This document shows, piece after piece, positions 1 to 37,865 of a DNA stretch of 37,865 nucleotides. Made by a program: the position numbers and the translations under genes. The stretch lies in contig CAYSRF010000002.1 in the NCBI GenBank assembly GCA_964433595.1, positions 1 through 37,865 of the forward strand, in the 5' to 3' direction. A model generated the notes under the pieces. The model did no database searches. It saw only the letters and a program-made list of their open reading frames with translations, and was not told the origin of the DNA. Origin of the DNA: Candidatus Hadarchaeota archaeon. Lineage in GTDB: Archaea > Hadarchaeota > Hadarchaeia > Hadarchaeales > Hadarchaeaceae. Within the stretch, counting starts at the first letter, position 1, and every line of letters starts with the position of its first letter.

Positions 1-1
1 T

Positions 2-607
2 TCTGAATTGCGGAACGAATTCAAACTCTCAACGGCCGTAGTCGTGGGGCCAGGGCTGGGCACGCTCGCGAAGACGCGTGACGCCGTAATCGAGATCGCA
101 CGCACGCTCAAGGAGGCGCACCCGAACCTGCCCGCGCTGTTCGACGCAGATGGGCTGAAAGCGCTGGCGTCAGAGCGGGGTTTACCTCAGGGGATGCATT
201 GGGTCCTGACGCCTCATGCGCGTGAGTTCGAATTACTAACGGGCGTGGATCTTCCAGCTGACATCAACGGGCGGGCCCAGCAGGTCAAGGCCGCCGCAAA
301 GGAGTTCGGCTGCACGGTGCTTTTGAAAGCGTGGGTCGACGTTATCGCCTCACCTGTTGGGGAAGTGAAACTCAATTACACGGGCAACCCAGGGATGACT
401 GTGGGAGGCACAGGTGATGTGCTCGCGGGGATCGTGGGCACCTTCCTTGCGCAAGGGGTAGAGCCTTTCAAGGCTACGGTTGCTGGAGCTTGGGCATGCG
501 GGCGGGCGGGAGACCTCTGCCTCCGGGAAAAGGGTTATGGGTTCGTGGCATCGGACTTGCTTGAGAAGTTGCCTGAGGTTTTCAAGGAGGTCAGGGGAAG
601 GAGATGA
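2..607 (+). CDS. nnrD: NAD(P)H-hydrate dehydratase (YjeF_C/carbohydrate-kinase fold), C-terminal part; the 5-prime end lies outside the window
   Basis: Frame is open from the window edge. Motifs [19 protein letters not shown] and [16 protein letters not shown] are typical of NAD(P)HX dehydratases. Confidence 0.75.
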
Positions 608-611
608 TGGT

Positions 612-758
612 GTGGTGAAGTTCGAAGTTGCGGGGAAGCGTCTGTTTAACGTGAAGGTGTGCATGCGTTGCAATGCTCGAAACGCTTGGAAGGCAACCAA
701 GTGCAGAAAATGTGGGTACGGCGGGCTGAGGCCGAAGTCGAGGGAGCCGCGTGGTTGA
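612..758 (+). CDS. rpl40e: 50S ribosomal protein L40e
   Basis: GTG start at 612 (or 615), inside the longer 480..758 ORF. The peptide [47 protein letters not shown] matches the archaeal L40e zinc-ribbon pattern (CMRCNARN...CRKCGY..LRPK..EPRG). Confidence 0.85.
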
Positions 759-878
759 CACTCCCCGTAAATAGATTCGGGGATTTTTGGAGACACGACT
801 GCTTGGAATCTCCGAAAGTCCAGCGCCACGTTTATCAGCGGAGAAAATGATTTTACCCCACATGGCTCGGCGGTCACC

Positions 879-1733
879 ATGAAAAAACTGGGGAAGCTGT
901 TCAAGATAAGCCCAAAAGAGGCGGAAGCTCTTCTAAAACATCTTCGCTCTGCCTGGCGCCATGAAGAACTCATCCCGCAGCCAGAGGGTTACATTTTGAT
1001 CCCGCTTAAGCGTATTCGACCCCCATCTTGGGCGATTCGGGAAGAACTCGGAGATCTCGAAAAGTTAAAAGAGTCCATTCAAAGAACCGAGCTGCTCCAG
1101 CCCATCTGCGTCAAGCCTGTAGACAAGGAGTGGCGGAACTTCGAGCCCGTGATGGGGGTCAGACGATACTTCGCATGCAAAGAGTTGGAGCTGAAGCAAA
1201 TTCCATGTTTTATCAAGCCTCATGTGGACAAAGAGCAAGTGGCGATCCTTGCCTTGGAGGAGAACCGCTACCGGAAGGATTTGACCGAGGTCGAGCTCCT
1301 CCGCTCGGTGCAGGCGCTGAAGGCCAAAGGATACACGCTCGAGCGGATAGGGGAGCATGCTCGCATGAGCGTGGCTGATGTTTCGATATATCTTAGGATT
1401 CCAAAGCTCCCGAAGCAGCTCAGGGACGCGTTCTTCAGCAGGGAGATCTCTCTGGCTCACGTTAAGGTACTCGCGAGTTTGAAGCAAGAGGAGATGTTAA
1501 AGTTACTCAAGCTGGTGCGGAAGGAGCACTTGAGCTCGAGGGCTTTGGAAGATCTCGTGGCCGCGCAGGAAGGGAGGTTGGAAATTCCCTCTTTTCTGGA
1601 CTCGAAGGAACTCAGGAAACTCATTGGGTCGAGGCTGATCTTCAGGCGGCGGGGAAAGCGGGTCAGCCTCATGATAAGGGCTTCAAGCGAGGACGAACTT
1701 TTAGAAATCCTGGAAAAATTGAGAGAAAAATAG
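879..1733 (+). CDS. ParB/Srx N-terminal-domain protein (ParB-like nuclease/partition family)
   Basis: LIPLKRIRPP...LKESIQRTELLQPICVKPV...VMGVRRYFACKELELKQIPCFI contains the ParB box and GxRR motif. A helical HTH-like region follows. Confidence 0.6.
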   Translation: MKKLGKLFKISPKEAEALLKHLRSAWRHEELIPQPEGYILIPLKRIRPPSWAIREELGDLEKLKESIQRTELLQPICVKPVDKEWRNFEPVMGVRRYFACKELELKQIPCFIKPHVDKEQVAILALEENRYRKDLTEVELLRSVQALKAKGYTLERIGEHARMSVADVSIYLRIPKLPKQLRDAFFSREISLAHVKVLASLKQEEMLKLLKLVRKEHLSSRALEDLVAAQEGRLEIPSFLDSKELRKLIGSRLIFRRRGKRVSLMIRASSEDELLEILEKLREK

Positions 1734-1984
1734 GACATTTTAGTCGTTTTTTGTGAAAAGAAGGCAAAATTTTGGAGTTCCATTTCCGTGCGGAAAACTA
1801 TCGCCCCGATAAAGCTTACTTTTGGCGAAGGAGGCGAGATTCTGGGAGTTTCTTCGGTTGGTTTGGGCCCGTTTTTGTAGCTTTGGCAGAAAATCATCAA
1901 GATGCTCCAGAAAGTTCGTATATGAGGCTAGCGACATATTCTTGGCAAACTACAAAAATTGAATTAAAATGATAGGCGATAGAT

Positions 1985-2494
1985 ATGGCAAAGAACTATG
2001 TTTATAGAATGGACCACGATAGAGGATTTGCACCCAATACAAAATATGGTATTTGTACATTAAGTGGGTGCAAGAATAAGAAAACAAAAGATGGTAAACG
2101 CAATATTGAGGAATTGGCAGAAAAGGGTAGTTGGATAAGTGGAATAGGAGGCAACAAGACAGGCAAACCTGACAAGCTGGTATATGCTATGGAAGTAGAA
2201 GAGAATCTTTTATATTCTGAGTTCAAAAAAAGATACCCTGAGAAAAGTAAGTATTTGTCGTCAAAGAAGGCAGGAAGCAATGTATTGATTTCAAGGAAGT
2301 TCTATTATTTCGGGGATAACGCAATAGATTTACCACAAAGTTTAGAGCATATAATAATCCAGAGACAAGGATGCAAATGTATTTCCGATGATGATGTAAA
2401 CAACCTAAAAAAGTATCTCGAGGAAAGATACTGTTATGGAATATGGGGAAAGCCAAACAATATTAAATTTTCTAAAAGGTGTGGTAAATGTTAA
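1985..2494 (+). CDS. Nmad2-like (nucleotide-modification-associated domain 2) protein, putative
   Basis: N-terminus YVYRMDHDRGFAPNTKYGICTLSGCKNKK...GSWISGIGG...KLVYAMEVEE resembles the Nmad2 signature as I remember it (Y.Y...D.GFAPNP..G.CTLA.CKP ... GDWI.G ... L.YAM.V.E). It sits in an AT-rich block. Confidence 0.45.
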   Translation: MAKNYVYRMDHDRGFAPNTKYGICTLSGCKNKKTKDGKRNIEELAEKGSWISGIGGNKTGKPDKLVYAMEVEENLLYSEFKKRYPEKSKYLSSKKAGSNVLISRKFYYFGDNAIDLPQSLEHIIIQRQGCKCISDDDVNNLKKYLEERYCYGIWGKPNNIKFSKRCGKC

Positions 2495-2622
2495 TAGGAA
2501 CTCGCCTGCGGCACACGTTGCTTAACAGTGTACCTGGCTTCGGTGTTTTGCACCTCCGCCCAAATCCGGCCTGGCGGCTGGACTCCAGATACGCTCAATC
2601 CGTTATCTACCTTAAATGAAAG

Positions 2623-3210
2623 ATGACGACAATGCTGAGAAAGATCGTAATTGATGACAAGTTCATAAAAGAGTGGCACCGCCGATACAACAAACCTGAG
2701 ATCGGAGGTGGCTACGTAGAATATGAAAACCTTATCGAAAAAGTTTCTAGAGAAGTTTCCCAAGGCGCAATCTCTAAATCCACATTTATTCGTATCTTGG
2801 ATTGGAAAGCGCCTCGTGTAAAAGGTATTGTAAAGTTGGACAACTTTGATGATTACGCGAAAGGTATCAAACAAGCTTTACAAGCTCCAGAAGATCGCAA
2901 GTTGCCAATTTTGGATGACTTATACGGTATTGGTGTTCCAGTTGCATCAACAATTTTACATTTTAGTTATCCATCAATTTTTCCAATTATGGATGTCCGA
3001 GTAGCAGAAGTTTTGTATTATTCTGGCTACCTTAACGCAAAATCAAGAACCCAGAATAATTATGTTAATTTTCGCAGAGTTATCTTGAATATCGCTCAAC
3101 AATCTAAATGTACACTCCGAGAGATAGATAAAGCTCTGTTTGCTTATCATAAGAGTGAACTCGAACCTAAAATTAGAGGTGCTATAGGAAAAGCGAAGAG
3201 GTGTTTGTAA
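2623..3210 (+). CDS. Helix-hairpin-helix protein, possible HhH DNA-glycosylase-superfamily member
   Basis: LPILDDLYGIGVPVASTILHFSYPSIFPIMDVRVAEVL is an HhH (hPhGIG-type) motif followed by an Asp-containing helix. No closer family recognised. Confidence 0.35.
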   Translation: MTTMLRKIVIDDKFIKEWHRRYNKPEIGGGYVEYENLIEKVSREVSQGAISKSTFIRILDWKAPRVKGIVKLDNFDDYAKGIKQALQAPEDRKLPILDDLYGIGVPVASTILHFSYPSIFPIMDVRVAEVLYYSGYLNAKSRTQNNYVNFRRVILNIAQQSKCTLREIDKALFAYHKSELEPKIRGAIGKAKRCL

Positions 3211-3360
3211 TTGAAGTATGTGGATGGTGTACTTTGTGTAACACAGAATAAAAGGTTCGTGCCTTTTGGCACCTCCAAATTTTTGCTACCGCAAAAACTT
3301 CTTTTATGCTAGGAACGTTATATGAAATGGCACCATCTAAGAAATATATGGAGATAGAAA

Positions 3361-3595
3361 ATGACAAAAAAAAATCTTGAAAAACAAGCCTCTTATAGAG
3401 GCAATATTTGAGTTGCGGTGGGAACTGCAAGAACGGGCACCTGGGATGGAAATAGACCCGCACTACAAAATACTAATTGGCAGAATATATGATATGGTTC
3501 GTAGTGAATATCCTTTTCATGAGCAATTACCCACTGCCACGATACCAGACGAAATCGCAGGATACGTTGTTCAGCATCGATTCAGAAAAGACAAG
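3361..3595 (+). pseudogene. TIGR04255-family N-terminal fragment, truncated at the AT-to-GC junction. It is out of frame with its likely ATG at an A9 tract.
   Basis: KPLIEAIFELRWELQ...DPHYKILIGRIYD resembles the TIGR04255 N-terminus. ATG 3361 is one frame off the 3377 ORF across the A9 run at 3366-3374. Composition changes abruptly near 3596. Confidence 0.4.
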
Positions 3596-3597
3596 GC

Positions 3598-3717
3598 AAG
3601 AGGCGCCCCGAGCAGGTCAAACCAAAGAAGGTGGGAAGGAACGACCCTTGCCCGTGCGGCTCGGGTAAAAAATACAAGAATTGTTGCTGGCTCGAAACCA
3701 TAGGGGTGAAAACATGA
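3598..3717 (+). pseudogene. SEC-C-motif C-terminal tail fragment (gene relic)
   Basis: Frame 1 reads ...[32 protein letters not shown], then a stop at 3715-3717. This is the classic SEC-C metal-binding tail. No upstream body or start exists in that frame. Confidence 0.5.
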
Positions 3718-4022
3718 AAAACCGGGACCAGCCCGGAAAAGACACACCCCTCACGGTAATTGCATTTATCATTTTGCGCAAATAAAGTTTTTGAGTACCT
3801 AAGATTTTGAGGATTTTTCCTTCTTTGTTAGATAGCGCCTTTTTGTGGTGCAGGTTCAAATCCCGCTGACTGCACTAAGGCTAACTAAAATAGCCCCTCA
3901 AGTAAGGACGGAGACAGGGCACGGGCAAGAAACGATGCCTAGTCCCCACCTGCAGGAAACCCTTGCCGGAGGAACCGTTTTTTCACAACATTAGCAAAAT
4001 TTAAATACTTTTAATAATACTA

Positions 4023-5318
4023 ATGTTATTGATGAAAGAAAAGAAATTATTCCCCAGAGATCTCTTGCCCAAGCTCGAAAAATGGATTGACCGGAGGGAA
4101 GCCTTCGCGATCAAGGGACCGAGGCAATCGGGCAAGACCACGCTTTTAAGGATCCTAGAGGAAAAGCTGGCCGACAAGGGAAACGTGGTCTTTCTGAATT
4201 TTGAGGACCCTGACGTTCTCGAGGCTTTTGAAGCGAACCCGAAGCGGTACGTCGAGAGCTTCATGCCCAAGCGGGGGAAGCACTATTTCTTGATGGACGA
4301 ATATCATTACGTCAAGGATCCGGGGAAGAAACTCAAACTGTTGTACGATAGCTTCGAGAACGCGAAGTTCGTGGTCACGGGTAGCTCTTCCTTAGAGCTG
4401 AGTGGTGCGATGGCGAAATTCTTGGTCGGAAGGGTGTTCTTCTTCGAGCTACTTCCCCTCAGCTTCCACGAATTTTTGGTTGCAAAGGACAAACGGTTGG
4501 GTAAGCTTTACGAGCGAAAGAACAGGGTGATCAAGGAGTTTCTGCTCCAAGGGAGGAGGGCAGGGCTGGAAGAGGATATCTTCATCGGGGAGTTCCAACC
4601 CTTCTTCCACGAGTACCTAACATTCGGCGGGTACCCGGCGGTGGTAAAGGCTGGAGACATCGAGACCAAGCGGATGATCCTGAAGGGCATCTACGACACC
4701 TACGTATCCAAAGACGTGATCGAATTCCTGAGATTCACGGATGCGTTCAAGTACCGGGATGCCGTCAGGGCCTTGGCGGCGTCGGTCGGGGGTTTGATAA
4801 GCTACCAGGGGATTGGCTCGGCCATCCAGAGCTACTTCAAGGAGCTGAAGAGGATCGTATCCATCTTATCTGAAACCTACGTGATAGCGCTGGTTCGGCC
4901 GTTCTCAAGGAATCCCAGGACCGAGCTCAGGAAGACCCCAAAGGTTTACTTTTTCGATCTGGGGTTGAGGAACCACGTGATAGACAACTTCAACCCGATC
5001 GAGAAGCGAACCGATGCGGGAGCGGTGGTCGAGAACCTAGTTTTGCTGGGCTTGATGCGCACTTTTCCGGGTGAGCCGATAAACTACTGGCGGACGATAG
5101 CGAAAGCCGAAGTCGACTTCGTGCTCAGGTTGGGCGGGGAGCTTGTCCCGGTCGAGGTCAAGTATCAAATTTTCAAAAGACCGAAGATATCGAGGAGTTT
5201 GCGGAGCTTCATCAACACCTACAAACCCGAACGCGTCTTGGTGGCCACCCGTGACTTTTGGGCGAGGGCCAAGCTAGGGGGGGCTGAAGTGTTGTTTGCG
5301 CCCGCTTGCTACCTGTAG
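4023..5318 (+). CDS. AAA-family ATPase with DUF4143-type C-terminal domain (COG1373-like)
   Basis: Walker A GPRQSGKTTLLR and Walker B YFLMDEYHYV. The C-terminal AEVDFVLR...VPVEVKYQ is a nuclease-like module typical of AAA_14/DUF4143 proteins. Confidence 0.7.
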   Translation: MLLMKEKKLFPRDLLPKLEKWIDRREAFAIKGPRQSGKTTLLRILEEKLADKGNVVFLNFEDPDVLEAFEANPKRYVESFMPKRGKHYFLMDEYHYVKDPGKKLKLLYDSFENAKFVVTGSSSLELSGAMAKFLVGRVFFFELLPLSFHEFLVAKDKRLGKLYERKNRVIKEFLLQGRRAGLEEDIFIGEFQPFFHEYLTFGGYPAVVKAGDIETKRMILKGIYDTYVSKDVIEFLRFTDAFKYRDAVRALAASVGGLISYQGIGSAIQSYFKELKRIVSILSETYVIALVRPFSRNPRTELRKTPKVYFFDLGLRNHVIDNFNPIEKRTDAGAVVENLVLLGLMRTFPGEPINYWRTIAKAEVDFVLRLGGELVPVEVKYQIFKRPKISRSLRSFINTYKPERVLVATRDFWARAKLGGAEVLFAPACYL

Positions 5319-5541
5319 GCGGAGCTCGAAGCTATGCGAGCTGGCCGGGCACCACCTGTGTGCGGGCTGCCACGAGCCGCCGAGCGAGGAGGAGATATCG
5401 GAGGGGGCGGAGCTGTGCTCGAACTGTGAGCTCGAAGAGACGGGGGCGGCGATGATTTATGATATGGAGGAGTAGTTGCCAATACTTGTCTATCCCCTAC
5501 CAAGGCCGCGCGCCCGGTCACGAACCTGTGGGAGCCCACGT

Positions 5542-5673
5542 TTAGGCCCGCAGGGGGGGGGAAGGCAAATTGATTTTTCCTTTTTGAGATATCCTGACCT
5601 CGTATCTTTCTTTAAATTCGGTCCCAATGAGGTTCTCGATATTTTTTTCCACTTCGTCATGCCATTCTGCCAA
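5542..5673 (-). pseudogene. Small ORF with an AbrB/SpoVT-like beginning, apparently truncated at the island junction
   Basis: AAGGAGGTGA lies 4 nt upstream of TTG 5673. The peptide ...YEVRISQKGKINLP resembles the first strand of AbrB/MazE antitoxins, then runs into GC-rich sequence (SPPLRA, stop). Confidence 0.25.
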
Positions 5674-5738
5674 ATTCTCACCTCCTTTCTTTTGTTAAGG
5701 GTATTCTATATGGGTTTATTTGAATTCTTCAAGCTGGG

Positions 5739-7445
5739 TTAAGGCTTGGTTGCTATTTCCTCTTGAGTTGGTCTGCTTTTCTCTGGTATCGTCTGGATAA
5801 TCGCCCCTCGGAATAATTTCATCTGTTTTGCATACTCCAAAATATCGAGCTTCCCTCTTGTTGTTAATTCTAGTCTTGGGAAGATTTCTACATCAAGATC
5901 TGTCTCATCTTTCACCTTATTTACAATATCCTTGTATAACCCCAGTCCTATGAAGAAGATTTTATCGTGTCTCCTCAATTTACCTTTCAATTCTTCTACA
6001 AACTTTGGGACATCACTTTCCTGCATCTTGTAATCATAAGTTGGTATTCGCTTGCTCCAATCGATAAACCCGAATTTGGCCGAGAGGATCCCTATTTCTA
6101 CAGGTAAGTCAAAGATATTGTTCCAAAATACCTTGAAGACAGGTGAAGGCAGATACCTTTGATAAGCAGACAATAGTCCCGATGATTCATTTTTCTTCCC
6201 CGTGCAGCTCGTGAAGACGAAAATTCGAGGTGAAATTTCTCTGAGTTTTCTATAAAAAATGAATGTATTGTGAAAACCTCTCCGCCTGTTTCTGTTGTTT
6301 CCTCTGAAAATGATCACCTCAACTCCCACATTTTTGCAAATGGTACATGAACATTTTTTCCATGGCATATCAGTCAAAGTTTCCCTGTAATATTTTTCCA
6401 ATTCAGGTCTTTCGCCAATGGTTCTGTCGTATTCTAAAATTGTTTTCATTACTTCGGCAATTGGAATCTTACCTTGGTCGTATAGCCTCATGGACTCCAT
6501 TGCCTTTCTTTCCAGTTTCGCTAATTCTTCTGGATTTGAAATACTCTTAACACGATGACTTCTTTCTGTTTGCGGTATCCTAATCGCACTGTAACCCCTT
6601 CCGTCGACCGCATAATAATTATTTTGAGCACTTAGCCAAGCTCTTCTTAGAAATGATGCCGAATCAAAACTTGTTACTCCATATTTCATGAAATCTGGGA
6701 TTATTTGAGGTCTAGCGGCCCCAAAGACATGGATATCTATTTTACGTTTAGTTTCATCCATCTGTTTCTTAACTTCTAACCAAACCCCTTTAATTACATT
6801 AATAAGAGTTTTGGTCTCCTCTTTCTTACCTTCCAATCCAGTGGGGGCCCGAGCTAAACCCCCCAGGCCGATATAATCATAACCCACTTTCAACAATTCT
6901 CTAACAGCTCTCCTGTAGGAGTCTACATCCCAACCTTGAGCAACGCCAATTATTCTTATTGATTGCAAATACTCGTCTTTTGAATGCCATAATTCAAACA
7001 TTTCTTGTGCATTTTCAAGAGTTATTTTCCATCGTTTTTCATATTGGTCTTTATGCATAGGAACTATTAAATGATCAATTGAAACTCCGTAATTAAAACC
7101 GCATTTGAGGTAATAATCCAGAGTTTCAGAGGGTTTGAAGGGAGGTTCATCTTTATCTATGTACCCCCAGGCTCCACAGTCCCCCATAATCTCGAATGTT
7201 TTTGGTAAACGTAAGAATTGATGAATGCCTTCTCTTAGAATTTGTTGGTATTTTGCTTTATTTTCCACGATCTTCATTCTTGAAACTAGGACACCATCGA
7301 TTGGAACATTTTCCAGTCCAAAAATATTCCATACATAAACATCATTTTGTAAAGGATTTTCGTAATGAGTTTCTGAATGGTTGTCGGTGATGAAATCATA
7401 TTCGGGGTCTACACGATCGTCCCATTCTGGAATGAAGTACTTCAT
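5739..7445 (-). CDS. dpdA: TGT-superfamily transglycosylase, DpdA-like (putative DNA 7-deazaguanine transglycosylase), with an extra C-terminal domain of about 165 aa
   Basis: N-terminus MKYFIPEWDDRVDPEYDF. TIM-barrel motifs GDCGAWGY, IGLGGLARA, HVFGAARP and FDSASFLRR. Zinc site CSCTICKN-x22-H. No PUA tail. The C-terminal part (FVFTSCTGKK...ILSAKFGFI...IPTYDYKM) is reminiscent of a DUF6884-type domain, with low certainty. Confidence 0.65.
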   Translation of the reverse strand: MKYFIPEWDDRVDPEYDFITDNHSETHYENPLQNDVYVWNIFGLENVPIDGVLVSRMKIVENKAKYQQILREGIHQFLRLPKTFEIMGDCGAWGYIDKDEPPFKPSETLDYYLKCGFNYGVSIDHLIVPMHKDQYEKRWKITLENAQEMFELWHSKDEYLQSIRIIGVAQGWDVDSYRRAVRELLKVGYDYIGLGGLARAPTGLEGKKEETKTLINVIKGVWLEVKKQMDETKRKIDIHVFGAARPQIIPDFMKYGVTSFDSASFLRRAWLSAQNNYYAVDGRGYSAIRIPQTERSHRVKSISNPEELAKLERKAMESMRLYDQGKIPIAEVMKTILEYDRTIGERPELEKYYRETLTDMPWKKCSCTICKNVGVEVIIFRGNNRNRRRGFHNTFIFYRKLREISPRIFVFTSCTGKKNESSGLLSAYQRYLPSPVFKVFWNNIFDLPVEIGILSAKFGFIDWSKRIPTYDYKMQESDVPKFVEELKGKLRRHDKIFFIGLGLYKDIVNKVKDETDLDVEIFPRLELTTRGKLDILEYAKQMKLFRGAIIQTIPEKSRPTQEEIATKP

Positions 7446-7489
7446 TGAACTACCCCGCTAGATCTTGTTTACAAATAGATTTTCGTTGT

Positions 7490-7639
7490 TTATATTGTTG
7501 CATTCCTCTTTTCTCTGAAGTATTCGGCTAAAATCGATCTGATGGTTTCTTGAAGCGTATCTAGTCTTCTTCTTTTCTGCTCCAACTCTAAAGCTCGGTG
7601 CATAGATCCCGGGATAGACATAGTAAATTTCCTTGCCAT
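7490..7639 (-). CDS. Ribbon-helix-helix (CopG/Arc/MetJ-type) small DNA-binding protein, 49 aa (not in the ORF track)
   Basis: My own translation gives MARKFTMSIPGSMHRALELEQKRRRLDTLQETIRSILAEYFREKRNATI. An AAGGAG sits upstream. The beta-strand plus two-helix pattern is present. It is about 80 percent identical to the ORF at 11777..11917. It replaces the 72-aa track ORF, which is in another frame. Confidence 0.65.
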   Translation of the reverse strand: MARKFTMSIPGSMHRALELEQKRRRLDTLQETIRSILAEYFREKRNATI

Positions 7640-7704
7640 ACATCATTCTCCTTCTTTGGAATTCTTTGGAAACCAAAAGATATATAAATATACCATTCTA
7701 TAGA

Positions 7705-7726
7705 CTTCTTTAGACTTCTAAAGAAG
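7705..7726. promoter_or_regulatory. Perfect 10-bp inverted repeat CTTCTTTAGA-ct-TCTAAAGAAG in the divergent promoter region; candidate RHH operator
   Basis: Read directly from the sequence. It lies between the A/T-rich TATA-like tatataaatata (7681-7691) and ATG 7742. The core TCTTTAGA/TCTAAAGA recurs at 11923-11982 and 10973-10986. Confidence 0.5.
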
Positions 7727-7741
7727 CAAAAGTGAGTAAAT

Positions 7742-8806
7742 ATGATAATGGAAGGTTCCTTTCCGGTGGTTTACCCTAGCACGAAGGACATCATACTCTC
7801 ACAGTTAAACCTACAAAAGATAATGACAAGTGTAGCTTTTATAAACTCTGAGCAGAAAAAGCAGAACGTTCATGAAATCATAAATTTCAACAAATTAATC
7901 TTTTTAGATTGCGGAATTTTTCAAAGAGGTTCTTATAAAAAATACGACACATGGGGCAAGATATGCAAATACCGTGAAAAGCTTATTGATTGGTACGCCC
8001 ATCTCAAACCAGACCTTGCAAGTTCTCTAGATTTGCCTAGTCTACACATTTTCAAAGATAAAATTAGAAAGGAGAGATTAACTTGGTCGATTGAGAATTA
8101 CAAACTAATGAAAACTCAACTTGATGTTCCTTTAGTTCTCGGGATCAGCGTTTTTTCTATAGAGGATATTTATCTAACTAAAAACTATATTCAAAAGATT
8201 CTTGGGGAAGAACCTGTTCTCATAGGACTAGGTGGACTGGTTCCTCTAATGAGATCCTGTAAAACTCATCCCGCGCTTGGGAAATTGATCCTGAAAATAG
8301 TATACCAAACGCGAAAGAATTTTCCTCACTCTTTCATTCATGTTTATGGTCTGGGAGACCATCAATGGTACCCACTCACTCGGTTAGTTGGGGCATCAAG
8401 CAGTGATTACGCAGGATATTACTACATTACTGGTAGGGGGGGAATACTCCTACCGAATTCCTCGGAAAAGTATGTTCTTAGAATGATTAAGCAAAAAACT
8501 AAAAAAGGTTTTGTTTACTATACTCGTTCTAATAACAAAATATTTTCAATAAAGGAACTAAGGCAACTCTATGGATGTCGATGCCCTTCGTGTAAAGATT
8601 CGGATCCTACTTTACTAGAATTCGATCGCAAGAAACGTCTAGTCCATAACTTGTATACGATATTGTCCGAAACTAGGATTGTTGATGAGTATTGTAACCA
8701 AAATGATATTGAAAGATTAAAAAAATATGTGAAAGATCGATTCACTCATGGAAAGAATGAGATGAAAGCTTACGTGAAATACGCTCTAGAACTTGTGGAA
8801 AAGTGA
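7742..8806 (+). CDS. Second, highly divergent TGT-superfamily (DpdA-like) protein
   Basis: Motifs FLDCGIFQ (compare TGT DSGGFQ), IGLGGLVPL, HVYGLGDHQ and SSSDYAGYY, plus zinc site CRCPSCKD-x17-H. It has no PUA domain and no C-terminal extension. Confidence 0.6.
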   Translation: MIMEGSFPVVYPSTKDIILSQLNLQKIMTSVAFINSEQKKQNVHEIINFNKLIFLDCGIFQRGSYKKYDTWGKICKYREKLIDWYAHLKPDLASSLDLPSLHIFKDKIRKERLTWSIENYKLMKTQLDVPLVLGISVFSIEDIYLTKNYIQKILGEEPVLIGLGGLVPLMRSCKTHPALGKLILKIVYQTRKNFPHSFIHVYGLGDHQWYPLTRLVGASSSDYAGYYYITGRGGILLPNSSEKYVLRMIKQKTKKGFVYYTRSNNKIFSIKELRQLYGCRCPSCKDSDPTLLEFDRKKRLVHNLYTILSETRIVDEYCNQNDIERLKKYVKDRFTHGKNEMKAYVKYALELVEK

Positions 8807-8886
8807 AAAAATATAATGTCATTGGATTTACTAAGAAAAATTTTAGAAAATTTGTACGTGACTAAATCATGTCGTCGAAAACCAGA

Positions 8887-10791
8887 CTAACCCGGCGCAC
8901 CCGTTGATTCGATCTTCCTAATGAAATCGTCTAAATCGCTTAGATTCAGAAAAACGTATATTCCAGTTTTAGCAAGGTGGAAAAGGTCTTCCTCGCGCCA
9001 ATGTCCATCTGGCACGAAAAGAATCATGTAATCATCTTTATATTTGGTTTGGATACGTCCATTACTAGAATACACATCAAAAAGGGTTCCAAACGCCCTT
9101 CCAGACTCCTCAGGGCTTCGATGTTGGACTGTGCTACCCAGTGCGAATCTGGACTTTAGTAAGATCGTCATTTGATTACCCTTGATGCACCAGGGGTAGT
9201 TAACAGTACCTTGGTTATGGAGCAGACGTTCACCATGGTTAGGGTAAGTTTGTAGTTGATCTCTCCGAAGTTTAATCAATTGCTCGAATAGTGTCTTAAT
9301 CACATAATTCCTTTCATGTCTATATCTAGATACTATAGAGTTAATAACGTAGTCAATTGGGCTAACTTTTGGATTATTCAACTCTTGCCAAACTCGTTCC
9401 CCAACACTTCTTTTTGACGTAACCAAGCGGGAGTAGATTGTACCGTTACGAACCAACCGATCCCTCTCTTTCAACAATAAATTAGTCAATCTTGTCATTT
9501 CTTGTCTCGAGAAATCTCGAACATAGAAGTTGACTTCCATCCGGTTGGTTCGGATCACGGAACGGATACTGCTTTCCTTCAACCCGAAAACGTCAAGAAC
9601 GATTTTCCGCCAAATTCGCCTCTTCTCGATATCGGGAGTATTCCAAAATCGTTGAAGAGTATCGTTAAAATTTTTTGAAAATAAATCTTTGAGGTGGGCA
9701 CTATACTTCTCCCATTGCCGGAGGACATTGAAGTTATCCAGCAATTCTCCTCTCCTTTCACTTAATATTGTCGCTGCTGAAGTCTCTATCTGCTCTTCCG
9801 AAACCCCTAATTTGGAGAAATCGATAAACAAAGAAGAAACAATCATTTTTCTCCCTATCCGAAATTTCGCGTCACGGCTTCTCTTGATGAGATTCAAAGA
9901 GGTGATAAAATCAACTGCGTTCTTCACTTCCTCAACAGGTAAAGAAAGCGCATTCACGATCTCATCTAATTTACGGGTTCCATGAGAAATTAGGTACTTC
10001 AAAACCTTCTTTTCAGTATTTTCCAGTATAGCATTAAGGATAATGGCATATCTGAGTGAGGGTCGCGAACTTGGAACACCATATGTTTTGATCTGTTTTT
10101 CTAACAACTTCTGAGGAGAGATCCATCTAGGTCGTCTCGTTTTGAGATAGGAGTCTCGGCAAGAAGACCAAAAATACTCCAGCTCTGATCTTTTGAGTCT
10201 TGTGAGATTTTTGAAGTACACAATCAAATTGTTATAAGCCCACCTAACATTCTTCAAATCAGGCCCTGGTCTTTCGAACCTGCTCTGAATATACTTGTAA
10301 AATGGCCCCTCAGGTCTTTCCTCTTTCCATTTATTATGAAGATATTTCAAATCTTCCTCTAAAATGAAAAAGTCATCTTTTTTTTGGTATTGTGGGTAAA
10401 AAACTGAATCAAAAAGAACCTCCTTTCCGGAAAGTAACCATTTTGCCCAGTATTTCTTATTCCCGAAAACAATGTTCACTGCGATGCATTTTGGTCCCAA
10501 GATGCGGGAGAGTTTGATTTCTTTAAGTTCATCAAAAGTCTCCCATGCGGGATACTGTGAATTACGAGTTGGCGAATCTATCTCCTCCCCTGTTGTGCAG
10601 AAAATCGCATAACGTACATTTTTGTGTGAAAGTAAGATATCAACATGACATCTCAGAGAGGAGGAACTGAACTGGCGAGCGATGAACTTCGGATCATAGA
10701 TACTACTCAAAGCAGCATAGGTTAGTTGCTCTAATCGCCAACCATGATCGGCTGCAAGACCACGTCCTGGATGCCAAGTTTCTGCCGACAT
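8887..10791 (-). CDS. Hypothetical 634-aa protein with a central winged-helix-like segment; no recognisable family
   Basis: Long ORF in the AT-rich block. GGGAG precedes the ATG and TTTAAATA lies about 40 nt upstream. LKYLISHGTRKLDEIVNALSLPVEEVKNAVDFITSLNLIKR looks like a wHTH. The terminal regions have possible nuclease-like acidic motifs (HVDILLS..., ...DYMILFVPDGHWREED), which are unproven. Confidence 0.55.
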   Translation of the reverse strand: MSAETWHPGRGLAADHGWRLEQLTYAALSSIYDPKFIARQFSSSSLRCHVDILLSHKNVRYAIFCTTGEEIDSPTRNSQYPAWETFDELKEIKLSRILGPKCIAVNIVFGNKKYWAKWLLSGKEVLFDSVFYPQYQKKDDFFILEEDLKYLHNKWKEERPEGPFYKYIQSRFERPGPDLKNVRWAYNNLIVYFKNLTRLKRSELEYFWSSCRDSYLKTRRPRWISPQKLLEKQIKTYGVPSSRPSLRYAIILNAILENTEKKVLKYLISHGTRKLDEIVNALSLPVEEVKNAVDFITSLNLIKRSRDAKFRIGRKMIVSSLFIDFSKLGVSEEQIETSAATILSERRGELLDNFNVLRQWEKYSAHLKDLFSKNFNDTLQRFWNTPDIEKRRIWRKIVLDVFGLKESSIRSVIRTNRMEVNFYVRDFSRQEMTRLTNLLLKERDRLVRNGTIYSRLVTSKRSVGERVWQELNNPKVSPIDYVINSIVSRYRHERNYVIKTLFEQLIKLRRDQLQTYPNHGERLLHNQGTVNYPWCIKGNQMTILLKSRFALGSTVQHRSPEESGRAFGTLFDVYSSNGRIQTKYKDDYMILFVPDGHWREEDLFHLAKTGIYVFLNLSDLDDFIRKIESTGAPG

Positions 10792-10980
10792 TTTTCTCCC
10801 TATTGAATTTGTTTACATTTTTGGATTAAAAACTATTTAAATCATTTTACGTTAATTTTGCCGCGAAAATAAGCTGACCCATGGAGAATGGTGCTATAGG
10901 TCCCCGAAGGGCCTAAGAAAGCTGTTAGAGAAACACCCAAAGTTACTAACACGAAAAATTTAGGGGACATGACTTTAGAT

Positions 10981-11775
10981 TTAGAATTTAAGATTCCGTT
11001 GAATAAACGACTCAACTTGACGGTTCTTGGTTTGAAAATTTTTCTTTTCTGTATCAAAATCATCTATTATGCACACCTTTTCCCTCGCAAACTCCGATTC
11101 TATTACATGGGCAAAAGGCAAATTCAAATTAGATAGAATTAATATCGCGGTTGGTCTAAAAATTTTGAGATAATTTTTTATTTGCTCTTTTAACCTCCTT
11201 TCAGGCTTCCCAAGTGTTGGGTCAACGATCATTCTTGGGTTGATCACCTTTCCCTTGCCTAGCGGTTCTGGGCCGAAATCATTCACTATTGGGATATATG
11301 CTTGGATTTTTTCGAAGTCATCTACAAGTTCAAGTCTCCAATACATATTCACTGTTTCTCTAAAGGGCGAAAGACGTTTAATCTTCACATAGATTTGTCC
11401 TAAAACAATAGAGATGTCTGGCCTAAGACGGCTTCGCAGAGGTGGATAACCATCGTAGTAAATAGATAAGGTCAGATCTGTTCTATGTCTTAGAACTATT
11501 GATGGGGACAACCAATTTGCTAACTGAAGGATCGGGATTCTCGATATGCGGATGCCACGCGTCATTGAGAATTTTGGGGCGATGACGTGATTTGAGTCAA
11601 TGTATTTTGGTAGTGGTTTGAAATCAAGTTTTGTTAGATCTTGGAAGATACAATTAAAGACAAACTCTTCATATTTTCTAAACTTAGATCTTCTTTCTCT
11701 TGAGCTAAATGAAATCCCATAACTCGACAGAGGATAACCGTTCGAAGAACCACCATCTTTCATTGATTGATACAT
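10981..11775 (-). CDS. Hypothetical protein of about 264 aa, no recognisable family
   Basis: I prefer ATG 11775, which is 1 nt after the stop of the RHH gene, over the track GTG at 11835, which lies inside the RHH gene. RPDISIV and MIVDPTLGKPERRLKEQIK are weak PD-(D/E)xK-like hints only. Confidence 0.5.
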   Translation of the reverse strand: MYQSMKDGGSSNGYPLSSYGISFSSRERRSKFRKYEEFVFNCIFQDLTKLDFKPLPKYIDSNHVIAPKFSMTRGIRISRIPILQLANWLSPSIVLRHRTDLTLSIYYDGYPPLRSRLRPDISIVLGQIYVKIKRLSPFRETVNMYWRLELVDDFEKIQAYIPIVNDFGPEPLGKGKVINPRMIVDPTLGKPERRLKEQIKNYLKIFRPTAILILSNLNLPFAHVIESEFAREKVCIIDDFDTEKKNFQTKNRQVESFIQRNLKF

Positions 11776-11776
11776 T

Positions 11777-11917
11777 CTACCCCATTTTTTCTCTGAAATA
11801 TTCAGCAAGAAGTGATCGAATGGTCTGTTGGACACTATCGAGTCGTCTTCTCTTTTTTTCTTCTTCTAAAGCCCTAAGCATAGATTCTGGAAGGGACATA
11901 GTGAATTTTCTTGCCAT
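11777..11917 (-). CDS. Ribbon-helix-helix small DNA-binding protein, 46 aa, paralog of 7490..7639 (not in the ORF track)
   Basis: My own translation gives MARKFTMSLPESMLRALEEEKKRRRLDSVQQTIRSLLAEYFREKMG. Its stop TAG (11779-11777) is followed after 1 nt by the ATG of the next gene. Confidence 0.65.
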   Translation of the reverse strand: MARKFTMSLPESMLRALEEEKKRRRLDSVQQTIRSLLAEYFREKMG

Positions 11918-11922
11918 AGCTA

Positions 11923-11982
11923 TCTAAAGAAATCTAAAGAGGGGAGAACTTAAAGAAGGGTTGTTCTTTAGAATGCTAAAGA
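11923..11982. promoter_or_regulatory. Cluster of TCTAAAGA/TCTTTAGA sites upstream of the second RHH gene; candidate operator array
   Basis: Tandem tctaaaga at 11923-11930 and 11933-11940. Inverted repeat TCTTTAG-aatg-CTAAAGA at 11965-11982. A related cttaaagaag at 11949-11958. Confidence 0.5.
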
Positions 11983-11997
11983 CTTAATTTGACGTCC

Positions 11998-12008
11998 AAA
12001 AAAAAAAA
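11998..12008 (-). terminator. T11 tract (minus strand) just downstream of queD; archaeal oligo-T terminator candidate
   Basis: An A11 run on the plus strand sits 46 nt past the queD stop and separates the que operon from the next promoter region. Confidence 0.45.
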
Positions 12009-12053
12009 CGTCTTTAAGGATAAAAAATAATAACTAGCTTACTATTTTTTTGA

Positions 12054-12524
12054 TTACCTTATCTTTTTCTCAAAACATGCAAACTGACCGGGAGACTCTT
12101 CAACCTTGACAATTATCTTTTTAATATTTTTATGTTCACTCAAACTTTCGGCGAGTTCGTTCGCGATTAGCCTAGCAATCTCCTCAACTGTAGTGTTAAC
12201 GATAGGCAACCAAACAACATCTTCGGACGGAAATCCAAACTCCTTACCATGAAAATTTATGAGAGTTTTGCCCTCGATAGATCCCTCTCTTCTTAACTCG
12301 TTTTTCTCTGGCAACAATAGCCTGTGATCATATCGATCGCAGATCTCATCAACTTTTTTCTTCAACTTGATGAAATCAACAACAAGTCCTCTTTCATCAG
12401 GCTCACCCTCAATGCTGACCCCAACTTTCCAGTTATGGCCATGCAAATGCTCACATTTCTCATGCCCGATAATTAAATGTGTGGCCGAAAAACCGATGTT
12501 TTCCTTTTCTAGCCCGATCCTCAA
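12054..12524 (-). CDS. queD: 6-carboxy-5,6,7,8-tetrahydropterin synthase
   Basis: PTPS-family motifs SATHLIIGHEKCEHLHGHNWKV. TTG start overlaps the upstream stop (TTGA). Confidence 0.8.
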   Translation of the reverse strand: MRIGLEKENIGFSATHLIIGHEKCEHLHGHNWKVGVSIEGEPDERGLVVDFIKLKKKVDEICDRYDHRLLLPEKNELRREGSIEGKTLINFHGKEFGFPSEDVVWLPIVNTTVEEIARLIANELAESLSEHKNIKKIIVKVEESPGQFACFEKKIR

Positions 12525-13450
12525 CTGTTCACCTCCAGTTCCACCTTTAAATCAGAGACAAACCCTTCCCTTTCCGCAAAAGCATCATGTTGATGTATGC
12601 TTTCAAGGTTGAGCTGTTTTGCGGTCACATAGGCATCGCCAGGGAGATCCGGATACCTGTTCAGTAACCCTCTGATCATCTCCCTCACGGTTTCCTCAAC
12701 GAATTTTGGCTTAAGATAAGCCCTAGTTATGACCTCAACTTCATCCTCACGTTTCAGGATCTCGTAAAGTTGTTCGCTCATGGAACCCTCAACAATTTTG
12801 ATCAAGTCTTCGGCCTCAACTCGATAACCAAGCGAGAGTTCGACCATTAAAGTGCCCGTACCTCGCTGACTATGTGAAGCAATCGGTATTCTTTGTAGGA
12901 TTTCGTCGATTTTCGCCTTATCTATCCCAGATTTCTCTAATTCCTCCCTAACCCTTGATTCCATAACTTCTTGAGCACAAGGGCAGGTTGTCATCCCCTG
13001 TACTTCGACCCCGATCGTCCTCTTCATTTTCGTTTTTCCATCAATTTTCTCAGCTTTTGCCCCGGCCAAAAGTTTGTATAAAGTCTGGGTTTTTGTCTTG
13101 AGTTTCGGGGTTTCCCTAATTACCGGATAGTCAGCCCTAACCCTGACCTCGGCTTTTTTTGCATTTGGATGAACTCTAAGTAATTTTAATGCAATCTCCG
13201 AGCACATGTCTTCAGTATCCGAAATCTGACCTGTTGCGACTTCTTCGATTGCCTCGTTTATTACTTGAGTGCTTCTCGACATGTGAATTCCAGTCTGTCT
13301 AGGGTCAAGATCAACATAGGCCTCGATTTCGGTATTAAGGAAGTTCTCTTGTTCGCCCCTCTTTCTATAAATCTGCTTTCTGACGTTTGTAACTCCCACC
13401 CTGCTAAGCCTTATTGGAAATGTTGATTTTTTGTCCTGAAACTCCATCAT
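12521..13450 (-). CDS. folE2: GTP cyclohydrolase IB family (FolE2/MptA type)
   Basis: Motifs MTTCPCAQE and [10 protein letters not shown], with a length typical of COG1469 enzymes. ATGA overlap with queE. Confidence 0.75.
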
Positions 13451-14217
13451 AACACATCCATCAACTTATGAACTTGGGGAATCACCATGACGTTTTCAGG
13501 TTCGAAGACCTTTCCAGCTATTTCGGCAAGTCTGAAAAGCTCCTCTGTTGATGGCCGTTCCTTCACGGTTCCTGTGGGGGTAACGGGTTGGATCACGAAT
13601 CTGATTTTCAGGTCCGACAAGTCATTACATACTTTTCTGAACTCGTCGGGGTTGGTATTGGGGAGGATTATCGTCTTTACTATTGTATCAAGTCCGTGTT
13701 TAACTGAAGTTTTGATGCATCCTATCTCATTCTCATAGAGTTTTTCCCAACCGTTTTCTGAGGTGGCGTTATGATTTTTTGGAAGCTTCACATCGATTGC
13801 AGCGTAATCAAAATGATCGACGACTTTTTCAAATGTGGATTTTAATGCCCCATTTGTCTCAAGGTAATTTCTCCAACCTTGCACGCGACACCCTTTGGCA
13901 AGCGATCCAAGGAAATCCCCCGAAAGAAGAGGTTCGCCACCTGTGAATGATATGCTATGAAGATCAGGAGTAAAAAGCAATTTAACTGATTTTATAATGT
14001 CATTTACATCTATCGGATTTTTCACTGTCTTGAAGTTTTTTGATCCAGCTTTGGTTTCTATCCTACAAACATCGGGCCTCATTTCCTTAAACTGGAGAGT
14101 GTCACAATAATTGCAATTTAAGTTGCAACCAGCGATCCTCACAAATATCTGCCTTCGGCCGACATAGGGTCCTTCGCCTTGAAACGAACTGAAGATCTCG
14201 CCTACATAACCTTTCAT
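13447..14217 (-). CDS. queE: 7-carboxy-7-deazaguanine synthase (radical SAM)
   Basis: N-terminus [34 protein letters not shown] is the QueE signature with the radical-SAM cysteine cluster. Confidence 0.85.
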
Positions 14218-14219
14218 GG

Positions 14220-14900
14220 TTAGACCTCGTACTTGATTGGATCCTTAACCCCAACTTCCCTGAATCCCCTTTTCCTATGCTGACAACTTTCACAGACTCC
14301 GCAATGTTTTTCTTTACCAAAATAGCAACTCCAGGTCAATTCAAATGGAGCATTGACTTCTATTCCCTTCTTAATGATGCCCACTTTGTTCAAGTTAATT
14401 AAAGGGGCCTCGATCTTTGGTTTAGGTTCTGTGAAGGAAGCTGTTCCCCGCTCTAAAATAAGGTTAAATGCTTCCACGAAGGGAGGTCTATTATCCGGAT
14501 ACCCCAATCCCTCCTCTGCGTTAAATCCAACGAATATTTTTTCAGCTCTCAGACTTTCAGCATAAGCTCCCGCTAAAGACAACAAGACGGTGTTTCTCAT
14601 AGGAACCCATGTTGGAGGGGTTTCCTTTGCCCTTAACGAAACTTCTTTTTTAACCGGAATCTCTAAGCTTTCATCGGTCAAACTTGAATGCCCCAATTCT
14701 TTCAAAAATGTTAAATCGACGAACTTCCTTTCTTTGGCCCCTAATCTCTCGGCTATTTTCTTAACAGCTTCTATTTCCCTTTTCTCAGCTTTATGTCCAT
14801 AATTAGCGTGAAGAATGTAGATTTCGTATCCCTGCTTTTTCGCGATCGTTGTTGCGACGGTTGAATCAAGTCCTCCTGAAAGAACGCAAACAATTTTCAT
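14220..14900 (-). CDS. queC: 7-cyano-7-deazaguanine (preQ0) synthase
   Basis: PP-loop VLSGGLDST and C-terminal zinc site [14 protein letters not shown]. Confidence 0.85.
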
Positions 14901-15223
14901 TTCAACCTTCCCCCTAGAAGATCTTCGTATACTTCCCTCATGTAGAAGACGCTGGCCGCAGTTTCCTCATCTAATCCACATCTACAGGCCCTGCACTTCG
15001 GGCAGATCAACCATCCACATTTTGGACAGACATCAGTTTTGGTGACATCGAATTTCTCCCCACATTTGAAACAATAGACCTCGGGTTTTGTGAAAAATTT
15101 CAAAAAGTTCTCAATTGCTCTTGAGAGAGGTATGCGCCTTTCATCTGATGTTTTCTTTGCTTCTTCAACCACATCCTCGTCTACTGTAATAGTCAACTTC
15201 GTTTTCTTATTCGACGTAGTCAT
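14897..15223 (-). CDS. Ribbon-helix-helix domain fused to a double CxxC zinc ribbon; first gene of the que operon (putative regulator)
   Basis: KLTITVDEDVVEEAKKTSDERRIPLSRAIENFLKFF is an RHH. It is followed by CFKCGEKF...CPKCGWLICPKCRACRC. ATGA overlap with queC. Confidence 0.6.
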   Translation of the reverse strand: MTTSNKKTKLTITVDEDVVEEAKKTSDERRIPLSRAIENFLKFFTKPEVYCFKCGEKFDVTKTDVCPKCGWLICPKCRACRCGLDEETAASVFYMREVYEDLLGGRLK

Positions 15224-15230
15224 ATGTGTT

Positions 15231-15250
15231 AATACGTATTAATTCGTATT
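15231..15250. promoter_or_regulatory. Tandem decamers AATACGTATT / AATTCGTATT between a TTAAATA box and the start codon of the RHH-Zn gene; candidate operator
   Basis: The first decamer is a perfect palindrome and the second differs by 1 nt. They sit 8-27 nt upstream of ATG 15223, and a TATA-like ttaaata follows on the minus strand (leaderless-type geometry). Confidence 0.4.
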
Positions 15251-15448
15251 TAAGCTTTTCGGCGTTTGGAAAGAGAAAAAATTCCTACTTAGCTTATCCA
15301 CGAGCCGCCTCCACTCCTCGCCCCTCGCACGGTCGGTATATTTGGTGAGTGCTTTGAGTTCGCGGTAGTTCGCGCGCGATTACCTTACACGCGGATACTT
15401 CTCCACTCGCCATCTTCATATTTATAACATTTGCGTTCAGTGAGGCTT

Positions 15449-15510
15449 TGCACAAAAATTACCAAAACTCGATTTTTGCACAAAAATTACCCCGTCTGCA
15501 CAAAAATTGA
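15449..15510. repeat. Three direct copies of TGCACAAAAATT(A/G)
   Basis: Copies at 15449-15462, 15477-15490 and 15497-15510. The middle copy is embedded in the palindrome ATTTTTGCACAAAAAT. Confidence 0.6.
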
Positions 15511-15608
15511 TTTTGGACACCATTCTAAGACTCTTGTTAACTTTTATTGCCATCTCACCTAAGATCTAAATAAAGATAAAAGAGATTCTCTTGCAAGAGT
15601 TTGGTAAT

Positions 15609-16535
15609 ATGGGATCCGAGGAAGAAGTTCAAACTCGAAAAACGCAAATTGAAACACACAAAGAGAATCTTCGTAGAGCGATCGAAAAAGCAGAGGCAGC
15701 TAAAGAAGCTCTAAGAGAGGGGATAGCTAACAGGAAAAGGGTATGTGGGGATTTAGATGGGATAAAAGAATTGTCCTCTCAAGAACTTTCTGCGTTAGAA
15801 ATCATCGAACCTTTGGTTGCAAAAATTGATGACGATACCTGGCAAAGTTACGAAGGAATAGCATGTAGTGGTGCAGATTTATCTGGAACATTAAGTGCTT
15901 TCCATCGAGATATTCAAACTGAAGAAGCTGAATTCAGTGAAATTGCTACCGTATCTGGAGCTTCCATTACAACCGCTACTACTAGTGCAGTAAGTGTGGT
16001 CGATCTTTTTTCAGATTTCGATCTCCGTGTTAAAGAAATAAAGATACAAGATACTATCGTGAAGAATATAGAATTTATCCAGAACCGATTAAGCGAAATA
16101 GATCCGTCAATTGCTCAAGGAATCAGAATTCTTTTCCAAGATTGGAGTAGTTTGCCAAATTTTGAGAAATCAAAAAGGTTACTTGATTTAAGATCGTTGT
16201 TATTCTATCAATTTTTTGATCGATTTGCTCCAGAACACAGTTATTCAAAATGTCAATGGTACCGAGATGCAAAAGAAGGAACAATCTGTAGAAAAATGCG
16301 TTTTGCCCAGGTTAAGTTCTTTATTCAGGATTGCAGGGACGATTCAGAAATTAAGGAGTCGGTTCTCAAATCAATTGATTCTACGGCTAAGGATATGTCC
16401 CGCAATTTTGATGATATGTCGAATTATGGCAAACATGGAACATCAGGATCTGTGGCGGAGAGCGTATTTAGAGGCACAATCTCTTCTTTTGCAAACGTTC
16501 TGAGATTAAGAGACCAACTACGGGAGGTTTCCTAA
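15609..16535 (+). CDS. Hypothetical protein with an N-terminal coiled-coil-like region
   Basis: I prefer ATG 15609. An A/T-rich box taaataaagataaaag lies 25-40 nt upstream, and the palindrome CTCTTGCAAGAG (15588-15599) lies between them. No family recognised. Confidence 0.45.
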   Translation: MGSEEEVQTRKTQIETHKENLRRAIEKAEAAKEALREGIANRKRVCGDLDGIKELSSQELSALEIIEPLVAKIDDDTWQSYEGIACSGADLSGTLSAFHRDIQTEEAEFSEIATVSGASITTATTSAVSVVDLFSDFDLRVKEIKIQDTIVKNIEFIQNRLSEIDPSIAQGIRILFQDWSSLPNFEKSKRLLDLRSLLFYQFFDRFAPEHSYSKCQWYRDAKEGTICRKMRFAQVKFFIQDCRDDSEIKESVLKSIDSTAKDMSRNFDDMSNYGKHGTSGSVAESVFRGTISSFANVLRLRDQLREVS

Positions 16536-16836
16536 CTGCGGAAGAATAACAGGATACCAGGTTCAAATCTCGCTTCCGAATATGCGCACTTAAGAGAGTT
16601 CATCGTAGTCAACTCCAAATGCATTACATAAGTTCTTAAATTTCACAAGATTTCCCTCATCTTTTAAAACGTTTTGATACATATGCTTCATGGTCTCTAA
16701 ATATGTGATAATCTCATCCCTATTAGTTGTTGAAAAAACTCTATTGATTATCTCATCAACTGTTAAATCCTTATAGATTGGATCTAAAGCAGAAAATGTT
16801 TTACGCCAGTGTTATAGATGGACTAAATGAATTCTT

Positions 16837-17574
16837 TTAAAGATAAGCTGGCTTGGCTGAAAACTCGAACCGAAGTATTCTATTAGCTTCTATTTCATCG
16901 AGTTCTAACTCCACGTATTGCCTGTTCTTTTTCTTCCTATCTCTTTTTACCTCCAACTGTTTTAAAGGAATTTTATCTCCATTTTCAAAGGTGTAACAGT
17001 ACACTGATTTACTGGTTGCAATAGCGTTGGGGGGATAGAGTATTTTAATCTTTAAATCCTTAATTAGGGACTCCTGTTGAAACTCAAACCATTCGCCATG
17101 CTCAAGATCCTTAAACTGTTTATATTCCTGTATCCAAGTATACCCATAAGGTTTCAGTGGCTGGGCAGGTTCTTTAAATTTTACACTGATTCTCATATGT
17201 GTTGGTTCCTTGGTCAAAGGGGTTATCTTCAGCTCGTTATTTTTTTCGTCGTGTGCGTATTGTTTAAGGCTTTTGAAGAAACGTTCATCCCCCCAAATAT
17301 GGTGCCAAGTTTTCTTTACCTCCCTACTTGCGAGGTTAACAAAGGCAACCTCGTTAGTTTCTAGCGTATGTCCTTCAAAATTCTTTATATCCACTTCACA
17401 ATTCCAGTGAAGGTAAAATCTCCCCCTTTCTACGGCCTCTCTTATAGTTTTTATTAGTTCTTCCTTTCTTTTTCTGCTAGTTGCCCACTCATAAATCTTT
17501 ATTGCGGTAAGGCTAATGCCGAGGAGAGAGCCAATAACCCAAATGACGTCTGGCAATAAACCTGCTAGCATCAA
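16837..17574 (-). CDS. Hypothetical protein with a single N-terminal transmembrane helix
   Basis: LLPDVIWVIGSLLGISLTAIKIY is a hydrophobic anchor. The rest is a soluble domain of unknown family. Confidence 0.45.
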   Translation of the reverse strand: MMLAGLLPDVIWVIGSLLGISLTAIKIYEWATSRKRKEELIKTIREAVERGRFYLHWNCEVDIKNFEGHTLETNEVAFVNLASREVKKTWHHIWGDERFFKSLKQYAHDEKNNELKITPLTKEPTHMRISVKFKEPAQPLKPYGYTWIQEYKQFKDLEHGEWFEFQQESLIKDLKIKILYPPNAIATSKSVYCYTFENGDKIPLKQLEVKRDRKKKNRQYVELELDEIEANRILRFEFSAKPAYL

Positions 17575-17679
17575 CCTACCTTCTTTTGTAAGTAATAAAT
17601 CAATATCCGTTTCTCAGGCTCTCGAGACCATGTCTTTCCCGCACATTCTTTTATCAAAGTCCACTGGTATTTGCCATCT

Positions 17680-18123
17680 TTAGAATATCCACCCGACCAC
17701 CCACCCGATCGCGAACCAGTAGAGCATATCGAGGTTGAGCAGTAAGGACGCTTTATAACCGACGCCCCGCGCCAGCCGCCCGTAAACTTTCCTCCAAACA
17801 TGCGGATCTCCAAAAGCAATCAGCGGGTAGATGCAGAGCACCAGCGGGATGACGATGACGAAGCCGAAATAACTAGCCGAAGTCCCGACTATGAAAGCAA
17901 GCCCGCACTCGGCACTGGCTAGGAGCGAGTAAAGCGCGAGCCTCCGGTTGCCCTTCCTCATTTCGTGCTTCATTCGGGCCATGAACCTGGCATAGCCCTC
18001 GTCGAACCTTCGGGCCAAGAAGTCGCCGGGGGTGAGGATTAGGCGCTTGACGTTCATCCGATCGTAACAGATTTTATCCCTACGCCCAAAATCACTTTCG
18101 GCGTTCGGCGGGGCGTGAGTCAT
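17680..18123 (-). CDS. Hypothetical membrane protein (GC-rich backbone relic)
   Basis: Two or three hydrophobic segments (LALYSLLASAECGLAFIVG, FGFVIVIPLVLCIYPLIAF, MLYWFAIGWVVGWIF). GAGGT lies upstream of the ATG. Confidence 0.5.
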   Translation of the reverse strand: MTHAPPNAESDFGRRDKICYDRMNVKRLILTPGDFLARRFDEGYARFMARMKHEMRKGNRRLALYSLLASAECGLAFIVGTSASYFGFVIVIPLVLCIYPLIAFGDPHVWRKVYGRLARGVGYKASLLLNLDMLYWFAIGWVVGWIF

Positions 18124-18271
18124 CGGTTTGACCTCAATCTTTCCGGTGGGATCACTTCTCCAACCCCCCGAGCGCCCCGAGCCGAAGCCCTTTTTTACCC
18201 GCTCTCAAACCGTTTATTGGCAATCCGCGGCCTCAAGCTTTCAGCCTCCACAAAACTGGAAGTTAGCGGTT

Positions 18272-18383
18272 GCGGGCCGCGCGTGGCCGGGCCTAAGTGA
18301 AATCCCTTCACTTAATCGACCTCCCGACCACGCGCAGAGGTTTCAAAACCCGAGTTCTGAAACGGGGTTAGACACCCGCCCGC
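18272..18383. other. GC-rich multi-stem inverted-repeat element in a non-coding stretch (possible structured RNA)
   Basis: Outer stem GCGGGC/GCCCGC (18272-77 with 18378-83). A 13-position stem pairs 18279-18291 with 18323-18335, with 12 Watson-Crick pairs. The remaining position is G-U if transcribed from the minus strand. Inner hairpin AAGTGA-aatccct-TCACTT (18295-18313). Confidence 0.25.
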
Positions 18384-18509
18384 AGACGGAGCACCTAGGC
18401 ATATGTTCCTCACCCTTGTCTTTTCCACCCCCAAATCCGATTACTGCAATTTTTATCTTTGGATAATTCTCTAGGAGAGGTTTTTCCTTAGGTCTCAAGT
18501 TCCTATTCG

Positions 18510-18815
18510 TTATATATCCCATTCTGGAAGTTGATCACATATCTTGCATCTTCTAAAATTGGAAATCTCTCGGTTGTGCCATTTTAAAGTCTTTTTTTGA
18601 TTTATGCAATCTTCAGCTTCCTCTCTACTCAAATATATAGGCCCCCCATCCATTGAAATTTTATAGCTTTTTGGGTCATAGTGTTTCAAAATTTGATCTC
18701 GAGAAGAGAAATCCAACCCTTTAAAATAGGGATTTAAATGAACTTTATGACCACCTTCTTCTTTCGCTGTAGGAAAATCTACGTTAACAACATACTCTTT
18801 AGAGGCATCTATCAA
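18510..18815 (-). CDS. Hypothetical protein (101 aa)
   Basis: ORF in the AT-rich block, last gene of a three-gene minus-strand cluster. No family recognised. Confidence 0.4.
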   Translation of the reverse strand: MIDASKEYVVNVDFPTAKEEGGHKVHLNPYFKGLDFSSRDQILKHYDPKSYKISMDGGPIYLSREEAEDCINQKKTLKWHNREISNFRRCKICDQLPEWDI

Positions 18816-18863
18816 TTTAGCCCCATTTGACCATGAACCTTTCAGGGCTATAAACGTAATTTA

Positions 18864-19247
18864 TCAAAATGTCGTTTTGCCTCTTTTCCTGATTCTCCAC
18901 CAAGTACGCCTGATCTCAACTCCATAATCTCTCGCGAATTCTTTAATTGCTGATGGGACTTCGGTATTGCTAGCAATGTAGATTATAGTTCGTTGCGCTT
19001 TGTATTGCCCTTTGTCCTGCAAGATTTTTTCAATGTCATAACGCGTCAATAGGCGTCTACACTTTGCATCGATGACTGCCCTCTCGTGTCCACGATAAGC
19101 TACGTAATCTGGATACCATGTTTCTTTTCTTCTGAAACCTCGAATCGGTTTTGTTTCTATTTTCCACCCGTCCTTTTTTGGGAAATTTTTCCTTACGGTT
19201 TGATAGATATATCTCTCAAAGACCGCAAACTCGGCGGGGCGCCACAT
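18864..19247 (-). CDS. Restriction-endonuclease-like protein (Mrr_cat/PD-(D/E)xK)
   Basis: YPDYVAYRGHERAVIDAKCRR...IIYIASNTEVPSAIKEFARDYGVEI fits the Mrr catalytic-domain pattern (D ... D/E-x-K, followed by the ...A...A......i.l tail). Confidence 0.6.
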   Translation of the reverse strand: MWRPAEFAVFERYIYQTVRKNFPKKDGWKIETKPIRGFRRKETWYPDYVAYRGHERAVIDAKCRRLLTRYDIEKILQDKGQYKAQRTIIYIASNTEVPSAIKEFARDYGVEIRRTWWRIRKRGKTTF

Positions 19248-19265
19248 TTTTAGCCTCTCTATGAT

Positions 19266-19886
19266 TTAGCTTAGAACTTCGCAATGACCTGATTGATCCA
19301 AAATATAACCGTGCCAATAAGTATCCCAATCTATGTCTCCCTCATCGGGCCGTGCATCTCCGATTATCAAAAGAAACTCTCCACTCCACGTCTTCCTTAG
19401 TTCCCTGATCTTGGTAGAGATATTTTCTAGTATCTTGTTTCTAATTTGTTTAATTTCATCAGCGGTAATTTCTTCAACGGATGTCCGTTTCTTGGCCCGT
19501 TTCTTAGGCCAAGTATATGTAATTAAAATTCTGAGTTCACATTTCTTGTGCTTATAAAGATGTAACAATCTCAGGAGCTCACTTTCATTTACTCCTTCAT
19601 AATCGTTTTCATGCTCTATTAGTATGGATGGATTTTTCGAGTCGCCCCTATACCAAACAAAGTCGATTTTCACTTCACTATCTTGGAGATAGCCCATTTT
19701 CTTTGCGAGTTTCGTCAGGAAAACGGCCATGACATGAGTCCACTGAGTATCAGTCCCCCAATTACCTTGTTCATTAAAGAATTCTCTCTGTATTCTAACC
19801 CCGTCATCGTTTGGGAGTTCTTCAACAAATTTTTTGAACCATTCCGCAGCAGAGACCATACAAAGTATATTTTTGAGAAATGACAA
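19266..19886 (-). CDS. Hypothetical protein, possible PD-(D/E)xK-fold nuclease
   Basis: KIDFVWYRGDSKNPSILIEHEND resembles a D...E-x-E nuclease core. It lies 18 nt upstream of the Mrr-like gene. The start could be the internal MVSAAEW. Confidence 0.35.
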   Translation of the reverse strand: MSFLKNILCMVSAAEWFKKFVEELPNDDGVRIQREFFNEQGNWGTDTQWTHVMAVFLTKLAKKMGYLQDSEVKIDFVWYRGDSKNPSILIEHENDYEGVNESELLRLLHLYKHKKCELRILITYTWPKKRAKKRTSVEEITADEIKQIRNKILENISTKIRELRKTWSGEFLLIIGDARPDEGDIDWDTYWHGYILDQSGHCEVLS

Positions 19887-20007
19887 CTTAAATCTTTATT
19901 TCTTAACCTTCCTCGGAGCGCGGCGGTTGCCCCTTTTTACTGATTTAAAGGACAAGGTTGTAAATTACTTTTTCTCTTAGCCTTTCTCTAAACAAGTTGA
20001 CAAATTG

Positions 20008-20086
20008 GCACTCTCTCGAGGAAGAGGTGTCAAAACAGGAGGGTAACACCTCCTATTTCGCAAGTTACTGATTTGCAACTCATGAA
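20008..20086 (+). repeat. Left copy of an approximately 80-nt direct repeat bracketing the HD/nuclease-like gene pair
   Basis: By hand alignment it matches 22007-22086 at about three quarters of positions with one 1-nt indel. It contains the hairpin AGGAGG-gtaaca-CCTCCT (20037-20054). Confidence 0.7.
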
Positions 20087-20167
20087 AGCTCGAGAAATAC
20101 TGAAGCAGTCGGGGCGAACCCCGATAAGTTTGATTTAAAAGCAGCTGGTCAAGTTAAATACGATTAT

Positions 20168-21247
20168 ATGGAACAATCAGAACCCGAGGGAATAAACAAA
20201 GAGATCCTAAAGACCCTCAGAAAAAATAGAAGAGTTCGGCGAAGGTTTGACCTAAGGTCAATTGACCAGCAACTAATAGAGTTCCTTAGTGAGTCAGGTT
20301 TTGACAAGCGAAAAGAACTAGCTATTTCAATGGTAAGGGCTGTGTTGAAGAAACATGGAAAAGAAAATCCCTTAGCTGCCTTTTCGTCGCGTCTATCTCA
20401 GATTGAAATTGGTATTCAACAGTTTAGTCCTTATTTACGAGATCATGTGACTCATTCTACCTACGTATTTCTTCTCGGATTATTTTTTATGAACAAAGTC
20501 AATAAAATTGAAAAGAAAGTTCAAAAACCTCTGAGTTGGAAATTGGCAGCACTCCTTCACGATATTGGTTACCCCGTCGAACTCTTCGCTCGCTCAACTG
20601 ACGATTATCTAAAACGCATTAACGCTTTGAAGACAGAGATCCCACAGAGGAGTGGCTCAAAGCGGTCTCGACTTCATTATGCAGTAAATATTCTGGGTCT
20701 TGAGGAACTAAGTTCAGGACAAAATGCTTTCAAACTAATCGAAAATCGGTTGGGAGAGTGGGGTATTGAGCTTAAACTTAAAAAAATCTTCAATCAAAAA
20801 TTGAAAAGAGGAATTATAGATCATGGGATTTTAAGTGCTCTGGTAGTTTTGAACATCATTGACGCGTTATATACGAGATATAATCCGGAACATCTTGAAG
20901 AATCGGTTGTTGTTGAAGGTATAGACTGGAACATAAAATTTTTCAGAGGTGAAGTGTTGGATGCGGTTACGGCTATCGCGATTCATAATTTGTTGGAAAA
21001 GATAGTTTTTGAAGAGGCCCCTTTGGCTTACCTCCTTGTACTCAGCGATATCCTCCAAGAGTGGGATAGATACTCTGCTGGTCAAAGGGTATATGACCCA
21101 TATTCAGTCAAAATAGAATTTTCGAAAGATAACATCATTTTGTGTAAACTGAACTTGCCAGAGATGAAATATCGAGAAATCAAGAACGTAATTGAGGAAA
21201 AACTTAAAGCGAAGGCGTTTCAAATTAAATGTGAGACGAAGTATTAA
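20168..21247 (+). CDS. HD-domain metal-dependent phosphohydrolase family protein
   Basis: H...HD...D pattern: LRDHVTHSTY, AALLHDIGYPVE, IIDHGILSALV. Confidence 0.6.
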   Translation: MEQSEPEGINKEILKTLRKNRRVRRRFDLRSIDQQLIEFLSESGFDKRKELAISMVRAVLKKHGKENPLAAFSSRLSQIEIGIQQFSPYLRDHVTHSTYVFLLGLFFMNKVNKIEKKVQKPLSWKLAALLHDIGYPVELFARSTDDYLKRINALKTEIPQRSGSKRSRLHYAVNILGLEELSSGQNAFKLIENRLGEWGIELKLKKIFNQKLKRGIIDHGILSALVVLNIIDALYTRYNPEHLEESVVVEGIDWNIKFFRGEVLDAVTAIAIHNLLEKIVFEEAPLAYLLVLSDILQEWDRYSAGQRVYDPYSVKIEFSKDNIILCKLNLPEMKYREIKNVIEEKLKAKAFQIKCETKY

Positions 21248-21282
21248 TCCCTCTTCAAGAGAAACCATAAAGATGAGAACCG

Positions 21283-22038
21283 ATGCACGCAATTCGTCGT
21301 TTTGGTCTCTGGGAAACCAGTGAGAAGACCGTGGAGGTCAACGTGCTCAGTGATATGGCGTGCCTGCTAGAGAGTAGTACGGGGAGAAAGGTCACAATAG
21401 TATCGCCTACACAATCACAAGAGAACACGTTGGGTTTTGATGATATTATTGAGGGTCTTCCCTCTGGACGTGCCGTAGCGCTCCAATTCAAACGTCCATT
21501 TCAGCTAAGACGACCTTCCAACGCCGTTAGATTCATTATAGATACCCAGCAGCTCCAGCGTCTTCTGAATAACTTCATGGCCGGAGAGGCCTTCTATGCG
21601 CTAGTACCATTTCCTTTGACTACAGATCTTCTTAGAAATAGGGCACAACTACTCGAACTTTCATGTGCGTTAGACGTTTTTGATATTCCCAATCCTAGAA
21701 AAATTTCGCAGAATACTAGGACAATCAGGCACTACACCGGAACCACCCTCTCCGGACTCTCCATTATAGGGGTAGAGGTCTCCGATCCTTGGACCTTTGA
21801 GGGGCTAGAACGAATTAGCACTCTTAAATCTTTATGTCACCAGCTAATTGAGAACAGGATTGGTCGCTCAACGAGGGAGCAAAGAGAACGCCCGAGGGAA
21901 AGAAAGAAGTTAGGAGTTAGACGTCTGTATTACTTACATCTAAGCTCGGACCTAATACCGCACCAAAGTGGAACCAATAAAAGAAGCGGGAGTATTGTTA
22001 AGGTTCGCACCCTCTCACGGAGGAAGGTGACAAAATAG
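21283..22038 (+). CDS. Hypothetical protein with a PD-(D/E)xK-like core
   Basis: ETSEKTVEVNVLSD...ENTLGFDDIIEGLPSGRAVALQFKRP fits an E...D...QxK nuclease-like pattern. It is visibly GC-richer than the adjacent HD gene. Confidence 0.4.
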   Translation: MHAIRRFGLWETSEKTVEVNVLSDMACLLESSTGRKVTIVSPTQSQENTLGFDDIIEGLPSGRAVALQFKRPFQLRRPSNAVRFIIDTQQLQRLLNNFMAGEAFYALVPFPLTTDLLRNRAQLLELSCALDVFDIPNPRKISQNTRTIRHYTGTTLSGLSIIGVEVSDPWTFEGLERISTLKSLCHQLIENRIGRSTREQRERPRERKKLGVRRLYYLHLSSDLIPHQSGTNKRSGSIVKVRTLSRRKVTK

Positions 22039-22086
22039 GAGATTAACATCTCCCATTTCGCAGATTACCCGTTTGCAACCTACGAA
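22007..22086 (+). repeat. Right copy of the approximately 80-nt direct repeat; overlaps the 3-prime end of the 251-aa ORF
   Basis: Hairpin GGAGAT-taac-ATCTCC (22038-22053). TAACATCTCC (22044-22053) is also complementary to GGAGATGTTA at 22090-22099. Confidence 0.7.
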
Positions 22087-22256
22087 TCAGGAGATGTTAC
22101 CCCCGCCCTCCGAGTTCAGCTCCGCCAGGTTGTTCGTAGCGTAATTAATGTCAAATCAACGCCAAAGACTTGAGACAACTTATCGTGTACTTTGGTATGG
22201 GCCGCGTACCAATTTAAATTAAGTTTAGTGTGATTTGTAACATAGAAGGTGTAAGA

Positions 22257-23141
22257 ATGAATCTTCTACAGCGGCAGCAAAGAAAAGAGAGCCAGGAACA
22301 TATCCGTAGAACCTTAGTCGAACTCGGATCGGCCACTTTCACAGAACTATGGAAAAAAACTAAAATTGGATCAAAAACTACCTTCAGTAAAAGGTTACAG
22401 GAACTTGAAGAAAGAGGCGAAGTTGTAAGAAAACACGTACAGCAAAAAGGTAAACGACCTAAATATATAATAAAGCCGTCTTGGAAAGCTCTAGACCCAA
22501 TTAACGGGACACTTACAGAGCTAGAACGTGTGGTGGGCCCTTATGCTAGGCTTGACATAGGATTAGGAAAGAAATTTCTAACAAGAAAAGTGGCACAAAC
22601 TTGTATAGGTATCCTGGAATCACAATACGCTCCACTTGGCATTATTCCAGGCGAAAGTTGGTTCGAGAAACCAGGAGAAGAGCCTAAAGAAGATGGGTCA
22701 TTGTTCAATGAAATCAAGTTCCTTCAAGCGTTGGCTTGTTACGATGCGGAAGAATATGGGATACTGCTAACCGCAAAAGAATATGGAATAAGTCAGGCAG
22801 CTGAAAAGGAGAAAAGGCATTTGAAAGGTGAAAGAGAACACGTTACTCCGGAGCATGGGATATATTGGATCACGAAATTGGACTACGAAAAACCCGTTCT
22901 TGAATTTCTGATAAATAATGTAAAAGATGCAAAACTTTTCCCAGCAAGAGCAATAGTTCGAAAGAGAGGGCTTCAGGCACATTTCGAAGCACTTCTAAAA
23001 TGGGCAGAAGCCATCAGAAAAGGATCAAAGATTTGTGGCGACCTTTATGGACAAGAATATTTTAGCCACAAGCATCGCGTCGTAGAAGGAGCAAAAATAA
23101 AGATGGGAGGCAACAAAAATGAAAATGCAAATTCAGATTAA
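22257..23141 (+). CDS. Winged-helix DNA-binding protein (MarR/ArsR-like N-terminus) with an unknown C-terminal domain
   Basis: IRRTLVELGSATFTELWKKTKIGSKTTFSKRLQELEERGEVVRK is a wHTH. I prefer ATG 22257, with aatttaaatt about 40 nt upstream. Confidence 0.5.
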   Translation: MNLLQRQQRKESQEHIRRTLVELGSATFTELWKKTKIGSKTTFSKRLQELEERGEVVRKHVQQKGKRPKYIIKPSWKALDPINGTLTELERVVGPYARLDIGLGKKFLTRKVAQTCIGILESQYAPLGIIPGESWFEKPGEEPKEDGSLFNEIKFLQALACYDAEEYGILLTAKEYGISQAAEKEKRHLKGEREHVTPEHGIYWITKLDYEKPVLEFLINNVKDAKLFPARAIVRKRGLQAHFEALLKWAEAIRKGSKICGDLYGQEYFSHKHRVVEGAKIKMGGNKNENANSD

Positions 23142-23550
23142 AATCTCTCCAAATTTTTTACATATTTTGCACATTAAAGAAGGAAAACAACTGCTACACG
23201 AGTTAAAAACAATCCAGCTTTGGAAAGGTTATCGATGGTATCCCAAGCTCGAGGAACTTGAAGTTCTTTCACTCTATTCCGAATTTGTGCGTATACTCTG
23301 TAAAACGAAAATATACCCTACAAAAGAACAAATAGACGCAATATTTCGCGAGCAAGCTGAGGGCAGACTTCGTGTACTTGATATATTTTTTAGGCGCGAT
23401 TTATTGTGCGGGAGCCGCTTAAGACTCAATGAAGAAGAAAAAGATTTCTTAGCCCGTGTAGTTGAAAATTTGCTTTCAATCTTCCTAATGAATTTGAGAG
23501 GATATTGCGTTAATGAGGTTTTTGATTTGGTCTCTATTCCCCTTTCTTAA
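23119..23550 (+). CDS. Hypothetical protein (143 aa)
   Basis: ORF overlapping the previous gene by 23 nt. No family recognised. Confidence 0.35.
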   Translation: MKMQIQIKISPNFLHILHIKEGKQLLHELKTIQLWKGYRWYPKLEELEVLSLYSEFVRILCKTKIYPTKEQIDAIFREQAEGRLRVLDIFFRRDLLCGSRLRLNEEEKDFLARVVENLLSIFLMNLRGYCVNEVFDLVSIPLS

Positions 23551-23633
23551 TTTGCAAGAAAAATTTTGGGGGAGTACCGGAACCTCTTTGAACGGTTCAA
23601 CAAAGACTTTGCTATTTTGAGTCTACACATAAG

Positions 23634-26282
23634 TTAGACTTGTCTAGAGTTATTGTATTTTTCTAGAAACGAATTTGCAACTTCTTTCGGGGAAGTTTTC
23701 CTTGCGTCGAGGTAACCAATTGATGACTGCAACCCCGGCACCTCTGAATCATCGAATATGACTGGCAAAATATAGTCGCCAAATTGTTTTATTTGTCTGG
23801 CTATAGCACTTTTCCTCTCATGCGAGGGCCAAGCTTTAGAAACATAATCTTTAGAAATAAACATGATACAGTAATCGGAGTGATCGTAGTAAACTTTTTG
23901 GAGATATTCTGCGAGGTCAGTACCCCATAACTGCGATTGGTAAAATTGATCATACCAGCACTTTATGCCCTTAGTTTGGAGAATATGGGCAACTTCATCA
24001 ACATATTCTCTTTGCTCACTGGCATAAGACAAAGCCACATCGTATTTATTATCTTTCGTCACTTTTTTTTTATTTTGATTTATCGGGATTGCGACGAAGG
24101 GTCCGTAGAATTTGTCAATAATGCTTTCAAATTCATTTTTAAGGCGGTCGCAAATTCTCCTATCCCTGCCTCCAATATAATAGACACATTTAACGTGCAT
24201 TCCTTTAATAGCATCACCAAATATTTGAAAATTGTAGTAGATACAAGCGTTTTCTTCCCAAGAAAAAAGACCGTCTTTCTGTGATAAGTCAATACAACCT
24301 AGATTTAACTCTGAAATAGCCCTTATCAAACGGCCTATTTCTATTTCTTTATAGGGAAAAATCTTTTCCTCAAAATCTTTAAGAAATTTTTTATATTCTT
24401 TTGGAACATCTATTCCTTCTTCGCGAAGTTTTTCAGGAAATATTCTCAAATCACGATTTTTTATGGCAATGTCGTAATTTAGGTAGACTGCATCCAAGAT
24501 TGGAATATAAGGATGACGTTTATATTCTTTCAATAATTCATTGTACGGGACAATACCTTTCTTCCCCCCTACAAAAATTGGGATATTTGTCAACAACCTA
24601 TTGTATTCAACATCGTTTATGATAACTAAATTACTGGCCTCTGGGTAGTACCCAATTATGCCCTGATTACTAAAATCCCGCAACAAGAACTTAAGGTGCT
24701 TAGCTGGCATGTCATACCCTAGGAAACTGTGATGGTATTTTTCAAGTTCTTCAAATTTAATCGCTTTTCGATCTTCTTCTTGAAGTTTGTTTATTAGTTT
24801 AACTAGATTATCAGAAAATGAAGACTTGATCACAATTTTGGTGTTTTCCCAATAAATTTTTTCTAATAATTGATCTTTTAATTCGTCTATTCCAGTTCCA
24901 TCTGAAGGGCAAACTTTTAACCGAATATCAATTTTCCCACTATCAAGAAGGGCTTTTACTGTAGGTTCATCAATTTCATTAATTTCCTGATCTATGTAAG
25001 TTTGAACAAAGAGTATCTTTATTTTTGGATTTAGATTTTTTTCGAGACCTTTCAAGGTTTCTATGGCTTTATCAAAAGAATGTTTATCATTTTGTTGGAA
25101 CAAAATAAGTATAACATCAGAGTCGGCTAAAAATGGTAAGAAGGTGCCTAACACTGTTTCTTGCCCACCATAATCATGGAAGATAATTCGCTTTTGCAAA
25201 GGACCTCCATCGATAATCCAATTCCAAATTCTTTTACCAAATGTTGATTTAACGGCTCCCGCTGACCCTGTTGTGATAAAATTACATAAAGTACTTTTGC
25301 CTACACCTGTATGTCCGATTAAACTGATTTTAGCGTACTTATATTTTATAAGTTTAGGATCGGGTTTAACTTTTTCTCTTTCAAATGATAGTAATCCATC
25401 TTTTTTTAAAACAAGAATTGTATTTTCTTTTGAGAATATTTTTATAATCCCCCCAATCTCATTAGATTCTATTTGTTGAGAATCTACATCAAACTGAATC
25501 AATTCAGTATCTGTGCCGGCAAAAACAGTTTTACCATCATTCGTTATATGTATACAATTTCCCCTGCTCTTAGCATTAGCTATTTCCAACACTGTTTGCC
25601 ATTTCTTAGCACCATTTTCAATTTTCTTTTCGAATAAGTGAATGTGACCAGCCATATCAATTGATGCAAATGAAGCATCTTGAGTCCATGATATATCTTC
25701 TACTGTTTGATTAATGTTTAGCTGTTGTAATTCTTCGTAATGATCTTTTTGATATTCCCAAATAAGAATTTTTCCCGTATAATCTCCTGAAGCCATGAGT
25801 TGCACATTTAGACCTCCCAAAGCGAAAATACTGTTCCGATGTCCCGAAATTGAATATTTTTCCCATTGTCCATGTTCACTTTTACGTATTCCCGTCATGA
25901 CGCCGTATGTTGATGTCGCGACCAAATTTTTTTCCATTGGCCAAACTGTTCTCCAAACACGGGAACTAACGCTATAAGTTGCTTCTTGAAGAAATTCGGG
26001 ATTCTTTGGATTTTCACAATTTAAAATGAAAAGATCACCATTATGGCTACCTACAAGAATTCTTCCATTGCCGCAGGAGGAAATTGTCTCGATTTTTGAT
26101 GAGCATCTGTACAATATTTTTGGTTCGTCATTTTTTGTTTCCCACTTGACAACCAAACCGTTTTCATGTCCAGTAATAAGTAAGTCCATATCAGCTAGAA
26201 AGACACCAGTAGTAGCATTTGGAAAATCTTTTGGGAAAGAAATAATTTGGTTATATTTATTGGGCATTTTTTCTCCATGCAT
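23634..26282 (-). CDS. WD40-like beta-propeller / Roc-type small GTPase / helical (COR-like) region / C-terminal TIR domain protein
   Basis: WD-like repeats (GHENGLVVKW, GSHNGDLFIL, SGDYTGKILIWE). GTPase G1 GHTGVGKST and G3 HDYGGQE. TIR: YDVALSYASEQREYVDEVAHILQTKGIKCWYD...YCIMFISKDYVSKAWPSHERKSA, with a conserved Glu. Confidence 0.65.
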   Translation of the reverse strand: MHGEKMPNKYNQIISFPKDFPNATTGVFLADMDLLITGHENGLVVKWETKNDEPKILYRCSSKIETISSCGNGRILVGSHNGDLFILNCENPKNPEFLQEATYSVSSRVWRTVWPMEKNLVATSTYGVMTGIRKSEHGQWEKYSISGHRNSIFALGGLNVQLMASGDYTGKILIWEYQKDHYEELQQLNINQTVEDISWTQDASFASIDMAGHIHLFEKKIENGAKKWQTVLEIANAKSRGNCIHITNDGKTVFAGTDTELIQFDVDSQQIESNEIGGIIKIFSKENTILVLKKDGLLSFEREKVKPDPKLIKYKYAKISLIGHTGVGKSTLCNFITTGSAGAVKSTFGKRIWNWIIDGGPLQKRIIFHDYGGQETVLGTFLPFLADSDVILILFQQNDKHSFDKAIETLKGLEKNLNPKIKILFVQTYIDQEINEIDEPTVKALLDSGKIDIRLKVCPSDGTGIDELKDQLLEKIYWENTKIVIKSSFSDNLVKLINKLQEEDRKAIKFEELEKYHHSFLGYDMPAKHLKFLLRDFSNQGIIGYYPEASNLVIINDVEYNRLLTNIPIFVGGKKGIVPYNELLKEYKRHPYIPILDAVYLNYDIAIKNRDLRIFPEKLREEGIDVPKEYKKFLKDFEEKIFPYKEIEIGRLIRAISELNLGCIDLSQKDGLFSWEENACIYYNFQIFGDAIKGMHVKCVYYIGGRDRRICDRLKNEFESIIDKFYGPFVAIPINQNKKKVTKDNKYDVALSYASEQREYVDEVAHILQTKGIKCWYDQFYQSQLWGTDLAEYLQKVYYDHSDYCIMFISKDYVSKAWPSHERKSAIARQIKQFGDYILPVIFDDSEVPGLQSSIGYLDARKTSPKEVANSFLEKYNNSRQV

Positions 26283-26429
26283 ACTTATGAAACATGGTAT
26301 TAAATTCTATCGAAAATTTAATAGTTATAGGCAGATTAGCTAGTGAGAGTTGCCAAAGAAAATGGCATTAAAATAAGCCTTTTTGTGGGAAATGAGCTTA
26401 GAAAATAGAGGAAGGCAAGAAAATTTTCT

Positions 26430-26804
26430 TTACCACTCCTCTTCCTCCCTCCAGCCCCAGTAGTCCTCCTCAGCCCCGAAGACCTCCTCGCAGTCGGGGC
26501 AAACGCCGAGCTCCTTCATCGCGGAGTCGACTCCGCGCACTCCGAGCGGGGAAATCCCCAACAGAAATAGGGGCACGGGCACGATGGCCAAGTTTCCCTT
26601 TTCCACGTATCTGACGCCTTCCTTGCAGAGCAATATTTTATCCCTTAGCCCAACCCTCGGGAAATCCTTGGCATCAACCCTTTCCTGCCATTTGACCTCA
26701 ATCCCCGCCCTTCCGACCACGAAATCCACCTCGCGTTTTCCAGCCAAGATGTGTACCTCCCCATACCTCCGCCTCAGGTGCTCCCCAACCACCTCCTCGA
26801 CCAA
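26430..26804 (-). CDS. DUF4143-type C-terminal (nuclease-like) domain only; probable relic of an AAA ATPase gene like 4023..5318
   Basis: GKREVDFVVGRAGIEVKWQ parallels AEVDFVLRLGGELVPVEVKYQ in the full-length copy. It has no P-loop domain. Confidence 0.45.
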   Translation of the reverse strand: MVEEVVGEHLRRRYGEVHILAGKREVDFVVGRAGIEVKWQERVDAKDFPRVGLRDKILLCKEGVRYVEKGNLAIVPVPLFLLGISPLGVRGVDSAMKELGVCPDCEEVFGAEEDYWGWREEEEW

Positions 26805-26871
26805 AGTCTGGGGATTCCTCTCCGAAGGTTATTTTTAAGGTCAAGAAAATGAGGCAAATGGGGTTTGAGAG

Positions 26872-27624
26872 ATGAAAGTAGAGGAACACTTAAAAAATAT
26901 CATTGCCCGCGATGGCGCTGCCCACCTCACGCTCATAGATCCCGCCAAACAGGCACCGGGGGTAGCTGGGGAGATCGCCTCCGATGCTGCCGAAGCTGGC
27001 ACTGACGGGATAATGGTCGGGGGCTCAACCCGCGCAGGAGGTAAACCCCTCGACGACACGATACTCGAGATAAAGAAAGCTGTCAACCTTCCGGTGATTT
27101 TATTTCCGGCAAGTGAAGCGGGCATTAGTAAGCATGCGGACGCGATCTTTTTCATGAGCATGCTCAACTCCCGCGACCCTTACTTTATCATGGGTGCCCA
27201 AAGGCTCGGGGCGCCGCTCGTCAAGCAATTCAAGCTGGAAACCCTGCCCATGGCATATTTATTGGTTGAACCTGGTGGGGCAGCCGGGCGGGTCGGGAAA
27301 GCAGACCTACTCCCTCGCGCCAAACCTGAGCTGGCTGTGGCATACGCGCTCGCGGCGCAATATCTGGGCATGAGGTTCGTCTACCTCGAGGCAGGTTCAG
27401 GGGCAGCCGTACCAGTACCAACAAACGTGGTGCGAGCGGTGCGGAGGGCGACGCAGGTGACGCTCATCGTGGGGGGCGGGATAAAAACGCCGAGAGCGGC
27501 TGTCGAACGCGTGAAGGCTGGTGCGGATGTTATTGTGACTGGGACCATCGTCGAGCACGCAAAAGACAGGGTAGCAAAAATTCACGAAATGGTAAAGGCA
27601 GTTAAAATAGGCCGCGGTGCTTAG
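26872..27624 (+). CDS. pcrB: Geranylgeranylglyceryl phosphate synthase (PcrB/GGGPS family)
   Basis: Motifs GTDGIMVGGS, VYLEAGSGA and LIVGGGIKT. The length is typical. Confidence 0.8.
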   Translation: MKVEEHLKNIIARDGAAHLTLIDPAKQAPGVAGEIASDAAEAGTDGIMVGGSTRAGGKPLDDTILEIKKAVNLPVILFPASEAGISKHADAIFFMSMLNSRDPYFIMGAQRLGAPLVKQFKLETLPMAYLLVEPGGAAGRVGKADLLPRAKPELAVAYALAAQYLGMRFVYLEAGSGAAVPVPTNVVRAVRRATQVTLIVGGGIKTPRAAVERVKAGADVIVTGTIVEHAKDRVAKIHEMVKAVKIGRGA

Positions 27625-27820
27625 CGCAGGAGATGCACGCGTAGCCCTTGAAGCTGGGAGTAAAAACGCGCCTCCGATCGATACCGGGAATTCTGGGGTC
27701 GACCCTGAAACCTCTCCTCACCGCTACGGCTTTTATCCTAGGGACCATTCGCCCGCAATAGACACAGGAAACTGGCTGACTTCGCCCGCCTGCCTTATAG
27801 TGACCCCACTTCTTGCCCAT
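27602..27820 (-). CDS. rps26e: 30S ribosomal protein S26e
   Basis: GRSQPVSCVYCGRMVPRIKAV...GYACISCAKHRG matches the S26e pattern (CxxC...VP.DKA...YC.SCA). Its 3-prime end overlaps the convergent GGGPS gene by 23 nt. Confidence 0.6.
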   Translation of the reverse strand: MGKKWGHYKAGGRSQPVSCVYCGRMVPRIKAVAVRRGFRVDPRIPGIDRRRVFTPSFKGYACISCAKHRGLF

Positions 27821-28222
27821 TTTCTCAACTATCATTATTCAGAATTGCAGGCTATAACCATTTTGGGCGATAAAAAATATGCCGGCGAATCGACTGTAAC
27901 TCATCTTCTGTTTTAAGGCAGCATTTAGCTAAGCAGGCTACCACCCGCCTCCAGCAGGCGTTCATAGGCGGCAATTTGCCCTTGCATCTCGCGGAATGGC
28001 CGTTTCATCCTGCTTGACCCGACCTCAGCGTTCCCGCATCATGGCGCGAACCAGCAGGTGTCGTTTCTGTGCCATTGTCTGACTTTACAACCAGGCTCTC
28101 ACGAGCCCGCGAACCTGCTCGATGGATGAAGTTTCCTCAGGCTTTCGCCCGGGAGCTGCCCACCGACTCGCCAGCATTATAATTTTTAGCTCTCTAATCT
28201 TAAGAAGGTAGCTGGTGGGTGG

Positions 28223-28663
28223 ATGAAAGTGTTCATCGCTGGGCCGCTCTTCTCGCAGGCCGAGCGAGAGTTCAACCTGAAGCTGGACGAATTCCTGCGT
28301 AAGCACGGCTTTGAGACATTCCTACCCCAGCGCGAGGTGGGCGAGCTCTGGAAGCGGATTCACAAGCGAGGTCGTAAGACATACCGCATGATTTACGAGG
28401 AGGACCTTCGCGGACTCGAGGGGGCAGATGTCGTGGTCGCAATCCTCGATGGCCCAGACATCGACTCCGGCACGGCATTCGAGGTGGGGTACGCGTGCGC
28501 CCGGGGGAAGCCGGTGATCGGGCTCAAGACCGACATGCGAGTGTTTGCCCGGGGGGAGGAGGTCAACAATATGCTCGCCCAAGGGGTGAGAAAGATAGTC
28601 AATAACTTCGATGATCTCCTACCCGCTCTGAACGCTATCAAGAAAACGAAGAAAGGGAGGTGA
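28223..28663 (+). CDS. Nucleoside 2-deoxyribosyltransferase-family protein
   Basis: MKVFIAGPLFSQAEREFN...DSGTAFEVGYA is the Nuc_deoxyrib_tr signature. Confidence 0.7.
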   Translation: MKVFIAGPLFSQAEREFNLKLDEFLRKHGFETFLPQREVGELWKRIHKRGRKTYRMIYEEDLRGLEGADVVVAILDGPDIDSGTAFEVGYACARGKPVIGLKTDMRVFARGEEVNNMLAQGVRKIVNNFDDLLPALNAIKKTKKGR

Positions 28664-28703
28664 ATATCTGACTGGAGAGCTCAACAAAGAGATTTTAGGT
28701 GCC

Positions 28704-29051
28704 GTGTTGAACACATTGCCCGTGGAGATAACCTTTGTGGACAAAAACGATACGGTACGATATTTCAACAAAAACGGCGACAGAATATTCCCACGTCCTT
28801 CTGCGGTTCTCGGCAGAAAAGTTCAAGACTGCCACCCGAAGAAAAGTCTACACAAAGTGAATCAAATACTAGATGATTTCAAAAACAACAGGAGAGATTC
28901 CGCTGAATTCTGGATAGATTTAGACGATAGAAAAATTTACATAAGGTATTTCGCGGTGAGGGACCGAAACGGAAACTACTTGGGTTCTCTTGAGGTTACC
29001 CAAGACATCACGGACATCCAGAAAATCAAGGGGGAAAAAAGGCTTTTGTAG
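28704..29051 (+). CDS. PAS-like domain protein (DUF438-associated type)
   Basis: LNTLPVEITFVDKNDTVRYFN...FPR...LGRKVQDCHP...YIRYFAVRD..G.YLG.LEVTQDIT. The start is uncertain, because the frame is open further upstream. Confidence 0.55.
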   Translation: MLNTLPVEITFVDKNDTVRYFNKNGDRIFPRPSAVLGRKVQDCHPKKSLHKVNQILDDFKNNRRDSAEFWIDLDDRKIYIRYFAVRDRNGNYLGSLEVTQDITDIQKIKGEKRLL

Positions 29052-29182
29052 CGCGTTTGGAGAAAGGTGAGCTAAAGACCTAGGTAAGAGTGTTTATTCT
29101 TCTCATGACTATTTTGAATCCTTTTAAAATCGTGTTACTCTTTTTTCTTTCGGAACTGTCAGAATAGATGAAGTGAAAAGGC

Positions 29183-31300
29183 TTACTGAGATGATAGCTT
29201 GAGCATTCTGGCATTGATTGCCACAATAACCGTGCTTATTGACATCAAAAGCGCTCCAACTGCTGGGCTAAGCACGAAGCCAAGTGGAAAGAGAATACCT
29301 GCGGCCAACGGGATCGCAATGGCATTGTAGCCTGTCGCCCAAAACAAATTCTGCTTCATCTTGCGATAGGTGGCCTTGGACAAGCCCAAAATAGTTGCTA
29401 CATCCTCTGGGTCGTTTTCAACCAATACGATATCTGCAGACTCGACCGCGACATCAGTCCCGGCCCCGATGGCAATACCCACATCGGCCTGTACCAATGC
29501 TGGCGCGTCATTTACCCCATCACCGACCATCGCCACTGTGAGCCCGCGTTCCTGAATTTCTTTTATCTTGTTGGATTTTTCGTCTGGAAGCACCTCGGCG
29601 AAAAAATCGTCCAACTCCAATTCCTCGGCCACCCATTGGGCCACTTCTTTGCTATCTCCAGTCAGCATCATACATTTGATATCCATCTCTTTCAGTTGCT
29701 GAATGGCCTTTTTTGATTCTTCGCGCACAATGTCTGCTAGCGCAACAGCTCCGATCAACTTGTTGTCACGTAGGACATACACCACGGTCTTGCCCTGCGC
29801 GGCCACTTTATCCACTCTCTCGTTTTTGAACGCAATGTCGTGCTCGCTCAGGTAACCCAAGCTCACGACTTTTATGTTTTGACCTTTCACTTTAGCCTGC
29901 GCGCCTTTGCCAGGAAGAGCCTCGAAGGACTCTGGCGACTTCAACTCCAATTTCCGTTCCTCGGCGCCTTTGACGATACCGCGCGCAATCGGATGTTCGG
30001 ACCGAGTTTCTACTGTAGCAGCTAGGGCAAGTACCTCATCATCGGTAACGCCGTCTTGCAAGCTAATTACTTCGTCAACGCCGAAGCGACCTTCAGTTAG
30101 TGTGCCAGTTTTATCGAAAACGACACATTTCAGATTACGGGCACGCTCAAAAGCGCCACGATCCCGGATGAGAAGACCGTTTTTAGCTGAAAGCGCGGTC
30201 GAAACTGCCACTACTAGGGGGATGGCAAGCCCTAAGGCATGCGGACATGCGATAACCATCACTGTAACCGTACGTTCCAGAGAGAAATCTAGTGCGCTAC
30301 CAAAGATCTGCCAAATTACTAAGGTGGTTAATCCACCCCCCAATGCTACCAACGTTAGCCAGAGGGCAGCGCGATCAGCGAGGAGTTGCGTCCTTGATTT
30401 ACTTTGTTGTGCTTGGTTAACCAGATTGATGACATGCGAGAGATATGTGTCTTTTCCAGTCTTTTCAATCTTGACCTCAACCGCTCCCTCGCCGTTGATG
30501 GAGCCACCAATAACTTTACTGTCCTTTTGTTTGGGGACAGGCTTCGATTCCCCGGTAAGCATCGCTTCATTAACATCTGTTTCACCTTTTTCGACAAGTC
30601 CATCTACCGGAATCTTCTCACCAGGTTTTACCAGCACCAAGTCGCCAGGCGAAAGCTCATCTACCGGCACATCTTTCGTGGAACCATCTGGCTGGACGAG
30701 ATGGGCTGTCGACGGCATCAGTTTTGCTAATTCCTCAAGTGCTTGCGATGCACCCATCACCGACCGCATTTCAATCCAGTGGCCGAACAACATGATGTTG
30801 ATCAGCGTGGCAAGTTCCCAGTAGAAGATTTTGCCCGACAGACCGAAGACCACTAGGCTGCTGTAAGTATAGGCGACGGTAATAGCGACTCCAATAAGAG
30901 TCATCATCCCCGGTCGCCTTTCGTTAAGTTCTCCTACTAACCCTTTTAGAAAAGGCCACCCACCATATAAGAAAATCGTCGTGGAGAGAGCGAATAAAAC
31001 GTAAGAATCGCCCGCAAACTGTAATGCTTCCAGTCCAAGGAGAGACTGGATGAATGGTGAAAGCAGTAAAATTGGAATTGTGATAAGCAGAGAGATCCAG
31101 AATCGTTTTTTAAACTCCTGTAACATCTGGACATGGTGATCGCCACCGTTATCGCCATGAGCTTCATGTTTATCATGATGTTGATGCTTTTCGTGAGCAT
31201 CTTTAACGTGCTGTTTGTCTCGGTCCTTTGTGTGCCATTTTTTCTCCTCTTTTTCACTATTCCAGCGTTTTTCTTCTGGGGTCTTGTTTCGTTTGGTCAT
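29183..31300 (-). CDS. copB: Heavy-metal (copper) P1B-type ATPase with a His-rich N-terminus and CPH motif (CopB type)
   Basis: HEKHQHHDKHEAHGDNGGDHH tail, TGES, CPH (VIACPHALGLA), DKTGTLT and GDGVNDAP. I prefer ATG 31300 over the track TTG at 31333. Confidence 0.85.
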   Translation of the reverse strand: MTKRNKTPEEKRWNSEKEEKKWHTKDRDKQHVKDAHEKHQHHDKHEAHGDNGGDHHVQMLQEFKKRFWISLLITIPILLLSPFIQSLLGLEALQFAGDSYVLFALSTTIFLYGGWPFLKGLVGELNERRPGMMTLIGVAITVAYTYSSLVVFGLSGKIFYWELATLINIMLFGHWIEMRSVMGASQALEELAKLMPSTAHLVQPDGSTKDVPVDELSPGDLVLVKPGEKIPVDGLVEKGETDVNEAMLTGESKPVPKQKDSKVIGGSINGEGAVEVKIEKTGKDTYLSHVINLVNQAQQSKSRTQLLADRAALWLTLVALGGGLTTLVIWQIFGSALDFSLERTVTVMVIACPHALGLAIPLVVAVSTALSAKNGLLIRDRGAFERARNLKCVVFDKTGTLTEGRFGVDEVISLQDGVTDDEVLALAATVETRSEHPIARGIVKGAEERKLELKSPESFEALPGKGAQAKVKGQNIKVVSLGYLSEHDIAFKNERVDKVAAQGKTVVYVLRDNKLIGAVALADIVREESKKAIQQLKEMDIKCMMLTGDSKEVAQWVAEELELDDFFAEVLPDEKSNKIKEIQERGLTVAMVGDGVNDAPALVQADVGIAIGAGTDVAVESADIVLVENDPEDVATILGLSKATYRKMKQNLFWATGYNAIAIPLAAGILFPLGFVLSPAVGALLMSISTVIVAINARMLKLSSQ

Positions 31301-31549
31301 TTCAACCCTCAAAAGCTCTAACTCCAACCACAAAAATTAAGGAGAGGATAAACTTATGTGTTTTGTCGAGATTTTCCATAAAAATTCTTGAAGGGTTCAA
31401 ATTCCTAATGTAATCGTCTGAATTTACTCTGCGGAAAAGTTTTGACATCAAATCAGGAAGTTTGCTTTTTCTTGTCCTTAACCAGTCCAATAAAGGAGGA
31501 CGAAGGGAGACCCTAAGGAAACCCAAGTTTCCCCTCACTGATTCAGGGC

Positions 31550-32101
31550 CTACTTCAGAAACTTTGACACAAATGGAGAGGTCTCTCCACGACGCATGAA
31601 GTGTCCAGAGGGCCCCTCACCCAAGAATTCGGCGAACCAAGATTCGTGCTCGATTTCTTCGTTGAGGATCGACTGAGATAGATCGTAGGTGCGATGATCC
31701 TTGCCCGCGGTCAGGTTGCAGATGTGGGTATATCCTCGCACTGCGCATCTTTCCGCTTCCACCAGCACCTTCAAAATTGCCTGAATATCAGTCGGGTCCT
31801 TTGGTAGGCTGGCTGGCGGACAAGCCGAGGTGTCATGGAAATCCTTCATGTTCTCCGGCAGTTTACCACCGAGTTCGTAGATGCGGGGCACGATGGCCTC
31901 GAAATGATTCCGGTCTTCAATACGGGCTATTTCCGCAATCTCCTTGATCCCTTCCCCTTCCAGTCCAATTAAATTGGCCCGGAGGATGGTGTAGTAGTAG
32001 TAAGTTGTAAGCTCCGCTGCGGAGTTCTTGACCAGCAACTCTATCAATTGGTCAACATTGACACCTGATTTCTCTACCATTTCTCGTGCTACTTTAGCCA
32101 T
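31550..32101 (-). CDS. Ferritin-like di-iron protein, Dps-like (DPSL) type
   Basis: Four-helix ferritin-like pattern (ELTTYYYY, EDRNHFE, EAERCAVRGY, NEEIEHESW) resembling archaeal DPSL proteins. Confidence 0.6.
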   Translation of the reverse strand: MAKVAREMVEKSGVNVDQLIELLVKNSAAELTTYYYYTILRANLIGLEGEGIKEIAEIARIEDRNHFEAIVPRIYELGGKLPENMKDFHDTSACPPASLPKDPTDIQAILKVLVEAERCAVRGYTHICNLTAGKDHRTYDLSQSILNEEIEHESWFAEFLGEGPSGHFMRRGETSPFVSKFLK

Positions 32102-32334
32102 TTTATCCCTCCTTTTTTTAAGATTAATTCTTTTTAAAATTTAAACTTTTGTATTGTTCTTGCTGTATTGCACAGAGATCTTTGCGTATGCATTAAATTA
32201 TTACTAGCCAACAAGCGAAAATTTTCCGTTTGAGGTGGCAAGGATTGAGAATGGAGAGATTTTTGAAATACCAGAGAACAAAAGAGTTAAAGGAGAGATT
32301 CCGCGAATTTCAATAAAAGCCTAGGGTTAGATAA

Positions 32335-34050
32335 ATGAGTGGTTTCAAAGGGAGAGCTATGCAAGATATTTCCTTTCTGATAGGCGGGCAGGCCGGCGAT
32401 GGGGTAATGCGGACGGCAGAACTCTTGGGCAAAACCCTCAACCGCCTCGGCCTCTATGCCTTCGTCATAAACGACTACCAATCCCTCATCCGCGGCGGCC
32501 ACAACTTTTGTAAAGTGAGGGCCTCAGGCCGTCAGGTGTGGAGCCACCTGGAAGAGGTGGAATTGATCGCCGCCTTGGATCAGGACACCATAGCCCGCCA
32601 CGAGAATGAACTAACGAAGAGCGGGAGCGTCCTCTTCGACAGCGATAAGGCAAGTTATGAAGGGCCATACAAATCCTACTCCATCCCGCTTTCAGGTATG
32701 ATCAAGGAGGTTGAGGGCATCCCAATAATGAGGAACTCGGCCATGATCGGTGCCATCGCCCACCTATATGGCATACCACTCGAGTCCATAAACGAAATCT
32801 TGACGTGGGCTTACGGCAAAAGGGCCGATAAAAACATCAGGCTCGCGAAAATGGGGTACGACCACGCCAAGCAGAACTTTGATCCAATCCTTAAGCTCGA
32901 ATCCATCAAGCGCGACCCGACGCCCTTCATCTCAGGGGCTGAGGCTGTCTCGCTCGGGGCGGTCAAGGCTGGGATGAAGGTCTACATCGCTTACCCCATG
33001 ACCCCCTCGACCGGCATCCTCTCCTTTATGGGCACCCACCAGGATCAGCTCGGAATAGTAGCGATACATCCAGAAAACGAGATAGGGGTGGCGAACATGG
33101 CGCTGGGTGCCGCCTACGGTGGGGTTAGGTGCATGGTCGGCACAGCCGGGGGTGGTTTCGCGTTGATGCAGGAGGCCTTCAGCATGTCGGGTCAATCCGA
33201 GATCCCCGTGGTCTTTGTGGTGGGTCAGCGCCCGGCACCTGCTGTGGGAGTGCCGACTTACACGTCGCAGGCCGACCTGAGGTTCGTGCTTCACGCCGGA
33301 CATGGGGAGTTCCCCCGCATCGTGGTGGCCCCAGGAGATCCTGAGGAAGCGTTCGTAAATGCAGGCGAAGCTATGAATCTGGCTTGGAAGTATCAGGTTC
33401 CAGTGATAATCCTTATGGACAAGCACATGATTGAGAGCTACATGAGCATCGCGATTGACGAGCGGAAGGTGACCGTGCAGCCAAGTAGCGTAGCCGAAAG
33501 TTGGGAGGGGGAGTACAAACGATATGCATTCACAGATAGCGGAGTCTCCCCCATGGTCTTCCCCGGAACGTCTGGGGCGGTGGTCAAAGTCTCGAGCTAT
33601 GAACACAACGAGTACGGTCACGCAATCGAGACTCCGGAAGGCGTGACAAAGATGATGCAGAAGCGTCTACGCAAGATGGATGAAATAATCAAGGACCTCA
33701 AGGGGCGAGAGACCGTGAAAATTTACGGCGACCCAAAAGCAGAGAAATTGGTGGTGGCATGGGGATCCACTAAGGGGGCAGTGCTTGAAGCGATGCAGCT
33801 CATCAACAAGCCCCTGAAGTTTCTGCAAATTATGTATCTAAGCCCGTTCCCGGATTGGGAGGTGACGAAGCATCTAGATCAGGTAAAAGATATCGTCTGT
33901 GTCGAGGTCAACATGACCGGGCAGCTTCGTTCGCTCATCAAGGAGCAGACGGGGCACTACATCGAGAAGGCAATACTCAAGAATGACGGGAGACCCTTTG
34001 ACCCTGTGGGGCTCGCAGGGAAATTAAAGGAGGCATTCGGATGGACATGA
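32335..34050 (+). CDS. korA: 2-oxoacid:ferredoxin oxidoreductase subunit alpha (fused gamma-alpha type)
   Basis: N-terminal gamma-like GGQAGDGV and alpha-domain motifs (YPMTPST, ENEIGVANMALGA). The start may be ATG 32359. Confidence 0.8.
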   Translation: MSGFKGRAMQDISFLIGGQAGDGVMRTAELLGKTLNRLGLYAFVINDYQSLIRGGHNFCKVRASGRQVWSHLEEVELIAALDQDTIARHENELTKSGSVLFDSDKASYEGPYKSYSIPLSGMIKEVEGIPIMRNSAMIGAIAHLYGIPLESINEILTWAYGKRADKNIRLAKMGYDHAKQNFDPILKLESIKRDPTPFISGAEAVSLGAVKAGMKVYIAYPMTPSTGILSFMGTHQDQLGIVAIHPENEIGVANMALGAAYGGVRCMVGTAGGGFALMQEAFSMSGQSEIPVVFVVGQRPAPAVGVPTYTSQADLRFVLHAGHGEFPRIVVAPGDPEEAFVNAGEAMNLAWKYQVPVIILMDKHMIESYMSIAIDERKVTVQPSSVAESWEGEYKRYAFTDSGVSPMVFPGTSGAVVKVSSYEHNEYGHAIETPEGVTKMMQKRLRKMDEIIKDLKGRETVKIYGDPKAEKLVVAWGSTKGAVLEAMQLINKPLKFLQIMYLSPFPDWEVTKHLDQVKDIVCVEVNMTGQLRSLIKEQTGHYIEKAILKNDGRPFDPVGLAGKLKEAFGWT

Positions 34051-34892
34051 GGGAGTTCGACAGCACAGCCAAAAACACTTGGTGTCCCGGATGCGGAAAC
34101 TTCAGTATCCTCGCGACTGCCAAGCAGGCGATGGCTGAAATAGTGCAGTCTGGAGAGGTGAAGCCAGAGCAGATTGTCATATCATCTGGGGTCGGCTGCC
34201 ACGGCAAGATATCCGATTACATCAAGGTCAACAGCTTCTACTGTCTGCATGGGAGGGTAGTACCGTCCCTCATGGGCATAAAAGTTGCGAACCAGCGCCT
34301 GAAAGTTATCGGATTTGCAGGCGATGGCGACGCATACGACGAGGGGATCAGCCATCTCATCCACGCGGCCCGGAGAAATCTGGATGTCACTTACATCGTA
34401 CATAACAATCAAGTTTTCGCCTTGACCACCTCCCAAGTTACACCCACCACCCCCATAGGGTTCAAGACCAAGTCGGCCCCAAAGGGGAGCTTCGAAACTC
34501 CGCTTAACCCGCTACACCTGATGCTGGCGTGCGGCGCAACGTTCGTGGCCCGAGGCTTCACTGGGGACATAAGGCACCTGCACTCCCTCATCCTGCAAGC
34601 TGCTCGACACCGGGGCTTTGCCTTCATCGATGTACTCCAGCACTGCCCGAGTTTTAACCCCACTCTGGAGAAGTTCAAGCCCAAGATCTACGACCTCAAC
34701 AAAGAGGGACACAACGTCGAGGACTTCGCGGCCGCGTGGGAACGAGCGAAGGAGTTGGATGACCGGATTCCGATCGGGCTCTTTTACCGCGTGGAGAAGG
34801 AGATTTACGAGAATCAGTTGATGGGTGACCGAGCCCTAGTGGAAGAAAAGCCGTTACCCTCGGTTCAAAATGTGCTACAGGAATTTATGTAA
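34041..34892 (+). CDS. korB: 2-oxoacid:ferredoxin oxidoreductase subunit beta (TPP-binding)
   Basis: WCPGCGNFSIL and GDGDAYDEG motifs. It overlaps korA by 10 nt. Confidence 0.8.
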   Translation: MDMREFDSTAKNTWCPGCGNFSILATAKQAMAEIVQSGEVKPEQIVISSGVGCHGKISDYIKVNSFYCLHGRVVPSLMGIKVANQRLKVIGFAGDGDAYDEGISHLIHAARRNLDVTYIVHNNQVFALTTSQVTPTTPIGFKTKSAPKGSFETPLNPLHLMLACGATFVARGFTGDIRHLHSLILQAARHRGFAFIDVLQHCPSFNPTLEKFKPKIYDLNKEGHNVEDFAAAWERAKELDDRIPIGLFYRVEKEIYENQLMGDRALVEEKPLPSVQNVLQEFM

Positions 34893-35062
34893 ATTGCTAC
34901 GAGATTTGCGTTGTCATATTCTATCTATTTTTGGTTAAAGAACATATGCCAGTCCTGAAAAGATTGACCATAAAAGTTGAACCAACAGAATAAAAGAGAA
35001 AAAAGGTTTTATAGTGTGCACTGACAAGAAAAATAAGCAAAAAAGAGGAAGAGGTGGGAATA

Positions 35063-35404
35063 ATGCAGATGCAAAAGTGGAGGTGCACCGTCTGCGGCTA
35101 TATCTACGACGGAGACACCCCGCCCGAGAAGTGCCCGAATTGTGGAGCTCCCAAGGAGAAATTCGAGAAGCTTGCAGAGGACAAAGAAAAGCTGATAGAA
35201 AGATCGAGGTTGTCCAACTCGTTGCACGTGAAGCTTTCAGCGCTGCTGAGCGAGGTTGAAGAAGTTGCTTCAAAAGGTATAGAGGATAACTTGGACCCGA
35301 GATGTGTCGAGATATTTACCCAAGCAAAGGAGATGTCGTGGATGATACGGCAGAGGTCGAAGGCAGAGATTCAGACCCACGTGAACAAAGGAAAATGGGG
35401 TTGA
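35063..35404 (+). CDS. Rubredoxin-like zinc-ribbon protein with a helical C-terminal domain
   Basis: WRCTVCGYIYDGDTPPEKCPNCGAPKEKF. I prefer ATG 35063. Confidence 0.55.
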   Translation: MQMQKWRCTVCGYIYDGDTPPEKCPNCGAPKEKFEKLAEDKEKLIERSRLSNSLHVKLSALLSEVEEVASKGIEDNLDPRCVEIFTQAKEMSWMIRQRSKAEIQTHVNKGKWG

Positions 35405-35416
35405 GGAGGTGAGAAC

Positions 35417-36001
35417 ATGGTTGCTAAACGGGAACTGAAAGAAAGCAAAACTGAAAAAAATCTGCTCGCGGCATTTGCGGGGGAGTCGCAAGCCCGGAAC
35501 CGCTATACCTACTTCGCAGAGGTGGCCAGGAAGGAGGGGTACGAACAGATAGCAGCAATCTTCGAGGAGACGGCGTGGAACGAGCGGGCGCACGCCCGGC
35601 GGGAATTCGAGTTCCTGAAGGGTGGCGAGGTGGAAATTCAAGCAGCGTACCCTGCTGGAGTTATCGGCGACACCAAGGCCAACCTCAAGGCGGCGGCCGC
35701 GGGCGAGCACTATGAGTGGACGGAGATGTATCCGGGGTTCGAGAAAGTGGCCCGGGAGGAGGGATTCACCGAGATAGCTGGTGTATTCAAGGAAATCGGG
35801 GAAGTCGAAGAGCAACACGAGAAGCGATACCTGGCGCTGTTGAAAAACGTGGAGGAAGGGAAGGTATTCAAGAAGGACCGTCCGGTGAAATGGAAGTGCA
35901 GAAACTGTGGATATGCACATGAAGGACCATCCGCCCCGGAGAAGTGCCCGGCATGTGGATACCCGCAGAGTTTCTACGAGCTCCTCTGCGAGAACTACTA
36001 G
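35417..36001 (+). CDS. rbr: Rubrerythrin
   Basis: [23 protein letters not shown], the EHYEW di-iron helix, and the C-terminal rubredoxin-like WKCRNCGY...CPACG. Confidence 0.85.
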
Positions 36002-36095
36002 CTCTCATAGGAATGCGAAGTAAAGTAGACCTCGGGGTAAAGATGTAAGGGCGTGGGCTAGACTACCAATTCTGAGTCAGTCTAGGAGGGATTTG

Positions 36096-36890
36096 TCAAA
36101 TTACCCATCTGACTTCTTTCCGTATTTTATTCAGTATGTTCTCGGGCAAGCCAGTTATCCTCTTTAGATTCTCTAACCTATAGTCGAGCAAATCTTTCGC
36201 CAGCATTATTTTTGCTTGAAATAGTCTATCCTTGGTAAATCCGGTGACCGATCTCAAAATCGTCGCAGGGTACAATTTTTTCCTCTCTATCATCTTTTCA
36301 AGGCTTTCCTTCCCAGGATATCTCCAGCTAGTTATCTTTAAGCCCACGCACTTCGCGTATTTCCTCGCGTCCCTCGAACATTTGGTATTGCAGATCAGCC
36401 AAGTATGGTCAAACTTTTTATCTAGGTCTAGGAACCTGGCGTAGCTGTACATAACGACCTTTAGGTCCGTGTGTATCCCGGGGGCGTTATGGTACTTGCA
36501 TTCTATCAGATAGCGTTTGTTTCCCTTCTCCGCAACAATGTCAACCTCATGTGAGATGCATTTTCCCTTTAAGATATTACCGACCGTGGTTTTGTAACCG
36601 TAATTTCGAAGCGCCTCCGCCATAAACTCCTCAAAGGGGAAACCAGCTGGGCCGAGCGACATGATCGCTCGTTTTAAATCGTACCTGGTCGCAGCGCGCG
36701 GTTCCTTTCTGAGCAGTCGGAGGGTGAGGTTTAATATTTTCTTGGTGGTTATTCCATCGTAGGCCCTCTTTTCAACCTCTTCAACGATCTCATCCGCGAG
36801 CTTCCTCGACGCCCCAGCCCTCAAGCAGGTGTTTCGAATCTTCTCGGCGTTGAACTCTTCCCTTTCGCCCGACGCTTTTACCACGTACAT
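36096..36890 (-). CDS. ATP-cone domain fused to a PD-(D/E)xK restriction-endonuclease-like domain
   Basis: The N-terminal VVKASGEREEFNAEKIRNTCLRAG is an ATP-cone. The C-terminal HEVDIVAEKGNKRYLIECKYH is a D...ExK core. I prefer ATG 36890. Confidence 0.6.
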   Translation of the reverse strand: MYVVKASGEREEFNAEKIRNTCLRAGASRKLADEIVEEVEKRAYDGITTKKILNLTLRLLRKEPRAATRYDLKRAIMSLGPAGFPFEEFMAEALRNYGYKTTVGNILKGKCISHEVDIVAEKGNKRYLIECKYHNAPGIHTDLKVVMYSYARFLDLDKKFDHTWLICNTKCSRDARKYAKCVGLKITSWRYPGKESLEKMIERKKLYPATILRSVTGFTKDRLFQAKIMLAKDLLDYRLENLKRITGLPENILNKIRKEVRWVI

Positions 36891-36999
36891 CTTCGCCGCC
36901 GTACTACTAATGTCATTCCAGCTTAATATCAACAGCTTGAATCGAGCGTAAATCCTTTAAATTTATGAGTTAGAAGAATGAGCTTATGAAGGAATTTGA

Positions 37000-37533
37000 A
37001 TGATCGAGATAAGGTTTCACGGTCGCGGTGGACAAGGGGCAGTGACTGCAGCTAGGTTACTTGCCGAGGCGGCTTTTGCGGAGGGTAAACATAGCCAAGC
37101 TCTCCCATTTTTTGGCGCCGAGAGAAGAGGGGCGCCTGTGCTTGCGTTCACACGCATCGATAGCAAGCCAATTCGCACCCGCACGCAGATTTACGAACCT
37201 GACTATGTGGTGGTGCTAGACCCTTCGCTGCTAGAAGTTGTGAACGTCGCTTCTGGCATAAAGCATGGTGGGCTAATAGTGCTCAACTCTAAAAAAGCTG
37301 CGCAGTTCCCCAATGCTAAAACCGCTTTCGTCGATGCCACTTTAGTAGCGAAGGAAACGCTGGGAGTGCCGATAACGAATACATCTATGCTGGGGGCTTT
37401 TGCGAAGGCGACGAAGCTCGTGTCGTTAGACTCGCTCATAGATGTGATCAAAGGGCGCTTTTCCAGCAAACTTGCGGAGAAAAACGTCGCTGCGATAAAA
37501 GCGGCGTATGAACAAACAGAGGTGGGCGTGTGA
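37000..37533 (+). CDS. porG: Pyruvate/2-oxoacid:ferredoxin oxidoreductase gamma subunit
   Basis: [19 protein letters not shown]...FGAERRGAP. Confidence 0.8.
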
Positions 37534-37790
37534 AATTACCTCCTAGCACGATTGTCCTTGAGCCGGGGAATACTGTGCAAAATGAGACCGGCAGCTGGCG
37601 GAGCCTCAAACCGGTGGTCGATGCTGAAAAATGCACTGGCTGCGGGCTGTGCTGGCTTTATTGTCCTGAACCAGCGATCACCAAAGGCAAACCTGCCATT
37701 ATAGACTATCGATACTGTAAGGGCTGCGGCATCTGCGCCAATGAATGCCCTACCAAAGCGATAACGATGGTTGAGGAAGGACAAAAATGA
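37530..37790 (+). CDS. porD: Pyruvate:ferredoxin oxidoreductase delta subunit (2x[4Fe-4S])
   Basis: [13 protein letters not shown] and [12 protein letters not shown]. Confidence 0.8.
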
Positions 37791-37865
37791 AGCAACTCAT
37801 TACTGGCGACGAAGCCGCTGCCATCGCTGCAAAGCTCGCGCGCGTCAAGGTCATCTCAGCTTACC
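37787..37865 (+). CDS. porA: Pyruvate:ferredoxin oxidoreductase alpha subunit, N-terminal 26 codons (continues beyond the window)
   Basis: ATGA overlap with por[27 protein letters not shown] is a typical PorA start. Confidence 0.6.
   Translation, partial: MKQLITGDEAAAIAAKLARVKVISAY

Follow-up and report, generated by a model that had tools for sequence, protein, structure and literature searches.

The question raised by this locus is whether an AT-rich gene block in the genome of an uncultured Hadesarchaeon encodes a system that inserts 7-deazaguanines into DNA and, if so, whether the same system also restricts DNA. The window, by which we mean the whole 37.9-kb stretch of DNA that was analyzed, contains the following features of this island.

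5739–7445, minus strand: TGT-superfamily ORF beginning MKYFIPEWDDRVDPEYDF, the DpdA::DUF6884 fusion
6234–7445, minus strand: DpdA domain (residues 1–404), putative DNA guanine transglycosylase; NCBIfam DpdA NF041059, 393 bits
5739–6224, minus strand: DUF6884 domain (residues about 408–568), C-terminal to DpdA; Pfam DUF6884, 22 bits, E 1.7e-4
7490–7639, minus strand: RHH1, 49-aa ribbon-helix-helix (RHH)-like ORF directly upstream of dpdA; translation MARKFTMSIPGSMHRALELEQKRRRLDTLQETIRSILAEYFREKRNATI
7640–7741, no strand: predicted divergent promoter/operator region, RHH1-dpdA versus TGT2; palindromic CTTCTTTAGAAG / TCTAAAGAAG boxes and a TATTTATATA element
7742–8806, plus strand: TGT2, 354-aa arcTGT-like catalytic core; TIGR00432, 51.7 bits (cut-off 350); Pfam TGT, 19 bits (GA 26.3)
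8887–10791, minus strand: X, orphan 634-aa protein, kept in 10/10 loci
10981–11775, minus strand: U264, orphan 264-aa protein adjoining X, its variable partner
11777–11917, minus strand: RHH2, 46-aa RHH-like ORF heading the U264-X unit; translation MARKFTMSLPESMLRALEEEKKRRRLDSVQQTIRSLLAEYFREKMG
12054–12524, minus strand: queD, 6-carboxytetrahydropterin synthase, PTPS family; Pfam PTPS, 93.9 bits
12521–13450, minus strand: GTP cyclohydrolase IB family protein (FolE2/MptA type); Pfam GCHY-1, 227 bits
13447–14217, minus strand: queE-like radical-SAM enzyme (CDG synthase); Pfam Radical_SAM, 54 bits
14220–14900, minus strand: queC, 7-cyano-7-deazaguanine synthase; Pfam QueC, 235.8 bits; TIGR00364, 198.7 bits (cut-off 150)
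14897–15223, minus strand: RHH (DUF6364) protein with a C-terminal Cys-rich Zn-ribbon (RHH/Zn); Pfam DUF6364, 41.6 bits

The nine large ORFs of the island are all present where a first-pass annotation had placed them, and the three 4-nt start/stop overlaps (ATGA at 14897–14900, ATGA at 13447–13450, and TTGA at 12521–12524, the last valid only with TTG as the queD start codon) and the AT-rich composition are likewise confirmed. That inventory had overlooked the two small genes RHH1 and RHH2 (RHH2 is also absent from the ORF list), and the two ORFs without a recognizable family, described as lying between the TGT genes, are actually found between TGT2 and the que operon. The GC3 of the island genes is 0.35–0.46, as compared to 0.59–0.75 for most backbone genes (PcrB, POR, YjeF, NDT, and ferritin); a P-type ATPase (0.51) is the exception in the backbone. 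Based on this difference and on its mobile relatives, the island appears to be foreign to the host and horizontally acquired. Genes for a TIR protein, PDC-S01, and a pP_pnuc-like protein, all associated with defence, adjoin the island. No integrase or replication genes were found in the window; an integrase is present in one related locus, L010. DpdA::DUF6884, TGT2, and X co-occur in 10/10 related metagenomic loci, and since the gene order recurs in 10 independent loci, the arrangement is more than chance.

Our current hypothesis, which we hold with somewhat better than even confidence, is that the island was acquired horizontally, regulates itself, and serves to modify DNA with 7-deazaguanines; it would be a Dpd-like system assembled from parts other than those of the bacterial one. 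The island is likely to modify DNA, and it probably does so by making preQ0 that is then swapped into DNA. The homologies, catalytic residues, fusions, synteny, and regulatory boxes are observed directly, while DNA as the substrate, what DUF6884 does chemically, and what TGT2, X, and U264 do are inferences. The earlier proposal is supported in that the island is archaeal and Dpd-like, was horizontally acquired, and carries a preQ0 operon. Central to the hypothesis is the DpdA domain, for which the NF041059 match (cut-off 200) spans positions 1–403 of 406, and which is also recovered by the PADLOC DpdA model (E 9e-109) and by the Salmonella DpdA structure (PDB 7ui4, E 1.9e-72). D89, D124, and D261 correspond to D95, D130, and D256 of the Salmonella enzyme, the zinc site C365/C367/C370/H392 is invariant, and the residues proven essential in Salmonella DpdA are kept; Q170 is found in place of Salmonella H181. 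The protein belongs to the bacterial-type (bDpdA) family rather than to DpdA1–4. It is proposed to swap guanine in double-stranded DNA for preQ0 by the TGT double displacement, with D89 as the acid/base and D261 as the nucleophile.

The rest of the 568-aa fusion protein is the DUF6884 domain, whose match is under the Pfam gathering score (22 versus 30 bits); in relatives, the domain matches at E ≤ 1e-5. The motifs CxxxK (C414..K418) and LSAxxG (S455-A456-K457..G459) are invariant in 9/9 fusions. DUF6884 belongs to the YaaA/DUF328 superfamily, which is shared with DpdC, and none of the DpdC models of NCBIfam and PADLOC matches the window domain. DUF6884 is fused to DpdA both ways, C-terminally in archaea and N-terminally in Paenibacillus (where the domain also matches PF03883 YaaA), and is free-standing beside DpdB-DpdA in Sinorhizobium, a pattern suggesting that the two work together where bacteria use DpdC (DUF328/YaaA). 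Because the superfamily is shared, a DpdC-like part is recognizable in the island, and the statement that no DpdB–K could be recognized stands only for DpdB and DpdD–K, which gave no match to PADLOC and NCBIfam models in a scan of 20 proteins, made up of the island's nine large ORFs and most of the larger ORFs that flank it. The fused domain, with a YaaA-like 'cantaloupe' fold, may act on the DNA-embedded base, either through a DpdC-like conversion (to dADG, for instance) or by aiding DNA binding and base flipping, as DpdB does in bacteria. Salmonella DpdA requires the ATPase DpdB, and the core of the window contains no ATPase, which counts against our hypothesis.

The preQ0 would be supplied from GTP by the RHH/Zn-led operon encoding GCYH-IB, QueD, QueE, and QueC. 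The queC gene shares its ATGA overlap with the RHH/Zn gene upstream. For the queE-like enzyme, the best NCBIfam matches are QueE equivalogs at 60–63 bits, each under its own cut-off, and the assignment is supported by the location of the gene between queC and the cyclohydrolase gene. QueD likewise scores 76.8 bits with TIGR03367, under the cut-off of 89; that both QueE and QueD fall under their equivalog cut-offs counts against the main reading. The cyclohydrolase gene has an ATGA overlap with queE, and its product is best matched by the MptA equivalog (319 bits, cut-off 220), with FolE2 at 148 bits (cut-off 215). The characterized product of MptA is a cyclic phosphate, not H2NTP, and this score counts against our hypothesis. 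In two relatives, a preQ transporter is found instead of the que operon (Vut_1/YhhQ in L007 and QueT in L018). We count the operon here, and the transporters replacing it there, as support, as they seem to point to a need for 7-deazaguanine precursors.

Expression of the three units is proposed to be autoregulated by the three RHH proteins. The RHH/Zn protein, encoded by the first gene of the que operon and presumed to regulate it, has 60–64% identity to the product of a gene heading que or salvage genes in L005/6, L007/8, and L010, and a conserved GTAT/ATAC palindrome lies between its TATA-like box and start codon. RHH1 is kept in L004, L006, L007, L010, and L018, and CTTC-N4-GAAG boxes occur on either side of a TTTATA box upstream of RHH1 in six loci. 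The box layout of 7640–7741 is the same in five other loci, consistent with a promoter/operator. RHH2 has no match in Pfam, and its sequence pattern suggests the RHH fold; it has a 132-nt repeat in common with 7509–7640 (73% identity) and a 48-aa counterpart in L004 (13833–13979).

A restriction role would fall to X and U264. The X family has only 14 representatives among 1.84 billion proteins. The AF2 model of X (pLDDT 87.5, pTM 0.85) begins with an alpha/beta domain resembling restriction endonucleases, continues through a central winged helix and a helical region, and ends in a second alpha/beta domain. The N-terminal domain has the topology alpha-beta-beta-beta-alpha-beta with conserved E21 and D51 and is followed by the wHTH (residues 249–315; HTH_9, 23 bits; Sta1/Lrs14); E84/T85, G110, W118, R558, E561, G596, and W598 are also conserved. 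The fold matches are weak and mostly to nucleases (AF1548, Can2, LmuA, Mrr, VRR-NUC, and MarR), with none at E < 1e-3, and the third strand has no canonical (D/E)xK. The nuclease activity of X is therefore uncertain, and X could equally be a modification cofactor. U264 has no match in Pfam, NCBIfam, PADLOC, or the PDB, and its family comprises only 6 clusters in 5.8 billion proteins. A 284-aa gene call (10981–11835, minus strand) was rejected as too long since the conserved RHH2 ORF overlaps its 5′ end, so that the true gene encodes 264 aa. U264 occurs in 4/10 loci, beside X in L003, L004, and L018, and unrelated proteins of about 170 aa or 470–545 aa take its position in others; its presence in only 4/10 loci counts against the main reading. 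The suggestion that the two ORFs might be unrelated passengers fails since both are conserved with the island, and X and U264 are conserved partners.

Under our hypothesis, X, with its nuclease-like fold and winged helix, and the variable U264 would form a DNA-recognition or effector module. This module probably tells unmodified DNA apart, in which case the island would be a compact defence of the restriction-modification type. The restriction role is purely an inference. A less probable reading, though one to be taken seriously, is that the island solely modifies DNA and serves an integrated plasmid or other mobile element as an anti-restriction cassette for self-protection, with 7-deazaguanines on its own or host DNA evading restriction as in phages; X and U264 would then not be nucleases but would take the place of DpdB functionally, as cofactors for targeting or regulation. 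Phage DpdA1–4 systems do modify DNA without a restriction partner, relatives are plasmid-borne or beside an integrase, and X, which lacks a canonical (D/E)xK and carries a wHTH, occurs in all loci, as a core subunit for modification would, whereas the unambiguous nucleases vary between loci and are absent from the window. However, searches of IMG/VR viral contigs and INPHARED phages did not recover TGT2, integrase and replication genes are missing from the window, the neighbourhood is a defence island, and most of the weak fold matches of X are nucleases. The variable modules of the relatives are HerA-NurA, GmrSD/HNH (GmrSD_N), or PLD; together with the defence genes adjoining the island, they speak for a defence context and so for our hypothesis. 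The island, called minimal in the first-pass annotation, is so only relative to these module-richer forms.

The hypothesis of a Dpd-like island makes TGT2 the second transglycosylase, competent for catalysis and with a pocket of the arcTGT type, a partner of DpdA that may act at other sites or on another 7-deazaguanine substrate. TGT2 had been described as a second DpdA-like gene, and this assignment was rejected: only 5739–7445 is DpdA, and the TGT2 profile is closer to arcTGT (P. horikoshii, 1iq8, E 8.6e-17) than to DpdA (7ui4, E 0.28). It has no match to the DpdA models of NCBIfam and PADLOC, to DUF6610 (DpdA4) in Pfam, or to phage DpdA1–4 by tblastn, and a tblastn search of 50,697 phage records also came up empty; aligned to the DpdA clade with hhalign, it reaches a probability of 98% at 21% identity. 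The catalytic Asp residues and zinc site are intact, with D56, D97, G164-G165, D222, and C279/C281/C284/H302 invariant. D56 and D222 align with the D95 and D249 motifs of arcTGT, whose catalytic core, LDxP and GGxVP substrate motifs, and CxCxxC...H zinc site are retained. Could the que operon and TGT2 then be the host machinery for archaeosine (G+ at tRNA position 15), with TGT2 a truncated or split arcTGT and DpdA a bystander? arcTGT is its closest solved relative, most archaea need preQ0 for tRNA, and no other arcTGT is visible within the window. We nevertheless consider this improbable, as TGT2 is the catalytic core only (354 versus 582 aa in 1iq8), without the tRNA-binding C-terminal and PUA domains, and scores far under the arcTGT equivalog cut-off. 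TGT2 is also a rare protein, with 24 clusters among 5.8 billion proteins; it always adjoins DpdA::DUF6884, is confined to such islands with X (10/10 loci), and was absent from 185,579 species-representative genomes in a pattern-limited scan; moreover, the GC3 of the island is foreign to the host, and relatives exchange the que genes for salvage transporters. TGT2 represents a new, previously unclassified TGT subfamily. A free 7-deazapurine metabolite (toyocamycin- or tubercidin-like), with the TGT-like enzymes acting on nucleosides rather than nucleic acids, is very hard to credit, because the full preQ0/CDG pathways that mark secondary-metabolite clusters are defined there by absent dpdA and TGT genes, whereas the DpdA found here scores highly and shows DNA-type features, and the island has no tailoring or export genes.

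Our hypothesis places the island closest to bacterial Dpd (dpdA–K of Salmonella enterica serovar Montevideo), of which it appears to be an undescribed archaeal variant; no description of the architecture was found in the searchable literature, in keeping with its earlier designation as new. Both have an orthologous DpdA in which the catalytic Asp residues and the zinc site are the same, preQ0 synthesis genes within the island, a YaaA-superfamily partner in the DpdC role, and horizontal mobility in a defence context. Bacterial Dpd has DpdB (a DGQHR/ParB-like ATPase) and the DpdD–K helicase/nuclease set, which the window lacks; the archaeal island has the fused DUF6884 in the DpdC slot, the extra arcTGT-like TGT2, the orphans X and U264, and RHH regulators. 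Phage and virus DpdA1–DpdA4 modules (9g, CAjan, Vibrio phage nt-1, phiSM, and Halovirus HVTV-1) are similarly DpdB-independent and combine DpdA with que genes, and some archaeal viruses have two TGT-superfamily proteins, such as a Sulfolobus virus with DpdA and ArcS homologues. Unlike these, the window encodes a bDpdA in a chromosomal, cellular island.

Looser relatives with DpdA, DUF6884, and a second TGT are found on plasmids of cultured haloarchaea and on one Paenibacillus plasmid. The haloarchaeal clusters (Haloarcula sinaiiensis ATCC 33800 pHsi139 and a Salinigranum marinum plasmid) contain que genes, a long DpdA with fused or adjacent DUF6884, and a second TGT of ~344 aa that matches the TGT2 family best (E down to 2e-13); the clusters are annotated only as 'queuine tRNA-ribosyltransferase'. 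This second TGT has only 22–25% identity to TGT2 and is far more canonical (Pfam TGT, 107 bits), and in place of X and U264 the clusters have a hypothetical protein of ~295 aa, a BrxC/D-like ATPase, and HNH or EVE genes. The dpd variant of Paenibacillus sp. 37 plasmid pART37 likewise combines a DUF6884-DpdA fusion, in the reversed order, with a second small TGT, queC/D/E, and a VUT transporter; it differs from the window in being bacterial, in its second TGT, which is DpdA-like rather than TGT2-like, and in keeping DpdJ and DpdK together with a KAP NTPase.

The Dpd-like 7-deazaguanine island (∼5739-15250) lies in archaeal chromosomal DNA, part of an 84-kb metagenome scaffold, with an archaeal RNase P RNA at 27885-28171 and a pyruvate:ferredoxin oxidoreductase alpha subunit that shares 89-90% identity with those of two Hadesarchaea MAGs. 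An ORF listing of the window recovered all of the ORFs named by the first-pass annotation, and the 4-nt overlaps that it had reported are in place, reading ATGA, ATGA, and TTGA. The AT-rich block was also borne out. GC3 is 0.35-0.46 in the island genes versus 0.59-0.75 in most backbone genes (a P-type ATPase gene is a lower-GC3 member of the backbone, at 0.51), and thus the island is compositionally foreign. It consists of four units, RHH1-dpdA::DUF6884, TGT2, RHH2-U264-X, and RHH/Zn-queC-queE-GCYH-IB-queD, with the following features:

5739-7445, minus strand: DpdA::DUF6884, a 568-aa fusion protein
7490-7639: RHH1, upstream of dpdA, missed by the first-pass annotation
7742-8806, plus strand: TGT2, a putative second transglycosylase of 354 aa
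8887-10791, minus strand: X, an orphan protein of 634 aa
10981-11775, minus strand: U264, an orphan protein with a true length of 264 aa rather than the 284 aa listed for it
11777-11917, RHH2, upstream of U264-X, missed by the first-pass annotation
14897-15223: RHH/Zn (DUF6364), which heads the que operon and is followed by QueC, a QueE-like radical SAM protein, a GCYH-IB family protein, and QueD

The N-terminal domain of the fusion protein scored 393.1 bits against NF041059 (cut-off 200), with residues 1-403 aligned to positions 1-405 of the 406 in the model. The same domain matched the PADLOC DpdA model with an E value of 9.4e-109 and the crystal structure of Salmonella Montevideo DpdA (PDB 7ui4) with an E value of 1.9e-72. 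Judged by these profile scores, residues 1-404 are a bona fide DpdA. The essential or substrate-binding residues of the Salmonella enzyme are Asp95 (acid/base), Asp130, and Asp256 (nucleophile), which align with D89, D124, and D261 of the window protein. All three are invariant in nine archaeal fusions, as is the zinc site in the Ins8 region (C365/C367/C370/H392). Salmonella His181 is replaced by Gln170, and this Gln is invariant among the nine archaeal orthologues. Based on homology and the conserved residues, the window DpdA is predicted to insert preQ0 into DNA.

The remainder of the fusion, residues ∼408-568, is a DUF6884 domain. In the window protein, the Pfam PF21818 score is 22 bits, under the gathering threshold of 30, and matches with E ≤ 1e-5 are on record for the orthologous fusions in the related metagenomic loci L003, L004, L009, L011, and L012, and also L005. 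The motifs CxxxK (C414..K418) and LSAxxG (S455-A456-K457..G459), which the Pfam curators give as the family signature, are invariant in nine of nine fusions. Pfam describes DUF6884 as distantly related to YaaA (PF03883), and DpdC has been described as a DUF328 protein. No DpdC or PF03883 match was found in the window fusion protein with Pfam, NCBIfam, or PADLOC. We take DUF328 to be the earlier name of the YaaA family PF03883.

The first-pass annotation had proposed two DpdA-like TGT genes. This holds for the gene at 5739-7445 (393 bits), but TGT2 matches no DpdA model. A profile of the TGT2 family matched arcTGT (PDB 1iq8) with an E value of 8.6e-17 and DpdA (7ui4) with an E value of just 0.28. 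The match is confined to residues 74-331 of 1iq8, a chain of 582 aa, and the score against the arcTGT equivalog TIGR00432 is 51.7 bits, where the cut-off is 350. An assignment as arcTGT/TgtA was rejected on two grounds, since TGT2 falls far under the equivalog cut-off and lacks the C-terminal and PUA tRNA-binding domains. Across 21 sequences, D56, D97, G164-G165, D222, and C279/C281/C284/H302 are invariant, and the LDxP and GGxVP substrate motifs are kept together with the CxCxxC...H zinc site. D56 and D222 line up with the VDSG and LFD motifs of arcTGT, in which D95 and D249 are catalytic. With a catalytic Asp pair, substrate motifs, and a zinc site, TGT2 has the residues expected of a TGT superfamily (PF01702) enzyme. 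The Pfam score of the window protein is 19, under the gathering threshold of 26.3, and many family members carry precomputed PF01702 matches. An hhalign comparison of TGT2 with DpdA gave 98% probability at 21% identity, which points to homology at the superfamily level only.

Relatives of TGT2 are few, with just 23 among 5.8 billion protein clusters. Published work divides DpdA into bDpdA and DpdA1-4, of which DpdA4 is specific to archaeal viruses. A tblastn search of 50,697 phage records with TGT2 gave no match at E ≤ 1e-3, and Pfam found no DUF6610 (DpdA4) in TGT2; at this level of comparison, TGT2 shows no similarity to phage DpdA1-DpdA4. Pattern-based scans of GTDB species genomes and IMG/VR gave no confirmed relatives, an absence that is weak evidence. 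The TGT genes were placed by HMM and profile scores.

Nine further distinct loci were read around TGT2 members (L003, L004, L005/6, L007/8, L009, L010, L011, L012, and L018-20). All-against-all clustering of the window and eight loci found three families in every locus, DpdA::DUF6884, TGT2, and X, and the same trio occurs in L018. The first-pass annotation had grouped its two unknown proteins with the TGT genes, and their conservation agrees, with X in every locus and U264 in 4 of 10. Elsewhere the position of U264, which has 6 clusters in the whole database, is taken by unrelated proteins of ∼170 aa or 470-545 aa. Pfam returned nothing over threshold for the alternative small partners of X in the relatives.

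An exhaustive HMMER search of 1.84 billion representatives found 14 relatives of X. An AlphaFold2 model built on a 17-sequence alignment reached a pLDDT of 87.5 and a pTM of 0.85; an earlier model from 4 sequences (pLDDT 45.6) was unusable. The N-terminal domain has the predicted topology α-β-β-β-α-β (H12-29, E37-41, E50-56, E59-67, H79-94, and E103-109). This topology fits the PD-(D/E)xK core, but the third strand lacks (D/E)xK. Conserved residues in this domain are E21 and D51, along with E84, E88, and K93 on the helix after the third strand. In the model, it is followed by a winged helix (∼249-315), a helical region, and a C-terminal α/β domain with conserved R558, E561, G596, and W598. Foldseek searches of PDB and BFVD gave no match under E 1e-3. 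Weak matches fall repeatedly on proteins with a restriction-endonuclease-like character (AF1548, Can2, LmuA, Mrr, and VRR-NUC) and on MarR/ArsR winged helices, those to AF1548, Can2, LmuA, and Mrr all having E > 0.02. Sequence profiles of X and U264 gave chance matches only against PDB.

The que operon had been read by the first-pass annotation as a complete GTP-to-preQ0 route. Operon context supports this well, but the genes do not give four equivalog calls. The cyclohydrolase, with 319 bits, passed the cut-off of the NCBIfam MptA equivalog and, with 148 bits, stayed under that of FolE2, and both QueE and QueD fall under their NCBIfam equivalog cut-offs. The operon is kept in most relatives. 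In L007 (14906-16314), the preQ transporter Vut_1/YhhQ and a DUF5591 protein take its place, and in L018 (9560-10045) QueT does. Such islands would depend on preQ0 or preQ1 obtained by salvage. The exchange of the operon for transporters ties the trio to 7-deazaguanine precursors and not to one supply route.

Putative operators accompany the small regulators. RHH1 and RHH2 have a 132-nt repeat in common, and RHH1 is preceded in six loci by CTTC-N4-GAAG boxes that flank a TTTATA element. The 12-mer operator motif is not enriched across the window (9 matches versus 7 expected), and its relevance follows from the conservation of its position in six loci. In four loci, a GTAT/ATAC palindrome lies ahead of the DUF6364/Zn gene. 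In the window, this is the perfect 14-nt palindrome TTAATACGTATTAA at 15229-15242, just before the RHH/Zn start codon, and similar palindromes lie in the same place in L005, L007, and L010. Farther upstream of the que operon, the intergenic region holds a perfect 17-nt direct repeat, TTTGCACAAAAATTACC, at 15447-15463 and 15475-15491 (spacing 28 nt).

The relatives carry various additional genes. These include a third TGT (a DpdA paralogue with 40% identity), a free-standing DUF6884, MazG, DUF2400, and Prok-JAB, and further a HerA(DUF87)-NurA pair, GmrSD_N/HNH nucleases, or a 1117-aa PLD protein. The window contains none of these extra genes and is the most compact version observed. The island is minimal only by comparison with its relatives. 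A HerA-like DUF87 ATPase with a NurA-like partner (606 aa, NurA 22 bits) and GmrSD_N and/or HNH occurs in the following stretches:

L003, 1-5324
L004, 1-2417
L005, 768-5097
L009, 11980-14414

GmrSD-type enzymes usually attack modified DNA, which makes it odd to find them next to a modification module. L010 bears an integrase. Two metagenome samples, ERZ23499174 and ERZ23498930, hold divergent versions of the island on scaffold_103 (the window), scaffold_577 (L003), scaffold_1514 (L011), scaffold_480 (L009), and scaffold_5277 (L012). By tblastn, the DpdA fusions on the other scaffolds share just 33-34% identity with that of the window, as if the system had diversified inside a single community.

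The window holds several other genes outside the island:

879-1733: ParB/Spo0J-like gene
1985-2494: Nmad2 (nucleotide modification associated domain 2) protein, 98 bits
2623-3210: weak HhH/Ogg-like DNA-glycosylase-like protein
4023-5318, plus strand: AAA_14/DUF4143 ATPase, PADLOC candidate PDC-S01 with E 8e-82
15591-16535, plus strand: pP_pnuc_1 (pPIWI-associated nuclease domain) protein, 31.8 bits, PADLOC Aga_Nuclease
23634-26282, minus strand: 882-aa TIR protein, TIR_2 68.6 bits, PADLOC PDC-S66
36096-36932, minus strand: 278-aa protein with an ATP-cone, a Mrr-type restriction-endonuclease catalytic domain, and an AF1548-like C-terminal domain

The ParB/Spo0J-like gene is followed by two low-GC genes, and the stretch 879-3210 may represent another cluster with a link to DNA modification, separate from the island. 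The ATPase gene sits between two low-GC blocks and has a host-like GC3 of 0.74. The pP_pnuc_1 gene directly adjoins the que operon, with no Argonaute or pPIWI gene nearby. The TIR protein has a WD40 propeller at the N terminus, a Roc/Ras-like GTPase in the middle, and the TIR domain at the C terminus. Its gene shares another low-GC block with HD-like and HxlR-like genes and is a candidate for TIR-based defence in archaea. A 17-nt direct repeat, CAGGTTCAAATC[C/T]CGCT, at 3851-3867 and 16558-16574 resembles a tRNA T-arm (T-loop-like). It was the sole candidate pair in an att-site repeat search and brackets 12.7 kb, including the island. ARAGORN called no tRNA gene at either copy and the match is short; the pair could be remnants of tRNA-targeted integration.

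Taken together, the observed homologies, residues, fusions, synteny, and operator boxes are best read as a preQ0-making, DNA-modifying defence island that resembles restriction-modification, and we consider this reading probable, with DNA as the predicted substrate. The que operon would make preQ0, DpdA would exchange G for preQ0 in DNA, and DUF6884 might process or present the DNA-embedded base. TGT2 would be a second active transglycosylase, X and its variable partner, such as U264, may form the DNA-recognition or effector module, and the RHH proteins would regulate each unit. What DUF6884 does chemically, and what TGT2, X, and U264 contribute to this scheme, are predictions. The main rival, which we hold to be unlikely, is a modification-only anti-restriction cassette in which X stands in for DpdB. 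Similarly speculative is the proposal that DpdA::DUF6884, TGT2, and X represent a new DpdB-independent class of archaeal epigenetic immunity. Here, two transglycosylases would write a 7-deazaguanine mark, X would be a modification-sensing nuclease or reader of a novel kind, and swappable partners (U264, ∼170 aa, or ∼500 aa) would set specificity. The two enzymes could then serve two bases or two sequence contexts, or act as one writer and one editor/eraser; in a bolder form, TGT2 would itself be the effector, through base exchange or excision on invading unmodified DNA. A housekeeping archaeosine pathway is poorly compatible with the data, including the features of TGT2 that argue against arcTGT, and is very improbable. 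A metabolite cluster also fits the data poorly, and we give it almost no credence.

7-Deazaguanine modification of DNA is well known from viruses and from the Dpd system of bacteria. In the accessible literature, we found neither Dpd-like systems of cellular archaea nor fusions of DpdA with DUF6884, no mention of the TGT2 and X families, and no description of this architecture among the literature on DUF6884, TgtA5, Nmad2, and DpdA in haloarchaea. The island is of clear specialist interest, with its function predicted from sequence. If that function is confirmed, DNA deazaguanine epigenetics would reach the archaeal domain, the question of how DpdA works without DpdB would arise, and TGT2 and X would be new enzymes for sequence-specific base exchange or modification reading. 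DUF6884, which has been joined to DpdA independently in both orientations and in two domains of life, would also acquire a defined biochemical setting.

The bacterial dpdA-K cluster has DpdB beside DpdA, together with DpdD-K; neither was detected in the window island. Among the 20 window proteins scanned, there was no PADLOC/NCBIfam match to DpdB (the DGQHR/ParB-like ATPase), and no PADLOC Dpd match other than DpdA, which leaves the DpdD-K helicase, nuclease, and PLD genes without a counterpart. The ParB-like gene at 879-1733 was considered as a hidden DpdB and rejected, being a generic ParB/Spo0J with a host-like GC3 of 0.66 that is not syntenic in relatives. In the place of DpdC (DUF328/YaaA), the window has the fused DUF6884, which matches no DpdC model. 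The first-pass view that no DpdB-K is recognizable therefore stands for DpdB and DpdD-K but needs qualification for DpdC, as the fused domain is distantly related to YaaA.

Plasmids searched with tblastn yielded wider relatives in both domains. In haloarchaea (Haloarcula sinaiiensis ATCC 33800, Salinigranum marinum, and others), plasmid-borne que genes accompany a long DpdA, which carries or adjoins DUF6884, and a second TGT of 344 aa with best matches to TGT2. These plasmids differ from the window in having a BrxC/D-like ATPase and HNH or EVE genes and in lacking X. Such clusters in cultured haloarchaea, that of H. sinaiiensis for example, make the prediction directly testable as dPreQ0, dADG, or another 7-deazaguanine in DNA. 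In plasmid pART37 of Paenibacillus sp. 37 (L022, 11158-24481), DUF6884 is at the N terminus of DpdA, the reverse of the order in the window, and also matches YaaA PF03883 with an E value of 3e-5. This plasmid also has a second TGT of 307 aa, a KAP NTPase, DpdJ, and DpdK. A Sinorhizobium plasmid (L021, 7065-13660) has a free DUF6884 beside DpdB-DpdA-DpdB-queEDC. Both bacterial variants are annotated only in part by RefSeq. Because the two domains are fused in both orientations and across two domains of life, there is strong comparative evidence that DUF6884 and DpdA act together, probably in the place that DpdC has in the classical cluster. The comparison shows a DpdA core rebuilt in archaea, with a fused YaaA-like domain in the DpdC slot and no DpdB ATPase, and completed by an obligatory second transglycosylase of a new subfamily and two orphan families.

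Follow-up and report, generated by a model that had tools for sequence, protein, structure and literature searches.

A probable DpdB-less, Dpd-type 7-deazaguanine DNA-modification module with two transglycosylases in an archaeal genome

A self-contained, Dpd-type 7-deazaguanine DNA-modification module that lacks DpdB and carries two independent transglycosylases is, in our view, the probable identity of positions 5739 to 15223 of a 37,865-nucleotide stretch of DNA (the window; contig CAYSRF010000002.1, assembly GCA_964433595.1) from a Candidatus Hadarchaeota archaeon. The best reading of this module is an undescribed variant of the bacterial Dpd system, free of helper ATPase and borne on a low-G+C island in an archaeal genome. 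A preliminary description of the same DNA had drawn attention to a pair of divergently transcribed TGT paralogs, and this observation is confirmed. It had also supposed that the arrangement is not a described standard, and no account of it was found in the searchable literature.

The pair comprises a 568-aa open reading frame (ORF) on the reverse strand (5739-7445) and a 354-aa ORF, here TGT2, on the forward strand (7742-8806). Both ORFs and every motif previously quoted are present. The larger protein has GDCGAWGY at residues 88-95, IGLGGLARA at 192-200, HVFGAARP at 239-246, FDSASF at 260-265, and the zinc motif CSCTICKN at 365-372 with its histidine at 392, as well as the tail motifs FVFTSCTGKK (409-418), ILSAKFGFI (453-461), and IPTYDYKM (467-474); the smaller has LDCGIFQ at 55-61, IGLGGLVPL at 161-169, HVYGLGDHQ at 200-208, SSSDYAG at 219-225, and CRCPSCKD at 279-286 with its histidine at 302. 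The gaps to the zinc-ligand histidine, given earlier as 22 and 17 residues, are 19 and 15, respectively. As had been said, the paralogs are very divergent (BLASTP, 21% identity over 246 aa; E = 0.001); profile-profile comparison relates them at 98% probability (E = 3e-13), and alignment to TGT and DpdA proteins shows the catalytic aspartates retained in both of these TGT-fold proteins. The genes do lie head to head, but the 296 bp between them hold a 49-aa ORF that had been overlooked.

Several independent matches identify residues 1 to 403 of the larger protein (6237-7445, reverse strand) as a DpdA domain, i.e., a predicted DNA-guanine transglycosylase that would insert preQ0 into DNA. These residues score 393 bits against the NCBIfam DpdA model NF041059 (cutoff, 200), and the protein matches the PADLOC DpdA model at E = 9e-109 and the sequence of the DpdA structure 7UI4 at E = 2e-72 (32% identity). 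Its AF2 model (pLDDT 91.4) superimposes on 7UI4 in Foldseek with E = 6e-34, a TM score of 0.85, and an rmsd of 2.7 Å. D89, D124, and D261 are equivalent to D95, D130, and D256 of the Salmonella Montevideo enzyme, Q170 stands for H181, and G195/G196 stand for G206/G207; these residues and the zinc ligands C365, C367, C370, and H392 are invariant in 42 family members. By sequence and model alike, the 568-aa protein is a bona fide DpdA. Relatives of its subtype were found at only 520 places in cellular genomes, with 185,579 species covered, and at 2 in viral contigs.

The tail (residues 404-568 plus the stop codon; 5739-6236, reverse strand) belongs to DUF6884, as had been guessed. Its match to Pfam PF21818 (22.2 bits, E = 1.7e-4) is below the gathering score of 30, and both of the motifs that define DUF6884 are there: CxxxK (C414-K418), found in 108 of 109 family tails, and LSAxxG (L454-G459), found in 102 of 109. 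Searched directly, the window tail matches neither the PADLOC nor the NCBIfam DpdC models. A family-tail profile does match genuine DpdC proteins and the DUF6884 found at the N terminus of bacterial fused DpdAs, and these bacterial domains and the Haloferax C-terminal domain match the PADLOC DpdC models (E = 5e-14 to 5e-9). DpdC, the enzyme that turns preQ0-DNA into DNA containing 7-amido-7-deazaguanine (ADG), belongs to this DUF6884 family; thus, the large protein reads as a DpdA::DpdC-like fusion rather than as a TGT with a housekeeping domain, and the tail is predicted to convert inserted preQ0 to ADG in DNA. Stand-alone DpdC has a further C-terminal half that is missing from the tail, whose chemistry may therefore differ. 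Bacteria show the opposite order, with DUF6884 at the N terminus (45-48 bits, above the gathering score), or adjacent separate genes. Overall, DUF6884 is fused or adjacent in 74 of 80 genome loci, as would be expected if two successive steps of a pathway act on the same substrate.

The earlier idea of a two-DpdA arrangement fails at TGT2, which is an arcTGT-catalytic-domain-like paralog. Its AF2 model (pLDDT 94.1) has P. horikoshii arcTGT (1IQ8) as its best Foldseek match in the PDB (E = 8e-16, TM 0.71), followed by QTRT1 and bacterial TGT, with 7UI4 not among the top 50, and the TGT2 family profile gives E = 5.7e-17 against 1IQ8 versus 0.39 against 7UI4. As the PADLOC DpdA model does not match TGT2 either, we rejected its assignment as a DpdA. 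D56, D97, G164, G165, H200, D222, C279, C281, C284, and H302 are invariant among 20 TGT2 family members with a mean column identity of 53%. The second TGTs of archaeal and bacterial loci keep the three aspartates in 46 of 46 cases and the zinc site in 39. TGT2 is no decayed duplicate, and the proposal of a noncatalytic reader is contradicted; TGT2 is probably catalytically active.

Could TGT2 be a tRNA enzyme, that is, a minimal, island-borne arcTGT that places preQ0 at G15 of host or element tRNA and takes no part in DNA modification? The fold and profile matches to arcTGT would agree with this, as would its best NCBIfam match (TgtA, TIGR00432), its catalytic and zinc residues at nearly the P. 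horikoshii positions, and the use of preQ0 by arcTGT. Yet the TIGR00432 score is 51.7 bits against an equivalog cutoff of 350, and that for ArcS is 11 against 440, so this is no ordinary ArcTGT or ArcS; at 354 residues compared with 577 for arcTGT, the chain lacks the PUA and C-terminal tRNA-binding domains. Members of the core family, moreover, turn up nowhere but beside DpdA-DUF6884, and the search patterns used recover none in the GTDB species representatives. Clustering yields 24 groups at 90% identity and about 17 representative ones at 50%, very few for a housekeeping enzyme, and the G+C content of the TGT2 island is 36 to 38%, versus 55 to 57% for host genes. We regard a tRNA enzyme as quite unlikely; linkage, island composition, and the missing tRNA-binding domains argue that TGT2 is tied to a DNA system, with DNA as its presumptive substrate. 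The protein is strongly basic (pI 9.5). By tblastn it has no match in 50,697 phage records, and the patterns used to search 2.9 million IMG/VR contigs did not find it there. Ser136 of the core family aligns to the base-reading Gln/His of TGT and DpdA, and the base or substrate specificity of TGT2 could therefore differ from preQ0 and G.

DpdA-DUF6884 adjoins the TGT2 core family in all 10 distinct loci, head to head in 7; set against the mere 520 places at which relatives of this DpdA subtype were found, the pairing is far beyond chance. Of 45 full-flank DpdA-DUF6884 loci, 25, from archaea and bacteria alike, have another small TGT within 10 kb and 20 have none; TGT2 is therefore an accessory and not a core requirement. 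DpdB is present neither in the window nor in any of 80 related genome loci. The ParB-like gene of the window was considered as a DpdB and rejected; it is of the classical ParB/Noc type and does not match the DpdB profile.

Is it possible that TGT2 is instead an obligate partner of DpdA, forming a heterodimer like QTRT1/QTRT2 and standing in for DpdB by opening or positioning the DNA? Such a heteromer, already raised in the preliminary description, would account for the strict adjacency, for the divergent promoter region of about 100 bp common to both genes, and for the lack of the DpdB that canonical DpdA needs, and the eukaryotic TGT paralogs provide a precedent. Unlike the accessory QTRT2, though, TGT2 retains all catalytic residues. 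Pairwise divergence of DpdA and of TGT2 is uncorrelated across 8 loci (r = 0.14), e.g., with 38% for DpdA and 55% for TGT2 between the window and one related locus, and the two genes have thus been reshuffled and have not co-evolved. Together with the 20 loci that have no second TGT, the monomeric state of S. Montevideo DpdA, and the ability of phage DpdA2 to modify DNA in Escherichia coli with no other phage genes, this makes an obligate heterodimer unlikely. Different substrates or targets for the two enzymes is the best of the three options that had been offered.

Across 13 kb, one related locus (L016) has no DpdA; it carries a TGT2-like gene, a stand-alone DUF6884, a Vut_1 transporter, and HerA/NurA. 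A TGT2-like enzyme can, it appears, be the sole TGT of a Dpd-like locus, which implies that the wider TGT2 clade includes DNA insertases. The partners seen in relatives (UvrD plus PD-(D/E)XK, HerA plus NurA, PLD plus helicase, or BrxD-like proteins) raise a further question: does TGT2 act as a discriminating or restriction arm against incoming DNA, flipping unmodified guanines at target sites and attacking them to yield either an abasic site or a covalent Asp-deoxyribose adduct, with 7-deazaguanine-marked self DNA immune? The TGT mechanism does pass through a covalent enzyme-nucleic acid intermediate, and the window's module has no recognizable nuclease, helicase, or ATPase partner, though relatives carry them. 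The second TGT of some relatives also sits inside an NTPase/helicase operon and not beside DpdA: helicase-TGT-helicase in cyanobacteria, TGT-F285-BrxD-like ATPase in 8 archaeal loci, and TGT plus KAP NTPase in Paenibacillus. We nonetheless hold a restriction arm to be rather improbable, given that TGT2 has the active site of an ordinary exchange enzyme, that ATPase association fits ATP-assisted insertion equally well (cf. DpdA/DpdB), and that L016 suggests a modifier. Restriction of unmodified DNA by the module as a whole is putative.

Beyond TGT2, all of the genes of the module lie on the reverse strand. The conserved neighbor of TGT2 (8887-10791) encodes a 634-aa protein with a central winged helix-turn-helix (wHTH; residues 249-306) that matches Pfam HTH_9 (E = 8.6e-5) and, weakly, TFIIE_alpha; its family profile matches the TFE structure 1Q1H (E = 3e-4), and no nuclease or NTPase signature was found in it. 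Homologs number only 3 among 5.8 billion proteins and come after TGT2 in five related loci. Next is a 284-aa protein (10981-11835) that has no Pfam, NCBIfam, PADLOC, or PDB sequence match; one homolog, 53% identical, sits at the same position in one of those five loci. The preQ0 biosynthesis operon (12054-14900) follows, with QueD (12054-12524; Pfam PTPS, 9e-27), FolE2 (12521-13450; GCHY-1, 2.8e-67), QueE (13447-14217; Radical_SAM, 2.4e-14), and QueC (14220-14900; Pfam QueC, 4.6e-70, and PADLOC QueC, 3e-26); the same set also lies beside the pair in three related loci. The first gene of the operon (14897-15223) encodes a 108-aa DUF6364 protein (E = 1.8e-10) with weak matches to RHH_3 and a zinc ribbon, a family found in 7 related archaeal loci. 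The locus lies within a defense island that also holds TIR, PDC-S01, and pPIWI-nuclease-like genes.

This setting also invites comparison with Cap10 of type IV CBASS, which attaches a 7-deazaguanine to a protein N terminus. If TGT2 modified protein in this way, it would parallel the nucleobase-protein conjugation by a TGT-family enzyme reported from an anti-phage system with a QueC-like protein, and the defense island would suit it. We think such a role very improbable: no CD-NTase or CBASS component is among the window proteins scanned, QueC is canonical and part of a complete preQ0 operon, and no Cap10 structure is among the top 50 PDB fold matches of TGT2.

The overlooked 49-aa ORF (7490-7639, reverse strand) is upstream of and codirectional with the DpdA fusion gene and encodes a probable ribbon-helix-helix (RHH; CopG/MetJ-type) regulator. 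The DNA that had passed as intergenic is 62% identical across 6 loci, and the same small protein, MARKFTMSIPxSMxxALExExxxRKLDTIQETIRSILAEYFRE, occurs in 8; genes of 47 to 49 aa are called at this position in two loci. One ortholog scores 20.4 bits on Pfam RHH_1 (cutoff, 20.5; E = 4.7e-4), and the window copy has a weak match to MetJ only. Because this ORF occupies the rest of the 296 bp, the true divergent promoter region would be only about 100 bp (7640-7741). Within it, some 50 nt before the TGT2 ATG, is a TATA-like A/T-rich box, TATATAAATATA, and positions 7705-7726 hold a perfect 10-nt palindrome, CTTCTTTAGA-ct-TCTAAAGAAG. The palindromic CTTCTAAAGA/TCTTTAGAAG element is seen again where the other loci align; a promoter/operator function, including an RHH operator, is putative.

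Based on these observations, we propose a mechanism in which the FolE2-QueD-QueE-QueC operon would make preQ0 from GTP, and the DpdA domain would swap DNA guanines for preQ0 by TGT double displacement, with D261 as the nucleophile and D89 as the general acid/base. The fused DUF6884 would then process this base within the DNA, most probably through hydration of the nitrile to the amide (dADG); ADG, like every product assigned to members of this module, is a predicted one. TGT2 would be a second transglycosylase, independent and competent in catalysis, that arose by recruitment of the arcTGT catalytic domain. DNA is most likely its target for preQ0 insertion too, in a sequence context or on a strand other than that of DpdA, and the wHTH protein of 634 aa encoded next to it may act as a guide. 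The RHH protein probably binds the palindrome in the shared region of about 100 bp and would thereby coregulate both transcription units.

How does this module compare with known systems? TGT2 shares with arcTGT/TgtA (1IQ8) the (beta/alpha)8 catalytic domain; the DxGxF, LDxP, GGxVP, and D-S/Y motifs; and the CxCxxC...H zinc site at nearly the same residue numbers. It differs in its identity of 18%, its score far under the TgtA equivalog cutoff, its missing C-terminal domains, its genomic locking to a DNA-modification gene, and Ser136 where arcTGT has the base-reading Gln. As in QTRT1/QTRT2, two TGT-fold paralogs occur together, and the top fold matches of TGT2 include QTRT1; in contrast to that pair, in which QTRT2 is noncatalytic, both paralogs here are catalytically complete and have not co-evolved. 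DpdA1 to DpdA4 of phages and archaeal viruses are TGT-fold DNA transglycosylases that co-occur with preQ0 genes, and DpdA2, at least, modifies DNA in E. coli without DpdB. TGT2 fits the viral TGT-like models (best TM 0.65) worse than it fits arcTGT. BRC systems (PMC12839542, Nucleic Acids Res 2026) are HerA/FtsK centered and BREX related, with GNAT and TGT components, and that study predicts that, in defense loci of archaea and bacteria, a TGT homolog lacking DpdB/DpdC marks self DNA. Some relatives of our locus likewise carry HerA/NurA or BrxD-like ATPases, but the window has no PglZ, DUF6079, STAND NTPase, DUF4007, HerA, or GNAT, and BRC is described with a single TGT and explicitly with no DpdC homolog, whereas the window has two TGT paralogs and a DpdC-like domain. 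The module also parallels the Dpd restriction-modification system of Salmonella enterica serovar Montevideo (dpdA-dpdK), above all its DpdA/DpdB/DpdC modification arm, in which the DpdB ATPase is required for preQ0 insertion in vitro. The two have in common the DpdA equivalog HMM, the catalytic Asp and zinc site, a DpdC-family (DUF6884) domain, clustered preQ0 synthesis genes, and a horizontally mobile island. The window's module differs in its archaeal host, in having no DpdB and no detected DpdD-K proteins, in a DpdC cut to its N-terminal domain and fused to DpdA, and in the addition of an arcTGT-like second transglycosylase and an RHH gene.

The two transglycosylase (TGT) open reading frames lie at 5739-7445 on the reverse strand (568 aa) and at 7742-8806 on the forward strand (354 aa; TGT2 in what follows), as the preliminary description had it, and all of the motifs quoted there for the two proteins are present; the spacing from the CxCxxC cluster to the histidine, given as 22 and 17 residues, is in fact 19 residues after CSCTICKN and 15 after CRCPSCKD. 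The claim of distant paralogy is also borne out (BLASTP, 21% identity over 246 residues, E = 0.001; profile-profile comparison, 98% probability, E = 3e-13). To call both proteins DpdA goes too far: the larger one is identified as a DpdA, and TGT2 has no match to PADLOC DpdA or to NCBIfam NF041059.

The case for the larger protein, a fusion of two domains, is made by profile, structure, and active site. Its residues 1-403 match NF041059 (DpdA) with 393.1 bits against an equivalog cutoff of 200, covering model positions 1-405 of 406, and the protein matches both PADLOC DpdA (E = 9e-109) and the sequence of the Salmonella Montevideo DpdA crystal structure (E = 2e-72). An AF2 model of the fusion, built on 42 homologs (pLDDT 91.4, pTM 0.89), has that same structure, 7UI4, as its first-ranked Foldseek match (E = 6e-34, target TM 0.85, rmsd 2.7 Å, 32% identity), and all other TGTs score at least 24 orders of magnitude worse. 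The essential residues of Salmonella DpdA are D95 (acid/base), D256 (nucleophile), and D130 (base binding) (PMC10164549), which align with D89, D261, and D124 of the fusion. These three residues are invariant across the 42 fusion homologs, as are G195/G196 and the zinc ligands C365, C367, C370, and H392; equally invariant is Gln170, which takes the place of Salmonella His181. By sequence and by model, residues 1-403 are a DpdA, and we predict that this domain most likely inserts preQ0, the deazaguanine base put in by DpdA, into DNA. Genome annotation pipelines already name the protein DpdA, and its components are of known kinds.

The tail of the fusion (residues 404-568, 165 aa), for which DUF6884 had been named as the candidate, reaches 22.2 bits (E = 1.7e-4) with Pfam PF21818 (DUF6884), which is under the gathering score of 30, and it contains both motifs of the family. 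The pair CxxxK and LSAxxG, which the Pfam curators consider the putative DUF6884 active site (PMC11701544), appears here as C414-K418 (SCTGKK) and L454-G459 (LSAKFG) and recurs in 108 and 102, respectively, of 109 homologous tails. Many close homologs of the fusion have precomputed PF21818 matches, and the DUF6884 domains that stand at the N terminus in bacterial relatives score 45-48 bits. The suggestion of an unrelated housekeeping domain was rejected, as the sole matches of the tail are DUF6884 and PADLOC PDC-M57A.

DpdC itself belongs to DUF6884, a relative of YaaA/DUF328, and is labeled DUF6884 in one paper and DUF328 in older ones; the chemistry of DpdC is the conversion of a nitrile to an amide. 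The window tail has no match at E <= 1 to the PADLOC or NCBIfam DpdC models, and its link to DpdC is transitive: a profile of the archaeal tails matches the DUF6884 domains of bacterial fused DpdAs at 31-42 bits, and PADLOC DpdC is in turn matched, at E = 5e-14 to 5e-9, by the DUF6884 domains that relatives of the window's DpdA carry. For neighbors of annotated dpdA/dpdB on Enterobacter, Agrobacterium, and Sinorhizobium plasmids, the corresponding E values are 1e-86 to 1e-142. The archaeal-tail profile also matches the DpdC proteins of Agrobacterium and Enterobacter, at 22 and 21 bits, and matches neither DpdA nor DpdB. On these matches, the large protein reads as a DpdA::DpdC-like fusion; the tail aligns to the N-terminal half of DpdC alone and lacks the full-length architecture of about 300 aa, so that the DpdC part is cut down to its N-terminal domain. 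No DpdC model is matched directly, so we infer the chemistry of the tail, nitrile to amide as for DpdC, from this chain of matches; it would turn preQ0-DNA into DNA with 7-amido-7-deazaguanine (ADG), the DpdC product.

TGT2 has other affinities. Its best NCBIfam match is TgtA (TIGR00432), at 51.7 bits against an equivalog cutoff of 350, and ArcS scores 11 bits against 440; with the large protein a DpdA, these scores led us to reject an ordinary ArcTGT/ArcS pair. The AF2 model of TGT2 (pLDDT 94.1) is closest in fold to the arcTGT 1IQ8 of P. horikoshii (E = 8e-16, TM 0.71), followed by QTRT1 and bacterial TGTs, and DpdA 7UI4 is absent from the top 50 fold matches. A profile of the TGT2 family likewise finds arcTGT 1IQ8 at E = 5.7e-17 versus E = 0.39 for DpdA 7UI4, and in the profile alignment, D56, D97, and D222 of TGT2 fall on the DSGSF, LDIP, and FDSAS motifs of arcTGT, and C279, C281, C284, and H302 fall on its CSCPVC...H motif. 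TGT2 ends (residue 354) where the catalytic domain of arcTGT ends and is missing the C-terminal tRNA-binding domains C1-C3, including PUA; about 220 residues of 1IQ8 go unmatched, and the target-normalized TM is 0.45. On profile and fold, TGT2 is best described as a catalytic-domain-only relative of arcTGT and not a DpdA. Could it act on tRNA nevertheless? We consider a tRNA enzyme improbable: TGT2 has no C-terminal domains, is strictly linked to DpdA, belongs to a rare family, and has an island-like composition.

The same residues bear on whether TGT2 is an enzyme at all. Across 20 family members, whose alignment columns average 53% identity, D56, D97, G164/G165, H200, D222, C279/C281/C284, and H302 are invariant; more broadly, the three catalytic aspartates are present in all 46 second TGTs and the zinc site in 39 of them. 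The catalytic triad is thus retained in both paralogs, a loss of aspartates of the QTRT2 type is not seen in TGT2, and the invariant triad and zinc site rule out a decayed or noncatalytic duplicate. We conclude that TGT2 is a conserved and very probably active enzyme, neither a decayed copy nor a QTRT2-like dead subunit. The protein is basic (pI 9.5), and the Gln/His base reader of TGTs and DpdA is replaced by Ser136 in the TGT2 core family only, a difference of possible importance.

The TGT2 core family is rare, with 24 clusters found in 5.8 billion proteins and, by exhaustive HMMER search, about 17 representative ones. It has no match, for the patterns searched, in IMG/VR or in GTDB species genomes, and none by tblastn in phage records; GTDB was then scanned with the DpdA alignment instead. 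A viral origin of TGT2 was rejected on these viral searches and because viral TGT-like structures fit less well than arcTGT; for the DpdA subtype, it was rejected because only 2 viral contigs carry it. In all 10 distinct loci read, a DpdA-DUF6884 gene adjoins the TGT2 core member, and in 7 of the 10, the two are arranged head to head with a small ribbon-helix-helix (RHH) gene. DpdA-DUF6884 has a far wider distribution than TGT2: its relatives occur at 520 places among species-representative genomes and span Aenigmatarchaeota, Bathyarchaeia, methanogens, Haloferax, Asgard archaea, cyanobacteria, Paenibacillus, and Chloroflexi. In a census of the best 80 of these loci, DUF6884 is fused C-terminally in 17 (mostly archaea) and N-terminally in 40 (cyanobacteria, Paenibacillus, Bacillus, and others); of the 23 others, 17 have it as a separate nearby gene (Asgard archaea and Chloroflexi). 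A profile made from 5 annotated DpdBs, which recovers DpdB in three control loci (L005, L007, and L011), has no match above 40 bits in any of the 80 loci (the sole match, in L027, has 15 bits) and none among the window's open reading frames.

Of the 45 loci whose flanks are complete, 25 have a second small TGT (297-361 aa) no more than 10 kb away; annotated two-TGT, dpdB-less cases include Haloferax alexandrinus pBNX82-4, Paenibacillus sp. 37, Picosynechococcus PCC 73109, and Nostoc NIES-3756. These second TGTs are diverse, the window's family being one branch with 24% identity to the Haloferax protein. Do DpdA and its companion form an obligate heterodimer? The second TGT is missing from the other 20 of the 45 loci, the two genes show no correlated divergence over 8 loci (r = 0.14), and Salmonella DpdA is monomeric; we therefore think such a complex quite unlikely. 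Each of the two enzymes could be specific for a strand or a motif, and as partners they would then mark an asymmetric site on both of its strands.

Some related loci hold a third TGT paralog (3917-5089 in L001/L103, 990-2177 in L100, 4228-5400 in L104, 13319-14488 in L014, 8293-9456 in L017, and 5679-6857 in L018). This is a stand-alone DpdA-like protein of about 390 aa without DUF6884, at 294-354 bits on the DpdA-domain profile, and in L104, a separate DUF6884 gene lies beside it. Such loci thus have three transglycosylases, and the window has only two.

In the model that we consider the most likely, and hold with moderate confidence, DpdA and TGT2 would be two independent DNA transglycosylases that put preQ0 into DNA, and the fused DUF6884 domain would convert the inserted base to ADG in cis. 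One related locus, L016 (ena:ERZ27247235 k141_519707), has a TGT2-like protein as its sole transglycosylase; the neighbors there are a stand-alone 148-aa DUF6884 protein, a Vut_1 precursor transporter, DUF6364, an N6/N4 DNA methyltransferase, HerA, NurA, and an Orc/Cdc6-like ATPase. A DpdC-like partner makes sense at L016 only if the TGT2-like enzyme puts preQ0 into DNA, and we posit that it would do so.

In relatives, the second TGT is usually part of an operon that also encodes an NTPase. An archaeal cassette (L006, L012, L020, L021, L023, L024, L029, and L034, also L025) joins the second TGT to a wHTH-like protein of about 285 aa (F285) and a BrxD-like AAA ATPase of about 400 aa, and this TGT-F285-ATPase operon is found in eight archaeal loci; the second TGT lies between two helicases in cyanobacteria and with a KAP NTPase in Paenibacillus. 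Beside the DpdA-DUF6884 gene itself, a UvrD-like helicase and a PD-(D/E)XK nuclease often precede (L019, L025, L029-L031, L034, L042, L062, and L075), and an AGOG-like N-glycosylase/DNA lyase follows in L020, L023, and L024. Might TGT2 be the part of the system that restricts or reads out, rather than a further marking enzyme? It would then flip out unmodified guanine at target sites of foreign DNA and attack the glycosidic bond, the outcome being either an abasic site or protein covalently attached to the DNA, and self DNA with 7-deazaguanine would be chemically immune. Restriction of this kind would account for the lack of a recognizable nuclease in the window's module, and the NTPase operons of the relatives fit it equally well; that operon context also echoes DpdA/DpdB. 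We regard restriction by TGT2 as unlikely.

If the window's module encodes restriction at all, it must lie in TGT2 or in one of two proteins of 634 and 284 aa, because the partner families are absent: profiles of 15 gene families that recur near archaeal relatives and are not already in the window (among them BrxD-like ATPase, UvrD, PD-(D/E)XK, HerA, NurA-like, PLD, large helicase, GmrSD, and AGOG-like families) have no match in it. The 634-aa protein (8887-10791, reverse strand) is an orphan with a central TFE/Lrs14-like wHTH and many invariant charged residues at both ends (e.g., E84, K93, D595, E601, and D602), in which no nuclease or NTPase domain was recognized. It has 3 homologs among 5.8 billion proteins and more distant ones in the related loci L104 and L101, all directly after TGT2; homologs take this place in six of the 10 core-family loci. 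For this protein and the 284-aa one (10981-11835, reverse strand), searches against Pfam, NCBIfam, PADLOC, PDB sequences, and PDB profiles gave nothing beyond the wHTH.

After the 284-aa gene comes a complete preQ0 operon of QueD, FolE2, QueE, and QueC (Pfam and PADLOC). It is headed by a DUF6364 protein (14897-15223, reverse strand) with an RHH-like N terminus and a zinc ribbon; in 7 related archaeal loci, members of this family again lie next to genes for preQ0 synthesis or a transporter, a pattern suggestive of a regulator devoted to supplying the precursor. That QueC belongs to this complete operon also speaks against TGT2 as a type IV CBASS Cap10, which is encoded with a CD-NTase and the QueC-like Cap9, as does the lack of any CD-NTase or CBASS match in the Pfam and PADLOC scans of window proteins; we give that identity hardly any credence.

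How might the two transglycosylase genes be controlled? They are indeed head to head, as first described, with a 49-aa open reading frame between them that had been overlooked (7490-7639, reverse strand; MARKFTMSIPGSMHRALELEQKRRRLDTLQETIRSILAEYFREKRNATI). The 296 bp that separate the DpdA fusion gene from TGT2 are 62% identical over six loci, the small frame is conserved across loci, and gene callers annotate a 47-49-aa gene at this position in the related loci L001 and L004. It has the sequence pattern of ribbon-helix-helix proteins, and one ortholog, at 20.4 bits, falls just short of the Pfam RHH_1 cutoff (20.5). Within the divergent promoter region of about 100 bp (7640-7741, assigned to neither strand) lie a TATA-like box and, at 7705-7726, a perfect palindrome also present in the other loci. 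We propose the RHH-like protein as a putative controller that would coregulate the RHH-DpdA unit and TGT2.

The genes of the module have 36-43% G+C, compared with 55-57% for the housekeeping genes for GGGP synthase and PFOR at the window's far end, and the low-G+C stretch extends to about position 26.3 kb, with other defense-type genes. These include genes for a protein with a pPIWI-associated-nuclease-like domain (15591-16535, forward strand; PF18165, E = 1.3e-7), a weak HD-domain protein (20168-21247, forward strand), and an HxlR/CARF-like wHTH protein (22230-23141, forward strand); HxlR-type regulators recur in the related loci L001, L004, and L014. At the island's far end, an 882-aa protein (23634-26282, reverse strand) has a WD40 propeller at its N terminus, a TIR domain at its C terminus (TIR_2, E = 9e-19; PADLOC PDC-S66, E = 5e-19), and also a Roc/Ras-like GTPase; it is probably a separate NAD+-depleting defense gene. 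Upstream, at 35-37% G+C, lie genes for an Nmad2 (nucleotide-modification-associated domain 2) protein (1985-2494, forward strand) and a 195-aa protein (2623-3210, forward strand) weakly similar to HhH N-glycosylase/DNA lyases (NF002305, E = 2.8e-5; Ogg-HhH and DUF6308, weak), which may be a second DNA-modification or repair-related defense pair; no homologs of the pair were found in the related loci checked (L001-L016). An AAA_14-DUF4143 ATPase (4023-5318, forward strand; PADLOC candidate defense family PDC-S01, E = 8e-82) is convergent with the DpdA fusion gene and, unlike the island, has 53% G+C. A ParB/Noc-type protein (879-1733, forward strand; ParB_N and HTH_ParB, TIGR00180 at 85 bits) was considered as a hidden DpdB and rejected, being of classical type, with host-like G+C and no match to the DpdB profile.

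The reading that we favor makes several predictions: that dPreQ0 or dADG occurs in archaeal chromosomal DNA, that preQ0 can be inserted into DNA without DpdB, and that a DNA system has, independently of DpdA, co-opted a tRNA transglycosylase. Direct tests are possible in cultured carriers, namely, Haloferax alexandrinus pBNX82-4, Methanosarcina sp. Mfa9, Picosynechococcus PCC 73109, Nostoc NIES-3756, and several Paenibacillus strains. Two compact, ATPase-independent, and possibly sequence-specific base-exchange enzymes would suit site-specific DNA labeling, and restriction by transglycosylation, if true, would be a new restriction principle.

The literature covers bDpdA with DpdB and DpdC, phage DpdA1-4, Cap10, and a single-TGT BRC system; in the literature consulted, 7-deazaguanine DNA modification is reported from bacteria, phages, and archaeal viruses only, and the one characterized cellular system needs the DpdB ATPase in vitro. 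In the searchable literature, we found no description of DpdA-DpdC fusions, of a DpdB-less cellular Dpd type, or of the paired TGT paralogs and the RHH gene. The canonical Dpd system (dpdA-K) has the restriction genes dpdD-dpdK and a DpdB neighbor, whereas neither was found in the window, where a PADLOC scan of 18 proteins matched no Dpd component other than DpdA. Set against these systems, the locus and its relatives are a widespread cellular variant that has no DpdB, that joins a DpdC-type domain to DpdA in either order, and that often adds a second transglycosylase.

Follow-up and report, generated by a model that had tools for sequence, protein, structure and literature searches.

Two very small open reading frames on the minus strand of an archaeal contig were put forward by a first-pass annotation as paralogous ribbon-helix-helix (RHH) repressors, each heading a separate module of one DNA-modification island. 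This raises the questions of whether such short frames are genes at all, what kind of protein they encode, and whether they tie the modules of the island to a common control. They were addressed here for the whole stretch of DNA containing the island (the window; 37,865 nucleotides) and for related loci in public sequence collections.

Two small paralogous genes and their island

RHH1 (7490..7639, minus strand, 49 aa) has a GGAG motif 8 nt upstream of its ATG (7648-7651) and opens a unit with dpdA, while RHH2 (11777..11917, minus strand, 46 aa) opens a unit with a 264-aa gene; no Shine-Dalgarno motif is visible for RHH2, and its mRNA is therefore probably leaderless. Translation of the two frames reproduced exactly both peptides quoted in the first-pass annotation. 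The proposed paralogy also held, with 35 invariant columns in the first 44 residues, 76% identity overall and reciprocal tblastn matches at an E-value of about 4e-20.

Mechanically called frames compete with both genes, as had been noted: 7458..7676 (minus strand, 72 aa, TTG start) and 10981..11835 (minus strand, 284 aa, GTG start). It could be argued that these are the real genes and the RHH frames chance products, because RHH1 and RHH2 are both shorter than the usual length cut-offs and because one public call set uses the 284-aa GTG-extended frame, which it places over RHH2, giving the gene next door a spurious N-terminal extension. A second public call set starts that neighbour at the 264-aa start, at least 56 family members were called independently, and the substitution pattern argues in the same direction. 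Among seven island copies, pN/pS was 0.12-0.35 in the RHH frame (0.12-0.21 for RHH1 against the six other island copies and 0.13-0.30 for RHH2 among island copies) compared with about 0.6-2.3 in shifted frames, and differences in the RHH frame were distributed as 179/139/462 over the three codon positions. The alternative frames are interrupted by stops in homologues. Conservation of the alternative frames but not of the RHH frames would speak against the two genes; the reverse was found, with selection in the RHH frame only. Given the selection and frame-stop analysis, the chance-frame explanation is effectively refuted and its probability negligible. RHH1 and RHH2 are real paralogous genes under purifying selection.

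The description of both genes as unannotated applies to RHH2 but not to RHH1, whose exact sequence is a called gene on record (NCBI, Logan). The exact RHH2 sequence was not found in a collection of about 15 billion proteins, and its counterparts in two related loci (L002 and L089) are likewise uncalled in the source annotations. In total, 56 homologous small proteins were found, and about 65 distinct family copies of 44-49 aa were present in 87 loci, almost all from Bathyarchaeia. In 17 distinct loci dpdA is immediately preceded by an RHH gene, an island-specific clade is present within the family, and the paired RHH1/RHH2 layout was seen again in two other islands (L001 and L002).

The gene order was as described earlier, RHH1 preceding dpdA and RHH2 preceding the 264-aa and 634-aa genes, and each RHH gene opens a transcription unit. 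The 568-aa gene downstream of RHH1 (5739..7445, minus strand, 44-nt gap, GGGG motif at 7453-7456) encodes a true DpdA, the DNA 7-deazaguanine transglycosylase (NCBIfam equivalog NF041059, 393.1 bits against a cut-off of 200; PADLOC DpdA, E-value 9.4e-109), with Pfam matches to the TGT domain and to a C-terminal DUF6884. On its other side, an intergenic region of 102 bp separates RHH1 from a divergent gene for a 354-aa arcTGT-like protein (7742..8806, plus strand), a pairing kept in L001, L002, L005, L020 and L026. A gap of 1 nt parts the TAG stop of RHH2 from the start codon (ATG) of the 264-aa gene (10981..11775, minus strand), and this spacing suggests that the two are probably translationally coupled. 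The 264-aa family is very rare (6 sequences among 5.8 billion clusters), and its AF2 model (pLDDT 71.5) gave no significant match in a fold search. The 634-aa gene (8887..10791, minus strand), whose product has a central winged-helix domain, follows after a gap of 189 nt, compared with 13 nt in L001; this gap contains a TATA-like TTTAAATA box of its own, and the 634-aa gene may thus escape the RHH2 promoter. The label of effector module given to these two genes found no backing, as no family, PDB-sequence or fold match was obtained, and neither protein showed a nuclease signature or could be given a restriction function.

Upstream of the RHH2 unit, an 11-T run downstream of queD (11998..12008, minus strand) is probably an archaeal oligo-T terminator, judging from its sequence and position, parting the preQ0 operon from the RHH2 unit. 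That operon (queC-queE-folE2-queD) is itself opened by a third RHH gene (14897..15223, minus strand), overlooked in the first-pass annotation, which overlaps the queC start and encodes a 108-aa protein with a DUF6364 RHH domain and a Cys-rich zinc ribbon. Comparison with the RHH1/RHH2 profile showed no relation. A distinct repeat, AATACGAATTAATACGTATTAA (15229..15250), lies between a TATA-like TTAAATA and the ATG of this gene, and TAATACGTAT-type repeats are kept upstream of it in most of 9 other loci.

The GC content of the island (36-42%, compared with 50-57% in the flanks) makes horizontal acquisition probable. In common with the bacterial Dpd systems (dpdA-K; PMC10164549), a DpdA orthologue adjoins the preQ0 genes queC/D/E and folE2; in contrast to them, the host is archaeal, DpdA carries a fused DUF6884, and the island contains a second TGT-like paralogue. 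PADLOC Dpd models matched none of the 354-, 634-, 264-, 314-, 431-, 169-, 195-, 284- and 245-aa island proteins, and the 284-aa ParB-domain protein (879-1733) gave no match to the DpdB model, so that neither the DpdB/DpdC partners nor the DpdD-K restriction components were found among the proteins scanned. Neither an archaeal cellular DpdA island nor RHH-headed operons for Dpd are described in the literature searched.

Fold class and relation to MetJ

The RHH assignment was borne out by profile search for RHH2, which scored 22.0 bits against Pfam RHH_1 (PF01402; gathering threshold 20.5), while RHH1 alone stayed below the reporting level for RHH_1 and reached no Pfam threshold; 13 of 57 family members matched RHH_1 (E<0.01). 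In the AF2 monomer of RHH1 (pLDDT 88.8), residues 1-10 are extended and followed by helices at 11-24 and 29-48, with the D/G-T residues of the inter-helix turn conserved in the family. The top PDB matches in Foldseek were mostly RHH proteins (MatP, NikR, CopG, CopA_SO, AmrZ; TMq 0.55-0.74), with E-values that are not significant because the domain is so small. On these models, the fold of RHH1 and RHH2 is ribbon-helix-helix, with strand-helix-turn-helix topology.

The matches also included the antitoxins MazE, VapB and ParD, and many type II antitoxins have an N-terminal RHH domain and are encoded first in an autoregulated, bicistronic operon, an arrangement to which the 1-nt spacing between RHH2 and the next gene would conform. 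RHH1 and RHH2 would then neutralise a toxin encoded downstream and repress the operon as a toxin-antitoxin complex, the antitoxin-type control raised in the first-pass annotation. We consider this extremely unlikely: both proteins end 3-8 residues past helix B and are thus bare RHH domains lacking the C-terminal toxin-binding tail, the gene after RHH1 is dpdA, the 264-aa protein matches no toxin family, and 34 family copies are stand-alone genes with no co-directional partner.

In sequence comparisons, the closest relative, and the closest solved structure, is MetJ. The family matched the MetJ profile with an E-value of 0.012, and hhalign aligned the two over 42 columns spanning the beta-strand, helix A and helix B (E-value 8.9e-5), placing K4, T6 and S8 of the family opposite K23, T25 and S27 of MetJ. 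MetJ K23 and T25 reportedly contact bases (Somers & Phillips 1992), and alignment of KKITVSIP in MetJ with KKFTMSLP in the family makes them the counterparts of the near-invariant K4 and T6. MetJ, the gammaproteobacterial methionine repressor (PF01340; PDB 1cma, 1mj2), uses several adjacent short palindromic boxes, such as are also present in the family promoters; one dimer binds each 8-bp AGAC|GTCT box, and at least two adjacent boxes are needed (PMC3228920). Its metbox, AGACGTCT, is 51-fold enriched in family promoters.

The family nevertheless falls outside the MetJ family proper, scoring 17.0 bits against a Pfam threshold of 25 and 17.2 against an NCBIfam threshold (NF003622) of 110. MetJ has 104 aa (~105) as opposed to 44-49, and the family proteins, which end at about MetJ residue 63, are without helix C and the SAM co-repressor site. 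MetJ boxes are phased at 8 bp, whereas family boxes are phased at 10 bp with a variable centre dinucleotide; unlike MetJ, the family has archaeal hosts, TATA/BRE promoters and no link to methionine genes.

Box arrays at the two promoters

Both promoters carry arrays of palindromic boxes (TCTWWAGA / AGANNTCT) with exactly 10-bp phasing on either side of a TATA box. These arrays are new in this analysis, and their presence at both promoters gives direct sequence support to the earlier proposal that the modules are co-regulated. Boxes of this kind, palindromic and repeated in phase at the genes' own promoters, are consistent with a dimeric RHH protein on repeated DNA sites.

At the RHH1/TGT-like bidirectional promoter, putative operator O1 (7696..7726) consists of the boxes TCTATAGA, TCTTTAGA and TCTAAAGA, at 7697, 7707 and 7717, exactly 10 bp apart, and differs from the family 24-bp composite at 1 position. 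The distance from the quasi-palindromic region TATATAAATATA (7680..7692) to the ATG is about 41 nt for RHH1 and about 50 nt for the divergent TGT-like gene; from its sequence, and from where TATA elements align in promoters of the family, we take this region to be a TATA box that is shared or bidirectional. O1 stands between this element and the start codon of the 354-aa arcTGT-like gene. A second putative operator, O2 (7651..7672), contains two direct repeats (7652-7661 and 7662-7671).

At the RHH2 promoter, putative O1 (11963..11983; GTCTTTAGCATTCTAAAGAAC on the minus strand) fits the 24-bp composite less well (5 mismatches by eye) and is followed by a signature, AAAGAACAACCC, that is also found upstream of other homologues of the 264-aa gene (u264), L001 differing at two bases. 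A TATA-like element, CTTTAAGT (11948..11955, minus strand), ends 30 nt before the ATG and is presumed to serve this RHH2-type promoter; a TTTAAGTA/TTTAAATA element occupies the equivalent position in L001, L089 and L090. Putative O2 (11920..11942) comprises two TCTTTAGA boxes (11923-11930 and 11933-11940), 10 bp apart and ending 5 nt before the ATG. The order O1-TATA-O2-ATG is fixed across family promoters.

In the window, TCTWWAGA occurs 12 times (4.55 expected), and six of these matches lie, phased at 10 bp, in the two promoters. For the family, 49 non-redundant upstream regions were analysed. The most enriched 8-mers were TCTATAGA (53-fold), AGACGTCT (51-fold), AGACTTCT (45-fold) and TCTTTAGA (39-fold). 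Boxes numbered 133 in these regions (16.6 +/- 3.9 after shuffling), and the spacing from one box to the next was exactly 10 bp in 46 of 87 cases. The 24-bp composite ACTTCTWWAGANNTCTWWAGAAGT was present in 36 of the 49 regions (0.01 expected); O1 is often a perfect 24-bp palindrome, while O2 is degenerate. The metbox-like AGACGTCT and AGACTTCT are thus 45-51-fold enriched, but the repeat is 10 bp and not 8 bp, and TCTWWAGA fits equally well. The dimer centre may be TCT-WW-AGA or AGA-NN-TCT, both of which fit the sequence.

Arrays of at least three boxes numbered 34 in 740 kb of related loci, and 33 of them lay directly upstream of a family gene. This distribution bears on whether the RHH proteins might instead be DNA-targeting accessories that recruit the DpdA/TGT-like enzyme, analogous to DpdB for bacterial DpdA, as the tight and conserved adjacency to dpdA in those 17 loci and the lack of a DpdB or DpdC homologue among the scanned island proteins might suggest. 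With the arrays concentrated at the promoters of the RHH genes themselves, over half of the family found without a dpdA, and a 46-aa RHH protein offering no spare surface for partner binding, such a role appears very improbable.

The same data qualify the description of the two proteins as dedicated repressors. The island-specific clade agrees with it, but 34 of the 65 distinct family copies have no dpdA context and yet use an identical operator. Since the operator also stands at non-island paralogues, control may not be private to the island.

Proposed regulation of the island

RHH1 and RHH2 are most likely DNA-binding switches that act at the repeat arrays of their respective promoters; as these arrays match, they would tie the two gene modules to a single control signal. 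We consider it likely, from the sequence evidence, that RHH1 and RHH2 co-regulate the modules by auto- and cross-repression, which is the best reading of the locus. Dimers would insert the N-terminal beta-ribbon (KFTMS) into the major groove and there recognise the AGA/TCT triplets of the box (TCTWWAGA, overlapping the metbox-like AGANNTCT), which recurs at every helical turn of the array. Cooperative occupancy of the array would shut out TBP/TFB and RNA polymerase, so that each RHH protein would repress its own operon, and because the reading heads are near-identical and the boxes the same, each paralogue should also act on the promoter of the other. One negative-feedback signal would then extend over three units, RHH1-dpdA, the TGT-like gene and RHH2-264aa(-634aa), and keep the DNA-modifying enzymes and the 264-aa/634-aa module at levels that are low, constant and in proportion to each other. 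In two of the six islands with the 264-aa gene (L020 and L091), the RHH2-type gene is lost and the boxes are kept upstream of the 264-aa gene, a pattern compatible with action in trans of the copy next to dpdA. We infer DNA binding, the repressive direction and cross-talk between the paralogues. Archaeal regulators bound upstream of the TATA box can also activate, and with O1 in such a position pure repression is an assumption.

Regulators of this general type are known. CopG of pMV158, Arc/Mnt of P22 and omega of pSM19035 are bare RHH proteins of about 45-70 aa that open the operon they repress and bind arrays of short repeats in their own promoter, and omega relies on one and the same repeat to coordinate several promoters of a mobile element. 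RHH_1, the Pfam family matched here, is the copG family, and CopG appears among the fold matches, but hhalign found next to no sequence similarity between CopG and the present family (probability 3.7%). All these regulators have another repeat unit, another phasing and another type of promoter, and their cargo is replication or partition genes, not a 7-deazaguanine DNA-modification island. Among small archaeal RHH transcription factors, aCcr1 of Sulfolobales recognizes a 9-bp box, A(T/G)G(A)TA(G)A(T/G)TACN, unlike the family box, and aCcr1, CdrS of haloarchaea and the viral SvtR and F55 differ in motif, targets (cell division or viral genes) and lineage, with no link to DpdA in the literature searched.

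The first-pass annotation had also drawn a comparison with the C proteins of type II restriction-modification (R-M) systems, HTH proteins whose genes lie ahead of the nuclease gene and time its expression. Position and operator layout bear the analogy out: here too a small regulator comes first in the operon it would control, unequal paired operators stand in its own promoter, flanking the core promoter, and the setting is a mobile DNA-modification island, probably horizontally acquired in view of its GC content. Extended to mechanism, the analogy would make the RHH proteins biphasic controllers of modification versus a putative restriction or effector module (264-aa/634-aa). At low level they would fill the near-perfect O1 beside BRE/TATA and activate or permit transcription, and at high level they would also fill the weaker O2 and turn it off, timing or setting the ratio of DpdA/TGT-like to 264-aa/634-aa proteins when the island enters a new cell. 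The fold departs from the analogy, being RHH and not an Xre-type HTH (no HTH family matched, and the predicted fold is RHH), and so does the gene after RHH1: C proteins precede a nuclease, whereas RHH1 precedes the modification enzyme DpdA. RHH2 precedes proteins with no assignable nuclease or restriction function. Activation through O1 is pure conjecture, and we regard biphasic control as unlikely.

Auto- and cross-repression, in comparison, makes RHH1 and RHH2 a solid but fairly ordinary type of regulator, a small RHH autorepressor heading operons of a mobile island. They provide a concrete case of a conserved regulator overlooked by gene callers. They also offer a precise regulatory code, namely the TCTWWAGA/AGANNTCT box, its 10-bp phasing and the O1-TATA-O2 layout, for a group of uncultured archaea where binding sites are known for hardly any transcription factor. 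The relation to MetJ suggests a free-standing, 45-residue MetJ-like DNA-reading head in Archaea, which bears on the origin of MetJ specificity, and through the pair a cellular DpdA island of Archaea becomes accessible to study. A more far-reaching and improbable proposal is that the pair stands at the centre of control in a hitherto undescribed 7-deazaguanine island of Archaea that serves modification and defence, with a switch in the style of C proteins. One MetJ-like head would act on 10-bp-phased, metbox-like arrays at a bidirectional and a second promoter, with a strong O1 beside BRE/TATA and a weak O2 across the start site. It would determine in which order or proportion DNA modification and the effector appear as the island establishes itself in a new cell. 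Given that chromosomal paralogues share the operator, a resident copy might on this view repress an incoming island in advance or upset its timing, which would amount to regulatory cross-immunity. If true, no controller would have been described before for a Dpd-type system, and Archaea would gain their first switch of this kind.

The RHH1 and RHH2 genes and their fold

The two minus-strand micro-ORFs proposed in the first-pass annotation, RHH1 (49 aa, 7639-7490) and RHH2 (46 aa, 11917-11777), were both recovered at those positions with the translations quoted there, and their paralogy was borne out by 35 invariant positions among the first 44 residues and by reciprocal tblastn (E ~4e-20). The ATG of RHH1 is preceded by GGAG, 8 nt upstream, and the 568-aa gene (5739-7445, minus strand) starts 44 nt after RHH1; a single nucleotide separates the stop codon of RHH2, TAG, from the start of the 264-aa gene (ATG; 10981-11775, minus strand). 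The competing, mechanically called ORFs, 7458..7676 and the GTG-extended 10981..11835 (both minus strand), are present as previously stated. A profile of the RHH1/RHH2 pair matches 56 small proteins of 39-63 aa in public metagenomes. Across seven syntenic-island copies, pN/pS was 0.12-0.35 in the RHH frame versus ~0.6-2.3 in the two shifted frames, with synonymous sites close to saturation (pS 0.4-1.1), and codon positions 1, 2 and 3 carried 179, 139 and 462 differences, respectively. Frame conservation in homologous islands had been named as a refuting test; there, the RHH frames are conserved and the alternative frames, including both competing ORFs, are broken by stops. Judged from these sequence comparisons, RHH1 and RHH2 are real genes.

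Their description as unannotated applies to RHH2 only: the exact RHH1 sequence is already recorded as a called gene (NCBI, Logan), and the exact sequence of RHH2, like that of its counterpart in L002, was not found among ~15 billion predicted proteins (L numbers denote related metagenome or genome loci, with coordinates counted within each locus). A 284-aa extended ORF is laid over RHH2 in one public call set, and the correct 264-aa start is used in another. Further RHH2-type genes were missed by the source gene callers at L002 4479-4610 and L089 1041-1172, the latter with TTG as its apparent start.

The Pfam threshold for the ribbon-helix-helix family RHH_1 is passed by RHH2, whereas RHH1 on its own falls below it; among 57 family members, RHH_1 was matched by 13 and MetJ by 5 (E<0.01). 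AlphaFold2, supplied with the family alignment, predicted two helices (11-24 and 29-48) behind an extended N-terminus (pLDDT 88.8). Most of the top PDB fold matches are to RHH proteins, namely MatP, NikR, CopG, CopA_SO, AmrZ and some RHH-type antitoxins (TMq 0.55-0.74), with non-significant E-values, as expected with a 49-residue query. MetJ is the solved structure closest in sequence (profile search, E 0.012), and hhalign aligned the family to it with E 8.9e-5 over 42 columns spanning the strand, helix A and helix B, whereas CopG is far more distant. In this alignment the near-invariant K4, T6 and S8 of the family fall on MetJ K23, T25 and S27; K23 and T25 reportedly contact bases in the MetJ-operator structure, reading the G and A of each AGA half-site. 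Family proteins are bare RHH domains, ending 3-8 residues past helix B. One member, at L018 1852 onward, has a ~70-residue C-terminal extension (113 aa total); all others are bare and 44-49 aa long.

Putative operator boxes and promoter architecture

Both window promoters, those of RHH1 and RHH2, carry a palindromic TCTWWAGA box. The window holds 12 matches to this box versus 4.55 expected, half of which sit in the two promoters (7697, 7707 and 7717; 11923, 11933 and 11965), and one-mismatch units, TTCTTTGGAA, lie at 7652 and 7662. The signal is confined to the 8-bp core and its phasing; the 12-mer CTTCTWWAGAAG, with 2 mismatches allowed, showed no window-wide enrichment (10 matches versus 8.9 expected). 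An isolated box at 17677, which occurs once and overlaps a stop codon, was taken as chance. A scan for bacterial sigma-70 promoters and terminators found no enrichment and is uninformative for an archaeon.

Enrichment of 8-mers was assessed in 49 non-redundant 130-nt regions upstream of family genes, relative to all 740 kb of loci. The most enriched 8-mers are TCTATAGA (53-fold, 10 of 49 regions), AGACGTCT (51-fold, 5 of 49), which is the exact E. coli metbox consensus, AGACTTCT (45-fold, 24 of 49) and TCTTTAGA (39-fold, 28 of 49). Together the 49 regions contain 133 boxes, versus 16.6 +/- 3.9 in shuffles; 46 of the 87 successive box pairs are spaced by exactly 10 bp, and a 24-bp composite, ACTTCTWWAGANNTCTWWAGAAGT (<=4 mismatches), is present in 36 regions versus 0.01 expected. 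Since 33 of the 34 arrays of at least three boxes in the 740 kb are located directly upstream of an RHH1/2-family gene, the boxes mark these genes specifically rather than promoters in general.

Island promoters follow a near-fixed order: a predicted operator upstream of the TATA element (O1, a 24-bp palindrome), 5-8 bp, TATA (TTWATAAATA), ~8 bp, a predicted downstream operator (O2, TCTATAGAATTCCAAAGAGG), ~8 bp and the ATG, with 33-39 nt from TATA to ATG. The RHH1 promoter fits this architecture (putative O1 7696-7726, predicted TATA 7680-7692, putative O2 7651-7672). In the RHH2 promoter a putative O1 at 11963-11983 is followed by AACAACCC; the predicted TATA, of TTTAAGT type, is at 11948-11955, and a putative O2 at 11920-11942 ends 5 nt before the ATG. 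This variant is common to promoters upstream of the 264-aa gene. Non-island copies carry the same 24-bp element immediately downstream of the RHH gene's TATA, at -37 to -40. Between queD and the putative RHH2 operator, 11985-12012 reads AAAGACG-T11-GGACGTCAAA, with metbox-like half-sites AGACGT and GACGTC flanking the T-run; this element may be only a terminator, or an extra weak site.

A third RHH gene (14897-15223, minus strand; 108 aa, DUF6364-type RHH plus Cys-rich zinc ribbon), overlooked in the first-pass annotation, overlaps the start of queC and is the first gene of the preQ0 operon queC-queE-folE2-queD. Kinship with RHH1/2 was rejected (hhalign E 0.4). Its promoter repeat, AATACGAATTAATACGTATTAA at 15229-15250, differs from the RHH1/2 boxes, and TAATACGTAT-type repeats are found just after the TATA in the window and in most of nine other loci (L012, L017, L022, L024, L025, L034-L036 and L049). 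The island thus comprises three RHH-headed units with two putative operator codes.

Island setting, synteny and distribution

The window is archaeal chromosome, encoding GGGP synthase, POR, ferritin and a P-type ATPase. GC content is ~36-45% at ~6-26 kb versus 50-57% in the flanks, and ~50% at 4-6 kb. The gene cluster at ~2000-26400 includes Nmad2, a glycosylase-like protein, an AAA_14/DUF4143 ATPase (PADLOC PDC-S01), a pPIWI-associated-nuclease-like protein (15591-16535) and an 882-aa WD40-Roc-TIR protein (23634-26282). Just upstream of the cluster is a ParB-domain gene (879-1733), and housekeeping genes form its right flank; neither a tRNA nor an integrase was seen at the island border in the window.

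The 568-aa protein is a DpdA with a C-terminal DUF6884 domain (NCBIfam NF041059, 393 bits, cut-off 200; PADLOC DpdA, E 9e-109). An arcTGT-like 354-aa gene (7742-8806, plus strand) diverges from the RHH1-dpdA unit across a ~100-bp intergenic region, a pairing kept in L001, L002, L005, L020 and L026. The full paired layout, with preQ0 genes followed by RHH, 264 aa and 634 aa and then the TGT-like gene divergent from RHH-dpdA, was found again in L001 and L002; across these layouts, neighbour proteins share 30-57% identity and the RHH proteins 70-77%. In L001 a dpdA-like gene lies downstream on the opposite strand, and in L002 a 172-aa gene occupies the place of the 264-aa gene. Bathyarchaeial cellular islands combine the DpdA-DUF6884 fusion with 1-3 further TGT-like paralogues (window 5739-8806; L001, L002, L005, L020, L034 and others) and also carry preQ0 synthesis or transport genes (Vut_1/DUF5591 in L005). 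L034 (6727-7905 and 10686-11984, both minus strand) represents another type of island and encodes a BrxC/D-like AAA ATPase divergent from RHH-dpdA, then a strong TGT match, and a Csm6-type HEPN protein directly downstream of dpdA. A literature search returned no paper tying DpdA to RHH regulators and nothing on Bathyarchaeota Dpd systems or archaeal cellular Dpd-type islands.

Genome matches to the family came from eight Bathyarchaeia/Bathyarchaeota MAGs and one Hydrothermarchaeota MAG (nine in all). No sign of a viral origin, or of viral mimicry of the repressor, was seen: in IMG/VR neither a family member nor a relative of this DpdA turned up. Loci were sampled from the RHH side, except for the six with the 264-aa gene. 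In 87 loci, 65 distinct family copies were counted: 17 immediately precede a dpdA orthologue in the same orientation, three immediately precede the 264-aa/634-aa pair or, in L002, its equivalent, 34 have no deazaguanine genes nearby and 11 are at a contig end. Island copies (N-terminus MA[RK]KFTMS) cluster in a low-resolution tree. Non-island copies (M[AVT]KFTMS) stand alone, for example in L007 (7651-7794, minus strand), L008, L009, L003 (~9890-9975, minus strand) and L010 (3555-3677, minus strand); where examined, they are head-to-head with a divergent 40-47-aa ORF without a family match (example MKKAVIIVKLVPESRDVSDSQIVKEIIAEAKIPWAAKIEKVTVSRNV).

From the 264-aa side the sample is unbiased and covers all six known homologues, the only members of that family. 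An RHH gene is directly upstream in four of them (the window, L001, L089, where the TTG-started gene was not called, and L090). In L020 (2290-2380) and L091 (~520-590) the RHH2-type gene is absent and operator-like boxes with the promoter signature AAAGAACAACC are kept, a pattern suggestive of gene loss that spared the cis-element. The 264-aa protein has no Pfam, NCBIfam or PADLOC match and no PDB sequence match, and Foldseek with its AlphaFold2 model (pLDDT 71.5) returned nothing at E<=0.001; scattered fold matches to Ecl18kI, EcoT38I and MspJI (TM ~0.2) were too weak to be informative. For the 634-aa protein (8887-10791, minus strand), the sole match is a central winged-helix (HTH_9, Sta1/Lrs14), a lone PDB match to HSP90 (E 0.79) having been dismissed. 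The pair had been called an effector module; nothing identifies it as such. Because the 189-nt gap between the two genes (10792-10980) holds a T-run right after the stop and its own TATA-like box, TTTAAATA, ~47 nt before the 634-aa ATG, the 634-aa gene is perhaps only partly under the RHH2 promoter; the corresponding gap is 13 nt in L001 and 13-36 nt across L001 and L020.

A proposed model of shared control

Each MetJ dimer sits on one 8-bp AGACGTCT box, and adjacent boxes are required for repression (PMC3228920). By analogy, RHH dimers would line up along one face of the DNA, occupying the boxes phased at 10 bp to either side of the TATA element. Occupancy of O1, which abuts the BRE position, would exclude TBP/TFB, and occupancy of O2, which covers the expected start site, would exclude RNA polymerase; O1 would be repressive, though perhaps not purely so. 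The dimer would be centred either on TCT-WW-AGA, in which case each 24-bp operator would take two dimers, or, in a register like that of MetJ, on AGA-NN-TCT. In the RHH1 promoter the quasi-palindromic TATA region is separated by ~41 nt from the ATG of RHH1 and by ~50 nt from that of the divergent TGT-like gene, so that O2 would guard one direction and O1 the other. Cross-repression, and perhaps heterodimers, are expected because the beta-strands of RHH1 and RHH2 have a single difference, I9/L9, and the boxes are the same; a single feedback signal would then govern RHH1-dpdA, the TGT-like gene and RHH2-264aa. That L020 and L091 have lost the RHH2-type gene and kept the boxes is as this cross-control model predicts.

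Operators common to both promoters argue for the earlier proposal that the two modules are co-regulated by duplicated repressors. That these repressors are dedicated is true insofar as an island clade exists; the same operator is found at 34 non-island paralogues, however, and cross-talk with a chromosomal copy is therefore possible. The suggested parallel to C-protein control fits in gene position and operator layout but not in fold, which is RHH, nor in the placement of RHH1, which precedes the modifying enzyme. Antitoxin-type control is unlikely, since both a C-terminal tail and a toxin are lacking. RHH1 and RHH2 are probably new members of a well-known kind of regulator, the small RHH autorepressors that head operons in mobile islands. 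To this kind the present analysis adds a MetJ-like reading head with a precisely defined, 10-bp-phased putative operator and a promoter design, O1-TATA-O2, that is conserved, and it ties these regulators to a hitherto undescribed DpdA island of archaea.

Follow-up and report, generated by a model that had tools for sequence, protein, structure and literature searches.

Deazaguanine modification of DNA has been described in phages and in bacteria with Dpd islands, where restriction depends on a large multi-protein machine that is still poorly understood. Some type II restriction enzymes are heteromeric (type IIT/IIS: BbvCI, Bpu10I, BspD6I, BtsI and BsrDI): two unlike subunits, commonly a large and a small one, act independently of ATP and cut one strand each, and two modification enzymes often accompany them. 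In the Dpd system of Salmonella Montevideo and other bacteria (dpdA–K; Thiaville 2016; PMC10164549), the TGT-family protein DpdA marks DNA with preQ0, and which endonuclease dADG or dPreQ0 would block was still an open question in a 2016 review (PMC5699537). The locus analysed here, in a 37,865-nt stretch of archaeal DNA (the window), shares with Dpd a TGT-family DpdA that would mark DNA with preQ0, a predicted DpdC-type domain and preQ0 biosynthesis genes in the same island and, as proposed here from the genes alone, the logic of restricting DNA without the deazaguanine mark. It differs from Dpd in having no DpdB or DpdD–K (helicases, PLD nuclease) among the window ORFs scanned, in the apparent fusion of DpdC to DpdA, in a second TGT paralog (TGT354), in its archaeal host and in a putative restriction module of only two genes, which would act without ATP and are not homologous to any Dpd protein. 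We propose that these two genes, ORF264 and ORF634, probably encode a type II-like restriction endonuclease that needs no ATP and belongs to a previously undescribed family, ORF264 being its small and ORF634 its large subunit.

ORF634, ORF264 and RHH2 are read in one direction and are flanked by two TGT-family genes on one side and the preQ0 operon on the other (Table 1). Both the position of the pair between these genes and the gene order, with the unit's own RHH gene at its head, agree with the initial annotation of this DNA. The RHH2 stop codon lies 1 nt ahead of the ORF264 ATG, and the gap between ORF264 and ORF634, 189 bp in the window compared with 7–27 bp in other loci, contains a TATA-like TTTAAATA. 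ORF634, ORF264 and RHH2 are genuine, conserved genes; ORF634 and ORF264 each have full-length homologs at 43–58% identity. A bacterial promoter and terminator scan was uninformative, the host being an archaeon. The region is a defence island that also carries a PDC-S01 ATPase, a pPIWI-associated-nuclease-like gene and a WD40-Roc-TIR protein.

Table 1. Positions of the genes, protein domains and putative operator sites of the locus within the window
Feature	Position	Strand	Basis or remark
DpdA with predicted C-terminal DUF6884 (DpdC-type)	5739–7445	−	PADLOC DpdA 9e-109; NCBIfam DpdA 1e-117
RHH1, 49 aa	7490–7639	−	Read from sequence; RHH2 paralog heading the DpdA gene
Palindrome TCTTTAGAAGTCTAAAGA	7707–7724		RHH1–TGT354 divergent region; same putative operator sequence as the RHH2 upstream site
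TGT354 (354-aa TGT-family)	7742–8806	+	Weak TGT/ArcTGT matches; convergent with ORF634; proposed cognate modification enzyme
ORF634	8887–10791	−	ATG start; proposed large subunit
ORF634 C-terminal alpha/beta domain, aa 479–630	8902–9357	−	Model and conservation
ORF634 central winged helix–turn–helix, aa 246–312	9856–10056	−	Pfam, NCBIfam, AlphaFold model, Foldseek
ORF634 N-terminal domain, aa 12–131	10399–10758	−	DSSP and conservation table; Vsr-like or PD-(D/E)xK-like
ORF264	10981–11775	−	ATG-started form of a 284-aa GTG ORF; proposed small (catalytic) subunit
RHH2	11777–11917	−	46-aa ribbon–helix–helix regulator, first gene of the ORF264/ORF634 unit
Degenerate second palindrome site	11923–11940		Putative RHH operator upstream of RHH2
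Palindrome TCTTTAGAATGCTAAAGA	11965–11982		Upstream of RHH2; putative RHH operator
preQ0 supply operon	12054–15223	−	Five genes
QueD	12054–12524	−	preQ0 operon
FolE2	12521–13450	−	preQ0 operon
QueE	13447–14217	−	preQ0 operon
QueC	14220–14900	−	preQ0 operon
RHH-zinc-ribbon (DUF6364)	14897–15223	−	preQ0 operon

ORF634 and ORF264 represent new protein families that have no entry in Pfam, NCBIfam, PADLOC or PHROGs. The initial annotation had described both proteins as family-less, and beyond the winged helix–turn–helix (wHTH) of ORF634 neither gave a family-level match in these libraries or among PDB sequences. Run against all 17 family members, the family libraries yielded no more than scattered sub-threshold matches, and PDB sequence searches with profiles of ORF634, ORF264 and the ORF634 C-domain returned nothing meaningful. 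An exhaustive HMMER search of 1.84 billion representative proteins recovered no more than 14 clusters of the ORF634 type, a word-index search with a 17-sequence profile found only the four close homologs, and two scans of GTDB species genomes together with IMG/VR contained no relatives of ORF634 or TGT354. The AlphaFold2 models of ORF634 (pLDDT 87.5, pTM 0.85) and ORF264 (pLDDT 88.4, pTM 0.87) are confident, which may be counted in support of the restriction reading. The structure search suggested in the initial annotation, run with Foldseek for both models against the PDB and for ORF264 also against BFVD, gave neither a significant match confirming a nuclease fold nor a confident unrelated function; in the PDB, the best match reached E=2.3e-3 with ORF634 and E=8.5e-3 with ORF264, and TM-scores normalised by query length did not exceed 0.24.

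The ORF634 N-terminal domain has the element order alpha, three beta, alpha, beta, alpha, beta (DSSP: H12–29, E37–41, E50–56, E59–67, H79–94, E103–109), and its fold topology and conserved acidic residues fall at the positions expected for Vsr-like or PD-(D/E)xK nucleases, with a Glu in helix 1 and an Asp starting strand 2. Among its conserved residues (E21, D51, T66, E84/E88, K/R112, W118, D128), E21 and D51 occur in every sequence that includes the region, 16 of 17 family sequences retain T66 and E84, and all 17 have K/R112. Strand 3 carries a V-T-(H) motif, which we take to resemble the F-T-H motif of Vsr. However, the motifs are non-canonical in that strand 3 has no ExK and the window's subfamily has no Vsr-type His. 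A Pfam Vsr match was obtained for one member alone, P0014, below the cut-off (E=1e-3, 19.4 bits vs 27), and not for ORF634 of the window; it maps to aa 32–65 of the latter, the same strands as the N-domain motifs. The internal wHTH predicted in the initial annotation was borne out by Pfam HTH_9 (E=8.6e-5, aa 249–302), by NCBIfam Sta1/Lrs14 (~1e-4), and by the model, in which aa 246–312 form helices and a hairpin with MarR/ArsR-type Foldseek matches. This wHTH occurs in most TGT-linked relatives (not in P0014) and is absent in methyltransferase-linked relatives. ORF634 also has a large helical region, and residues K546, (H/R)557, R558, E561, D595, G596, W598 and G610 are conserved in its C-domain. 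The C-domain had no match in PDB or Pfam sequence searches (Pfam at E up to 10 gave scattered sub-threshold matches only). Its motif '...DG.W....L.RL...GW.V' was considered as possibly Vsr/DUF559-like, an assignment that no tool supported.

ORF264 has the succession E...PD...(D/E)...K, which may correspond to the signature of the PD-(D/E)xK fold (Glu in helix 1, (P)D at the start of strand 2, (D/E)xK in strand 3). The invariant residues are E36, R118-P119-D120, G168-P169, (D/E)185, K190 and Q198; E36, P119-D120 and K190 are unchanged, and position 185 is always D or E, down to homologs of ~22% identity. The residues flagged in the initial annotation (R118-P119-D120, D185, K190 and Q198) are thus among the few positions that are invariant or conservatively substituted at this distance. 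The spacing (D/E)-x-(S/T)-x-x-K differs from the canonical (D/E)-x-K, and a 60-residue beta insert lies between the motifs. The model has helix 30–49, strands 93–107, 121–125 and 182–187, helix 192–205 and strand 210–215, and its weak Foldseek matches to restriction enzymes (EcoT38I, BbvCI, MspJI, Can2) are mixed with RNase H-like proteins (integrases, terminases). The persistence of nuclease-like signatures in ORF264 and the ORF634 N-domain to ~20% identity supports a probable role in restriction, as does the lack of an ATPase or helicase domain in either protein together with the absence of DpdD–K among the window ORFs scanned.

In our reading, the pair forms the restriction half of a restriction–modification (R-M) system, and gene neighbourhood is the decisive evidence for this putative role. 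About 12 locus types, all metagenomic, were available, and their contexts cover 9 of the 14 family clusters. In the TGT-type loci, all of which were retrieved by querying with the ORF264/ORF634 pair, a TGT354 ortholog (E 1e-96 to 1e-152) adjoins the ORF634 homolog in eight of eight cases (the window, L001, L002, L003, L013, L016, L018 and L020). These ORF634 homologs share 28–58% identity, with P0014 and P0016 at ~20–24%, and the loci also carry DpdA-DUF6884 and either preQ0 synthesis genes or QueT. ORF634 and TGT354 converge in the window, L001, L002, L003, L013 and L016, whereas in L018 they are co-directional across a 13-bp gap; such orientations are typical of R-M systems. In the four distant types (L017/L024–27, L021, L022 and L023), in which no TGT and no preQ0 genes were seen, ORF634 homologs of 17–21% identity are adjoined in every case by an Eco57I-type N6-adenine methyltransferase gene, with gene ends overlapping by 4–52 nt; two of the four (L024–27 and L022) additionally have an N6_N4 methyltransferase, and in L024–27 the pair is in an operon with a 774-aa methyltransferase. 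An ORF264-like gene lies directly upstream of the ORF634-like gene in L017, L022, L023 and L024–27 (hmmsearch 8e-17 to 7e-9), and the short contig L021 has a C-terminal ORF264-like fragment only at this position (hmmsearch 2e-3). Where no ORF264 homolog is present, a ~160-aa family with D...ExQ abuts the ORF634 homolog (L013, L016 and L020) or, in L018, a 161-aa protein matching Hjc (E=2.5e-4) does so, and this apparent replacement by other small nuclease-like partners likewise supports restriction. The tight linkage to a DNA-modifying enzyme gene that marks nuclease-type genes of type II R-M systems was thus found, gene ends often overlapping.

Because the pair adjoins TGT354 in one subfamily and methyltransferases in the other, it appears to have exchanged its DNA-modification partner. 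The initial annotation suggested that the pair may discriminate modified from unmodified DNA and held that homologs without TGT/que linkage would speak against its proposals. The linkage was present in all eight closer types and absent from the distant subfamily, which is nevertheless methyltransferase-linked; as these homologs are tied to another DNA-modification enzyme, the restriction reading is strengthened, not refuted. Gene context and nuclease-like motifs thus favour discrimination of modified DNA, and the structure searches added no significant match.

The window DpdA (568 aa) exceeded the NCBIfam DpdA equivalog cut-off (393 bits vs 200). Its DUF6884 (aa 411–478, E=1.3e-3) is below the Pfam cut-off, though the translation contains the motifs CTGKK (CxxxK) and LSAKFG (LSAxxG); a domain of this type has been reported for DpdC (10.1101/2025.02.24.639861; PMC11701544). 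DpdA orthologs in L001, L002, L013 and L016 had unmarked PF21818 matches, and the same preQ0 operon genes were found in L001, L002 and L013. Three Asp of TGT354 (D56, D97 and D222) do not vary and are aligned with the conserved Asp trio in the TGT domain of DpdA; from their place in the motifs we equate them with Asp95, Asp130 and Asp256 of S. Montevideo DpdA (PMC10164549). TGT354 also retains the zinc site CxCxxC...H, and the preserved catalytic Asp and zinc site of DpdA/TGT support a putative modification partner for the pair. A third TGT paralog is present in some related loci.

The pair could instead be a modification accessory, a DNA-binding or target-presenting factor that replaces DpdB in function and assists the TGT-like enzymes, and the methyltransferases in the sister loci, in finding or opening sites. 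S. Montevideo DpdA requires DpdB for preQ0 insertion (PMC10164549), and PADLOC detected no DpdB (ParB/DndB-like ATPase) among the window ORFs scanned; a ParB_N and HTH_ParB protein at 879–1733, considered as DpdB, did not match the PADLOC DpdB model. The wHTH and large helical region of ORF634 and the tight TGT354 linkage would also suit such a role. However, neither ORF634 nor ORF264 has an ATPase or ParB-like domain, and the Eco57I-type methyltransferases have their own target-recognition domain (M_Eco57I_C) and, to our knowledge, no need for target-finding helpers. The acidic and Lys constellations and the Hjc-like replacement of the small partner suit catalysis better than scaffolding, and we consider an accessory role unlikely.

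Weak fold assignment also leaves room for an unrelated role in a mobile element, DNA repair or regulation, with the pair hitch-hiking with modification genes; L025, a methyltransferase-type contig, is labelled a viral OTU, and a terminase-like gene lies near L022. Nevertheless, the searches showed no resemblance of either protein to an integrase, transposase or capsid protein, no relatives turned up in IMG/VR, and even very divergent members keep the association with DNA-modification enzymes, making this role rather improbable. It is still less probable that the pair is a modification-dependent (type IV-like) nuclease directed against foreign modified DNA and placed beside modification genes through defence-gene clustering only. 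The defence-island setting, GmrSD/HNH type IV-like genes in related loci and the weak ORF264–MspJI match are in its favour, but linkage is gene to gene (stop-to-stop overlaps with the methyltransferase or TGT354, the L018 junction, the L024–27 operon) and holds in every recovered locus type across two modification chemistries, and no SRA, EVE, YTH or other modified-base reader domain was found. A DpdC analogue that further derivatises preQ0 in DNA, which the initial annotation had also entertained and which the position of the pair and the absence of a canonical DpdC by PADLOC would allow, is very improbable and unsupported, since a DpdC-type DUF6884 domain already appears to be fused to DpdA (10.1101/2025.02.24.639861; PMC11701544), the pair matched neither DUF328/DUF6884 (YaaA-like) in Pfam, NCBIfam, PADLOC and Foldseek nor a nitrile hydratase, amidotransferase or other cofactor-binding fold, and distant homologs occur in methyltransferase loci without preQ0 genes.

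Considering these results, we return to the two-subunit endonuclease and propose the following scenario. The large subunit, ORF634, would recognise DNA through its central wHTH and helical region and may cut with its Vsr-like or PD-(D/E)xK-like N-domain; ORF264 may contribute another nuclease-like active site, which would allow the two subunits to cut one strand each. Guanine in self DNA would be exchanged for a 7-deazaguanine, and this exchange, not methylation, would protect the DNA. The protecting base may be preQ0, possibly turned into the amide ADG by the DUF6884 domain, and would be inserted by the adjacent TGT354 and/or DpdA-DUF6884 from preQ0 supplied by the neighbouring QueD/FolE2/QueE/QueC operon. 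The genes with their conservation and rarity, the neighbourhood pattern, the conserved residues and the shared palindrome were observed directly. We infer nuclease activity, subunit association, blockage by deazaguanine and the identity of the protecting TGT, and the nuclease chemistry is put no more firmly because the structure searches gave nothing significant. We hold it to be an even call that the locus represents an unrecognised kind of R-M system, in which a compact two-subunit ATP-independent endonuclease is barred from self DNA by 7-deazaguanine exchange and the module is paired with methyltransferases or transglycosylases.

The two units may be co-regulated. RHH2 had weak RHH-family matches (MetJ 3.6e-3, BrnA and NikR) and is 73% identical in nucleotides to 7509–7640, the RHH1 region; RHH homologs are also found upstream of DpdA or ORF634-like genes in L013 and L016. 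The palindrome pattern has seven matches in the window vs 0.83 expected, all in the two RHH upstream regions. The duplicated RHH genes and the identical palindrome before both units thus support an R-M arrangement, in which RHH1 and RHH2 would bind a common palindrome and jointly control the modification and restriction units, much like the controller (C) proteins of classical R-M systems. In both cases a small DNA-binding regulator heads the restriction operon, and its putative palindromic operator is found ahead of the modification genes as well, a hint that expression is timed or balanced. The locus differs from C-protein systems in that the regulator is a ribbon–helix–helix protein, not an HTH C-protein, and is duplicated.

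The locus is similar to the heteromeric type II enzymes in that sister loci carry two methyltransferases and the window two TGT paralogs; the two paralogs may correspond to the two methyltransferases, each serving one strand of an asymmetric site. It differs from them in the absence of sequence similarity, with an insignificant Foldseek match to BbvCI (E=0.06), and in that protection would be by base exchange, not by a methyl group. Profile–profile comparison of the ORF634 N-domain, C-domain, ORF264 family and ~160-aa small-partner family showed no relation, leaving a BbvCI/BspD6I-like origin with homologous subunits unsupported.

If the proposal is correct, ORF264/ORF634 would be the first candidate for the 'sequence-specific endonuclease inhibited by deazaguanine' that the Dpd literature has called for (PMC5699537). 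Reconstitution of an enzyme encoded by two genes and acting without ATP would be much easier than that of Dpd, and the enzyme may serve as a reagent for reading 7-deazaguanine in DNA. The replacement of a methyltransferase by a TGT would represent a clear case in which the self mark is swapped as a module while the restriction module stays the same, and deazaguanine-based R-M would be extended to archaeal chromosomes.

ORF634 and ORF264, the gene pair under study, lie between the TGT genes and the preQ0 operon together with the 46-aa ORF that heads them, in the order and at the coordinates that the initial annotation had given. The modification/restriction region falls in a ~24-kb stretch (2000-26300) of 33-45% GC with flanks of 50-57% GC, consistent with a horizontally acquired island, and the archaeal RNase P RNA in the window establishes the host as an archaeon. 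The low-GC island also encodes two defence-type proteins, an 882-aa WD40-Roc GTPase-TIR protein (23634-26282, -) and an AAA_14/DUF4143 ATPase (4023-5318, +; PADLOC PDC-S01, 8e-82). Just past the preQ0 operon, a 314-aa protein (15591-16535, +) has a pPIWI-associated-nuclease-like C-terminal region (Pfam pP_pnuc_1, 1.3e-7; PADLOC Aga_Nuclease, 9e-5), and no Argonaute gene was seen within the window. At the island edge are an Nmad2 (nucleotide-modification-associated domain 2) protein (1985-2494, +) and a ParB_N and HTH_ParB protein (879-1733, +); the latter matched no PADLOC DpdB model, and a DpdB-like role for it is unsupported.

Features of the window and small partner proteins in related loci (L013, L016, L018 and L020)
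Feature	Position	Strand	Description
DpdA	5739-7445	-	PADLOC DpdA, 9e-109; NCBIfam DpdA equivalog, 1e-117
RHH1	about 7490-7639	-	Ribbon-helix-helix regulator gene; heads DpdA
Palindrome TCTTTAGA-N2-TCTAAAGA	7707-7724 and 11965-11982		Upstream of RHH1 and RHH2, respectively
TGT354	7742-8806	+	354-aa TGT-like gene
ORF634	8887-10791	-	634-aa ORF
ORF264	10981-11775	-	ATG-started 264-aa form of a 284-aa GTG ORF
RHH2	11777-11917	-	46-aa ORF, paralog of RHH1; stop 1 nt before ORF264 start; heads ORF264/ORF634
preQ0 operon	12054-15223	-	QueD, FolE2, QueE, QueC, RHH-zinc-ribbon gene
Archaeal RNase P RNA	27885-28171	-	196.8 bits
~160-aa small family	L013 4931-5449; L016 3534-4019; L020 7831-8304		Conserved D...E-x-Q
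161-aa small protein	L018 7645-8130		Canonical PD...ECK motif; Pfam Hjc resolvase family, E=2.5e-4

Both proteins have full-length homologs of 43-58% identity, and their description as family-less was confirmed: no Pfam, PADLOC, NCBIfam or PHROGs model was matched except, weakly, by the wHTH of ORF634 (aa 249-315), and neither protein matched any PDB sequence. When 1.84 billion representative proteins were searched exhaustively with an HMMER profile, only 14 clusters of the ORF634 family came up, and no relatives were found in the GTDB species genomes and IMG/VR scanned; the family is very rare and metagenome-only. ORF264 and ORF634 are two new protein families.

TGT354 and its orthologs share three invariant aspartates, D56, D97 and D222, aligned with the three conserved Asp residues in the TGT domain of the window DpdA; by motif position, these may be equated with Asp95 (general acid/base), Asp130 (base recognition) and Asp256 (nucleophile) of S. 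Montevideo DpdA (PMC10164549). The CxCxxC...H zinc site is likewise retained, suggesting that TGT354 is probably an active transglycosylase. The window DpdA carries a putative C-terminal DUF6884 domain (aa 411-478), in which the CxxxK (CTGKK) and LSAxxG (LSAKFG) motifs are visible. DUF6884 is related to YaaA/DUF328 (PMC11701544) and has been reported as the domain of DpdC (10.1101/2025.02.24.639861), which has itself been described as DUF328 (PMC12839542). Judged from sequence, DpdA would be joined to a DpdC-type domain in a single protein, an arrangement shared by every related TGT-type locus, and the mark placed on DNA may accordingly be dADG, the amide, instead of dPreQ0.

Gene neighbourhoods were read from the contigs of ten members of the family (P0017, P0018, P0020, P0022 and P0023 apart), and the evidence comes from about 12 locus types, all metagenomic. 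In all eight TGT-type locus types (the window, L001, L002, L003, L013, L016, L018 and L020), which were collected with the ORF264/ORF634 pair itself as query and thus give one-way co-occurrence, a TGT354 ortholog lies beside the ORF634 homolog (phmmer 1e-96 to 1e-152) and DpdA-DUF6884 is present. The adjacency persists down to about 20% identity with ORF634; the ORF634 homolog and the TGT354 ortholog converge in six of the eight types, run in the same direction with a 13-bp gap in L018 and diverge in L020. Genes for preQ0 synthesis, or else a QueT/DUF5591 salvage set, are found in most related loci extending far enough. A variant without preQ0 synthesis genes (L003-L009; e.g. L004 2202-4825) instead has a DUF6364 RHH, a DUF5591 protein, a QueT transporter, a stand-alone DUF6884 and a JAB protein, and appears to be a form of the system that relies on preQ0 salvage. 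In L001 (8634-9836), L013 (11497-12669), L016 (8710-9894) and L011 (6149-7336) there is a third TGT paralog (390-420 aa), absent from the window, which is more similar to the DpdA TGT domain (1e-64 to 1e-74). Furthermore, DUF2400, MazG, Prok-JAB, GmrSD_N/HNH and a DUF87 (HerA/FtsK-like) ATPase with a ~600-aa partner recur around the TGT-type clusters of L001, L002, L013, L016 and L020; none is in the window, and these accessory genes may add more layers to the one defence island.

The most distant ORF634 members (P0013, P0015, P0019 and P0021; 17-21% identity) have an ORF264 homolog directly upstream (hmmsearch 8e-17 to 7e-9), the short contig L021 showing only a C-terminal ORF264-like fragment (2e-3). 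No TGT genes were seen on these methyltransferase-type contigs, where the pair abuts Eco57I-type N6-adenine methyltransferases with gene-end overlaps of 4-52 nt. L022 and L024-27 have an N6_N4 methyltransferase in addition, and the operon order in L024-27 is 257 aa, 575 aa and a 774-aa methyltransferase. Linkage of homologs to dpdA held throughout the TGT-type loci but did not extend to the methyltransferase-type contigs. Adjoining either TGT genes or methyltransferases, the pair is thus a conserved two-gene module that has changed partners between two chemically different DNA-modifying enzymes. The simplest reading makes this module the restriction half of a restriction-modification (R-M) system, with its neighbour as the cognate modification half. 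One methyltransferase-linked pair comes from a contig submitted as a viral OTU (L025; ENA/NCBI record DNA_vOTU_4822) and another is near a terminase-like gene (L022, 14607-15824); the R-M-type module may be carried by archaeal viruses or proviruses.

No ATPase or helicase domain is present in either protein. In ORF264, the residues that the initial annotation had flagged proved to be among those kept invariant at 22% identity, namely E36, R118-P119-D120, K190 and Q198, with position 185 always D or E. Foldseek searches of the confidently predicted ORF264 model (pLDDT 88.4) against PDB and BFVD returned nothing significant (best PDB E 8.5e-3, query-normalised TM <=0.24), the weak matches being the restriction enzymes EcoT38I, BbvCI, MspJI and Can2 mixed with RNase H-like integrases and terminases. 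In loci without an ORF264 homolog, another small protein with nuclease-like motifs abuts the ORF634 homolog; L018 has, in addition, an ORF of 337 aa carrying the motif RPD...IIEK. The confident AlphaFold2 model of ORF634 (17-sequence alignment; pLDDT 87.5, pTM 0.85) has an N-terminal domain (aa 12-131) in which the predicted order of elements, alpha, three beta strands, alpha and beta, is typical of PD-(D/E)xK/Vsr-type endonucleases. Within this domain, neither E21 (helix 1) nor D51 (start of strand 2) varies, T66 and E84 occur in 16 of the 17 sequences and K/R112 in all 17, strand 3 reads V-T-H in distant members, and a sub-threshold Pfam Vsr match in the member P0014 spans the same strands. 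The middle is helical, with a wHTH (aa 246-312) that most TGT-linked relatives share and all methyltransferase-linked ones lack, and the C-terminal alpha/beta domain (aa 479-630; invariant R558, E561, G596, W598 and G610) had no match in PDB or Pfam sequence searches. The full model gave nothing significant in Foldseek against PDB (best E 2.3e-3, query-normalised TM <=0.24), and profile-profile comparisons linked the domains neither to each other nor to the small partners; we thus infer the nuclease chemistry of the pair from motifs, topology and context rather than from a demonstrated fold assignment.

The RHH1 and RHH2 genes share 73% nucleotide identity and represent a duplicated regulator. 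The palindrome upstream of each also lies within the divergent promoter region common to RHH1 and TGT354, and its pattern is matched seven times in the window against 0.83 expected, always in the two RHH upstream regions. Its presence before both RHH units suggests that DpdA, TGT354 and ORF264/ORF634, and hence modification and restriction, may be co-regulated via a putative RHH operator, in a coordinated control that would be analogous to that by the controller proteins of classical R-M systems. The ORF264-ORF634 gap (10792-10980), which is 189 bp with a TATA-like TTTAAATA compared with 7-27 bp in other loci, may have gained a promoter for ORF634.

With moderate confidence, we propose the following mechanism. 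ORF634 would bind DNA and, together with ORF264, cut sites lacking 7-deazaguanine, and TGT354 and/or DpdA-DUF6884 would forestall cleavage of host DNA by replacing a guanine at or close to the site with preQ0, which may then be converted to ADG. Two methyltransferases in the sister systems and two TGT paralogs here, three in some loci, hint at an asymmetric site; speculatively, a separate enzyme would modify each strand and each nuclease subunit would cut one. The system has the DpdA-type mark in common with the bacterial Dpd R-M system (dpdA-K), but no homologs of DpdB or DpdD-K were detected among the window ORFs scanned, and it is thus not a canonical Dpd system. The best-placed alternative, that the pair is a targeting accessory for modification standing in for DpdB, is unlikely. 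An unrelated or mobile-element role ranks below it as less likely still, followed by a type IV-like modification-dependent nuclease, which we regard as improbable. Last, the DpdC analogue first suggested is very improbable, being unsupported and, with DpdC-type activity presumably already supplied by the DUF6884 fused to DpdA, unnecessary.

The architecture of the putative ORF264/ORF634 nuclease resembles that of the heteromeric type IIT/IIS enzymes, to which no homology was detectable. The literature searched describes no deazaguanine-coupled endonuclease of a type II-like kind and no Dpd-like R-M system on an archaeal chromosome, and a 2016 review regarded the identity of a dADG-inhibited endonuclease as an open question (PMC5699537). 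New here are the two families themselves, at the core of a putative Dpd-like, deazaguanine-marked R-M variant.

Follow-up and report, generated by a model that had tools for sequence, protein, structure and literature searches.

The window analysed here, i.e. the whole stretch of 37,865 nucleotides at the start of contig CAYSRF010000002.1, originates from an uncultured archaeon (Candidatus Hadarchaeota) and contains a defence island, in which we could confirm two diverged copies of a three-hairpin element of about 85 bases flanking a two-gene cassette (Table 1). The first cassette gene encodes an HD-like protein, for which we obtained no PADLOC or NCBIfam match and no meaningful PHROG match. 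The AF2 model predicted for the product of the second gene is confident, matches no fold in the PDB and does not point to a recombinase or to an HUH nuclease. Both copies of the element are located 80-170 nt upstream of rightward operons, namely the cassette itself (HD-251aa) and a winged-helix-143aa operon, with a distance to the downstream start codon that differs two-fold between the copies. The putative TATA-like box between copy 1 and the HD-like gene could serve this gene in the rightward and the element in the leftward direction.

Table 1 Features at the repeat pair, with positions counted from the first nucleotide of the window.
Feature	Position	Strand	Basis and details
197-aa gene, nearest downstream neighbour of copy 1 on the minus strand	19266..19859	-	Homologues elsewhere without the element
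Element copy 1	20005..20088	-	blastn/MAFFT alignment, minus-strand RNA fold, covariance model R1 (98 bits), pair counts; in minus order: hairpin 1 20086-20057, hairpin 2 20056-20035, U-tract 20035-20032, hairpin 3 20029-20009
Putative TATA-like A/T-rich box ATTTAAAA between copy 1 and HD-like gene	20133..20140		Read by eye
HD-like gene, cassette gene 1, 359 aa	20168..21247	+	PF01966, E=0.0018, weak (below curated cut-off)
251-aa gene, cassette gene 2, uncharacterised family	21283..22038	+	24 homologues
Element copy 2	22004..22088	-	Alignment, minus-strand RNA fold, covariance model R1 (105.8 bits), pair counts; in minus order: hairpin 1 22086-22057, hairpin 2 22056-22035, U-tract 22035-22032, hairpin 3 22029-22008
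Copy-2-specific long hairpin	22044..22099	-	RNA fold -33.5 kcal/mol, z -8.9
Hairpin 2 in inverted orientation, partial and decayed, directly adjacent to copy 2	22089..22122	+	Local alignment, p about 0.002
Putative TATA-like A/T-rich box AATTTAAATTAA between copy 2 and winged-helix gene	22211..22222		Read by eye
Winged-helix (HxlR/Lrs14-like) gene, 294 aa, divergent from copy 2	22257..23141	+	Candidate regulator if the repeats are operators

The two copies align over 76-85 nt with about 75% identity and one indel, which agrees with the original prediction of repeats of about 80 nt at roughly three quarters identity. Searching the window with copy 1 by blastn returned copy 2 over 76 nt (77.6% identity, 1 gap, E=4e-11), and in the trimmed MAFFT alignment 63/85 columns are identical, with one 1-nt indel and a longest identical run of 8 nt. 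Indeed, this similarity is far above chance, as had been claimed, and the core pattern CATTTCGCANNTTACNNNTTTGCAAC, which has 2 occurrences in the window, was found in 0 of 100 shuffles. The spacing, described earlier as exactly 2 kb, amounts to 2000 nt at hairpins 1 and 2 and to 1999 nt at hairpin 3, and we give no meaning to the round number.

We rejected the explanation that the similarity reflects the remnant 3' end of a duplicated gene. The 24 homologues of the 251-aa protein are about 220 aa long and end at YYLHLS, i.e. before the repeat, and the final ~29 residues of the protein are an extension not conserved across its family, which runs into copy 2; the hairpin-3 part of this copy overlaps the final 10 codons and the stop codon of the ORF on the opposite strand. 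In addition, a further copy of the element exists elsewhere, and the element is independent of the neighbouring gene families. Covariance models R1 and R2 found no copies in the 15 distinct loci that carry relatives of the 251-aa or the 197-aa gene, and flanking repeats were absent from the seven loci with relatives of the 251-aa gene.

Where a single 6-bp hairpin per copy had been described, the hairpin itself is real (AGGAGG-GTAACA-CCTCCT at 20037-20054 and GGAGAT-TAAC-ATCTCC at 22038-22053), but the element is larger and comprises three consecutive hairpins in each copy. RNA folding of the minus strand results in -30.7 kcal/mol for copy 1 (z -4.38 against shuffles) and -38.5 kcal/mol for copy 2 (z -5.13), compared to z-scores of -2.8 and -2.77 for the plus strand of the two copies, whereas with DNA folding parameters the signal is mostly lost (z -1.6 to -2.8) and copy 1 has no strand asymmetry. 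Hairpin 1 has a 12-6-12 geometry, with 6-nt spacers that differ between the copies (TGATTT versus CCGTTT); read as DNA, it is symmetric at only 8-9/12 positions, and every asymmetry is of the G.U type on one strand. In both copies, hairpin 2 forms a perfect palindrome at the DNA level, and a TTTT tract follows it. The only symmetric feature that we noticed at the copy ends by inspection is TTCG...CGAA in copy 2. Since the structure is located on the minus strand, the element is neither a 5' leader of the HD-like gene nor a 3' UTR element of the cassette mRNA; of the earlier suggestion of a structured leader or 3' RNA, the conserved structure stands and the strand does not.

The differences between the two copies preserve this structure. 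On the minus strand, 51/53 pair cells are standard (96.2%), compared to 43-55% when the partners are slid, and the same pairs contain 2 broken cells on the minus versus 9 on the plus strand. Two pairs changed on both sides, one of them being the G-C to A-T swap emphasised in the original prediction (alignment pair 40/47), and four pairs show a one-sided compatible change. All 10/10 differences within stems are transitions, whereas those outside stems comprise 4 transitions and 7 transversions (Fisher p=0.0039). When substitutions were drawn at random with the overall transition/transversion ratio, two or fewer broken pairs resulted in only 2.6% of cases; restricted to transitions, the broken-pair test was not significant (p=0.25), and a two-sequence shuffle control on the pairing was uninformative (125/500). 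Covariation has little statistical power here because there are only three copies. Coding potential is absent: six-frame translations of the copies contain no conserved ORF, a search with all open-frame translations of the element (a synthetic query, as a proxy for a DNA search) against a set of 5.8 billion proteins returned nothing at E up to 10, and a conserved small ORF or CreT-like mini-ORF on the plus strand was rejected, as it would have 3 codons in copy 2 and 14 codons in copy 1 and is not conserved.

Copy 2 differs from copy 1 by a long hairpin of 25 positions, five of them G.U pairs and one an A.A mismatch, which extends hairpin 1 outward and excludes hairpin 2; on the plus strand, it reaches -17.8 kcal/mol (z -4.8). 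The proposed alternative pairing between 22044-22053 and 22090-22099 is real and belongs to this 25-bp hairpin. Within the adjacent inverted partial copy, AGGAGATGTTACCC corresponds to 13/14 bases of AGGAGGTGTTACCC in copy 1. An inverted blastn match at 22077-22102 supports this assignment, and covariance model R2 matched the plus strand at 22055-22122 (15.1 bits, E about 0.1).

The strict 24-base pattern had one real match in the JGI metagenomes, which is located on a contig of 6.3 kb (L036) that is otherwise unlike the window by blastn and tblastx. This third copy shares 36/36 nt with copy 2 and lies on the margin of another accessory gene cluster, ~80 nt away from a tRNA gene, in a locus that extends from tRNA-Arg to RHH-ParB. 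The copy has a T8 tract after hairpin 2, and the 3' arm of this hairpin differs in sequence with its pairing retained. It lacks hairpin 3 as well as the outer portion of hairpin 1, its fold is no better than that of shuffles (z +0.48), and no gene lies downstream in the orientation that would match the rightward operons. Rfam yielded only tRNA matches on this contig, and the alignment of the element to its tRNA was not significant. The search for further copies in the genome and beyond, as advised in the original prediction, added one copy from a metagenome and none from the other collections. The 22 matches of an 18-base core pattern in 185,579 species genomes were all due to chance, none having hairpin 2; five patterns gave only chance matches in IMG/VR, and blastn against PLSDB and INPHARED returned nothing. 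Models R1 and R2 detected no further copies over contig positions 21.5-78.2 kb. The copy number is very low, with two copies, 2 kb apart, in the 57 kb of the source contig searched.

The interpretation that we tentatively prefer, while regarding it as somewhat short of probable, is that the element represents a structured small RNA of the minus strand that is rare and island-borne. The two repeats would be diverged paralogues of a small element acting as a single strand, likely as an RNA of about 85-100 nt overall with two hairpins, a U-tract and a third hairpin. Each copy sits between a rightward defence-type operon (HD-251aa or winged-helix-143aa) and its left neighbour, and transcription would proceed leftward, away from the putative A/T-rich promoter region of the operon, with a 3' end probably formed by hairpin 2 and the U-tract. 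Copy 2 would yield an RNA that is antisense to the final ~35 nt of the 251-aa ORF and might switch between hairpin 2 and the 25-bp hairpin. The direct-repeat layout would have arisen when a rearrangement of the island moved the HD-251 cassette in between two copies, and would not be a property of the cassette. Homology begins abruptly at hairpin 1, and we found no promoter-like box whose distance is conserved among the three copies. Against this small-RNA reading, we count that the metagenome copy, with its full identity to part of copy 2 in unrelated DNA, resembles DNA-level mobility or recombination more than vertical conservation of an RNA, that it lacks hairpin 3 and a better-than-shuffled fold, and that an inverted partial copy lies beside copy 2, as is typical of palindromic repeat elements.

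The element is assigned to no known family. A known Rfam RNA (ribozyme, riboswitch or sRNA) was rejected, as the element matched none either at the gathering threshold or with E values of up to 10, and so were an H/ACA or C/D box sRNA, whose conserved boxes we did not see by eye, and a simple terminator or insulator, since a conserved three-hairpin unit would probably exceed what archaeal oligo-T termination needs. For a CRISPR repeat-like RNA (CreTA or a solitary repeat), there are no cas genes among the Pfam and PADLOC matches and no repeat array in the window. Small antisense or divergently encoded regulatory RNAs are known from accessory gene modules; in type I toxin-antitoxin loci, for example, the antitoxin sRNAs are often diverged tandem paralogues. 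Like the element, such RNAs measure ~60-100 nt, have stem-loops ending in a U-tract, occur as diverged paralogues in one island and are divergent or antisense to neighbouring protein genes; however, the copies share no ORF in six-frame translations, so that no small hydrophobic toxin ORF is seen opposite, a conserved promoter is missing, and the transcription of the element is putative. An archaeal origin-recognition box and a dif site were rejected as well, since the element is not known to resemble either.

Both other proposals of the original prediction, a mobile-element footprint and an att-like or cassette-boundary site, appear less likely, with negative outcomes in the specific tests for attC R boxes, tRNA similarity, recombinase or transposase genes by Pfam, identical hairpin-1 spacers and copies beside related cassettes. 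We consider it unlikely that the repeats are remnants of a small, palindromic and non-autonomous mobile element like a MITE, REPIN or PATE. The ancestor would have been a long palindrome centred on the loop of hairpin 1, of which copy 2 would keep part of both arms, while copy 1 and the metagenome copy would be half-units, and the hairpins would have been maintained through their recognition, as folded single-stranded DNA, by a transposase. In favour of such relics are the metagenome copy beside a tRNA gene with no other resemblance to the window, the inverted partial copy that gives rise to the 25-bp hairpin, and the independence from neighbouring gene families. REPINs, which are mobilised by RAYTs, conserve their hairpins (PMC3116915), and PATEs of IS200/IS605 are present in haloarchaea (PMC3119063). 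The likeness extends to short intergenic imperfect palindromes, to an inverted doublet forming a long hairpin in copy 2, to hairpins retained via compensatory change and to lone copies in unrelated contexts. However, REP/REPIN-RAYT systems and PATEs reach tens to hundreds of genomic copies and are accompanied by a Y1 transposase gene (PMC3116915, PMC3119063), whereas only the two copies in 57 kb and the one in other collections are seen here; the strict pattern, which both copies match, was found on one contig in 241 million metagenome records and in none of the 185,579 species genomes. Pfam scans of the window ORFs gave no match to Y1_Tnp (RAYT), TnpA, TnpB or any other transposase, and the precomputed gene tables of the contig flanks list none either. 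What would be the cargo of an IS200/IS605-PATE are the HD-like and the 251-aa gene, without tnpA or tnpB, and no matching IS ends were found in species genomes, IMG/VR, metagenomes, PLSDB or INPHARED. Inspection of the copy ends also revealed none of the terminal inverted repeats or target-site duplications of a MITE, and with DNA parameters the hairpins barely beat shuffles.

Rather doubtful is a cassette-junction recombination site of the att or attC kind, in which a circular HD-251 cassette with one copy would have recombined with a resident copy and thereby left flanking direct repeats. attC sites often begin at the end of the last ORF of a cassette, and here the downstream copy starts at the end of the 251-aa ORF, which reads into the repeat. 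The repeats bracket a compact two-gene unit in the same orientation as structure-kept, sequence-diverged sites, the better-folding strand is the bottom one relative to the genes, the geometry of hairpin 1 resembles a tyrosine-recombinase core, and the metagenome copy lies at a border between a tRNA gene and an island. Integrons are present in archaea, for the most part as clusters of attC sites lacking an integrase, or CALINs (PMC9668308), and an adjacent integrase is not needed. However, neither copy contains a canonical RYYYAAC...GTTRRRY pair, i.e. R''/R' boxes, and a relaxed regex scan gave only GATTAAC...GTTACCC in copy 2 (5/7 complementary) and nothing in copy 1. Instead of one bulged hairpin there are three independent ones, and the long hairpin, seen in copy 2 only, has its A.A mismatch in place of bulged bases. 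From the short identical runs and the different hairpin-1 spacers it follows that the copies do not share a crossover core. Folding with RNA parameters gives a much stronger signal than folding with DNA parameters, the cassette holds two genes with an unverified TATA-like box upstream of the first, and two sites only, 2 kb apart and without an array, would fit a CALIN count only if they were attC. No integrase or recombinase Pfam match, including tyrosine recombinases, was found in the scanned window ORFs and flank gene tables (~57 kb) or on the metagenome contig, and relatives of the second cassette gene lack flanking repeats, as described above. Integrative elements in archaea leave att duplications at tRNA genes, and such direct repeats likewise flank horizontally acquired genes, with the metagenome copy near a tRNA gene; here, there is no tRNA similarity, identical core or integrase. 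A tRNA fragment was rejected in the same way, as ARAGORN found 0 tRNAs in the window and Rfam no tRNA match up to E 10.

Decidedly unlikely, in our view, is a hitherto undescribed junction module of archaeal defence islands, i.e. a folded single-stranded site or an sRNA-gene landing pad for the insertion and exchange of compact defence cassettes such as HD-251aa, which would follow an integron attC-like logic with unrelated sequence and structure and a hypothetical recombinase. Least probable of all, duplicated double-stranded regulatory DNA, with palindromes as operators through which a DNA-binding protein, e.g. the product of the HxlR/Lrs14-like winged-helix gene, would control both rightward operons, would suit the position of both copies upstream of these operons, the palindromic hairpin 2 and the putative regulator gene adjoining copy 2, but is disfavoured by the imperfect, G.U-type symmetry of hairpin 1, by the transition-only stem pattern (p=0.004), which is unexpected for protein-binding half-sites, by the two-fold difference in start-codon distance and by the metagenome copy without a downstream gene in that orientation.

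With three copies, the element is a lead and not a discovery. As a site of recombination or mobility, it would bear on the shuffling of defence cassettes in archaea without obvious integrases. As an RNA, it would be an unclassified, structured and small addition to archaeal defence islands, for which very few non-coding components are known, and would suggest antisense control of an uncharacterised two-gene module.

The two direct repeats are real: copy 1 and copy 2 align over 76 nt with 77.6% identity and one gap (E=4e-11), 63 of the 85 columns of the trimmed alignment are identical, and the conserved core pattern occurs twice in the window versus zero times in shuffles. As stated in the original prediction, they bracket a two-gene unit, which lies on the plus strand and comprises the genes for a 359-aa HD-like and a 251-aa protein. 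Also confirmed were both 6-bp hairpins, the replacement of G-C by A-T between the copies and the alternative pairing of copy 2 with 22090-22099. The proposed structure was incomplete, as each copy contains three consecutive hairpins on the minus strand, and the finding is somewhat richer than first described. A 27-nt stretch within the 3' end of the TIR gene (23656-23682), which resembles the ATTTCGCA...TTTGCAAC core at 74%, is matched by neither of the two covariance models built from the element, R1 (85 positions) and R2 (65 positions), and this likeness is probably due to chance.

Parts of the repeat element and annotated features of its surroundings (window positions unless a contig is named)
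Feature	Position	Strand	Remarks
Element, copy 1	20005-20088		
Element, copy 2	22004-22088		
Hairpin 1		minus	7-bp core, GUUGC-AAA-containing loop-GUAA; 12-13 bp in both window copies
UGCGAAAU		minus	directly after hairpin 1, followed by hairpin 2
Hairpin 2		minus	8-11 bp, loop UGUUA
U-tract		minus	UUUUG, after hairpin 2
Hairpin 3		minus	7-9 bp, pyrimidine-rich 5' arm, after the U-tract
Dpd-like 7-deazaguanine DNA-modification cluster	879-14900		defence island
ParB-like gene	879-1733		Dpd-like cluster
Nmad2 gene	1985-2494		Dpd-like cluster
TGT/DpdA-like gene	5739-7445	minus	Dpd-like cluster
TGT/DpdA-like gene	7742-8806	plus	Dpd-like cluster
QueD/PTPS, FolE2, radical-SAM QueE-like gene, QueC	12054-14900	minus	Dpd-like cluster
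pPIWI-associated nuclease gene	15591-16535		predicted pPIWI-associating nuclease domain (pP_pnuc_1)
HD-like gene	20168-21247	plus	defence island
251-aa gene	21283-22038	plus	defence island; family uncharacterised
HxlR/Lrs14-like winged-helix gene			defence island
TIR-Roc-WD40 gene	23634-26282	minus	882 aa; WD40 beta-propeller, Roc/Ras-like GTPase, C-terminal TIR
Archaeal RNase P RNA	27885-28171	minus	1.4 kb past the right edge of the island
PcrB/GGGP synthase gene			adjoins the RNase P RNA
TCCATTCTGGAT/tRNA D-arm match	L036 4984-4995 and 5139-5226		metagenome contig

The predicted RNA folds are stronger on the minus strand for both copy 1 (-30.7 kcal/mol, z -4.38; plus strand z -2.80) and copy 2 (-38.5 kcal/mol, z -5.13; plus strand z -2.77). 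For the same helices, 2 of 53 pair cells are broken on the minus strand versus 9 on the plus strand, and standard pairs make up 96.2% of the 53 cells of the minus-strand alignment, compared to 43-55% in slid controls. Two changes between the copies are double-sided (A-U to G-C in hairpin 1, G-C to A-U in hairpin 2) and four are one-sided and compatible. The DNA-level mismatches within hairpins 1 and 2 are all transitions and, with one exception, form G.U pairs on the minus strand. The stem columns show 10 differences between the copies, each of them a transition, versus 4 transitions and 7 transversions outside the stems (Fisher p=0.0039). When DNA energy parameters are used, the folds hardly surpass those of shuffles, and the strand asymmetry disappears for copy 1. 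The shuffle control of the pair-cell counts was uninformative, and a simulation of broken pairs restricted to transitions was not significant (p=0.25). Taken together, the fold, pairing, transition and RNA-versus-DNA energy data suggest that the minus strand is constrained to pair in an RNA-like manner, with statistics that are modest given two full copies.

Exclusively in copy 2, hairpin 1 is lengthened outward to 25 positions (22044-22099; one A.A mismatch, five G.U pairs), since an inverted partial copy of hairpin 2 lies directly next to copy 2. The long hairpin reaches -33.5 kcal/mol (z -8.9) on the minus strand versus -17.8 kcal/mol on the plus strand, and it excludes hairpin 2, whose 5' arm it uses. 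The adjoining AGGAGATGTTACCC (22089-22102) shares 13 of its 14 bases with the version of copy 1 (p about 0.002).

The element is extremely rare. Searches with R1 and R2, with speed filters off for the window and the flanking loci L034 and L041 of the same scaffold, which together span contig positions 21.5-78.2 kb, revealed no copies beyond the two described. In 185,579 species-representative genomes, pattern scanning yielded chance matches only, and no further copies were found in IMG/VR, PLSDB or INPHARED. A strict 24-base pattern, which fits both window copies, identified a single contig in the JGI metagenomes, the 6.3-kb L036 (JRER01000578.1), which is identical to copy 2 at 36 of 36 nt (window 22045-22080) and shows no other likeness to the window, tblastx included. 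On the corresponding strand, a Lon-like gene, an intron-containing tRNA (Rfam 51.6 bits) and a hairpin followed by T9 precede the element, and a TATA-like box and an RHH-ParB-PAPS-reductase operon follow it. This third copy retains the 7-bp core of hairpin 1 and a hairpin 2 whose 3' arm differs in sequence and still pairs, followed by T8; it is without hairpin 3 and folds no better than shuffles. Just 3' of it, the 12-nt TCCATTCTGGAT agrees at 11 of its bases with the D-arm of the tRNA nearby (p about 0.003), possibly a remnant of a former tRNA-targeted integration.

The family of the 251-aa protein is small, with 24 members (conserved motifs ETSEKT.E.N, GFDD and QFKRP) that are about 220 aa long and terminate at YYLHLS. 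In the window protein, an unconserved tail of 29 residues follows, with its last 10 codons inside copy 2; the ORF thus reads into foreign sequence, which rules out that the repeat is a gene remnant. An AlphaFold model of the protein is confident (pLDDT 84.5, pTM 0.83) and has no match in the PDB (Foldseek, E<=0.001). In seven other loci, all in restriction-modification or defence islands, the gene usually follows a variable nuclease-like partner (another HD, an HNH/HNH_2 or a 520-aa protein) or else stands alone, and gene and partner are a candidate for an uncharacterised two-gene defence module. Neither the element nor an analogous flanking repeat is present at these seven loci, and the element is absent beside homologues (65-70% identical) of the 197-aa gene located downstream of copy 1. 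From this we conclude that it is a property of neither neighbouring gene family.

The window derives from an 84-kb metagenome scaffold (ENA ERZ23499174, ZHAO22-1 scaffold_103), in which defence-type genes crowd an island of low GC content (about 2,000-26,500; GC 0.33-0.45 versus 0.46-0.57 in the flanks) bounded by NAD(P)HX dehydratase and PcrB genes. The archaeal RNase P RNA and the PcrB/GGGP synthase gene beside it identify the host as an archaeon. The TIR-Roc-WD40 protein matches the PADLOC candidate PDC-S66 and ThsB-like TIR models. No Argonaute/PIWI gene is recognisable beside the pPIWI-associated nuclease gene, and the neighbouring minus-strand genes (16837-19859) have no family match in Pfam, PADLOC, PHROGs or NCBIfam. 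The window contains no integrase, transposase or tRNA gene, and no repeat flanking the island was found. The strongest other repeat (7509-7640 and 11787-11918, minus strand; 132 nt, 73%, E=8e-16) is coding and corresponds to a pair of paralogous ORFs of roughly 46-48 aa (MARKFTMS(I/L)P.SM.RALE...RRRLD..Q.TIRS.LAEYFREK), whose products resemble small ribbon-helix-helix proteins; one ORF precedes the 568-aa TGT-like gene, the other a 284-aa gene. About 2 kb past the right end of the window, a TPP-enzyme gene (L041 11969-13264; 2-oxoacid:ferredoxin oxidoreductase beta-like) matches an intein-splicing domain.

Three observations have to be explained jointly: the constraint on the minus strand to pair as a single strand, which favours a structured RNA; the extreme rarity of the element and its independence from neighbouring genes; and a 36-nt core shared perfectly by stretches of DNA that are otherwise unrelated, which together with the head-to-head partial copy at copy 2 favours mobility or recombination at the DNA level. 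We tentatively rank a structured minus-strand RNA first, at somewhat less than even confidence. Quantitative evidence comes solely from the RNA-specific signals (G.U asymmetry, RNA versus DNA energies, transition-only stems and, in all three copies, a U-tract behind hairpin 2), and each of the specific DNA-element models fails its own tests. Integron attC sites and CALINs, which occur in archaea (PMC9668308), are closest in the working of the arrangement, but the element is not a member, as R''/R' boxes are absent and three hairpins replace one. REPIN/PATE-type hairpin repeats (PMC3116915, PMC3119063) are similar as well, but the element is not one of these either: for them or a MITE the copy number in the sequence searched is far too low, a transposase is missing from the window and there is no TIR/TSD. 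A tyrosine-recombinase core conflicts with the differing 6-nt spacers (TGATTT versus CCGTTT) and a longest identical run of 8 nt between the copies, and a tRNA-derived att site with the lack of tRNA similarity in the element.

Going beyond the fold, under the structured-RNA reading an A/T-rich box shared with the rightward operon (20133-20140; 22211-22222) would drive leftward transcription of each copy, and the transcript would terminate at the U-tract behind hairpin 2 or continue through hairpin 3. The transcript of copy 2 would be antisense to the 3' end of the 251-aa ORF and could adopt two alternative folds. This proposal is weakened by the incomplete copy on L036 and by the fact that no promoter lies at a conserved distance from the copies. 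We consider it improbable that the element serves archaeal defence islands as a cassette-junction module. The element has no Rfam family match, and we class it among the small structured intergenic repeats or sRNA-like elements of accessory islands.
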